DNA from: Silvanigrellaceae bacterium
GTDB taxonomy: Bacteria; Bdellovibrionota_B; Oligoflexia; Silvanigrellales; Silvanigrellaceae
Assembly (NCBI GenBank): GCA_049423385.1
Contig: JBMSQQ010000024.1
Coordinates: forward strand, 1 to 39,682
Direction of reading: 5' to 3'
Length of the DNA stretch: 39,682 nucleotides
Positions 1-39,682 of this stretch are shown one piece after another. The notes beneath the pieces are model-generated. The model was not told where the DNA came from. It made no database searches and saw only the letters and a list, made by a program, of their open reading frames with translations. Each line of letters begins with the position of its first letter. The first letter of the stretch is position 1. The position numbers were made by a program, and so were the translations under genes.

Positions 1-309
1 CGAAACTCCGGCATCGTTTTTGATGTCATCCGTGAGTTCGAGTTGTGCATCCGTCAAGGCCATCCGGCTGGCTGCAACTGCCATCTGCACAAAACGTTGA
101 TTCCGACGAGCTTCCTTTTCGTTTGAAAAATATTTTGCGGGCTCGAAATTTTTGACTTCTCCGCCAATCTGGACACTTTGTTTGCTCATGTCGAGGCTGG
201 TGATTTTGGCAATGCCACTCACGCCTTTGATGGCGGCCGTCCAGCAGCTTTCGAGGTCATTTCCAATTGGCGAAAGTATACCCAAACCAGTGACGGCAAC
301 TCGTCTCAT
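1..309 (-). CDS. fabF: Beta-ketoacyl-ACP synthase II, N-terminal part (runs off window start)
   Basis: Absent from the ORF track because it has no stop in the window. Manual translation from ATG 309 gives MRRVAVTGLGILSPIGNDLESCWTAAIKGVSGIAKIT...GGEVKNFEP...RFVQMAVAASRMALTDAQL, a classic FabF N-terminus. GAAAGG RBS upstream. Confidence 0.93.
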   Translation of the reverse strand, partial: MRRVAVTGLGILSPIGNDLESCWTAAIKGVSGIAKITSLDMSKQSVQIGGEVKNFEPAKYFSNEKEARRNQRFVQMAVAASRMALTDAQLELTDDIKNDAGVS

Positions 310-404
310 GATGAACCTTTCTCTTGGCAGTGGCCACTCTCCGTTGGCGCTTGCGTTGCGGGACTATACGTTTGCGTATAAACCTCCGCAAGAACGGGGG
401 AAGA

Positions 405-1094
405 ATGAGTCCGACTGCAAACGATGTTATTTTGTCAGCAGAATGCTTTCTTTGGGATTTTGATGGTTGCTTTGCCGATACGGAACGGCTTCATTTTTTG
501 GCTTACCATGAGGCATTTTCGCATTTCGGGCACCAGATTTCAGAGGCATCCTACTATCCTTCCTTCACCCATCTTGGTGATGGCACCCGGCGGGAAATCC
601 AATCGCATGGCCTCAATATTTCTGAAGAAGAGATTGGCAGGTTGAAGTTCGAAGCCTACGCGAGGCTGATTCGCCAAGGTCCTGTTTCATGTTTTCCCGA
701 GACCTTGGAATTGGTTCGACTCATGCGTGCCCGCGGTGCCAGAGTCGCTATCGCCAGCAACAGCTCCGAAGACGAAATTCGAACTGTACTGGGCACAGCA
801 GGCTTTCCGTTGGACGAACTTGATCTGATTGTCGGCAAGCGGAGTGATCTGCGCAAAAAGCCATCTCCTGATATTTTTCTCCACGCACTTCAGGTCTTGA
901 ATTGCCAGCCGGGTCGTTCCATTGTGTTGGAAGATTCGAATCGCGGACTCCAGGCTGCCGCGGCTGCAGAGTGCGCTGCCATCTGGATGAGAACCCGCTA
1001 CAACGACACACTTGCCTCCGGCGAGCAACGGATCGGTGAGTTTTCCCATGCCCAATTGCTGGAGCTCTTTCGTTCGATGCCTGCGAAAAAGTAA
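405..1094 (+). CDS. HAD-superfamily hydrolase (beta-PGM/CbbY-like, subfamily IA)
   Basis: Motif I WDFDGCFADTE, motif II ASNS, motif III KKPSPDIF, motif IV EDSNRG. Start moved to ATG 405 after a GGGGGAAG RBS. Confidence 0.88.
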   Translation: MSPTANDVILSAECFLWDFDGCFADTERLHFLAYHEAFSHFGHQISEASYYPSFTHLGDGTRREIQSHGLNISEEEIGRLKFEAYARLIRQGPVSCFPETLELVRLMRARGARVAIASNSSEDEIRTVLGTAGFPLDELDLIVGKRSDLRKKPSPDIFLHALQVLNCQPGRSIVLEDSNRGLQAAAAAECAAIWMRTRYNDTLASGEQRIGEFSHAQLLELFRSMPAKK

Positions 1095-1126
1095 TCTTTC
1101 AACAGCACTGATGGAATCTGTTTTTT

Positions 1127-1822
1127 ATGTGGATGGATAGTTGGGTTTTGAATCGACCTTTCCGGATTTGGCCCGAAGCACTGAATGCCCCCGCTCATCA
1201 TCGATTTCTCTTTCGTTTTTTTGAAACGCAGAGGAATGTGGTTGTTCTCTCCAGCTCAAACACAGCCCAGCGTGAAGCATTCGAGGATGTTTGCCGAGCG
1301 CGTGGTGTTCCTGTTTTGCAACGTCGAGGGGGCGGAGGGACCGTGTTGCTGGGACAAGGTTGCCTCGTTTTGACTTTTGCCTTTTTTGCAAAAGATGTTT
1401 TTTCCAATCAGAGATATTTTTCATTGATTAACGGACTTTGGGCAGACGCCATGGCCGAAGCTGGTATTTCTGGAATCGTGACGCGTGGAATCTCCGATCT
1501 CGCGGTGGGCGACAGAAAGATAGCTGGCACCAGTCTTTTTCGGCGCAAACATCTGGTTGTTTATCAGGGAAGTCTTCTGGTCGATCCTGATTTCGAATTG
1601 ATGCGGGATGTCTTGCAGCATCCAAGCCGCGAGCCAGATTATCGGCAAGGAAGGCCTCATCGGGAGTTTTTGGTTTCCGCCAAGGAACTTGGATACGCAG
1701 GCGATACGCAAGCATTGGCTCAACACTGTTCGCGATACTTCGAGCAGCATGCGGGAAGATATTTGTTTCATGATTTTGCTGATTTGGTTCGAATTCCAGA
1801 ACATCAACACGATTTTAGTTGA
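1127..1822 (+). CDS. Lipoate-protein ligase A family protein (catalytic domain only)
   Basis: RRGGGGTV motif, D-L-x4-RKIAGT (catalytic Lys) and YQGSLL. At 231 aa it lacks the C-terminal LplA accessory domain. Confidence 0.85.
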   Translation: MWMDSWVLNRPFRIWPEALNAPAHHRFLFRFFETQRNVVVLSSSNTAQREAFEDVCRARGVPVLQRRGGGGTVLLGQGCLVLTFAFFAKDVFSNQRYFSLINGLWADAMAEAGISGIVTRGISDLAVGDRKIAGTSLFRRKHLVVYQGSLLVDPDFELMRDVLQHPSREPDYRQGRPHREFLVSAKELGYAGDTQALAQHCSRYFEQHAGRYLFHDFADLVRIPEHQHDFS

Positions 1823-1896
1823 CCAGTCAGTCAAATTTTAATACCCGAAGAAAAGTAAGAACAAGGCGACAGGCAATTCGACCCGGGGAGGGTTTC

Positions 1897-2418
1897 ATGC
1901 ACGCAAAACTTTTGCTGAGATTGACGAGTTTGTTGAGCCTCTTTTCTGCTTCAGCGATGGCTTCAATTCTGGTGATTCCCCCGCCATCCTTGGCCCATCC
2001 TGCAGACCAGAATCCAACGACCTCAAACTCGTCTTGTGAACACACTGAGTCTGTCTTTCGTTGTGTCAAAGTGCATTACAACTACGATGGTGACACGATG
2101 ATGGTTTCGATTGCCAATGTTCACCCATTGCTCGGACAAAAAGTTTCGGTTCGGGTCCATGGTATTGATGCTCCCGAGATGCACGCATCAGAGCCCTGCG
2201 AGCGTGCTGCCGCAGTTGCTGCGCAGCAATTCGTCAAGGAAGTTCTCTTGCGGGCAAAGCGCATCGACCTTGAGCGTGTTCAGCGTGACAAATATTTCAG
2301 GATACTTGCCGATGTGCGCGCCGATGGAGAAAGCATCGCCCAGATGCTCATTGCGCAGGGTCTGGCCTATCCTTATTACGGCGGAACAAAGCAGCGTATC
2401 GATTGGTGTTCACGCTGA
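1897..2418 (+). CDS. Secreted thermonuclease (staphylococcal nuclease family)
   Basis: Signal peptide (LLSLFSASAMA). SNase motifs YDGDT, VRVHGIDAPE, DKYFRILA, GLAYPY. ATG 1897 follows GGGGAGG. Confidence 0.9.
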   Translation: MHAKLLLRLTSLLSLFSASAMASILVIPPPSLAHPADQNPTTSNSSCEHTESVFRCVKVHYNYDGDTMMVSIANVHPLLGQKVSVRVHGIDAPEMHASEPCERAAAVAAQQFVKEVLLRAKRIDLERVQRDKYFRILADVRADGESIAQMLIAQGLAYPYYGGTKQRIDWCSR

Positions 2419-2438
2419 ACCTTCGCCGAACCTGGGGA

Positions 2439-3467
2439 TCACTCTCCAGACATGACAAGTTCCAGCGAAGAAATATCAATGTCGCGATGACAGACCGCAC
2501 GCAGGGTGTTTTGATTCAATGCCGAGAGGCGAAGACCATGAAAACTTTCCAATTCGCTCAAAACACTTTTGGCCGGGTTGGAAAATCTCATCAGGACAAT
2601 GTTGGTTTCCGGTTGGGGAACATGTGCCTGCGGATACTTCCGCCGCAACCAGTCTGACAGTTTTTTCGCTTTAAGGTGGTCAACTTTCAGTTCCGTCAAA
2701 TGGTGCTTGAAGGCAAAAAGTGCTCCCGCAGCAAGAATTCCGCATTGGCGCATTGTGCCCCCCATTCTTTTACGCAGCAGTTTTGCCCGCTGCATTTGGA
2801 GTTTGCTGCCAATCAAGCAACTGCCGGCAGGAGCACCGAGCCCTTTGGAAAAACAAACCGAGATTGTGGAAAACAGATGTCCGTAGTTTTGCAGTGGAAT
2901 GCCTGTTTCCACGTGCGAATTCCAGAGTCTTGCTCCGTCGAGATGAAATGCCATTTCCCGCTGTTGACACCATTCTGAAAGGGCTTCGAGATGCTCGAAC
3001 GGATGAATGCGTCCGCCGGAAAACAAATGGGTGTTTTCCACAACCAGCAGACGTGTGGGTGGAGTCACGAGAGAATCCCGCGCGACAAAAAGGTCGTCCA
3101 TTTTTGTAAGGTCGGGTAAAAACTCGTCGACGATTGGGACTGCAACAGGCTGAACGCCTGCGATCGCCGACAAGGCACCACTTTCTGCACGCAAGATGTG
3201 GAGATCTGTTGCTCCCATCAGGGCTTCGCCGTGATGACAATGAATCTGCGCTGCGATTTGGTTGCTCATCGTGCCGCTGGGCACGAATATGGCGGCTTCG
3301 TGACCGAATGCTTCCGCAATTGTTTTTTCCAATTCAACGACAGTTGGGTCTTCATCATAAAACGAATCACCCACCTCTGCCTCAGCCATGATTTTTCGCA
3401 TGGAAGGCGAAGGTTTGGTCAATGTGTCACTTCGTAAATCGAGAGGTTGCGATAGGTTGGACATCAT
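2439..3467 (-). CDS. ltaE: Low-specificity L-threonine aldolase (PLP-dependent)
   Basis: DLRSDT, PSGTMSNQ, VENTH, HLDGARLWN and CFSKGLGAP (PLP lysine). Confidence 0.92.
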   Translation of the reverse strand: MMSNLSQPLDLRSDTLTKPSPSMRKIMAEAEVGDSFYDEDPTVVELEKTIAEAFGHEAAIFVPSGTMSNQIAAQIHCHHGEALMGATDLHILRAESGALSAIAGVQPVAVPIVDEFLPDLTKMDDLFVARDSLVTPPTRLLVVENTHLFSGGRIHPFEHLEALSEWCQQREMAFHLDGARLWNSHVETGIPLQNYGHLFSTISVCFSKGLGAPAGSCLIGSKLQMQRAKLLRKRMGGTMRQCGILAAGALFAFKHHLTELKVDHLKAKKLSDWLRRKYPQAHVPQPETNIVLMRFSNPAKSVLSELESFHGLRLSALNQNTLRAVCHRDIDISSLELVMSGE

Positions 3468-3472
3468 CCGGA

Positions 3473-3979
3473 TCAGATTGCCGCATTCATCAAATGGTCA
3501 TGGATGAACCGTTCCAGTTTCGCCGAGTCCTCCGGTTGAACCTGCAGGAGGCGCAGGACGTATCCAGCTGGAACAGCTTGAGGGACTTCGACTGCCGCTT
3601 TCAGTTCTTCAATTCGTGCGATGGCCCGAATGGTTTGGCTACCAGGGTTCTGAGGCTCGCCAAGCAACAACTGAAGTTCGAGCAGGGTGGACTTTGCCTG
3701 GTAAGGAAACATGTTTGGGTTTGGGCAAACGGCGAACAAGCCGTGGCGCGCAATTTCAAGGGTTTCAAATTTGGAGAATCGGGCCGCTCCCAAACTTCTC
3801 ATCAGGAGGGTTTGCTTTGCCACCACGGCAGTGCCGAAAGGGCCTTCCGGTTGGCCGATGATTTTGGCTGTAGCAGGTTTTGTTTCATCGTCCTGTCGAA
3901 CAAAAGCTTTGTCCTGGCCAGGAAGGTCCGACGCTGGAGCAGGGGTCGCCTTGATGAAGTCGGGGCTGGTTTTCGACAT
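3473..3979 (-). CDS. Hypothetical protein with degenerate PilZ-like C-terminal domain
   Basis: ATG 3979 follows GAGGAG. The C-terminal pattern (TLEIARHGLF...LLELQLLL...IRAIARI...GYVLRLLQVQPEDSAKLERFI) resembles a PilZ barrel plus helix. No clear RxxxR or DxSxxG. Confidence 0.55.
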   Translation of the reverse strand: MSKTSPDFIKATPAPASDLPGQDKAFVRQDDETKPATAKIIGQPEGPFGTAVVAKQTLLMRSLGAARFSKFETLEIARHGLFAVCPNPNMFPYQAKSTLLELQLLLGEPQNPGSQTIRAIARIEELKAAVEVPQAVPAGYVLRLLQVQPEDSAKLERFIHDHLMNAAI

Positions 3980-4090
3980 GCGCGTGCTCCTCGGGGCGGG
4001 CCCGAACTTTCCAACAACCGCGTGTTGAGGACCAGGGGCCACGCTGCAAGCCACCACAATCACTTGGTTCTGTCAAGAACTTTTCCCGTT

Positions 4091-5056
4091 TCAGAGAATA
4101 CTTTCAGCAACAAGGATTTTGCAGACGTCCTGGCTTCGGACGCCCTCGCTCGCCGCCTTGAAATTGAGGACAAGTCGATGCTGGAGAACGGAAGGTGCGA
4201 CTTGCTCCACGTGTTCCCAGGCAACCTGGTTCGCGCCGCCCATGAACGCCGCTGCCTTTGCTGCAAGAACCAACGCCTGGGAGGCTCGCGGACTGGAACC
4301 AAACTCGACAAAGTTTTTGATCTGTTGAAGGCGAGTTTCCTCGGGCCTGGTGTTGCGCACCAGGCGAACGCAGGCTTCAACAATTTGTTGTGACATCGGG
4401 AATTGCTCAATGCTTTGACGAGCATTGACAACCAATGCCGACCCAGGAAGTGGAGGAAGTTCCTTTTCGACGCCCGCGAGCGTGGCAATCTGAAGTTCGG
4501 TTTCGAAGCCAGGGTAACCAACGTCAATGTTGAACAAAAAGCGGTCCAATTGAGCTTCGGGCAGAGGAAAAGTGCCTTCGTTTTCAATCGGGTTTTGGGT
4601 TGCGAAAACATAGAACGGCCGCGGTAGTGGTCGGCTTTGACCCGCCAAACTCACTTGTCTTTCCTGCATGGCCTCAAGCAGTGCCGACTGGGTTCGCGGA
4701 GATGCGCGGTTGATTTCGTCGGCGAGAACGAAGGGAGCAAAAATGGGACCAGGCATGAAAGCAATTTTCTTCACGTCTGGGTTTTTGTCGTCGAATTGAA
4801 TCGTGTCTCCACCCAGGATATCGAATGGTGTGAGGTCAGGAGTAAATTGAATGCGCTTGTAGCCACAGCCCAGAGCCTGTGCGAGTGACCGGACAAGGGT
4901 GGTTTTAGCAACTCCCGGAGCCCCCGTGAGCAAGGCATGCCCTCCGCAAAGCACTGTGATGACAACAAGATCGATGACTTGAGGTTGCCCCAGAACCTTG
5001 GTTGCAAGCAAACGACGAAGTTCATTTGTGTTTTCGCGCAATTGATTGAGGTCCAT
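4091..5056 (-). CDS. MoxR-family AAA+ ATPase
   Basis: GHALLTGAPGVAKT (Walker A), RIQFTPDL, LADEINRASPRTQSALLEAMQE, ATQNPIENEGTFPLPEAQLDRF and GSSPRA. Start set to ATG 5056 (GGGAG RBS). Confidence 0.95.
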   Translation of the reverse strand: MDLNQLRENTNELRRLLATKVLGQPQVIDLVVITVLCGGHALLTGAPGVAKTTLVRSLAQALGCGYKRIQFTPDLTPFDILGGDTIQFDDKNPDVKKIAFMPGPIFAPFVLADEINRASPRTQSALLEAMQERQVSLAGQSRPLPRPFYVFATQNPIENEGTFPLPEAQLDRFLFNIDVGYPGFETELQIATLAGVEKELPPLPGSALVVNARQSIEQFPMSQQIVEACVRLVRNTRPEETRLQQIKNFVEFGSSPRASQALVLAAKAAAFMGGANQVAWEHVEQVAPSVLQHRLVLNFKAASEGVRSQDVCKILVAESIL

Positions 5057-5195
5057 GGTGGGCTCCCGAAAATGTTTGACTGCAAGTGTCCGGGATTGTT
5101 CGCGGGCCGTCAAGATTGACCGAGGCTTTACAGTTCCATAAAACCCAGGAGCTTGACGTTTTTAAATTCAGTCCGGTGTTGCCAAGAGGTTGTTC

Positions 5196-6275
5196 ATGAG
5201 AATGCAGGATTCATCCATCAAGACCCAATCGAACGAGCCCTTGGCAGCGGCCACGTCCCGGGTGCTGGTTTTGGGGCCTGGCGTTTTTGGCCGTGCTCTT
5301 GCCAAATGTGCCCAGGAGGCTGGCTCGAATGTGACACTTTTGGGTCTGGACGAAGCCGCTTTGGCAGATGCGAGATTGGCTTTTGCGAATTGTCGGGGCG
5401 TTGAACTTCAGACGATGGATCGCGAAAGCGTCGAATTTTTGCGCGGCAGGAGTGTCGATTTGATTATTCTTGCAGTGCCATGCCAGGCATTGCGCAGTGT
5501 GGCATCCTGGTGCCGCGATGTCCTTTGGCCCGTGATTGAAACAACAAGTCATGTTCCGGTGCTGTGCGCTGCCAAAGGTGTCGAACTGGGGACGTTAATG
5601 TTGCCCCACGAAATTCTTGTCGAGTTGTTGCCTGAAAATGCGGGTCTTGGAGTTCTCAGTGGCCCCAGTTTTGCGAAAGAACTTCAGGCAGGACTGCCGA
5701 CGGCAATTGTAGTTGCCTCTGCGGATGACTTTGTTCGTCGCAGTGCTGAAAGACTGCTTCACCGTCCGCACTTCAGGGTCTATGGCACGGACGACATTGT
5801 TGGAGTTGAATTGGGCGGAGCCATCAAGAACGTGATTGCAGTGGTTGCGGGCGTCGTTGATGGCCTTCAGCTGGGACACAATGCGCGTGCCGCAGTTGTC
5901 ACGCGAGGCTTGGGCGAAATGGCTCAAATGGGTGCTGCCCTGGGCGCCCAGCCGATGACATTTCTTGGATTGAGTGGACTTGGCGATCTGATTTTGACCT
6001 GCACTGGCGACCTGTCCCGCAATCGCCGGTTTGGTCTCACCATTGCTCAAAACCGCGGTCGACCCATGTCCGAGGTTCTTGCTGAAATTGGCGAAACCGT
6101 GGAGGGATATTCGACCGCGAGGAGCGCTTTTCTGCTGAGCAAGAAATTGAGTCTTGATACACCTATTTTGCAAATGGCCTATGAAGTGCTTCATGAGGAC
6201 CGTCCGGTGGACGATGCGGTTGCTCATCTCCTGAATCGCGAGCAAAAAGGCGAGTTTGATTGGATTGGAAAATGA
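5196..6275 (+). CDS. gpsA: NAD(P)H-dependent glycerol-3-phosphate dehydrogenase
   Basis: GPGVFG, AKGVE, LSGPSFAKE, GVELGGAIKNVIA and GLSGLGDLILTCTGDLSRNRRFG. Confidence 0.96.
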   Translation: MRMQDSSIKTQSNEPLAAATSRVLVLGPGVFGRALAKCAQEAGSNVTLLGLDEAALADARLAFANCRGVELQTMDRESVEFLRGRSVDLIILAVPCQALRSVASWCRDVLWPVIETTSHVPVLCAAKGVELGTLMLPHEILVELLPENAGLGVLSGPSFAKELQAGLPTAIVVASADDFVRRSAERLLHRPHFRVYGTDDIVGVELGGAIKNVIAVVAGVVDGLQLGHNARAAVVTRGLGEMAQMGAALGAQPMTFLGLSGLGDLILTCTGDLSRNRRFGLTIAQNRGRPMSEVLAEIGETVEGYSTARSAFLLSKKLSLDTPILQMAYEVLHEDRPVDDAVAHLLNREQKGEFDWIGK

Positions 6276-9200
6276 CAAGAAATTTGGAGATTGTCGCCGC
6301 GGATGTTGTTGACCAGGCAATCTTGACTCCTTCAAAACTTCATTTGGTTCTGACGGCCACCGACAACGATGCGATGTTGGTTGAAGAGTGCTTGCGGCAG
6401 ATGTCGGGCAATCATTTTGATCATGATGACATCGTCGGATTGCCGTCTTTTTTGCAAACCGGGGTTTACCGGTTTGAATCCGCGCGCAGACTCCTGGCGC
6501 GTCGCCTCGGAGCTCTGCATTTGTTGCGCAGTCGACCCGTGCGTTGCCTCGTTCTTTCCTCGACTGCATTGGTGCGAATCGTACCTTCAACGACCTGGAT
6601 GGCCAGCAACACGCTCGAACTTGTCACCGGTGAAGAACAAGATCAGGATGCTGTTCTCGAGCGGCTCTATTCCCTGGGCTATCAGTCTGTTCAGCGTGTC
6701 GAAGAAGTTGGCGAATGTGCGGTGCGCGGCGGTATTCTGGATTTTTGGACGCCAGGAGAAAGGCACCCGGTTCGATGCGAGTTCTTTTCCGATTCGCTCG
6801 AAAAAATTCGGCTCTTTCGTCCTGCCGATCAGCGTTCATTCGAAACCCGCGAAAAAGTGTGTGTCCTTCCCGCAAGGGAATTTGTCTGGCCGCAAGAGAA
6901 CGCGGTGGGACAGTGGATAGAAAAATTCAACAAGGCGATTCTGGCCCAAGGGTTGCAAGGCGGCATTCGCAACGATCTTCTCGAGAATCTTCGAGGTTCA
7001 ATTCCGTTTCCGGGTATCGACGACCTTTGTTCGCTGTTTGCCGACACTGATTTTGTTTCTCCGCTCGATTATCTTGAATCCACTTTCTCCGATGAGCGAA
7101 GCGGTATTCAGCTTCATGTTTTGCATGAGCCCCAGCGACTGAGTGGTGGTTTGAAAGAGACCATTGATATCTACGAAAGTGCATGGCAGGCCGGGTACGG
7201 CAAGTCGTACATGACAATCAAGCCCGAAAAATTGTTTCCTGCGGCCGCTGCTTTTCCGGAATGGCTGGGCTCAAACATTGGGGCAACAGCAGCTGTTTCG
7301 AAATTTGCACTTCCGGCAATCGTTGAGGCGAGGATTGCCGAGGCATCAAAGAAAAAATTCTCTGAACGCTTGCGGATCGTCAGCAGCCTGTTTCAAGACA
7401 ATCCAGAATTGGGTTGCATTTTCACGAGTCCTACCCAGGATGCAAGTCTCGAATTTGTTGCCCTTTTGAATGCAAATATTGAGGAATCTGCAAAGAAACT
7501 GAAAACTGAAGCGACCATTTCGCCTTTTTCAATTGCAGACTTCAACCGCAAACAAGCCTCGGAGCAGTCCAGCACCTGGACGACAAGGCTTGCAAAATTC
7601 GCCAATCCCTTTTTTGTTCCCGATACCTCGATGTTGGTTCTTCCTGAAGAATGGCTGCGTGGAGTCAGCAAGGATCACAGCATTGAGATTCATTCCGACG
7701 AGGACAGCCAACGCGCGTCGCGGGAGGCTGCAGAAACGCTCATCTCTGGTCAATTCGGTGATTTTGCCGAAGGTGACCTTGTGGTTCATGTTCAACATGG
7801 AATTGCCCGGTTTCGCGGGCTGACGACCATTCGCGTCATGGACATCTCTGGCGATTTTCTTGTCCTGGAATATGCAGGAAACGACAAGGTCTATGTTCCT
7901 GTTCACAAGTTGAACCTTGTCCAGCGTTACATCGGCTCCAGCAAGGCCGATGATACCCAGTTGGATTCCTTGAAGGGAACCCAATGGGAAAAAAGAAAGG
8001 CGCGTGCAAAAGAGGAAGCAGCCAAGGTTGCAAAGGAACTTCTCGAGCACCAGGCAAAGCGTGCAACAACTCCTGGACACGCCTACGCGCACATCGAGGA
8101 CAATTATCTGCTTTTTGAAGCGGCTTTTCCGTATGATGAAACACCAGATCAAATCAAGGCAACGCGCGAAATTCAGGCCGACATGTCTCGCCCAAAAGCA
8201 ATGGATCGCCTGCTCTGTGGAGACGTTGGCTTTGGTAAAACGGAAGTTGCCATGCGGGCTGCCTACCGTGCAGTTTTGGACGGGAAGCAAGTTTCCTGGC
8301 TTGTTCCGACAACTGTTCTGGCACACCAACATTACCGAAGTTTACAGGAGCGGTTTGGTCAGTTTGGAGTCAACATCGAGATCCTCGATCGGTCCTCCGG
8401 AGGCGCAGGCTCCTCCAAGGCTCTCAAGAAGCTTCAGGAAGGTGGAATTGATATTATCGTTGGAACCCATCGACTGTTGTCGCCGGACGTCAAGTTTCGC
8501 GACCTGGGATTGTTGATTGTCGATGAAGAGCAACGTTTTGGAGTTCTGCAAAAGGAAAAAATCAAGACAATATCTTATGGCATAGACGTGCTGACGATGA
8601 GTGCAACCCCGATTCCGCGGACATTACAGATGGCCATGATTGGCTTGCGTGAGTTGAGCCTTCTCACCACGCCGCCCAAAGCCAGACTTGCTGTCAAGAC
8701 CTTTGTCTGTCCTTTTGATGAGACCACGATCCGCGATGCCATCAAGTATGAATTGGCCCGTGCCGGTCAGATTTTCTTTGTCCACAACAAAGTCGACGAT
8801 CTCGCGTCTGTGGAAGTGTATCTCAAGAAGCTCGTACCCGAAGCACGCATCTGTATTGGTCATGGCAAAATGCCTCAAAAAGAACTCGACAAGACTGTCA
8901 TTGAGTTCATCGACCAGAAGTTTGATATTCTGCTTTGCACCACGATCATCGAGTCGGGCATCGACATGCCAAATGTGAACACCATCATCGTTCAGGACGC
9001 AGACCACTTTGGATTATCGCAGTTGTATCAGCTGCGTGGTCGCGTGGGTCGACGTTCCACACGAGGCTATGCTTATTTTATGATGAGCCCGACAGCCAAC
9101 GAAAAAGACGATGGCGTGAAGCGACTCGAGGTGCTGCGCGAGCATCAGGAGCTTGGCAGCGGTTTTGTCATAGCAAGTCAGGACCTCGAAATGAGGGGGG

Positions 9201-9838
9201 CCGGCAATATCATGGGCGACGACCAAAGCGGTCGCGTCACCGAGGTCGGTTTGGAAACGTATCTGCAAATGCTCGACGATGCGATAAGGTTGATTGGTGG
9301 ACGCAAGGTCCGTGTTCTTCCCGAAGCGGAAATACAGGTTCCCGTCGAGGCACAGATTCCCGAAGATTATGTGCAGAATGCGCGCGAGCGATTGCGATTG
9401 TATCGTCGGTTTTTCGGTGCGCGAAACGAAGACAATCTGGCCTCACTCACGGTGGAATGTGCCGACCGCTTTGGTCCGTTGCCCGAAACAGTTCAAAACC
9501 TGGCCGACATGGCCCGTATCCGGCGTTGGTTGATGAGCTTTGGCGGAATCGGCTTGAACGTCAGCGACGACTTCACCGAGGTCAAGATCAGTCCTGAAAT
9601 CCTGCAAGCGCGCGATGACCAGGATGCCGAGGCAATCATCAGACGGATTTTCGACGTCTGCAATCGCGAAGTGAAGGGTGTTCGACTCACACCTGATGGC
9701 AGATTGCTGCTACCCTTGAAAAAACGTCAGTTCCGTCCGGAATTCGGTATGACCGGAATGGTGGATTTGAAAAAGTATCTGACGTTGTTTGCGGGTGAAT
9801 CTTATGCCGGTTTGCATGTCCAAAAAATCAACTCATGA
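6272..9838 (+). CDS. mfd: Transcription-repair coupling factor
   Basis: UvrB-like [11 protein letters not shown] domain [66 protein letters not shown] and [13 protein letters not shown] overlap with the gpsA stop. Confidence 0.97.
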
Positions 9839-11291
9839 ATTTGCCAGTGTCAGTAGGTTCCTGACGCTCATTTGCGGATTGGCTGCGATTGCTTCCACGA
9901 GTCGTGCGCTGGCACAATCGTCGCCTCCGGAAAAAAGGGGAGGCAAGGGTGCGAATACGGTTAAAACCGACGATGCCAAGCTGCAACTCAAGATTAGAAA
10001 ACTGGAAGAGCTGATTGAGCAGGAAAATGTTTTCGAGGCATCCGAGCTACTGAAGTCACTTTCTGAAAAAACCATCAGTCAAAACAAAAGGCTTCTCGTC
10101 GCAAAAGCATTGGTGGCGAAGGGATTGTATCAGCTTGCCGAAGCTGAGGAACTGTTGAAAGCGGCGCTCAAAATTGATGCCGATGATGCTTCTGCACAAT
10201 TTGAAATGGCATTGATCTTAATGGAACGAAAAGAATGGAAGGATGCAGATGTCCTTCTTCGTCTTGCAGGTCAGTCAGAGCAACTCAAGGGTCAGAGGCG
10301 AGCCATGTTGCCGTACTATATGGGTGTGATTGCCTATGAGACGGGACGGCTTTTTGATGCACGCAGCAGCTTCACAACCATGACCTGGAACGAGTCGTTG
10401 GATGCTGCACTTCAACAGTCAGTCGGTGTTTTCATCTCGAGAATTTCACGTGAACGTCCGTGGACGATCGTTGCACCCCTTTCTTTGCAATATGACTCAA
10501 ATCCATTGGGATTGAACCGCGCAGCTCCACTTCCCGAAGGATATGCCCAAAGGCATGTGCTCAAGGTGATTGGTGGCCTTTTCGCGAACCTCGAGGGTGT
10601 GGGGGGCGACAAGGCCGGCGCTGGCCCCTTTGGATTGGGTCTTCGCTTGTTTGCTGTTCAAAATATTGAAAAGTCATTTTCCGGACTGAATGTTCAATTC
10701 ATCGAATCCGAGGCCAATTGGTCACGATTTCTTGGCAAAGAGACGGGTGTTTTCAAATCGGCGCTCATGGCCAACCTGATTCGGTTGGGAGGGCGTTCAT
10801 TGAGCACGGGTTTCTCCGTGAAGTTGAGCCTTGGTGCAAATGAATTGTCGATGATCCTTGATAGGGATCTTCAAAAGACGTCAACGAAAGACTCTTCGGT
10901 CTACCAGATTCGCTACGCCAGAGAGCAAGGACTTTACAGTCGAGGTGCGTTTTCCTTGTTTGTGCCTTTTGAGCTCGCAGCCAGACAGTCCGTTTCTTCC
11001 AGTTTGCGGGATCGAAAACTCGAATTTGCGTTGTCGCCGGGAATGGGTTGGACATTGAGCAGGCGAGCGAATCTCAAGGTCACGGAAAAATTCGCTTTGG
11101 AAAGATTTCTTACCGAAACTCAGTCCTCGTATACGCTCAATCGGATTTCATCGGGTTTGAATTTTTCCTATACAATCCAACCATATCTGATTCTCAGTTT
11201 GGGTGGTTCGTTCGATTGGGAGAAGAATATTCAATCCGCCTCTGTCACCCAGAAAAAGGTTGCGACAACAAGCTTGCTCGGAATTCTCTGA
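9804..11291 (+). CDS. Exported TPR protein with probable C-terminal outer-membrane beta-barrel (Slam/DUF560-like architecture)
   Basis: Signal peptide ending ALA-Q, TPR-like helices (GLYQLAEAEELLKAALKIDADDASAQFEMA; YYMGVIAYETG), then LQYDSN and alternating amphipathic strands. Start is 9804 or 9816. Confidence 0.6.
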   Translation: MPVCMSKKSTHEFASVSRFLTLICGLAAIASTSRALAQSSPPEKRGGKGANTVKTDDAKLQLKIRKLEELIEQENVFEASELLKSLSEKTISQNKRLLVAKALVAKGLYQLAEAEELLKAALKIDADDASAQFEMALILMERKEWKDADVLLRLAGQSEQLKGQRRAMLPYYMGVIAYETGRLFDARSSFTTMTWNESLDAALQQSVGVFISRISRERPWTIVAPLSLQYDSNPLGLNRAAPLPEGYAQRHVLKVIGGLFANLEGVGGDKAGAGPFGLGLRLFAVQNIEKSFSGLNVQFIESEANWSRFLGKETGVFKSALMANLIRLGGRSLSTGFSVKLSLGANELSMILDRDLQKTSTKDSSVYQIRYAREQGLYSRGAFSLFVPFELAARQSVSSSLRDRKLEFALSPGMGWTLSRRANLKVTEKFALERFLTETQSSYTLNRISSGLNFSYTIQPYLILSLGGSFDWEKNIQSASVTQKKVATTSLLGIL

Positions 11292-11369
11292 TTGGGCTCG
11301 GATTCGGATGAGGGCTCGCAGTTTGCGTTCAGGGGTGTGGGTCGAAATTTCAAGCACACCGCAGGTGTT

Positions 11370-11606
11370 TCAACTCAGGACCGACCTGACACGTTTGCTG
11401 AAATCCCGCACCGCCTCCTGGAGCGATTGCCCTGCATCGACGGCCTGTCTGACTTCAATGGCCTGAAGGAGATCGCTCATCACGTCGCCCGGATCTTCCT
11501 TGGCAGAGCAACTGCATTTGCCTGTGTTTTCAAGTTCGGTGATAAAACCGTTGAGTTGTTCAATGGAATAATTTTGCGCAAGTTCGCGCAATGCCTTCAC
11601 GTCCAT
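11370..11606 (-). CDS. Small helical protein, DUF6952-like
   Basis: Strong GAGGAG RBS. The C-terminus DVMSDLLQAIEVRQAVDAGQSLQEAVRDFSKRVRSVLS resembles, from memory, DUF6952 proteins found downstream of thioredoxins. Confidence 0.6.
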   Translation of the reverse strand: MDVKALRELAQNYSIEQLNGFITELENTGKCSCSAKEDPGDVMSDLLQAIEVRQAVDAGQSLQEAVRDFSKRVRSVLS

Positions 11607-11619
11607 GCTGTCGGTCTCC

Positions 11620-11940
11620 TCAAACGCTCAAACCATTTTCGATCAAAAAAGACCGAAGGCTTTCTTCGCGTGTGGTGCAGAGTGATGCAATCACCTTTCC
11701 GTCCTTGACCAGCGCCAAGGTCGGGAGGTTGGTGATTTCGACAAGGTCCCGGGAGCCAGGATTTTTCTCGGCATCGATTTTGAAAAGGTCCAGCTTGAAC
11801 TCTTCAGCTACCCTTTTGAACATTGGCGCTGCCATCCGGCATGCGCCACACCAACTTGCGTAATAGTCGACGAGAGCCCATTGGCTTGCACCAATTGTGG
11901 CTCCAAAGTTGTCATCAGAAAGTTCGATAAAATCCGTCAC
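11620..11940 (-). CDS. Thioredoxin family protein (WCGAC)
   Basis: VDYYASWCGAC active site and cis-Pro loop NLPT. GTG start with GGGAG RBS, 4 nt after the upstream stop. Confidence 0.92.
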   Translation of the reverse strand: MTDFIELSDDNFGATIGASQWALVDYYASWCGACRMAAPMFKRVAEEFKLDLFKIDAEKNPGSRDLVEITNLPTLALVKDGKVIASLCTTREESLRSFLIENGLSV

Positions 11941-11944
11941 AGCG

Positions 11945-13795
11945 TCACTCCCTCGATTTGCTGGACCGGCGCGATGCCACTTTCACAGAACGACCTCTGT
12001 GGGCTGTAGAACGACCCTTGCGCTTTTTCACTTTGTCTTCTTTCGTGAGGCGTTCATACTGACCGGTTCCAAGTGCCACAGGTATTATCACCTGCTGGCC
12101 CTTGGACAAGCGAACATTGGGGCGGATGTGGGGATTTACTTTCAGCAAAGTGGCCAGAGAGATGCCATATCTGCTGGCAAACTGATTGACTGTTTCCTTG
12201 CGCTTGACCCGGGCTGAGACCTGAACGGTTCGGGATGCTTGCGGCAGCGAATCCACTGCTGCGATTGCGGTGGCATAAGAACTTTCCGGGACTCGAAGAA
12301 TGTAGGGTGCTTTTTCCTGTCCCGGAGGAGTCACTCCGAGCCTGAGTTCCGGGTTGATGCTTTCAAGGACCTTGAGATCGACGTCAATGTTGGACGCCAG
12401 GTCTGCCAGGCGGATTGATTTTTCGAGAGCCAGACCGCGGGTCCTGAGTGCACGGCTTCCTTCACTCACTTCGAATCCAAAACGGGTCGGGTTCTTTGAG
12501 ATGATCATCGCAGCCATCAACTTGGGCACGTAATTTCGGGTTTCATTCGGAAGTCGTTTTGCAGCGGAGAGAGCAAAGAACGTCTTGTCCGAATAACCGC
12601 GCATGCTCCTCGAAACCCGACCTTCACCTGCATTGTAACTGGCGGTTGCAAGGTGCCAATCGCCGAAGAGCGTGTAGAGGTAAGTCAAATATCTTGCAGC
12701 TGCGACCGACGCTTTTTCGGGATCCCGGCGTTCGTCGACATAGTCGTTGAGCTTGAGGCCAAAATTGCGCCCGGTGGCACGCATGAACTGCCATGTGCCT
12801 GCAGCGCGCGCGATCGACGTGGCTTTGTTGTTGAATCCGGACTCGATCATGGCAAGGTAAATAAGATCCTTGGGAAGTCCGAATTTTTCGAGCACGGGAA
12901 CGGCCTGGGGAATAACATCTTCAGCTCGTTTGAGCCAGGTCACGAAGGCTTTCCGACCACGCGTCTGAAAATATTGGATCCACTTGATCACATCCTCGTT
13001 GATGACAACAGGGTAATCGAACTCAAAATTCGACAACGTTGGCAGAAGAAGTTTGGTGTATTCTTCGGAACGAGCCGAATCCAGAGCGGTTTTGAGTTTT
13101 GAGTTGCTTTTGTAGTGGTTGCGATTTTTGCTGATGAATTGACCATCGAAAATGCGTCGCCATTCTTCCATGTAGACGCTGCCTTCGCACAGCGCGAAAT
13201 TACCTTCGATACCAGAATTCTGGAGTAGTTCTGCAACTTCCTCAGGACTCCTTGCCGAATCTGCATCGAGAATTTCCTTGTCTGTGTCGATCTCGCTTTC
13301 TTCGACAAGAGCTGTGCTGTCGTCCTCGTCGTCCTCGGTTGACAAGGTCAACTGTGAATTCGAAAGCGCAACATTGGATTTGAATTCAGTCAGGTTTGCC
13401 GAGTTTTCCAACCCGGTCTTTTGAACAGAGTTTCCAGTTGGTTTCTCAAACTCGCCTTGCACCGATGAATTCTGGTTGGGCTGCGTTTTTGCAACCAAGG
13501 GGCGAGCCGAGGGTTGGCCCAGCTGGTTGCGAAGCGTTCCGTTGCTCTCCTTCAACCTTCCATCCCGCTCCGGTGTTTTCAATGGAACAGGTTGTTCTGG
13601 CTTCAGTGATGCGACGTTGTACTTTTTCAAGCCCGTCTGTTCGAGCATCGAAAGTTGGGTACCATCGAGCGACAATCGCGGAGAGGAGCGATAATTTCCG
13701 GGGGTTTGACAAGCGACGGCTCCCAGCAAGCTGACCGCAAGCATCAGACCAAGAGGTCTGCTCAATTGCTTCTTTTGCTTTGATTGAGATGTCAC
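11945..13795 (-). CDS. mltD: Membrane-bound lytic murein transglycosylase D-like lipoprotein (SLT + LysM)
   Basis: Lipobox LLGAVAC, catalytic LAMIESGF, AAGTWQFM, YNAGEG, ETRNYVPK and C-terminal LysM-like repeats. Start moved to GTG 13795 (GGGGG RBS) because the longer ORF overlaps DUF2797 antisense. Confidence 0.85.
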   Translation of the reverse strand: MTSQSKQKKQLSRPLGLMLAVSLLGAVACQTPGNYRSSPRLSLDGTQLSMLEQTGLKKYNVASLKPEQPVPLKTPERDGRLKESNGTLRNQLGQPSARPLVAKTQPNQNSSVQGEFEKPTGNSVQKTGLENSANLTEFKSNVALSNSQLTLSTEDDEDDSTALVEESEIDTDKEILDADSARSPEEVAELLQNSGIEGNFALCEGSVYMEEWRRIFDGQFISKNRNHYKSNSKLKTALDSARSEEYTKLLLPTLSNFEFDYPVVINEDVIKWIQYFQTRGRKAFVTWLKRAEDVIPQAVPVLEKFGLPKDLIYLAMIESGFNNKATSIARAAGTWQFMRATGRNFGLKLNDYVDERRDPEKASVAAARYLTYLYTLFGDWHLATASYNAGEGRVSRSMRGYSDKTFFALSAAKRLPNETRNYVPKLMAAMIISKNPTRFGFEVSEGSRALRTRGLALEKSIRLADLASNIDVDLKVLESINPELRLGVTPPGQEKAPYILRVPESSYATAIAAVDSLPQASRTVQVSARVKRKETVNQFASRYGISLATLLKVNPHIRPNVRLSKGQQVIIPVALGTGQYERLTKEDKVKKRKGRSTAHRGRSVKVASRRSSKSRE

Positions 13796-13870
13796 CAAAA
13801 GTCCCCCAAAAACGGTTTTGCGATTGCAAAGACCCTCTTTGCTTAAAAAAAGAGCATGAGTTAGAGAGTG

Positions 13871-13957
13871 AAAAACCGATGCCTCGTTTCCCACTTTACC
13901 GACTTCGACGCAACGGGAAACTTTTCTCCAGGCCAAAACTGGGGCATTGTCGGTGTT
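13871..13957 (-). promoter_or_regulatory. Candidate structured RNA (three-way junction) in the mltD leader / divergent intergenic region
   Basis: Complementary blocks: 13875-13883 with 13943-13954 (3-nt bulge), 13886-13892 with 13915-13921, and 13928-13931 with 13939-13942. A T5 run follows on the minus strand. Confidence 0.3.
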
Positions 13958-14023
13958 ATTGACTCGTTTTAATTTCTCAAGCATTCGAAATAGCCGGCAA
14001 ATTAATGTTTTCTGGAGGTCCAG

Positions 14024-14950
14024 TTGGTCGAAAATCTGACACTTTCCAAAATGACTTGTCGGCCCCTTGATTCGTCTGGGGTGGCAATAGTGAACGTTCT
14101 GGATGCCCTCGAAAAAGGCAATTCGCCGGGTCAGACACCTCTTGAGCTTGAGGTCTCTTACTTTATCGAGGATCAGCCCCTTGCCCGCGGAGCCCACGTT
14201 CGATTTCGACATGCGGGAGCATTTGTCTGCACGATTTGTCGGAAATCCACGAAAAAGCTGTTTGATGGATCGTGCTGGCCCTGTCTTCAATCTTCCGCTC
14301 AAGCGGATCGCTGTGTTCTGAATCCCGTCGGTTGCCACTTTATGTCAGGGACCTGCCGGGAACCATCCTGGGGCGAAGAGTTCTGCTATCAACCGCATTT
14401 CGTCTACATCTCTTACACAGACAAGTACAAAGTCGGAATCACGCGGCGAAACCAGGTGCCGACTCGTTGGATAGACCAGGGTGCAACCATGGCGGTGCTT
14501 GTGGCTGCAGTGGGATCGCGGCATCAAGCAGGACTATTGGAAGACTTTCTTTCACAAAAGTTTGCCGACAAAAGCCACTGGATGAAAATGTTGAAAACTG
14601 CAAACAACAAGCCTTCCCCGAAGGAGTTCGACGTCGTGCGTTGCGACGCGCTGGAACTGCTGAAAAATGGACTTGGCGGGCCCAAAGCGGAACAGCTCCG
14701 GGTTGCAGTTCCCTCTGTTGCACCACGGGCATCGGATATTGAGATTTTGGATGCGTCCAGGATTGTTTCGATTTCTTATCCTCTCTGGAATCCAATGCCC
14801 GAAAAAATTTCCTCACTGAATCTGGACAAGAGTCCGACTTTGGAATCTTCGCTTCGAGGAATCAAGGGGCAATATCTGATTCTCGAAGAAGGCGTTTTCA
14901 ACGTGCGCCGTCACGAAGGTTACGTCGTGAACCTTGAAATTCAGAGCTAG
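14024..14950 (+). CDS. DUF2797 domain-containing protein (Cys-rich, probable Zn-binding)
   Basis: CTICRK...GSCWPC, HFVYISYTDKYKVGITR, TRWIDQGA and GIKGQYLI. TTG start after GGAGG. Confidence 0.88.
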   Translation: MVENLTLSKMTCRPLDSSGVAIVNVLDALEKGNSPGQTPLELEVSYFIEDQPLARGAHVRFRHAGAFVCTICRKSTKKLFDGSCWPCLQSSAQADRCVLNPVGCHFMSGTCREPSWGEEFCYQPHFVYISYTDKYKVGITRRNQVPTRWIDQGATMAVLVAAVGSRHQAGLLEDFLSQKFADKSHWMKMLKTANNKPSPKEFDVVRCDALELLKNGLGGPKAEQLRVAVPSVAPRASDIEILDASRIVSISYPLWNPMPEKISSLNLDKSPTLESSLRGIKGQYLILEEGVFNVRRHEGYVVNLEIQS

Positions 14951-17786
14951 CCCTGCCGAGGTTGTGCAGGACGATGGATTCCAGTTCATCGATTCGAATG
15001 GGCAAGAGACTCATGGAGAAGCGTCGCTTCAAAAGACGCCAGCGGGTGAATCTGAGCAGGGCTTCCCACAGCAGGATGCGCACCCGATGCACGGTTCCGA
15101 CAGCCAAAAGCGCAATTGGCAGTTGCGCCTTTGTTTTCGAGGCCACTCTCACAAAACGCTGCTCGGCAAATTCACGTCGCAGTTCGAGTGACAACAGCAG
15201 TCGCCACAAAAAGCGTGCGTTCCAGCCGAGGCCTGACAATGGATTGTCCCACAATTGAGAAAATCTGAGCTGAAACAGCCTTCGGGCCGCAGTCTTGACT
15301 TCGCCAATCAAGCTCACCTCATTGACCGTGCGGTTGTGTGAGGGTTTGCTCCATGCCTCAACCGTGCGCCAATAGTCATCGAGGGATTTTCTTCTCAGTT
15401 GTTCCAGGCATTCGATGATTGCAAAATTACGCGCCAAGGATGCCAATTTCACGAATTCCTGCCTGTCCCTGAGCCAACCGGACGAGGGCAATTCAATGAT
15501 ATATCGAACTCTTGCGGGCCTGACTCCGTCGAGAATGGAAAGCTTCAGATCTGAAGATGTCAAAAGCGAGATTCCATCCGGTGTTTGCTTGAGGTTCGAA
15601 TGTTCCTCGGGTGACACCCGCTTGAATCTGATTTCACAAACTCCAGCGTTGCGGAGTTCTCCGAGCCTGAGCCCAAGTGTGCGGAGATCACGCTCGTCGA
15701 GTGTTGGGCCAATTTCGACTTCGGGTGAACGCTGGATGTGTTGAAAGACGATCGCCGTCGCAACTTTGAAGACCCTAAAAATTCCAACATCGAGAACTGT
15801 ATTGATGATGTCGCGCAGTCCAAAATACTTGCGAAGTTCAAGCGCGAATGAATTTCTGGCTGAGATTGAAGTCGCAGTGATTGCCAGTTGGGTCAAACCC
15901 CGCAGGGCCGCCTGGACCTCAATCCGCAGGTCCACGCTGTTCTCGGCGAGTATCCGAATGAAATCGGCCATGAAATGGGCAGTGCCGTGAGTGTATTCCT
16001 CCGCACTCATCAGTTTGCCAAGTTCGTCATAGAGTTTGTTGTTGTGGAGCGCATCCGGGTTTGAAACAAGCAAATAAAGTGTGTCGAGGACACCTCCAAT
16101 GTCGCGCAGCAAGAGTCGATAAAGCATGGACTTGAACTGTTCACGGGTGTCCTCTTCCCAAATGAAGCAAGGGTTCAAGTCGATCATCGAAACGGTCAGC
16201 GTGTTGTCATCCAGAAGAATATTCCCAGGATGAGGATCTGCCCAAACGATTCCCTTGTCGAAAAGAAGGCTCAGGTATGCAGTGATCAGGCGGTCGGCAA
16301 TTTCGCGGCGCTCGAGATATTTGGTTTGCACGCTGCGGGTTATCTTAGTGCCCGGCATGCGTTCCATGAAAAGGTACTTTGGGCTGGTCTGGAAATATTT
16401 TGGAACCACCACCTTGGAATCTTCGGGGAGAGAGGATCTGATGATGTCTGCATTTTCCTGTTCACGTCGGAAGTCGAGTTCGGCAGAGCACTGTCGAAAA
16501 TAATGCGTGATTCCCCTCAGCAGTGCATCACACATGCCTTTCAGTTCCTGCCTCAGCGATTCGCCCAGGGCCCGATCGCTTTCCAGCGAGGATTGAATAC
16601 TTCGGGCAATATGACTCAAATGAGAAGCCTGGATCTCGAGAAGTTAGTGAAGTCCTGGCCTTTGTATTTTGAAGAGCAATGTCTGAACTGAAAATTTCTC
16701 ACGACCCGAGTCATACAATTTGAGCTCGTAAATGGCCCCAACACTGGCAGCTGCAAAGTGCGGAACAGGCTGTTTGGGAATGACCAGGTAATTTTCCCAG
16801 TGGTCTTTGACTTCTGTCTGATTGAGGACACTCAGAAGATAGCCGAATGATTTTTCAACGCTTGGATAAACCCCGGCCGCCGCGTCCTGTGAGCTGCGCA
16901 ATTCCTTTGCCAGATTGGGTGGGCACATTTCTGCCAGCACTTGCGAGGTTTTAAGATAGAGTCCCCCCAGTTCCTGGATTGCAATTGAGAGCAGACGGCT
17001 GGGAGTCAGCTGATCCCGTGGAGTGCAGATTGTCGATATGAAAATATTCAGGCTCGATTCCGGTGGGACGAGATCCAAAACGTCATGCAGAAACGGAAGA
17101 ATAACTTTGCCCCTGGGGTCCGAGTTGAGCAGTTCTTGCAGACGCGGAAATGCAAACTGGTTGAATAGTCCTTTCATTAAACTGTCCGCAAATGCCGCGA
17201 GTGCAGTCCTGTCGTGTTCCGACAAACGAAACAGGGCAGCAAAGCACTGTTCGCGAATTTCCGGAAACAAAGCTGCGGCCCGATTCGAAACAACGGGTAA
17301 AAACCTCAGGATGTGACCGATTTTTCTGCCCGCAAGACCAAGTTCCTGCTCGAGCAATTCGATGTGAAAAAACAAGTGAATCAGACGGGGATTTTTCTCG
17401 ATCATCAAGGCTGTCGCACGAATTGCGGGGGAGAGCCGTTTTTTGACGAAATCCTCTGATTCCAGAAAGGAAAAGTCGGTGGAGGACCATTGATCAGCAA
17501 GGTGATGCAAAGTTCTTTCGAAATCTTGCACCAGGTCGTTGCCAGCCAGCGTTGCCAGAAACGCAATCCCGAGGCCACGGTCTTTGAGTCCTTCAATGGT
17601 TCGAGCTGGAATTTGCGGGTTTTGCGACAGCGTGATGAGTAGCGAGGAAATAAGTTTGGCAAAAAGCTCGGAGTTTTCGGAAACCTGGCGCGCGACGGGC
17701 TTGACCCAATTGAGGTCCATTTTCAGGAGGGCGGTTGATTTCCTGAATCTGCGTCGCTTGCGCTTTTTGTGATCCGAATTGGCCAT
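14898..17786 (-). pseudogene. ABC1/AarF/UbiB-family atypical kinase, interrupted by one in-frame TAA at 16646-16644
   Basis: ORFs 16644..17822 and 14898..16619 are in the same frame: ...FKIQRPGLH*LLEIQASHLSHIARS... The kinase motifs LGGLYLKTSQ, AAASVGAIY, FKIQRPG, ELDFRRE, MERMPG and WADPHPGN span the stop. Likely start is ATG 17786 (GGAG RBS). Confidence 0.8.
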
Positions 17787-18035
17787 GCTTCTCCGAACGC
17801 GGGTCGATCTCGCTTTGGTCATTGTTCAGGGTTGATTCGGATCAAATTCGAGCATTGTTCAGAGCAAGAATATTGACGACCTTGATACTCTTTCAACAAA
17901 AAAGTCGACTTGATGGAAGTAAGACATTGAAATCTTTTGAAAATCAAAACACTCCCCGCGGGTCAGAATTTACCGCGGAAAATTTAGCTTTAAATCTTGG
18001 CTTGCTGACCGAAGAGGGAGAGTGTAGGGTTGGTT

Positions 18036-18054
18036 GTACAAGTTTAAATTGTAC
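18036..18054. promoter_or_regulatory. Imperfect palindrome GTACAAGTT-T-AAATTGTAC, candidate Rrf2 operator next to a TAGACT -10-like hexamer
   Basis: 8/9 inverted repeat with a 1-nt centre, about 60 nt upstream of the Rrf2 start. TAGACT lies at 18055-18060. Confidence 0.4.
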
Positions 18055-18115
18055 TAGACTCCCGCATTGGTTCGAAAACAGCTGTCTTTTTAGGCAGATA
18101 TGAAAGAGGTGTGCT

Positions 18116-18631
18116 ATGAACATCACTGCAAAAACTCGATTTGGACTGAAGGCTTTGATGGATATTGCTTACCATCACAAGGTGGGGCCGGTTCAACGCA
18201 GACATATTGCGGTTCGTCAGGGCATTCCCACGGATTACATGGACCAGATTTTGATGAGGCTCAGGAACAGCGGCTTGATTCAAAGTCTGCGTGGCCGCGA
18301 AGGCGGGTACCACCTGGCTCTCGAGCCCGAGGAAATCTCGGTGTGGGATGTCGTGAATTCTGTGGAAGATGAACCCTACAGCGTTCATGGCTACAAGCCC
18401 GAGGATAATCTGGCCTATGCGACCGAATGCATTACTGAACCTGCCTGGAACACTGTGTCAGGCGCGATTGTCGAGCAGCTCAAGCAGTGCACGCTTGCAA
18501 AGATGTTGAGCGAGGCCGAAGACCGAATTCTAGCCAAGGGTTTGGACCCTGTGGACTTGATGGAGTCACGCCCCAAGAGCAGCGGACAGACTGGCCTGCG
18601 CAATGTTGTTGGTCTGGTGCACAACTCCTGA
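18116..18631 (+). CDS. Rrf2-family transcriptional regulator (IscR/CymR-like)
   Basis: MNITAKTRFGLKALMDIA...RQGIPTDYMDQILMRLRNSGLIQSLRGREGGYHLA. GAGG RBS. Heads the suf cluster. Confidence 0.92.
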   Translation: MNITAKTRFGLKALMDIAYHHKVGPVQRRHIAVRQGIPTDYMDQILMRLRNSGLIQSLRGREGGYHLALEPEEISVWDVVNSVEDEPYSVHGYKPEDNLAYATECITEPAWNTVSGAIVEQLKQCTLAKMLSEAEDRILAKGLDPVDLMESRPKSSGQTGLRNVVGLVHNS

Positions 18632-18667
18632 GTCGCAGCTGCTGATTGCTCGAAACGGATGGTGGCC

Positions 18668-18725
18668 AAGTTCCCGCCCCCCTCGTGACCCAGAGAATGA
18701 GTTGCGAGGGGGGCGGGCTTTTGTT
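18668..18725 (+). terminator. GC-rich stem-loop with T-tract between rrf2 and sufS
   Basis: CCCGCCCCCCTCGTGAC pairs with GTTGCGAGGGGGGCGGG, followed by CTTTTGTT. Confidence 0.7.
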
Positions 18726-18800
18726 ACCTGCGCTATCCACTCATGAACGCTGCGATGCCCGGTGATCAGCAGTCTTGTTCGGTGGAGCGATGGAGCGCAG

Positions 18801-20054
18801 ATGAAGCAACCAGGCAAAGAACTTCGACAGGAATTTCCTATTTTTGCTCACAATCAGCGAATGGTTGAGGGCGGAAAAGTTCTTCCCTTGTGTTATCTGG
18901 ATTCAGCAGTCTCCACCCAAAAGCCCCAGTCCGTGATTGATTCGATGAGTCACTTCTTGTCGCGGGATTATGGCTCCGTTCATCGTGGGGCTTATCAACT
19001 TTCAATGCGTGCAAGTGAAAAATATGAAGCAGCCCGGATTCGGGTTGCCCGATTCATTGGTGGGAACATTGATGCATCGCAGGTTGTCTTCACTCGAGGG
19101 GCGACGGAATCCCTCAATATTTTGGCACATGGAATCGGACAAATCCGATTGAACGAGAAAAGCCGCATCGTCATTCCGGCAATTGAACACCACGCCAATT
19201 TTGTTCCGTGGCAGCAGGCCGCGCTGCAGGCGGACTGTGAGCTTGCTTACATTCCGCTCGAAGGGACTCAGTCGCAGCGATTGCGACTTGACCTTGCGGC
19301 CGCGCAAAAAATGATCACATCAAACACAGCCGTTGTTTCTCTGGCTCACGTCGGCAACGTGCTTGGACAGGTCAATCCGGTCGCTGAAATTGCTGCGATG
19401 GCAAAAAAAGTGGGTGCCTTTGTTGTGCTCGATTGCGCCCAAAGCCTGACTTGTTTCGACGACAATCCATTCGATTGGGGAGTCGATGCGATTGCTTTCA
19501 GTGGACACAAACTATACGGCCCTACGGGCATTGGCGTGCTTGTGGCCCGACCTGAACTTTTGGAAGCGATGCCTCCACTGCTGACAGGCGGTGGGATGAT
19601 TGGCTCGGTCACACTGGAAGAATCGACCTGGACAGGTGGAGTCGCAAAATTCGAAGCAGGAACGCCACCCATCACGGAAGCCATTGGTCTTGCCTCCGCG
19701 CTGGACTGGCTGGATGGCGTGGGGCGTCCCGCAATCCATGCTCACGCGGCGAACCTTGCATCCGTTTTTGCAGAAAAATTGTCACATATCGATGGCATAG
19801 AACTGTTCTATCCAGCAACTGGCCAAGAAACCCTTGTTTCTTTCCGGCATCGCTCTATCCACGCCCACGATCTGGCAACCCTTTTGGACGCCAGCAATGT
19901 TGCCATGCGCGCAGGGCACCATTGCGCTTGGCCACTGGCCCGTTTGCTTGGAGTTGATGCTCTCGTCCGCGCGAGCTTCGCCGCTTACTCTGATTTGGAT
20001 GATGTTGAGCAGGCTGTTGAAGCTATAAAAATTTCAACTTCTTTCTTGAAATAG
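18801..20054 (+). CDS. sufS: SufS-type cysteine desulfurase
   Basis: YLDSAVSTQKP, VHRG, EHHAN, FSGHKLYGPTGIG, FEAGTP and RAGHHCA (group II catalytic Cys). ATG 18801 follows GGAG. Confidence 0.95.
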   Translation: MKQPGKELRQEFPIFAHNQRMVEGGKVLPLCYLDSAVSTQKPQSVIDSMSHFLSRDYGSVHRGAYQLSMRASEKYEAARIRVARFIGGNIDASQVVFTRGATESLNILAHGIGQIRLNEKSRIVIPAIEHHANFVPWQQAALQADCELAYIPLEGTQSQRLRLDLAAAQKMITSNTAVVSLAHVGNVLGQVNPVAEIAAMAKKVGAFVVLDCAQSLTCFDDNPFDWGVDAIAFSGHKLYGPTGIGVLVARPELLEAMPPLLTGGGMIGSVTLEESTWTGGVAKFEAGTPPITEAIGLASALDWLDGVGRPAIHAHAANLASVFAEKLSHIDGIELFYPATGQETLVSFRHRSIHAHDLATLLDASNVAMRAGHHCAWPLARLLGVDALVRASFAAYSDLDDVEQAVEAIKISTSFLK

Positions 20055-20203
20055 GTTCGTAAATTTTTATATCACCCTTCAGGGTGACCAAAATCGTCGC
20101 ATCGTGGATTTGGCCATGCTAATGCGTGTGTTGATCGCCAGAGTCTCCTGAAATGGCAGGGAATTTTTGGCAAAATACAGAGTTTATTGACTGGTACTTG
20201 AAA

Positions 20204-20785
20204 ATGACACAAGCGACTACAATAAATAGAGAAACTCCGAATATTGGCGAACTCTACCAAGAGATAATCGTTGAGCATTCCAAGCGCCCTCGCTGCAAAG
20301 GGCGGGTCGAGGGCTGCCAGTTCTGCCTTGAGGGGAAGAATCCACTCTGTGGTGACCAAATCACCCTCTACTGTCAGTTGGCAGCACCCACGCTTGCCAA
20401 CCAGGAACCAAAAATCACAGTCAGCTTTGAAGGCAGTGGATGCAGCATCAGCCAAGCCAGCACGAGTATGATGTGTGAATCCGTCAGCAATAAAACCGTG
20501 ACAGAAGCGCGCGCCCAGATTCAAAAAGTTGAAGCCATTTATACGGGCCGGGCGGAGCGCAGGAACGAGGATGACATTGAAGAGGATGTTGAAGCACTGC
20601 AAGGGGTCAGCCAATTTCCAGTGCGCATCAAGTGCGCTGCCCTGGCATGGAAGACTCTCGAGTTGATGCTGAATGAAAACTTCGATGAACGCGGATTTCA
20701 ACGGCTCGAGTCGCAGGTTTGCAAGCTCAACGAGCCTTGCGGTTCCAAGTCTCGCCGACTGACCAAAATCATCACCACAGATTAA
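20204..20785 (+). CDS. sufU: SUF-system SufU sulfurtransferase/scaffold
   Basis: LYQEIIVEH, NPLCGD, GCSISQAS and RIKCA, with no LPPVK motif. Start is 20204 or 20153. Confidence 0.9.
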   Translation: MTQATTINRETPNIGELYQEIIVEHSKRPRCKGRVEGCQFCLEGKNPLCGDQITLYCQLAAPTLANQEPKITVSFEGSGCSISQASTSMMCESVSNKTVTEARAQIQKVEAIYTGRAERRNEDDIEEDVEALQGVSQFPVRIKCAALAWKTLELMLNENFDERGFQRLESQVCKLNEPCGSKSRRLTKIITTD

Positions 20786-20834
20786 GTTTATTTGAACTTG
20801 AGGGTCACAACAGATCCCCGAACGGAGTCATGCA

Positions 20835-21590
20835 ATGTTGGAAGTCAAAGAGCTCAAGGCAAAGATTGGTGAAAAAGATATTCTCAATGGAGTGGATCTG
20901 ACGATCCCTGCTGGCGAGATTCATGTCATCATGGGGCCCAACGGAGTCGGCAAATCGACTTTGGGTCACGTGTTGATGGGCCACAAAGTCTATCAACAAA
21001 CGGCTGGACGCATCTTGTTGGATGGTGTTGATATCACCGAGGCCGACACTGCCGAGCGCGCCAAAGCAGGGCTTTTTCTTGCGTTCCAATATCCCGTTTC
21101 GATTCCTGGTCTGCGTGTTTCGGAATTTCTGCGCAACCTTTATTGCATGCGCCACAACGTTCAGTTGGGCGTCGCTGAATTCAGAAAAATTGTCCGTGAG
21201 AAATTGGACCTGCTCAATATCGACCGCTCGGTGTTGAGCCGATATCTGAATGAAGGTTTTTCCGGTGGTGAAATGAAGCGACTGGAAATGCTCCAGCTTG
21301 CACTTGTGAAGCCAAAGGTTGCCATTCTCGATGAAATCGATTCGGGTGTTGATGTCGATGCCCAGAAGACTGTTGCCGAGGCTATCAAGACTCTGCGCGC
21401 CACAGATGGAACTTCTTTTGTCATCATTACGCACTACCAACGCCTCCTGAATTTTGTGAATCCCGACAAGGTGCATGTGGTGCTTGACGGTAAAGTCAGC
21501 CGCAGCGGAGACATGTCGTTGGTTCATGCTCTTGAGCGTGAAGGATACGAGTGGGTGCGTCAGAATACTGAAGCGGCGGCAACACCCTGA
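20835..21590 (+). CDS. sufC: Fe-S cluster assembly ATPase SufC
   Basis: IMGPNGVGKST, FLAFQYP, NEGFSGGEMKR, LDEIDSG and ITHYQRLL. Confidence 0.97.
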   Translation: MLEVKELKAKIGEKDILNGVDLTIPAGEIHVIMGPNGVGKSTLGHVLMGHKVYQQTAGRILLDGVDITEADTAERAKAGLFLAFQYPVSIPGLRVSEFLRNLYCMRHNVQLGVAEFRKIVREKLDLLNIDRSVLSRYLNEGFSGGEMKRLEMLQLALVKPKVAILDEIDSGVDVDAQKTVAEAIKTLRATDGTSFVIITHYQRLLNFVNPDKVHVVLDGKVSRSGDMSLVHALEREGYEWVRQNTEAAATP

Positions 21591-21613
21591 GCCGGAACCG
21601 AGGAGTTTGACAC

Positions 21614-23047
21614 ATGAGCGAAATCCTGAGCGAATCAAAACCAGAAGCATCATTTGATGACTACAAGTATGGTTTTCATGTTCCGGAAAATTACGTTTTC
21701 AAGGCAGCCAAATCGAAAGATGGGCTGACGCGCGAGATGGTCATCGAAATCTCCAGGTTCAAGCGTGAGCCTGAGTGGATGCTTGAGCGCCGCCTCAAGG
21801 CATTCGAAATATTCCAATCCAAGCCGATGCCGACTTGGGGCGATACAAAAGCCTTGAGTGAAATCGACTTCACCAACATTCACTATTTCGTTCGCCCCAC
21901 CGAAAGGGTTGGCACGAGTTGGGATGAAGTTCCGACGGAAATCAAAGACACGTTCGAGCGTTTGGGAATTCCTGAAGCTGAACGAAAATTTTTGGCCGGT
22001 GTGTCTGCTCAATTTGAGTCGGAAGTTGTTTACCACAGCATGCAAAAACGCCTCGAAGATCAGGGCGTGCTGTTTTTCGACATGGACACTGGCCTGCGCC
22101 AGTATCCAGAAATTGTCGAAAAGTATTTCGGCACCGTGATTCCCTCTGAGGACAACAAGTTCGCAGCGCTCAACACCGCTGTGTGGTCGGGTGGAAGTTT
22201 CATCTACGTGCCCAAGGGCGTGAAGGTCGATATTCCTTTGCAGGCCTATTTCCGTATCAACACAGAAAACATGGGTCAGTTCGAGCGCACGCTGATCATC
22301 GCAGACGAAGACTCCAGCGTTCACTACATCGAAGGATGCACAGCACCGGTTTATCGTTCCGACTCGTTGCACAGTGCGGTGGTCGAATTGATCGCCTTGA
22401 AGGGCGCCAAAATTCGTTACACGACCATTCAAAACTGGTCGAAAAACATTTTCAATCTGGTGACCAAGCGCGCCTACGCATACGAAGATGCGGTGGTCGA
22501 GTGGGTTGATGGCAATATCGGCTCCAAGCTGACCATGAAGTATCCTGCGGTGTACCTGATGGGTCCGCGCGCACGCGGCGAAATTCTTTCGGTCGCATTT
22601 GCTGGAAACGGCATGCACCAGGATGCTGGCTCGAAGATCGTCCATGCAGCGCCCTACACATCCAGCGTTGTGACGTCAAAATCCATTTCCAAAAGCGGCG
22701 GAATCACAACCTATCGGGGCCTTGTGAAGATTCCCAAGGGGATGGTCGGGTGCAAGAGCAAAGTTCAATGTGACGCTCTCCTGATGGATCGCGATTCGCG
22801 TTCCGACACCTATCCAACCATGGAAATTGAAGAGCGCGAGGGCGTCAACGTTGGACACGAGGCGAGTGTGAGCAAGGTTGGCGAAGATCAAATCTACTAC
22901 CTGACCAGCCGCGGATTCAGCGAACGCCAGGCAACACTCATGGTTGTGAATGGCTTTATTGAAGAATTCGTCAAGGAATTGCCCATGGAGTATGCGGTTG
23001 AATTGAACCGCCTGATTGAAATGGAAATGGACGGAGGAGTGGGCTGA
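21614..23047 (+). CDS. sufB: Fe-S cluster assembly protein SufB
   Basis: [49 protein letters not shown] and [14 protein letters not shown]. Confidence 0.98.
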
Positions 23048-24375
23048 TGCAACAGGCAAAAACGAGTCCAATTCGACTGATGTCGATCGGCGAGCGCATT
23101 GCCGGAATAAGCACGCGTCCTGAATGGCCAGAAGAAAACTGGCGTCGAACAGATCCGGATGATTTTTTCATTCCAGCAGAGGACGTGGTCAACAGCTTCG
23201 GCCAGACGGTGATGGGTTCACATCTGGCAGCTTCCCCCTACAAGATTCAGTTCAAAACATTGCCCGCCGACGAAATGAAGGCGGCTGTAAAACGTTTGTT
23301 CAACATCACAACCGATGCCGAGGATGGCAGCGACAACATGGATGAAGGCCGTGTTGTTTTGCTTGAGCTCAACAATGGTGGATTGAGTGTTTTGTCGTGT
23401 GCAGCGGCTGATTCCTGGGTGGGTCGGCTCGAGATCGCATCGCGTCCCGCACGTCCTGAAGCCGTGATGCGCGACAGCGCCATTGCCGTTGCATTGGCAG
23501 AACGTTTGCAGGTTTGTGCTCCCAGTGAACTTGTACTGAGAATTCCGCGTTTCGAACATCAACCCTTGGTGTTGTGCGCGATTGAAACCGAATCGGCCTT
23601 CCAACAATCGTACGCCAACCTGACGATTGACCTGGCCGACGACGCAACAGCCGATGTGGCCGTGGTACATGGGGCGAACGTCTTTTCGCACCATCGACTC
23701 ACATTGCGCGTGGGCCGCAATGCCGTCTTGAATCAACTCTGGTGCCATGCTGCTTCGGAAGCCGCCCCACAAGGAAAAATGTTGCTCGAGCGCAAGGTCA
23801 AACTTGGCGCGCACGCACGTTTTTCAGATGCATCCGTGTTTGTTCCTGCAGGTGTTTTGCGTGTGATCAGCAACATCGTGCCCGAGGCCGAAGGAGCAGA
23901 GGCCAACTGCGGAACCGCAATTGTGGCTTCCGGACAGTCTGTTGTTGATTATGAGCCGTTGCAGGATCACGTGTCGCCCCGGGCGCAAACCCATCTGCGC
24001 GCCAAGATGATCGCCGGACAACGTGCCAAGGCAATATTCCAGGGCCTCATCAATGTTGAGCGCGATGCGCCAGGGACCGTGGCATCGCAGGTCAACAAGA
24101 ACCTTGTGTTGAGCAAGCGTTCCCGGATCGACGCGATGCCTCGTTTGCGCATTCTTCCGGATGAGGTTTCCTGCAAGCATGGAAGTGCGACCGGCGAGAT
24201 CGACGACCGTCAGGTCTACTATCTGCAGACGCGCGGTTTCACGGAACAGCAAGCCAAAGCTCACATCGTGGGTGGATTCATTCTCGATGGTTTGGCTCAG
24301 CTCCCGCAGAATTCAGCCTTGCAGAATCTCGCAGGCGTGGTGCTCGAACAGGGATTGTCGCGCATACTTGGTTGA
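23047..24375 (+). CDS. sufD: Fe-S cluster assembly protein SufD
   Basis: EENWRRTD, FQGLI, QVNKNLVLS, PRLRILPDEVSCKHGSATG and YYLQTRG. Overlaps the sufB stop. Confidence 0.9.
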   Translation: MQQAKTSPIRLMSIGERIAGISTRPEWPEENWRRTDPDDFFIPAEDVVNSFGQTVMGSHLAASPYKIQFKTLPADEMKAAVKRLFNITTDAEDGSDNMDEGRVVLLELNNGGLSVLSCAAADSWVGRLEIASRPARPEAVMRDSAIAVALAERLQVCAPSELVLRIPRFEHQPLVLCAIETESAFQQSYANLTIDLADDATADVAVVHGANVFSHHRLTLRVGRNAVLNQLWCHAASEAAPQGKMLLERKVKLGAHARFSDASVFVPAGVLRVISNIVPEAEGAEANCGTAIVASGQSVVDYEPLQDHVSPRAQTHLRAKMIAGQRAKAIFQGLINVERDAPGTVASQVNKNLVLSKRSRIDAMPRLRILPDEVSCKHGSATGEIDDRQVYYLQTRGFTEQQAKAHIVGGFILDGLAQLPQNSALQNLAGVVLEQGLSRILG

Positions 24376-24387
24376 GGAAACCTGCGG

Positions 24388-24732
24388 ATGCCAACATTTT
24401 TTCCGGCTGTTCCCCTGTCGCAAGTGGACGACAAAAAAGTCACCAAGTGCTTGGTCGATGGATTGTCGGTTCTTGTCGTGCGCAGTTCTGACGGAACCGT
24501 ATACGCATTTGAAAACAACTGTTCTCATGCAGACAAGCCGCTTGAGCGTGGGGTGTGGAACCCCGCGACCCTCGAGATGCTCTGCCCTTTCCACAAGGCC
24601 GTTTTCGATGTGGGCCATGGAGGCGCGGTGAAGGTTGGCCCTGCTGTGGTTTCACTGGCGGTTTATCCTGTCGAAGTGCGCAGCCACAACGCTGTGGACA
24701 CAGTGTTTGTCGGCGTCGATGTCGAATCATGA
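24388..24732 (+). CDS. Rieske [2Fe-2S] ferredoxin
   Basis: CSH and CPFH ligand boxes. GAGG RBS. Confidence 0.93.
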   Translation: MPTFFPAVPLSQVDDKKVTKCLVDGLSVLVVRSSDGTVYAFENNCSHADKPLERGVWNPATLEMLCPFHKAVFDVGHGGAVKVGPAVVSLAVYPVEVRSHNAVDTVFVGVDVES

Positions 24733-25352
24733 AATTGTTTGGAACACCGCGCTCCCCTTTTGCACGTCGGGTGCGTTTTGCTCTTTTGAAGGCTGGCATC
24801 CCTTTTGAATGGGTCGAGCTTTCTTTGTCTGAAATCTTTCCGCCTTCAGACAGACTTTTGAAAATGAATCCTCTCGGACTGATTCCGGTTTTGGAACTGG
24901 ATGATGGTGTGTGTCTGGTGGATTCGACTGAAATACTCACCTACATCGATTCGAATCTGTTCCCTTTGTGGCCATCCGAGATGCCACACAAAACGCAGGC
25001 TCGACAAGTGTCGATGCTCGCCAACGGAATCATGACTTACGCAGTGCGCGAATTTCAGGGGCTCCGCGTGGAGAGTCCGTTGGATGGCTCGCTGGAATCG
25101 AACATTGACTTGATTTCGCGGGTTCTTGATCGGCTTGAATTCGTCATTGCCGTAATGCCTGAAGTGCAGAGAAATACTTATCCTGAAAGCAACAATCTCA
25201 AACAGTCTGTCTGGGATGTGGCGATGGCTCTGGAGTATTTGGATTTTCGTCTTTCAGACAAGCTGGATTGGCGTTCAAACAGGCCCCACCTGTCAAACTG
25301 GTTTGATGCAGCGCGCGGCGATCGGGATTTTGCCGCGACGGCCCCGGGATGA
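24729..25352 (+). CDS. Glutathione S-transferase family protein
   Basis: MKLFGTPRSPFARRVR, NPLGLIPVL, DSTEILTY and ALEYLDFR...WRSNRPHLSNW. ATGA overlap with the Rieske stop. Confidence 0.9.
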   Translation: MKLFGTPRSPFARRVRFALLKAGIPFEWVELSLSEIFPPSDRLLKMNPLGLIPVLELDDGVCLVDSTEILTYIDSNLFPLWPSEMPHKTQARQVSMLANGIMTYAVREFQGLRVESPLDGSLESNIDLISRVLDRLEFVIAVMPEVQRNTYPESNNLKQSVWDVAMALEYLDFRLSDKLDWRSNRPHLSNWFDAARGDRDFAATAPG

Positions 25353-25407
25353 TTCCTGACTTTTCGTTTTTGGAGTCAATTCGGATGCTCCGAGGGGCAG
25401 TCGGACG

Positions 25408-28400
25408 TCAGGGTTTCCGTTTCAATTCAATCGTCGCTGCCCATGTATTGATGCCCGGTGATGATGGGGCTGCAATTGCGGTTGGACTTGTGGTCATGTC
25501 GGCTGAATCGGAAATGTTTGCAAAATATTGAACATCACGATGAAAGTATCCAGGCGCGGGTAATTGATAGCTATAACCGCTGCCTTTGCCAAGGATGCGC
25601 AGAGCCCAGCTCGTGTCGGGATTGTTGAACTCCACATAAGGAAATGTTGCCTGCACACTGGGATCGATGGACGATGCAGAAGCTCCAATGGTCGCGTTGG
25701 AGTAAACAAGAATTGAAAGTTGATCCGATCCATAGGCGGTGCTGCCGAATGGCGGAAGAGTTAAACTCGTCCCCGTTGCTATCTTCCATTGGATTTTTAT
25801 CAGGCTACCCCAGTTTGTGGACCCTGCTGAAAAGAGCACCGTGAATCCGGCGAAATCCTGAACAGGTCGACTATCCGCTGTACTTGAAATCACGACCAGC
25901 AGGTCGCCGACATTGTGCGCGGGTGCTGCGGTGCTGATTGTCGGAACCGTGGATTTCGTCATGCCGACGAACTTGATGGGATTCGCCGGCGGCGGACTTC
26001 CCGAGGTCAGGTTCCATTTGGTTGCAAGGTATCTTTCCAGATTTCCCCTGTTGTCGGTCGTGAGGGGTGGAGAAAAGAGCAGCAGTTCCGAAATCTCGCC
26101 TTTCCAGCCGCGGCCCTGGCTCGTTTGCAATCGGTCGATGCCCACCGTGATTCCGTTGGCCGAGGTGATCGGATTTGAAGATTCGGTCACTGTTCTCATC
26201 AATGACAAGGAATTGATTTCTGGAAAAAGGCTGTCGACCCTGTTGGTGTCATTGAACGCATTCAGAAAGAGATAAACAAAAGAAGTAACGTTGAATCCGG
26301 CTGAGCTGCCGAACGCCGTCATCCATGATGAACTCAAGTTGTTTCTCGGCGAGATGAGGCCTTCGTTGTTGGTGAAGTTGGTGCCGGTGGGGCTCGCAAA
26401 ACGACCAACCGCATAAATCTCGCTGGTGGTGACACTGCCCGTGTGCTCCAGGAATTTGTTGTTGTCGGTTGTTGGCCAACGCAGGGCATTGCGGCCGTTG
26501 AAAGCGCTGCGTCCAATCCCCGTGCGGTTTGCCGGATTCGTTTGCGCCAGGTCGCGGCGCCAGATGGATTTGTCGCTCCAACCCACGACGGAATCGCTCG
26601 TTCCCGCAGGAGAATCGAGATGCACCGTGGAAGCATCGCTGGCGTCATACCATGCAACCGGAACCACGTTGCGCGGGGTAAAGTCACCGGGTGTGTGGAA
26701 TTGCCCGGGCGAGAGGGCATGGAATTCAGAAACCGCAAGCACTTCCGGGCTGCCGGAGGTGCTCTTGATTCTCAGATAACGGGCATGAAAGTCGACATCG
26801 AATTTGTAGATTCCAAATTCTGGCAGCGTGCCCGTCGTGAAAGCTGTTTTCCATGCGAAACCGTCGAGGGAATACTCAACCAGTTTGTTTTCCGTCAAGG
26901 ATTTTTGGTCGAGAGGTGCTGTCGCAGTTGAGCGAGATGTTCCAATCACCACGCGGTCGATCAGGTAGTTCCTTTTCAGATCCATCTTGATCCAGCCACC
27001 TGTCTCCGCATTGGTGGCTGCAACGCCTCCCAAGATGCTCGCATCGGTCAAAAAAGCATTCTGGACAGCCGTGGAATCCGGATGTGTGCTTGACTGCGAG
27101 TAGGTCGGTCCAAGCAGGCTTGGAATGAAAGAAGGTGGCGCGTCGTCGGGAAAAGGCGTGCTGGGGGGAGTGAAGTTTGTCACATACCGGGCGACGTTCA
27201 TCGTCAGTCTCAGCTCATCCACGAACCCGCCGTCCAGCCCCAAATGGCTCCGTGCAAATTGCAGCGTTCCGTTGTTGGTGAAGCAATCGCTGCAGTTCGC
27301 GGACTTCACCAGTGACCCGTTCAGGAAAAGCCGGAGCGTGCCACTTTGCCTGCTGAGTGCCACATGGTGCCATGTGTTGAGTGCAACTGTCGGACTTGTC
27401 GACAAACCAACCGGGTTGAGCACATTCGTGTCGGATGTGTTGGTTGTGGTGACGCCCATCAGGGAAGTACCGTCCTGGAGTGTGAACCGGGTGTTTGATT
27501 TGGTTGTGTCCGGATTCCCGGATGTATAAAACAGCATCTTTGGACCATAGGAAAGATCAACGGTGCGATACCACCATCCTTCCATGGTGAAATCAACACC
27601 TGAGGCAATGTTCACGCCGCTGACAGAAACATAGCCATTTTTGATCTGCAGGGATGTGTTGCCGAATCTGCTGATCGAGGACGTGTGTCCTGTGGTGCTG
27701 GAATTCGTCAGGGTTCGCTTGAATTTCGATGAGTCCGTATAGGTTGTTGAGCCCTGCGCACCATCAAGATGTGCCAACAGCACAACATTGTCGAAATATT
27801 CATCCTCAACCACGTCAATGACATTCACCGTCATCGCTTTTTCAAAATACACTCCCGCTTCATCCGTGGCGCGGACACGGACGCTGAAGACGTCCTGCAA
27901 TTCAAAATCAAGAGAGAGGTTTGCCTGCAATTTTTTGCTGGAGATATTGAAGGACGCGTTGTCTGAATCCCCATCTCCTGCAACCAGAGTGAAGGTGATG
28001 TCGGCAGCAGTGGAATCCATGTCCACTGCGCTGAGTGCTCCCACCACCGCATTGGTTCCTGCGTTCTCCCAAACGGTGCTCCGGGACAGGACGATGTTGG
28101 TTGGCGGAAAGCTTGTCGGTGCATTCGCTTCATTGACTGTAATCAGGAAGCCTTTGACGAATTGCGAACCGTCGGTGTCGGTTGCAGTGATGATAATTTC
28201 ATAAGACGACTTGATTGATTTCTGGAAAACGGCAGCCGACCTCAGGGTTGTTCCATTTATGCTGAATGACGACGCATCGGGGCCACTCAAGGTGTAGGTG
28301 ACCGGACCCGGCAGATTGGGGTCCGGATAATCGGGATCGACGGAGCGGAGAGTTCCGACTGTCGTTCCGACGGGCTGATTTTCGTTTATAATCGATGAAG

Positions 28401-30426
28401 ACAGCACGATATCTGTGGCTGGCTCACCCAGATTGACAACGCTGATGGTGAAGCTTTTCAGGAAAGACAAACCGGCTGCGTCGGTGGTGCGGATCGAGAT
28501 TGAATACGAGGTCTTGCTCTCGTAATTCACGATGCTGTTGGTTCGCAGCGTGTTGCCCACGATCGTGAAAGCCGATGAGTCGGGTCCTCCCAGAAGGAGA
28601 GTCTGGGTATCGCCAATATCCTGGTCTGCGATTGTTATCGTTGCAACAGTGGAACCCAGTGCAACGTTTTCGCTGACGCTTGATTGCGACAGCGTGATGT
28701 TCGTCGGGCTTTCGTTGAGATTCGTGGCATTGACAACAAATATTTTGGTGTACTCCCTGAGCTCCTGATCCCGTACTGTGATGGTGATCGAATAATTCTG
28801 CTTGTTTTCGAAGTTGATCAACTTGCTGGTGACGAGCAGGTTATACGAGACGGCAAAATAGGAACCATCCGCGCCACCCACCGAATAGGTGAAGACGCTG
28901 TTCGGATCCCGGGCGATTGCCCCCAATGTTCCCACCAGCGATCCGACGGAGATGATCGACGTGTGCTCTGCAATCGTGGAGTTGCTCAGGGTGATGTCCG
29001 TGGGCGCATAATTCGCCACGTCCAGAGTGAAACTCCTGCTTGCAGTGAGTGATCCATCGGTCACAATGACACTGATTTGGCTGATACCGGCAACTCCCGG
29101 TTTGGGATACATCAGCAATTTGCAATTTGGAAAAGTTCCACCCAAAACGATGTTCTGGTTTGGAAGCAGTGCACTGTTGTCCGAGCGCGCAGAAACAGAT
29201 GAGCCGCAGGAGAGAGCGCTTTCGGTGTCCTGAGCAACCAGTGCAACCTCGATCGATGATGTGTTGATCGGCACCGTCTTGTTGGCAAGCGCAGCGAGTG
29301 TTGGTGCCGTGTTGTTGAACTTGATTCTAAAAACGGTTGAGAGTTTCACGGCAGTGGCTGATTCACCGGCAATGCGGACAAACACATCAGAGCCGTTGTT
29401 GAAAGGAAATTGATTTCGGAGGAAGCCACAGGTTGCACCGTCGGTTGATTTCATCGGCCCGCTTGCCGCAGTGCGAAATGCGGAGTCCGAACAGTCCTGA
29501 TAATCGCTGACAAAATTTATTCCAGTGGCCGATTCATTTGCCGAAGGATATGTTCCAGCAAGGCCATCCCAGGCTGACATCGTGGATTCCGAAAATGAAT
29601 AGGCGATCCGCACATCGGCTGAGTCTGCAAATGCGTTCTGCCATGCAAATCTGACCGTTGTGTCCGTGCTGACGTTGGTTGCCAGGGTGTAGACGTCCAC
29701 CGTCTTGGCAGCAGGCTCGGTGTTGTTGGGCAGCGAAACTGGAGTGATCGTCACTTCTTCCACTGTCGTCGAGGTGGGAGCTCCGCCGGTTGTTGTGGCA
29801 ACGCGGTTTTCTGGAACCTGAAGTGCCAATTTTCTATCGAGCGCAACCGGCTCAGCAACCGAGCCGTCTGCTGACGGAGGACTCGGTTGAGCAGGGTAAT
29901 TGGGTAGCGCCGTGAGTCCTTCATCAACCCGTTTCTGGCTGACAGCCTGTGCAACGTCGCCGGGAAGACTGACTGATGAATTGATGACGCGGTTCGCGTC
30001 CTGAATCCTGAAATCCAGGTTGGATGCCCTGATTTTGCTGACCGGGAGCGAGACCTTGCCTGCATCGTTTGACTCTGTCTGAAACAAAACCCCGGACGCA
30101 GACAAATTGAGTGCAAAAGTCAAAAGGTTCAAGGCAGAAGGAGTGCTTGTGGTGGCTTCCTCGCCCAGCAAATCAACCTTCGCGCGTGCGATGGGGGTGC
30201 CGTCATCCCGGCGCAATTCAGCAACCAGATAACTGCCCAGAACAGGAACCGGAGGAGTCACCCTGCCTGAGCCACCGCCCGTGGTGTCGGTTCCAACGGC
30301 CGGAGTGCCACTCAATGGAGGTACTCCCTGGCCGCCGTCCGCGCCAGCGCGCTGCTTGCATCCTTCTGAACCCAACAATGCGAAAAACGCAGCTGCCTTC
30401 AGAAAGGTTTGAATTGAGTTTTTCAT
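25408..30426 (-). CDS. 1672-aa surface lipoprotein/adhesin with cadherin-like repeats, LamG-like and discoidin-like domains
   Basis: Signal ending at Cys23. Four cadherin-like repeats (PTDITLSNSTIAE, PTNITLSQSSVSEN, ATDIVLSSSIINEN, PTNIVLSRSTVWEN), LamG (FTMEGW, WHHVAL, VDELRL), discoidin (WIKMDL...YSLDG...ARYLRI) and a second LamG-like domain (WYDASD...GEISELL...ERYLATKW). Confidence 0.85.
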   Translation of the reverse strand: MKNSIQTFLKAAAFFALLGSEGCKQRAGADGGQGVPPLSGTPAVGTDTTGGGSGRVTPPVPVLGSYLVAELRRDDGTPIARAKVDLLGEEATTSTPSALNLLTFALNLSASGVLFQTESNDAGKVSLPVSKIRASNLDFRIQDANRVINSSVSLPGDVAQAVSQKRVDEGLTALPNYPAQPSPPSADGSVAEPVALDRKLALQVPENRVATTTGGAPTSTTVEEVTITPVSLPNNTEPAAKTVDVYTLATNVSTDTTVRFAWQNAFADSADVRIAYSFSESTMSAWDGLAGTYPSANESATGINFVSDYQDCSDSAFRTAASGPMKSTDGATCGFLRNQFPFNNGSDVFVRIAGESATAVKLSTVFRIKFNNTAPTLAALANKTVPINTSSIEVALVAQDTESALSCGSSVSARSDNSALLPNQNIVLGGTFPNCKLLMYPKPGVAGISQISVIVTDGSLTASRSFTLDVANYAPTDITLSNSTIAEHTSIISVGSLVGTLGAIARDPNSVFTYSVGGADGSYFAVSYNLLVTSKLINFENKQNYSITITVRDQELREYTKIFVVNATNLNESPTNITLSQSSVSENVALGSTVATITIADQDIGDTQTLLLGGPDSSAFTIVGNTLRTNSIVNYESKTSYSISIRTTDAAGLSFLKSFTISVVNLGEPATDIVLSSSIINENQPVGTTVGTLRSVDPDYPDPNLPGPVTYTLSGPDASSFSINGTTLRSAAVFQKSIKSSYEIIITATDTDGSQFVKGFLITVNEANAPTSFPPTNIVLSRSTVWENAGTNAVVGALSAVDMDSTAADITFTLVAGDGDSDNASFNISSKKLQANLSLDFELQDVFSVRVRATDEAGVYFEKAMTVNVIDVVEDEYFDNVVLLAHLDGAQGSTTYTDSSKFKRTLTNSSTTGHTSSISRFGNTSLQIKNGYVSVSGVNIASGVDFTMEGWWYRTVDLSYGPKMLFYTSGNPDTTKSNTRFTLQDGTSLMGVTTTNTSDTNVLNPVGLSTSPTVALNTWHHVALSRQSGTLRLFLNGSLVKSANCSDCFTNNGTLQFARSHLGLDGGFVDELRLTMNVARYVTNFTPPSTPFPDDAPPSFIPSLLGPTYSQSSTHPDSTAVQNAFLTDASILGGVAATNAETGGWIKMDLKRNYLIDRVVIGTSRSTATAPLDQKSLTENKLVEYSLDGFAWKTAFTTGTLPEFGIYKFDVDFHARYLRIKSTSGSPEVLAVSEFHALSPGQFHTPGDFTPRNVVPVAWYDASDASTVHLDSPAGTSDSVVGWSDKSIWRRDLAQTNPANRTGIGRSAFNGRNALRWPTTDNNKFLEHTGSVTTSEIYAVGRFASPTGTNFTNNEGLISPRNNLSSSWMTAFGSSAGFNVTSFVYLFLNAFNDTNRVDSLFPEINSLSLMRTVTESSNPITSANGITVGIDRLQTSQGRGWKGEISELLLFSPPLTTDNRGNLERYLATKWNLTSGSPPPANPIKFVGMTKSTVPTISTAAPAHNVGDLLVVISSTADSRPVQDFAGFTVLFSAGSTNWGSLIKIQWKIATGTSLTLPPFGSTAYGSDQLSILVYSNATIGASASSIDPSVQATFPYVEFNNPDTSWALRILGKGSGYSYQLPAPGYFHRDVQYFANISDSADMTTSPTAIAAPSSPGINTWAATIELKRKP

Positions 30427-30624
30427 CAGACCAAATCCTCAATCGATTCATTCGGTTGAAATCATGCATGACTTGAGAATCTAATTTTTTGATTATAATT
30501 TCAGTTTTTTTGGATATTTACGAAAATTGACAAGTGGATAAGTGTGTACCGTCACCGATATCGGGTTCGCTGTGATAGGCTCGTCGAGGAGCTTCATGAA
30601 TGCGGTTCAACGGAGTCAACTCGA

Positions 30625-31203
30625 ATGAAGAAAAAGAGCACTGCTTCCTGGCTCCTGGCATTGCTCGTTTCGTTGCAAGCTGCATCCTGCAAGCCCCAAA
30701 ATTCCGAACAGGAAGCCGGTACATCATCTGCACTTCTTTCTTCAAGGGGTCTCGAAATCAGTGCGCTTTGGCCAGCAATCAAGCTTGGGGCGTTCAGCGT
30801 ACTGGCCGAGGACTTCGCAACTCGGCTGACAGTGCAGACGCACCTTGAACGTCAGAATATTCAGGTGTTCGACTATTTTACGAAGTTGCCAAACTTGTTG
30901 CATGGTGAACGATTTGGAGTGAGTGAAATCCACTACTCCGATTTGTTTGCAAAATCGAAAGTCGTCTCAGGCATTGGCAGTATTGGTTTCAGTTATTATC
31001 CGGTGCAAAAGCCATCGTTGGAGTCAGAGAGCTGCTGGTTGGTTGAGATACTCAATATTCATTTGCCGAATTTGGGGATTTCATGGAAATCGCGGGCCCA
31101 CTTTTTCAAGACCTGGACTTCACACGGAGCCGCCGCTCCCGCTCCTCCAAAATACGTCAACAAGATCTGCTTTGGGATCGCGAATCCTTCGATTGAAGGT
31201 TAG
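30625..31203 (+). CDS. Hypothetical lipoprotein
   Basis: MKKKSTASWLLALLVSLQAASC signal/lipobox. GGAG upstream of ATG 30625. Confidence 0.6.
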   Translation: MKKKSTASWLLALLVSLQAASCKPQNSEQEAGTSSALLSSRGLEISALWPAIKLGAFSVLAEDFATRLTVQTHLERQNIQVFDYFTKLPNLLHGERFGVSEIHYSDLFAKSKVVSGIGSIGFSYYPVQKPSLESESCWLVEILNIHLPNLGISWKSRAHFFKTWTSHGAAAPAPPKYVNKICFGIANPSIEG

Positions 31204-31359
31204 CCTCACGATTTGAGCATTTTATGCTTTCCATTTTTCAAGAAGTTCAAAAGGTGTTCAGCAGCGCTCTGTCGCTTGAGCCGCTCTTTTGTCGAAGGTG
31301 TTTGCCAGGTTCTGCTGACTTCGAATATATTTTCAGCAGTGTGTGGAGGATTCAACACA

Positions 31360-31941
31360 ATGAAATTGATCAACCTGGTGGTATCGGCTGGAGCAGTGTT
31401 TTTGGTTCAGTGCTCCGACAGCAAAAGCTCTTCCGGAACGGTGTTTGGCAACATGACCTTTTCAAACACATCGTCCAACGATGCAACCCTCACGACCCTG
31501 ACAAAGCTTGTCAGTTGCACGCGCAACGCAGACTACGGGACGTTTGATTTTGAAGCGATGAGTGAAGATGGAAATTCGAGCATCAAGCTGAGGGTCAAAG
31601 GTTTCAAATCGACGATGGAGACCTACACCTGCACCCAAACTGCCGACAATCGCACCGGGACGAGCCTTGGCTCCAAGTTTGACAATTGCTTTGTGTTTGC
31701 CCGGGTTGCCTCACCCACCGGCGTGAATGCCTACAGCATGTATCGCGAGGAGGCTGAAAAGAATCAAAGCTTCACCTACGGCGGAACTTGTCAGATTCAG
31801 TTCAGCGAAGCCACACCACGTGCCAAAGGAAAAGTTGTCTGTTCAAAGATGATTCAGACAGTTTTGAACGGCACCACCCGCAACCCCATTTCCGATACGG
31901 TCACGGGTGATGTTTCAGCTGAATTCGATTGTCAGATCTGA
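31360..31941 (+). CDS. Hypothetical beta-rich lipoprotein with six additional Cys
   Basis: GGAGG RBS. MKLINLVVSAGAVFLVQC is followed by a Ser-rich linker and a Thr/Ser-rich beta-type sequence. Confidence 0.75.
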   Translation: MKLINLVVSAGAVFLVQCSDSKSSSGTVFGNMTFSNTSSNDATLTTLTKLVSCTRNADYGTFDFEAMSEDGNSSIKLRVKGFKSTMETYTCTQTADNRTGTSLGSKFDNCFVFARVASPTGVNAYSMYREEAEKNQSFTYGGTCQIQFSEATPRAKGKVVCSKMIQTVLNGTTRNPISDTVTGDVSAEFDCQI

Positions 31942-31964
31942 GCAGTTTGCTTTCCAGATCTGAC
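31931..31964. terminator. Hairpin between convergent genes
   Basis: GTCAGATCTG (31931-31940) is the exact reverse complement of CAGATCTGAC (31955-31964), with inner AGCA/TGCT pairing. No clear U-tract. Confidence 0.4.
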
Positions 31965-31975
31965 CGTCACGAGAA

Positions 31976-33613
31976 TCAGACCTGGCCAATGATGTTGGCT
32001 GGTGCTGAATAAAGGTTTGCGTAATATTCCCTCAACATGCGGTCTGCTGAGAAAGCATCTGTGCAGCTGGAAATGCTTTCCTTCATCATCTTCAGCCAAC
32101 GCGGGCGGTCGTTGTAGTAGGTTGGAATCACTTCATCGACCAAGACTTTGTAGAGAGCGAGCGCATCTCGTTCATCTTGAGCAGCGACGTTGGGTGGAAC
32201 CTGTTCGTCGCCAATCGCCCAGCCATTGACTCCGTGCTTGCAAGCTTCCGGCCACCAGCCGTCGAGGATGCTGACGTTGAGCACACCATTCATCGCCGCT
32301 TTCATGCCCGATGTTCCGCACGCTTCGAGTGGCCGGCGTGGGTTGTTCAACCAGACGTCGCAGCCGCGGGTCAGTGCCCGGCCGATGTCCATGTCATAGT
32401 TTTCAAGGAAGACAACACTGTTGGGGTACTGGCGCGACATCTGGACAAGGTTGTGGACGATGGCTTTGCCTGTGTCGTCGAGCGGGTGAGCCTTGCCTGA
32501 GAACACAATTTGAACTTTGCCGCTCTTGAGGAGTTCGCCGAGTTTGTTTTCATAGGCAAAAATCAAGTTGCTGCGTTTGTAGGGAGCAGCGCGACGCGAG
32601 AATCCAACGAGCAATGAGTCAGCGTTCAGCTGAACCCCTGTGCGCTTCTTGATGAATTCGATCGTGTCTTTTTTCACTTCCTGATGGGATGCCCACATGG
32701 AATCCAGGGAAGTGAAATCACGGCGCATGCGTTCGTCGACCCAGGTTGGAACGTGGATGCCGTTGGTGATACCGATAATCGACGAACGACCCGAAACGTC
32801 CGACCACATTTGGTTCGCCGTTTCGGCGTGGAGTTGGGCAACGGCGTTTGCGTTCCGGGAAAGACGCAGGCCTGCCACGGTCATGTTGAATGGTGTTCCG
32901 CCGATGCGATTGAGTTGTTCAATACTCAAGCCGAGGTTGGCACCCATGTAATTCAACAGTTCGATGTTGTGGTGCTCATTGCCTTCCTTGATGGGAGTGT
33001 GGGTGGTGAACACAATCTGCTGGCGGGTTTGTTGCCAAGCAGAGTCGAAGTTTTGTCCTTGTGCCATTTTTTGGCGGATGAGTTCGAGTCCGGCCAGTGC
33101 GGCGTGTCCTTCATTGAAATGATAGACGTCCACTGCGTGACCCAGTGCTTGAAGGGCACGGACACCGCCCACGCCAAGAACGATTTCCTGGGCGACGCGT
33201 TCTTCGCCAAACCAACCGTAAAGTTGACCCGTGATCCATTTGTCGGCGTTTTCAGGAATGTCTGTGTCCAGCAAGTAGAGTGGGGCGTTGTTGTAGGCAT
33301 CGCAGAGCCAAACCTTGCACCAAACATCATTTTGGCGAATTTTCACGCTGACCTTGATGCCGGTGTCCTTGAGTTCGGGATATTGGAAGTTGTGGTAGGC
33401 GTCGTAGGGTTTGCCGTCTGCTCCAATTCTTTGCTCTGTATAACCTTGTTTCCACTTGAGACCGATGCCGACCAGGGGAAGTTTGTTGTCTTTTGCACCC
33501 TTGAGAGTGTCTCCGGCCAAAATTCCAAGACCGCCGCAGTAGATCTTCAGGGCTGTTTCAAGGCCGTATTCCATACAGAAATAAGCGACAGATGGCTTTT
33601 GTGTCGTAGACAT
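31976..33613 (-). CDS. glgP: Alpha-glucan (glycogen/maltodextrin) phosphorylase, short form
   Basis: AYFCMEYGL...GGLGILAGD, HFNEGHAA, FTTHTP, ITNGIH, RRAAPYKR, GKAHP and EACGTSGMKA (PLP Lys). ATG 33613 follows GGAG. Confidence 0.93.
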   Translation of the reverse strand: MSTTQKPSVAYFCMEYGLETALKIYCGGLGILAGDTLKGAKDNKLPLVGIGLKWKQGYTEQRIGADGKPYDAYHNFQYPELKDTGIKVSVKIRQNDVWCKVWLCDAYNNAPLYLLDTDIPENADKWITGQLYGWFGEERVAQEIVLGVGGVRALQALGHAVDVYHFNEGHAALAGLELIRQKMAQGQNFDSAWQQTRQQIVFTTHTPIKEGNEHHNIELLNYMGANLGLSIEQLNRIGGTPFNMTVAGLRLSRNANAVAQLHAETANQMWSDVSGRSSIIGITNGIHVPTWVDERMRRDFTSLDSMWASHQEVKKDTIEFIKKRTGVQLNADSLLVGFSRRAAPYKRSNLIFAYENKLGELLKSGKVQIVFSGKAHPLDDTGKAIVHNLVQMSRQYPNSVVFLENYDMDIGRALTRGCDVWLNNPRRPLEACGTSGMKAAMNGVLNVSILDGWWPEACKHGVNGWAIGDEQVPPNVAAQDERDALALYKVLVDEVIPTYYNDRPRWLKMMKESISSCTDAFSADRMLREYYANLYSAPANIIGQV

Positions 33614-33646
33614 AAGTGCTCCAAAATGAGTGGTGTTCAATGAACT

Positions 33647-34024
33647 TTATTTGGACAGGAGAAATTTCAGTCCCGCCGAGACCAGGACAATACCAAATAT
33701 TTTCTTGAGTGTGTCTTGTGGCAATTGAAGAGCCAGGGTGGCTCCAAGATAGGCCCCCAACGCCATTGCCAGAGCGATATAAAGGGATGAGCGGATCTCC
33801 AGGTTTCCAGCATTGTAATACTTGATGGCTGCAAAAATTCCGACTGGCAGAATGAGTGCTCCGATGGAGGTGCCCTGGGCTGAAATTTGCGTCATACCGC
33901 CAATCATCACGAGAAGCGGCACGATCACGAGTCCGCCGCCAATTCCTACCAATCCGCTAAGTATTCCTGCGGCGAGCCCAATACCCAACAGCGTCCAGAC
34001 TGATATCACCCGGGATCCTCCCAC
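33647..34024 (-). CDS. Half-size TauE/SafE (TSUP) family membrane protein
   Basis: GLAAGILSGLVGIGGGLVIVP and AQGTS motifs. About 4 TM segments in 125 aa. Confidence 0.88.
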   Translation of the reverse strand: MGGSRVISVWTLLGIGLAAGILSGLVGIGGGLVIVPLLVMIGGMTQISAQGTSIGALILPVGIFAAIKYYNAGNLEIRSSLYIALAMALGAYLGATLALQLPQDTLKKIFGIVLVSAGLKFLLSK

Positions 34025-34699
34025 TTATTTTTCTTTGGAAACGGTTGTCGATTTTTGCTCATGCAAGACTACCAGATGAAGCAATGCTTCCAAGTAGGCT
34101 TCTGATTTTTCAACAGTCTCGCCTCCACAGTAAATTCCGTGTTGGGAAAGCATGAATAGAACCGGACCTTTTTTTTCCGAGGGTTCAGCAAACTGCTTTG
34201 CTTCGATGTCATTGGCGAGTTGGCGCATGTCCTGGTTGTTTTCATAAACCTTGAGAACCAGCGGTGTCGTGTGGCCTTGAGTTCCCAGGGCTTTGAGCAG
34301 TTCGTGTCCCGCAATTTTAACAGAGGGAGGTCTGAGGTTTTCAAGCTCCGGGGCATGGCAATGAAGAATGCACCCCACCCATGGACACTTTTCATAGACC
34401 AGCGCGTGAAGCAAAGTTTCATCGCTCGCCTTTGGCGCTATTGGGGCACATGCGTTTCCTGCCAGGTCCACAAGCAAGAAGTCGCCTGGAGTAAGATCGC
34501 GCTTGTGTTTGCCCGATCTGGAAATCAGAAATGATGATGGGTCGCGTCGCAAACTGAAATTGCTGCTGGTGGCTGGTATTGCGTGGCGATTGTCGAGTCG
34601 TGCAGCAACGTCGCACAGATTCCCCAACTTGATTTGTTCAAACAATGAAAGTGCAATCTGACCACTGGCGTCGAATCGGTATTTGCGTTCACTGCGCAT
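34025..34699 (-). CDS. mtnB: Methylthioribulose-1-phosphate dehydratase (class II aldolase fold)
   Basis: ATSSNFS, SRSGKHK, SDETLLH, LHCH, GHELLKAL, ENNQDM and HGIY. ATG 34699 overlaps the end of the RLP gene, in an operon with mtnA. Confidence 0.87.
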   Translation of the reverse strand: MRSERKYRFDASGQIALSLFEQIKLGNLCDVAARLDNRHAIPATSSNFSLRRDPSSFLISRSGKHKRDLTPGDFLLVDLAGNACAPIAPKASDETLLHALVYEKCPWVGCILHCHAPELENLRPPSVKIAGHELLKALGTQGHTTPLVLKVYENNQDMRQLANDIEAKQFAEPSEKKGPVLFMLSQHGIYCGGETVEKSEAYLEALLHLVVLHEQKSTTVSKEK

Positions 34700-35867
34700 C
34701 GGAACAAGCCTCCAGGCGGTTGAGGAATTCCCTCGCAGAATCGGCAACCGATTTACCGCTGGCGAAAATTGCGGTTCCCGCATTCAAAATAAAATTCTGT
34801 CCAAAATCTGCGCAAGCCATTTCAACATGTTCGGGCTTTATTCCGGCACTCGGCACGGGCGTTGTCGAAAGCACTTTCGCATCCAGTTCCTTGGTGCACT
34901 CGTGAGCGATTTCGATTGTCGTTGGCTTCGGCAATCCAATTTTTCCGTAGGGGCTGGGAAACAGGCTCAGGTCGGCGCCAGCTGCACGCATCAAACTTCC
35001 CAGTGCAACCCGCGGCGCGATGGCGTCCGTCGATGAGCCCAGTCCAAATGCTCCCGCCAGGGCTGGATGTGCGACGAGCGGAATTCGGGTGACCTCCCGC
35101 AAACTTTGCAGGGCCTCGAGTCCAGCCGTCCAGACATTCACGAGCAATGCATCCGCTCCGGCATCTTGCAATGATTTGCTCCAACCAGCGAGGTTGGCGC
35201 AAGCCTGCACATTGATCGGAGCGTGAGCCACGTAGAGTGTTTTGAGATGTTCTTTTTGTTTTCTCTCTGCAACTTTTTCAACGCGCTTGAGTGTGTCGTT
35301 GAGGCTTTCATCGTGGCGGATTTCATCGTCCTTCACCAAATGAACGCCTGCGTGAGCCACTTCCGTGTACAAATTGGCGAGCGAATCTGCGCCCATTGCC
35401 ACGTTGGGTTTGAGGATTCCCATCAACAATGGACGGCCAGCGTTTGCACCCGTTTGCTCGCGCAGCATGTCGAGGGAAACCTTCGGACCGGAAAGTCCAC
35501 CCTCAGAAAAACAGCGCGGGTCAAAGTCCAGTCCTTCCAGGCAAACCCCTTTATAAAAACTCATTTTTCCAAAAACAAGTGTCGTCAGCCAGGCAAGCCT
35601 TCCGTGCCAAAGCTGTCTCGGGAATGCGATTGTCGCGCGGAGGAAGTGTTCATCTTCGCCTATGGAGACAATCTTTGCGACCTTTTCCTGGAGAACCTGT
35701 TTTTCAACAAAACGTTCATCCCATGCACCAATGGTTTGGCCAATCGCAATCTCTTCAAAGATTTCGGCTGTGTGGATTTTTTTATCCACCCGGTAGGTGG
35801 CATATGCATGTGCTTCATTGTTGGATGGCGAAACAAGGATGGCTTTGTTTTTGGCTGCGTAACTCAT
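34689..35867 (-). CDS. mtnW: RuBisCO-like protein (form IV), 2,3-diketo-5-methylthiopentyl-1-phosphate enolase type
   Basis: IAIGQTIGAW, VFGKMS, GPK, GILKP, LVKDDE, VAHPALAGA, LFPSPYG, VPSAGI and LNAG. Lies between mtnA and mtnB. Confidence 0.85.
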   Translation of the reverse strand: MSYAAKNKAILVSPSNNEAHAYATYRVDKKIHTAEIFEEIAIGQTIGAWDERFVEKQVLQEKVAKIVSIGEDEHFLRATIAFPRQLWHGRLAWLTTLVFGKMSFYKGVCLEGLDFDPRCFSEGGLSGPKVSLDMLREQTGANAGRPLLMGILKPNVAMGADSLANLYTEVAHAGVHLVKDDEIRHDESLNDTLKRVEKVAERKQKEHLKTLYVAHAPINVQACANLAGWSKSLQDAGADALLVNVWTAGLEALQSLREVTRIPLVAHPALAGAFGLGSSTDAIAPRVALGSLMRAAGADLSLFPSPYGKIGLPKPTTIEIAHECTKELDAKVLSTTPVPSAGIKPEHVEMACADFGQNFILNAGTAIFASGKSVADSAREFLNRLEACSDAQ

Positions 35868-36976
35868 TTTCCGGCAACACCTTTCAAAAAACCGGGCAAG
35901 TTGAATCGGTGCTGCCCTTGTTGGGGAGTCACAACCCCAAGTTCAGTGACGATCCCGCTGATCAATTCTGCTGGCGTGACGTCAAAGGACGGATTCCAGA
36001 CCCCGATTCCTTCCGCGGCGAGCCGTTGTCCGAAGATATGGGTCAGTTCATTCGCAGGGCGTTGTTCGATGTGAATGTCACCGCCCGTGGCCTTGCTGAC
36101 GTCGATCGATGTGAGCGGAGCGGCAACGTAAAAAGGGACTCCATGATGCTTTGCCGCAATGGCGAGCTGATATGTGCCGATTTTGTTGGCCGTGTCGCCG
36201 TTGGCAACAACCCGATCGGCGCCCACGACAACAGCATCAATATTTTCCTGTTTCATCAAAAATGAGGCCATCGAATCCGTGATCAGCGTTGAGGGAATCT
36301 GTTCAAAAACAAGTTCAAACGCCGTGAGTCGTGCGCCCTGGTTGTAGGGTCTGGTTTCCGTGGCGTAGGCATGCGCCAACTGTCCGCGATCATGAAGCGC
36401 CCGGATGATTCCCAGGGCGGTGCCGTATCCAACTGTGGCAAGACTGCCTGTATTGCAGTGCGTGAGGATTTTGAGACTCGTCTTGCCTTTGAAAAGATCT
36501 GCCCCGTGCGAACCGATGGCCCGATTGTCCGAGATGTCTTTTTCAAGCATACCTTCGGCAAAATTCATCAGCGTTGAGGCCAGTGATTGAATCGACGTTG
36601 TTCCTTCGCCGGAATGCGATTGCGACTTGTTGATGATGTGCTTGATGCGATCGATCGCTTCAAACAGATTCACTGCCGTGGGTCGACTGCTGCCAAGCAA
36701 TTCAAGCCGTTCGTTCAGCATTCGGGTGAACATTGTCAGGTCTGCCGATTTTTCGACAATGCTTGGAAGTTCCACGGCAAGGCTCAGTGCTGCCGTGACG
36801 GCAATCGCCGGAGCACCACGAACCTGCATCGATTTTATTGCGTCTGCGGCCTGTGCGCAGTTTGCAATCGTGATGAATTCACTGCTGTGTGGCAGTTTCA
36901 ATTGATCGAGAATGCTCAGCGAGCCGCGAGAGTAGCGAATGGCCTCGAGTCGCGGTGTGCCTTTGGTCGTGTTCAT
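35864..36976 (-). CDS. mtnA: S-methyl-5-thioribose-1-phosphate isomerase
   Basis: [62 protein letters not shown] and [11 protein letters not shown] 36976 overlaps the upstream stop. Confidence 0.96.
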   Translation of the reverse strand: [370 protein letters not shown]

Positions 36977-37986
36977 TTGGTGAGGCTTCCTTTGTTGAAG
37001 TAGGCTTGAATGAGTTTGGCCATTGCGAAATCCTTCTCGGTCACACCCCAGCGAGGCTCGTGTGTCACCAGTGAAATTTCGATGGAAGTGAAATCCCGGA
37101 GCAAGAAACTGGTGTGATGATCGCAAATCTCGTGTGCATCATGCAACCAGTTCATTCTTTCAACGGCCTCGGCATGGGTTTTGAAGTTGAACGTCGCCGA
37201 CAGACAAAAACCATGTGAGTCGCGATCCACGCTCCATGAAGAGAGTGCCTCACCCGCATTTTTCACTTGTGGACGCGGGTCATCCATCAGGGTTCTGCTG
37301 GCATTTTGCACGTCGATGAAGAGCGCATGTGGCCTGGCAAAGCGTAGAGTGGTTTCGCGCATGATTGCTTCTTCTGGAAGGATTCCGGCAGTCCGACAGC
37401 ATTCCGTGATGTCTGTCAAATATTGACCTGCCCGGGTTTTGGGGTTGGGCAACTCAATTTGTTTATGGATTTCTGTCACGTATTTGAGACGGACAAGGAA
37501 CGGTGCAATCGCAATGTCGATGGCATTCAATTCATTTCCACCAAAAAAACGATGACCCTGAGCAGACAACATTTCGTCCAGCCAGGCCCACGCAGTCGCA
37601 AGGCGTTTGGCGGCTGCGTTCAGGCTGTTGGTGTTGCCGTTGGAATAAATGGCTTGTTGAAGTGCTGAAAGCAGATTGCTGTTTGCGGTTTCCCGGAGAA
37701 CTTTTGTCTGGGCAATTTGGCGCGGAGTGGTGCCGTAGATTTTGGGTCCCTTGGCCTCAAGACTGTCCAGGAATTCCATAATCACCAGACTCTCGTGAAA
37801 ACCTTGGCCAGTTTCAAATTCAAGCGTTGGTACACTTCCGGAGGGATTGATTTGCAACATTCCTGCTGGAGGTTTGTTGAGGTCGATTTCAATTGATTGG
37901 ATTTGTAGTTTGTTGATTTGTCGCACGTGGCAAGCCAAAAGGACCCTGTGAACGAAGGGGCAGGCTGGAATCATGTACAATTTCAC
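36973..37986 (-). CDS. Fusion protein: Cys-type (omega-like, CPF) glutathione S-transferase + pterin-4a-carbinolamine dehydratase-like domain
   Basis: N-terminal ACPFVHRV, INPSGSVPTL, HESLVIMEFLD and FFGG..LNAIDIAIAPFL. C-terminal W...TFNFKTHAEA...EICDHHT...LVTHE..GVTEKDFAMAKLI. GTG 37986 follows AAGGAG. Confidence 0.82.
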   Translation of the reverse strand: MKLYMIPACPFVHRVLLACHVRQINKLQIQSIEIDLNKPPAGMLQINPSGSVPTLEFETGQGFHESLVIMEFLDSLEAKGPKIYGTTPRQIAQTKVLRETANSNLLSALQQAIYSNGNTNSLNAAAKRLATAWAWLDEMLSAQGHRFFGGNELNAIDIAIAPFLVRLKYVTEIHKQIELPNPKTRAGQYLTDITECCRTAGILPEEAIMRETTLRFARPHALFIDVQNASRTLMDDPRPQVKNAGEALSSWSVDRDSHGFCLSATFNFKTHAEAVERMNWLHDAHEICDHHTSFLLRDFTSIEISLVTHEPRWGVTEKDFAMAKLIQAYFNKGSLTK

Positions 37987-38099
37987 GATGGCAACTCCTT
38001 GCACGGGGCGTCAGTGGATCGTCGTGTTGGCGTGGAAAGCCTCCGGTTTTATGCGCCCGAGCCGAAGACGTTACGAGACACAGTGCGGGGGCGCAACCC

Positions 38100-38585
38100 A
38101 TGAAATTGGAGTGGGACCAGATCATTCACGTGTATTTTCCGGTGACAGTCGCCGTATCTGCGCAACTCGCCTTCCTGTTGCTGCCCATCAATCTCAGGAC
38201 CTGGAGAAGCGACCTTCTGAATGCCTGGACATACTCCGGCATTCAGGTCTTTGTAGCTGGTCTCTTGTTTATTGTTATTCCAAGGGTTTTTGCGGTTTTT
38301 CACCTGTCTGACTCGGCGACTTTGATTGTCTTGATGTCTGTTTTTGTAGCAAGTTGGTGGAGGATTGTTAAAAGCATCCCCTTGGAAGCAACCCATCCCG
38401 TCACTCCCGAATTCCTCGAGCAGCCTGTGGTCTCGTTTGACTCATTCTATAACGCCGAAAGATTGAGGCAGCTTGGTGAATTGTCCGGCGACAGCTCATA
38501 CACGATGCAAAGGCAGCGGGCCTTGCGTGAAATGCTCGTGAGAAGGCGTGTCGACAGCGGCACCCGCGAAACTGAAGAAGCATAA
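38100..38585 (+). CDS. Hypothetical membrane protein (~3 TM segments + charged C-terminal tail)
   Basis: Three hydrophobic stretches followed by a polar tail. Fills the gap between the divergent GST gene and tuf. Confidence 0.6.
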   Translation: MKLEWDQIIHVYFPVTVAVSAQLAFLLLPINLRTWRSDLLNAWTYSGIQVFVAGLLFIVIPRVFAVFHLSDSATLIVLMSVFVASWWRIVKSIPLEATHPVTPEFLEQPVVSFDSFYNAERLRQLGELSGDSSYTMQRQRALREMLVRRRVDSGTRETEEA

Positions 38586-38711
38586 ATCGGTCAAAATTGC
38601 CCTGACGTCCGGTTGCAATTTGAAAACAGGTTTTGTATCACTGGCCCACCGTGCCCGCCCTCAGGACATTCGGGGCGGTGTAAATCGTTTTAATGTCTGG
38701 AGGAAGCCGCG

Positions 38712-39682
38712 GTGGCAAAGGAAAAATTTGAGCGCTCCAAGCCTCATATGAACATCGGTACAATCGGTCACGTTGACCATGGCAAGACCACGCTGACAGC
38801 AGCAATTTCGTCTGTGTTGGCAAAGGCGTTCAACAAGGTTGCTACAAAGTTCGATGAAATCGACAAAGCACCTGAAGAGAAGGCACGCGGAATTACCATC
38901 AACGCGTCGCACATCGAATACGAAACAAACAACCGTCACTATGCTCACGTGGACTGCCCAGGACACGCCGACTATGTGAAGAACATGATTACGGGTGCTG
39001 CGCAGATGGACGGTGCAATCCTCGTGGTTGCTGCGACCGACGGTCCAATGCCCCAGACTCGTGAACACATCCTTCTGGCTCGCCAGGTGGGCGTTCCGTT
39101 CATCGTTGTCTTCTTGAACAAGTGCGACATCGCTGACCCAGAACTCATCGACCTCGTTGAAATGGAAGTTCGCGACCTGCTCAGCAAGTACAAGTTCCCT
39201 GGTGATGACACTCCAATCATCCGCGGTTCTGCTTTGGGCGCACTCGAGAAGGGCACGGGCGCTCGCGATGACGCTGCCAGCAAGTGCATCTTTGAATTGA
39301 TGGATGCTGTTGACACTTATATTGCAGAACCAGCACGTCCACTCGACAAGCCATTCCTGATGCCTATCGAAGACGTGTTCTCGATTTCTGGCCGCGGAAC
39401 TGTTGTGACCGGTCGTGTTGAGCAAGGTATCGTCAGGACAGGCGACGAAATCGAAATCGTTGGTATCCGTCCTACGTCCAAGACGACATGTACGGGCGTT
39501 GAAATGTTCCGCAAGATCCTCGACCAGGGTCAAGCTGGCGACAACGTTGGTGTTCTTCTTCGCGGTACGAAGCGGGAAGATGTTGAGCGCGGACAAGTTC
39601 TTGCCAAGACAGGCTCAATCAAGCCTTTCAGCAAGTTCAAGGCTCAAGTGTATATCTTGAACAAAGACGAAGGTGGACGTCA
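38712..39682 (+). CDS. tuf: Elongation factor Tu (runs off window end)
   Basis: Absent from the ORF track because it has no stop in the window. GTG 38712 follows GGAGG and translates as [28 protein letters not shown]...RGITIN...[23 protein letters not shown]...NKCD. Confidence 0.99.

What the first reader, a model, noticed from the sequence alone, without database searches (positions are those of the whole stretch)
35864..36976. MtnA looks eukaryotic (MRI1-like) rather than typically bacterial
Seen: [60 protein letters not shown] and [10 protein letters not shown]. As I recall it, human MRI1 begins [19 protein letters not shown] and has [23 protein letters not shown], whereas bacterial MtnA usually reads DETRPxxQGARLTAWEL. 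The gene is nevertheless intron-free and overlaps both neighbours in a bacterial operon. Inference: either eukaryote-to-bacterium transfer with in-operon replacement, or a bacterial lineage sister to eukaryotic MRI1.
Basis: partly seen in the sequence, partly recalled or inferred. Interest (0 to 1): 0.72.

Follow-up and report, generated by a model that had tools for sequence, protein, structure and literature searches.

The report
Eukaryote-type MtnA in a bacterial family
This bacterium, like its whole family (Silvanigrellaceae), makes a methionine-recycling enzyme that is the eukaryotic version rather than the usual bacterial one, which points to an ancient gene exchange between this family and early eukaryotes whose direction is still open.

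Summary
The ORF at 35864-36976 (-) encodes a 370-aa MtnA carrying every quoted motif. It scores 390 bits against human MRI1 (4LDQ), against 295 for Thermotoga and 265 for B. subtilis MtnA.

It is not a one-off. The host is a Silvanigrellaceae MAG. 24 of 27 family genomes have this type (52-84% identity), always beside a bacterial RuBisCO-like protein and an MtnB-like gene. The 16 other families of the phylum that were searched give at most 50% identity. The exact motif [17 protein letters not shown] occurs in 23 of 28 family proteins and in 0 of 103 other bacterial proteins.

In every tree the family plus all eukaryotes form one clan (SH-aLRT 99-100, UFBoot 100). The inside of the clan is unresolved. 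AU tests reject a single family clade (p 0.001-0.035) but not a eukaryote clade (p 0.057-0.32). The family-clade rejection rests on two divergent sequences.

Verdict: an ancient interdomain transfer. My odds are about 45% eukaryote to bacterium and about 38% bacterium to eukaryote. I found nothing on this in print. Interest is moderate.

The parts
35864..36976 (-). mtnA: S-methyl-5-thioribose-1-phosphate isomerase of the eukaryotic MRI1 type (370 aa, P0001)
   Evidence: Translation. TIGR00512 474.6 bits against a cut-off of 279. PF01008 272.8 bits. Human MRI1 4LDQ 390 bits. Placed in the eukaryote + Silvanigrellaceae clan.
34689..35867 (-). RuBisCO-like protein of the MtnW/YkrW kind, immediately downstream with an ATGA overlap
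   Evidence: NF007095 229.5 bits, below its cut-off of 409. Best solved relatives are the B. subtilis and Geobacillus DK-MTP-1-P enolases 2ZVI and 2OEK at 158 and 153 bits. It follows mtnA in all 24 family loci.
34025..34783 (-). Class II aldolase family protein, MtnB-like. The true start is uncertain because the longest ORF overlaps the RLP gene.
   Evidence: NF006672 138.4 bits (cut-off 226) and TIGR03328 120.2 bits (cut-off 137.05). PF00596 91 bits. Best solved relative is Aquifex aq_1979 2IRP at 84 bits, and human APIP is not among the hits at E 1e-3. It follows the RLP gene in 22 of the 24 family loci; the other two (L004, L013) end inside the RLP gene.
36973..38004 (-). GST-like domains fused to a pterin-4a-carbinolamine-dehydratase-like domain, immediately upstream with an ATGA overlap
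   Evidence: PF13409, PF13417 and PF13410 plus PF01329. Directly upstream of mtnA in all 12 genomes of the genus. Within about 100 bp upstream in g3 and about 1 kb upstream in g5.

Best explanation
The gene encodes a working-looking MtnA, the enzyme that isomerises methylthioribose-1-phosphate (made here by an MTAP encoded on another contig) to methylthioribulose-1-phosphate. The product would feed the MtnB-like protein and the RuBisCO-like protein encoded just downstream. The sequence belongs to the eukaryotic MRI1 clade, not to ordinary bacterial MtnA. This is a trait of the whole family Silvanigrellaceae (Oligoflexia). The reading I rank first, by a small margin, is this: an early eukaryote gave the gene to the ancestor of the family. 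There it replaced the resident Oligoflexia-type mtnA, came to lie beside the bacterial RLP and mtnB-like genes, and has been inherited vertically since. What is shown: the identity, the family-wide distribution, the conserved gene order, and the exclusive clan with eukaryotes. What is inferred: that a transfer happened, and above all its direction.
For: Identity. TIGR00512 scores 474.6 bits against a cut-off of 279. The protein aligns end to end with human MRI1 4LDQ. Cys174 and Asp254 are invariant in a 19-sequence alignment; that these are the catalytic pair is recalled.

Clan with eukaryotes. SH-aLRT is 100, 100 and 99 in three PMSF trees. Ordinary bacteria form a clan at 99.8/100 under LG+F+G4. 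After the family's own relatives, the best hits among 5.8 billion proteins are choanoflagellates, Capsaspora, vertebrates and insects at 54-60% identity. A Naegleria query ranks family proteins among animals, plants and chytrids.

Distribution. 24 of 27 family genomes have the type, at 52-84% identity. The other 16 families of the phylum that were searched give at most 50%. MRI1 was found in every eukaryote supergroup I could name: Discoba, Amoebozoa, Holozoa, Fungi and plants. A wide eukaryote range set against one bacterial family is the classical pattern for a eukaryotic donor.

Other points for this direction. Under LG+C20+F+G4 the best of six trees puts a monophyletic core of the family inside eukaryotes, next to Discoba. 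Only one alignment column separates the eukaryote consensus from the core-family consensus. Eukaryote sequences are no closer to other Oligoflexia than to other phyla, with all at 42-46% identity. The family includes pathogens of Daphnia and isolates from human infections, which gives contact with eukaryotes (titles and abstracts listed).

Neighbours. The RLP, MtnB-like and MTAP genes are of bacterial or archaeal type, so only mtnA is odd.
Against: A single clade holding all family sequences is rejected by the AU test: p 0.035 and 0.020 with 4 trees, and 0.008 and 0.001 with 6 trees (LG+F+G4 and LG+C20+F+G4). A eukaryote clade is not rejected: p 0.19 and 0.32 with 4 trees, and 0.088 and 0.057 with 6 trees.

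The MtnA of G018 branches below all eukaryotes (UFBoot 100). It is not a mosaic.

No donor lineage among eukaryotes can be named, because the backbone inside the clan has UFBoot 6-48.

Replacing a gene at one position of a bacterial gene cluster with a eukaryotic gene is a demanding event.

In the Mfd tree the family also sits on a long stem (0.76). A long mtnA stem is therefore expected from vertical descent alone.

Other Oligoflexia share F or Y where other bacteria have W in the TA-x-EL motif: 20 of 26 against 2 of the 60 that matched the expression.
Confidence: 0.45

Rival explanations
1. The direction is the reverse. The eukaryotic MRI1 gene was acquired before the last eukaryotic common ancestor from a bacterium of the Silvanigrellaceae lineage. 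The family still carries the donor-type gene, inherited vertically from an Oligoflexia ancestor, in its native cluster with the RLP and mtnB-like genes.
For: This is the only one-transfer scenario not rejected at 5% by the AU tests: a eukaryote clade gets p 0.19, 0.32, 0.088 and 0.057, whereas a family clade is rejected. In the constrained tree eukaryotes sit inside the family, after G018, G013 and g3.

G018 branches below eukaryotes with UFBoot 100. Its 120 best database hits are all of the eukaryote type, at 48-56% identity to eukaryotes and to the family alike.

The cluster mtnA-RLP-mtnB-like is conserved in all 24 family loci, and each genome has a single mtnA.

The family's long stem is also seen in the housekeeping gene Mfd (0.76).

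The clan lies next to the other Oligoflexia in some trees: SH-aLRT 86, a split with UFBoot 82, and the same neighbourhood in an unfinished search without support values.

Other Oligoflexia share the F/Y state in 20 of 26 sequences, against 2 of the 60 other bacteria that matched the expression. Five alignment columns are shared by eukaryotes and Oligoflexia against one shared the other way.

As general knowledge, most metabolic genes of early eukaryotes came from bacteria.
Against: The type occurs in one bacterial family but in all eukaryote supergroups.

The placement next to Oligoflexia is unresolved in the 110-sequence tree and invisible in raw similarity.

Nesting rests on G018 and G013. 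G018 is an 83%-complete MAG in 1060 contigs with a long branch. G013 has the longest branch and a deviant composition in every run.

The Mfd tree does not show G018 as early-branching: it groups weakly with g1 at support 39. G013 is basal at support 60 only.

The eukaryote clade is only marginally accepted in the six-tree test (p 0.057).

Nesting inside the crown of a single bacterial family requires that family to be older than the last eukaryotic common ancestor.
Confidence: 0.38
2. There were several independent transfers: different family lineages (core genera, G013, G018) obtained or re-obtained the gene separately from different eukaryotes.
For: The family is not monophyletic in any tree. 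G013 groups with fungi (SH-aLRT 90.6, UFBoot 70). G018 lies next to an amoebozoan at the base of the clan, and its best named hit is Stenamoeba at 55% identity.
Against: The gene sits at the same position, upstream of the RLP and mtnB-like genes, in all 24 family loci including G013 and G018. Three independent insertions at one site are improbable. Both odd sequences have long branches, and G013 has a deviant composition, which is the classical setting for long-branch attraction.
Confidence: 0.08
3. There was no transfer. The family's MtnA is a vertically inherited bacterial enzyme that resembles MRI1 through slow evolution or convergence.
For: The gene order is bacterial, there is a single copy per genome, and some character states are shared with other Oligoflexia.
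Against: The clan is supported at 99-100 across a branch of 0.43-0.63 substitutions per site, under both site-homogeneous and site-heterogeneous models. Ten alignment columns are diagnostic for eukaryotes plus the core family against other bacteria, and only one column separates eukaryotes from the core family. Convergence over a whole 350-residue enzyme is not credible. Even if the family's copy was inherited vertically, the eukaryotes' closeness to it would still need a transfer.
Confidence: 0.05
4. It is an artefact: eukaryotic contamination or a chimeric assembly or bin.
For: The genome is a MAG of 183 contigs at 90.6% completeness and 1.78% contamination.
Against: The gene is translationally coupled to bacterial genes on a 39.7-kb contig that also carries tuf, mfd and sufBCD-type genes. 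The same arrangement occurs in 12 of 12 genomes of the genus. It also occurs in near-complete family genomes, including one whose 3,342,382-bp contig carries the protein that NCBI names as Silvanigrella aquatica's.
Confidence: 0.02

Closest known systems
Eukaryotic MRI1 (human methylthioribose-1-phosphate isomerase, PDB 4LDQ/4LDR)
   Same: 390 bits over residues 10-353. 55% identity to the macaque protein. The long motifs are identical or nearly so: [38 protein letters not shown] and [14 protein letters not shown]. It falls in the same strongly supported clan.
   Different: It is encoded in a bacterial genome, without introns, and overlaps its neighbours by 4 nt. Its partners are a RuBisCO-like protein and a bacterial-type MtnB-like protein. 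I found no relatives of the eukaryotic downstream enzymes in five family genomes (MtnC-type enolase-phosphatase and ARD), and human APIP is not among the solved relatives of the MtnB-like protein.
Ordinary bacterial MtnA (Thermotoga 1T9K, B. subtilis 2YRF/2YVK; TIGR00512)
   Same: Same family and expected reaction. It passes the TIGR00512 cut-off. Cys174 and Asp254 are conserved.
   Different: It scores only 295 and 265 bits against these proteins and is 42-50% identical to the bacterial sequences compared. Those carry DETRP-x-L-QG-RLTAWEL instead and lie on the other side of the best-supported branch of the tree.
B. subtilis-type methionine salvage genes (mtnK, mtnA, mtnB, mtnW, mtnX, mtnD)
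   Same: mtnA, an MtnW-like RLP and an MtnB-like class II aldolase family protein lie together.
   Different: The RLP and the MtnB-like protein score below the curated cut-offs. MtnK was not found in this genome. MtnX, MtnC and the ARD dioxygenase were not found in five family genomes, which are 91-98% complete. A GST/PCD fusion protein is part of the cluster.
Eukaryote-like genes in bacteria that live with eukaryotes (for example Legionella effectors; recalled, not examined here)
   Same: A bacterial lineage with host-associated members carries a protein whose nearest relatives are eukaryotic.
   Different: Here it is a core metabolic enzyme, the only copy in the genome, fixed in a whole family. 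It sits at or near the base of eukaryote diversity rather than next to a particular host group, so the direction of transfer is open.

Membership tests
MtnA / MRI1 (S-methyl-5-thioribose-1-phosphate isomerase; TIGR00512, PF01008) | Profile score above the curated cut-off over the full length | tested here: met
   TIGR00512 474.6 bits against a cut-off of 279, profile positions 1-334 of 335. PF01008 272.8 bits.
MtnA / MRI1 (S-methyl-5-thioribose-1-phosphate isomerase; TIGR00512, PF01008) | Catalytic Cys and Asp conserved (the roles are recalled from work on B. subtilis MtnA and human MRI1) | tested here: met
   C174 (THCNTG) and D254 (GADR) are invariant in the 19-sequence alignment A1. They align with the same residues of 4LDQ. 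Their catalytic role was not tested here.
MtnA / MRI1 (S-methyl-5-thioribose-1-phosphate isomerase; TIGR00512, PF01008) | Isomerase activity on methylthioribose-1-phosphate | not testable with these tools
   This needs an enzyme assay or complementation.
Eukaryotic MRI1 clade | Groups with eukaryotic sequences to the exclusion of other prokaryotic MtnA | tested here: met
   The clan has SH-aLRT 100, 100 and 99. Ordinary bacteria are separated at 99.8/100. No archaeal sequences were in the trees.
Eukaryotic MRI1 clade | Signature [14 protein letters not shown][FY]EL | tested here: met
   The motif is present in P0001. It is exact in 23 of 28 family proteins, 0 of 26 other Oligoflexia and 0 of 77 other bacteria. 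It is also present in the eukaryote rows of alignment A1.
Eukaryotic MRI1 clade | Encoded in a eukaryotic genome | tested here: not met
   It lies on a bacterial contig with tuf, mfd and suf genes and 4-nt gene overlaps. The same gene is present in complete Silvanigrellaceae genomes.
Ordinary bacterial MtnA clade | Nests among MtnA of other bacteria, in particular of its own class | tested here: not met
   The MtnA of all other Oligoflexia families that were put in a tree falls in the bacterial part, and the family's MtnA never does.
Canonical methionine salvage pathway (B. subtilis type) | MtnW enolase and MtnB dehydratase passing the curated cut-offs | tested here: inconclusive
   RLP: 229.5 bits against 409 and 187.1 against 513.6. 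MtnB-like: 138.4 against 226 and 120.2 against 137.05. The best solved relatives are nevertheless MtnW proteins and the Aquifex putative MtnB.
Canonical methionine salvage pathway (B. subtilis type) | Downstream enzymes MtnX or MtnC, and the MtnD (ARD) dioxygenase | tested here: not met
   No match to PF03079, TIGR01691 or TIGR03333 in G000 or in four other family genomes that are 94-98% complete. MTAP is present. MtnK was not found in G000.

The most novel reading that the evidence does not exclude
Eukaryotic MRI1 did not come from the archaeal host or the mitochondrial ancestor. It came from a bacterium of the Silvanigrellaceae lineage (Oligoflexia, Bdellovibrionota in NCBI's taxonomy). This family still holds the donor-type gene in its native cluster, and eukaryotes branch from within the family's diversity. 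That would make this family a living relative of one of the bacterial contributors to the early eukaryotic genome.
Probability: 0.38. Interest if true: 0.8.

Novelty: new member of a known kind. Interest (0 to 1): 0.55.

Why it matters
MtnA/MRI1 is a housekeeping enzyme of sulfur recycling and is found across eukaryotes. A whole bacterial family forms an exclusive, strongly supported group with all eukaryotes for this enzyme, while its sister families keep the ordinary bacterial form. That is a clean and old case of gene exchange between domains.

If the gene went from eukaryote to bacterium, it shows a core metabolic gene of a bacterial gene cluster being replaced by a eukaryotic one and then kept through a whole family radiation. 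If it went the other way, it names a concrete living lineage, related to predatory and host-associated bacteria, as a donor to the early eukaryotic genome. That bears on debates about non-mitochondrial bacterial contributions to eukaryote origins.

I found no mention of this in five full-text searches or in the passages read from three papers.

Tried and rejected
1. The 'careful' trees of treekit never finished on one CPU. The reported PMSF trees are the quick versions, with SH-aLRT support only.
2. treekit's own AU test did not finish. I ran IQ-TREE constraint searches and AU tests myself. One search hit the time limit and was resumed.
3. A 78-sequence UFBoot run, meant to settle which bacteria are nearest to the clan, did not finish in four calls. 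Only its current best topology, without support values, was looked at.
It is therefore not an exhaustive census of the signature.
5. SufB proved unusable as a species marker. Four genera carry a different SufB type at 43-45% identity.
6. The idea that G018's MtnA is a mosaic of Oligoflexia-type and eukaryote-type parts was rejected. It is uniformly intermediate along its length.
7. The idea that the genome's MTAP, MtnB-like or RLP genes are eukaryote-like too was rejected.
8. The idea that eukaryotes are measurably closer to other Oligoflexia by plain similarity was rejected.
10. No archaeal MtnA could be fetched with a name, so the trees hold none.
Full report
**The observation.**
- Its ATG overlaps the stop of the upstream gene, and its stop overlaps the ATG of the downstream gene, each as ATGA.
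- Against all solved structures the best match is human MRI1 (4LDQ): 390 bits, E 7e-116, residues 10-353.
- Next come Thermotoga MtnA (295 bits), a Leishmania protein deposited as 'initiation factor 2B' (2A0U, 293), B. subtilis MtnA (265) and two archaeal homologues (256 and 254).
Identity to macaque MRI1 is 55% (193/350).
- The protein passes NCBI's MtnA model (474.6 bits, cut-off 279). It keeps Cys174 and Asp254, which are invariant in a 19-sequence alignment; their catalytic role is recalled from the literature.

**Whose gene it is.** The window is a whole 39,682-bp contig of a 3.47-Mb MAG (183 contigs, 90.6% complete, 1.78% contamination). The contig also carries tuf, mfd, sufS, sufB and sufD.
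- The genome holds one mtnA.
- Same-genus genomes include a record titled 'uncultured Oligoflexia bacterium'.
- The same family holds Fluviispira. It also holds a genome whose 3,342,382-bp contig matches the one listed for the Silvanigrella aquatica protein.
- The host is therefore a Silvanigrellaceae.

**Distribution.**
- Among 41 relatives, all 12 other genomes of the genus have the gene at 68-84% identity. Other genera of the family have it at 52-61%.
- In the 116 phylum genomes that are at least 80% complete, 24 of 27 family genomes have a match at 52-84% identity. In the other 16 families searched, matches reach at most 50%.
- The exact motif [17 protein letters not shown] is in 23 of 28 distinct family proteins, 0 of 26 other Oligoflexia and 0 of 77 bacteria of other phyla. 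In that last group, 47 of the 60 that matched my expression read DETRP-x-L-QG...TAWEL.

**Nearest relatives in the databases.**
- Among 5.8 billion proteins, hits at 62-83% identity are unnamed metagenome proteins or are labelled only 'bacterium'. At 54-62% the named hits are Silvanigrella, Fluviispira and a Silvanigrellales MAG, mixed with choanoflagellates, Capsaspora, vertebrates, insects, echinoderms and Balamuthia.
- An exhaustive HMMER pass over 1.84 billion cluster representatives gave one representative at 62%. The next were at 49-58%. Of the 26 of these I looked up, 17 carried an organism name and all 17 were eukaryotes, among them Naegleria, Diospyros, Ascosphaera, Umbelopsis, Zancudomyces, Mastigamoeba, Schizosaccharomyces, Protomyces, nematodes and a bird.
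- With Naegleria MRI1 as query, family proteins including the window's rank directly after the closest relatives of Naegleria, among cnidarians, insects, Diplonema, plants and chytrids.

**Surroundings.**
- In all 24 family loci examined, mtnA is followed by a RuBisCO-like protein gene. Wherever the locus reaches far enough, an MtnB-like gene follows that.
- A GST/PCD fusion gene lies directly upstream in all 12 genomes of the genus, within about 100 bp upstream in g3 and about 1 kb upstream in g5.
- None of 10 loci from other families of the class has an RLP or MtnB-like gene near mtnA.
- The RLP is of the MtnW/YkrW kind: its best solved relatives are the B. subtilis and Geobacillus enolases. 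The MtnB-like protein is closest to Aquifex aq_1979 and does not hit human APIP. The genome's MTAP is closest to a protein deposited as RsfP and to archaeal enzymes.
- Only mtnA is therefore eukaryote-like.
- In the phylum the RLP is found in 25 of 27 family genomes and in 13 of 20 genomes of one other family. In the latter it is 36-42% identical and, where I could check, on a different contig from mtnA (G031 and G099).

**Trees.**
- A FastTree overview of 346 sequences put every family sequence except G018's inside the group holding all eukaryotes. G018's came out as sister to that group (support 0.952). Every other Oligoflexia sequence fell in the bacterial part.
- Three IQ-TREE quick searches under LG+C20+F+G4 (PMSF), with 91, 110 and 71 sequences, gave the clan 'eukaryotes plus family' SH-aLRT 100, 100 and 99, on a branch of 0.43-0.63.
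- A 44-sequence, 360-column analysis under LG+F+G4 gave the ordinary bacteria 99.8/100. It gave the split {bacteria + G018} against {eukaryotes + rest of the family} 98.2/100. The backbone inside the clan had UFBoot 6-48.

**Topology tests** (same 44 sequences; constrained trees were searched under LG+F+G4, some with a shortened stopping rule, so the p-values of constrained trees may be somewhat too low). p-AU values:

| Hypothesis | 4 trees, LG+F+G4 | 4 trees, LG+C20+F+G4 | 6 trees, LG+F+G4 | 6 trees, LG+C20+F+G4 |
|---|---|---|---|---|
| All family sequences form one clade | 0.035 | 0.020 | 0.008 | 0.001 |
| All eukaryotes form one clade | 0.19 | 0.32 | 0.088 | 0.057 |
| Both are clades | 3e-4 | 0.002 | 3e-4 | 5e-5 |
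| Core genera a clade, G018 and G013 free | not in set | not in set | 0.48 | 0.76 |
| Core genera and eukaryotes each a clade, G018 and G013 free | not in set | not in set | 0.021 | 0.054 |

- The tree with the core genera as a clade is the best tree under C20. It places the core inside eukaryotes, next to Discoba.
- In the eukaryote-clade tree, eukaryotes sit inside the family, after G018, G013 and g3.

**How far to trust the two odd sequences.**
- G018 is an 83%-complete MAG in 1060 contigs.
- Its MtnA is uniformly intermediate rather than mosaic: 51% to the core family, 49% to eukaryotes and 46% to bacteria. It shares 5 of 10 clan-diagnostic columns.
- Its 120 best database hits are all of the eukaryote type, at 48-56% identity.
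- G013 has the longest branch in the clan and a deviant composition in every run.
- A tree of the conserved part of Mfd shows the family as monophyletic (100) on a long stem (0.76). G013 is basal at support 60, and G018 groups weakly with g1 and G017 (support 39).
- G018 is therefore not shown to be an early branch of the family, and its basal place in the mtnA tree may be long-branch attraction.
- On the other hand, the long family stem in Mfd means a long mtnA stem needs no transfer into the family to explain it.

**Is the clan tied to the other Oligoflexia?** The hints are weak and mixed.
- For:
  - They are its sister in one tree (SH-aLRT 86).
  - In the 44-sequence tree the other phyla form a clan (41.7/82), which leaves Oligoflexia next to the clan.
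  - An unfinished search again put them close, behind two long unnamed sequences.
  - 20 of 26 other Oligoflexia have F or Y where 51 of the 60 other bacteria that matched the expression have W.
  - Five columns tie eukaryotes to Oligoflexia against one the other way.
- Against:
  - The 110-sequence tree leaves this unresolved.
  - Eukaryote sequences are equally similar (42-46%) to bacteria of many phyla.

**Reading.**
- Shown: a real MtnA of the MRI1 type, fixed in Silvanigrellaceae, in a conserved bacterial gene cluster, forming an exclusive clan with all eukaryotes.
- Inferred: one ancient transfer between the family's lineage and early eukaryotes.
- The distribution (one family against all eukaryotes) and the best C20 tree favour eukaryote to bacterium. 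The AU tests, the G018 branch, the conserved cluster and the Oligoflexia hints favour bacterium to eukaryote.
- My odds are about 45% and 38%, with the remainder on several transfers, no transfer, or artefact.

**How it would work.**
- MTAP (on contig C19) makes methylthioribose-1-phosphate, and MtnA isomerises it.
- The MtnB-like protein and the MtnW-like RLP would act next.
- No ARD, MtnC or MtnX was found in this genome or in four other family genomes (94-98% complete), and MtnK was not found here. The end of the pathway is therefore not the textbook one.
- A GST/PCD fusion in the cluster, and a hydroxyacylglutathione hydrolase gene beside MTAP, suggest a glutathione-dependent fate. This is inference only.

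**Print.** Five full-text searches returned nothing on a eukaryote-like MtnA in these bacteria.
- I read passages found by term search in a review of the pathway (PMC6302742). It says only that human MRI1 is highly similar to the widespread enzyme.
- I read passages in the Tetrahymena MtnBD paper (PMC3698126). The passages read describe trees of MtnB and MtnD and none of MtnA.
- I read passages in the Spirobacillus genome paper (PMC12321486). It has no occurrence of 'methionine' or 'methylthio' in the main text.
- Supplements were not examined.

Noticed in passing
window 34025-38004; L147 (G000 contig C19) 2335-4100: The salvage route looks non-canonical. The cluster is GST/PCD fusion, mtnA, MtnW-like RLP and MtnB-like gene. 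No ARD, MtnC or MtnX was found in five family genomes, and no MtnK in this genome. MTAP lies next to a hydroxyacylglutathione hydrolase gene. A glutathione-dependent fate of the methylthio sugar is possible.
   Followed up: partly
window 21614-23047 (sufB): SufB splits the family in two. Genera g1, g3 and g5 are 85-99% identical to the window's SufB. Genera g2, g4, g7 and g8 are only 43-45% identical, which suggests two different SufB types within one family.
   Followed up: no
mfd of G010, G003 and G007 (orthologues of window 6260-9838): Three genomes of the same genus show one in-frame TGA inside the mfd match. G120 shows a TAA and G118 a TAG. I did not check whether the TGAs lie at the same codon.
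   Followed up: no
window 33647-34024 (-): This 125-aa ORF matches only the C-terminal half (profile positions 123-236 of 237) of the TauE/SafE sulfite exporter family. It may be a half-size form or a truncated gene, and it lies directly downstream of the MtnB-like gene.
   Followed up: no
window 25408-30426 (-), 9789-11291 (+), 16644-17822 (-): Three large ORFs (1672, 500 and 392 aa) have no NCBIfam match at E 1e-10.
   Followed up: no
L101 (G018 contig C924) 3682-6625: G018's mtnA-RLP-mtnB-like cluster is much more divergent than that of any other family genome (MtnA 51-54%, RLP 40-43%). Its MtnA has no close relative among 5.8 billion proteins: the best other hits reach 53-56% identity. It may represent a deeper lineage, or a mis-binned contig.
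   Followed up: partly
window 35864-37126 (-): The longest ORF over mtnA starts at a TTG at 37126 (420 aa) and would overlap the upstream gene by about 150 nt. The ATG at 36976 fits the alignments to relatives and is the likely start.
   Followed up: yes
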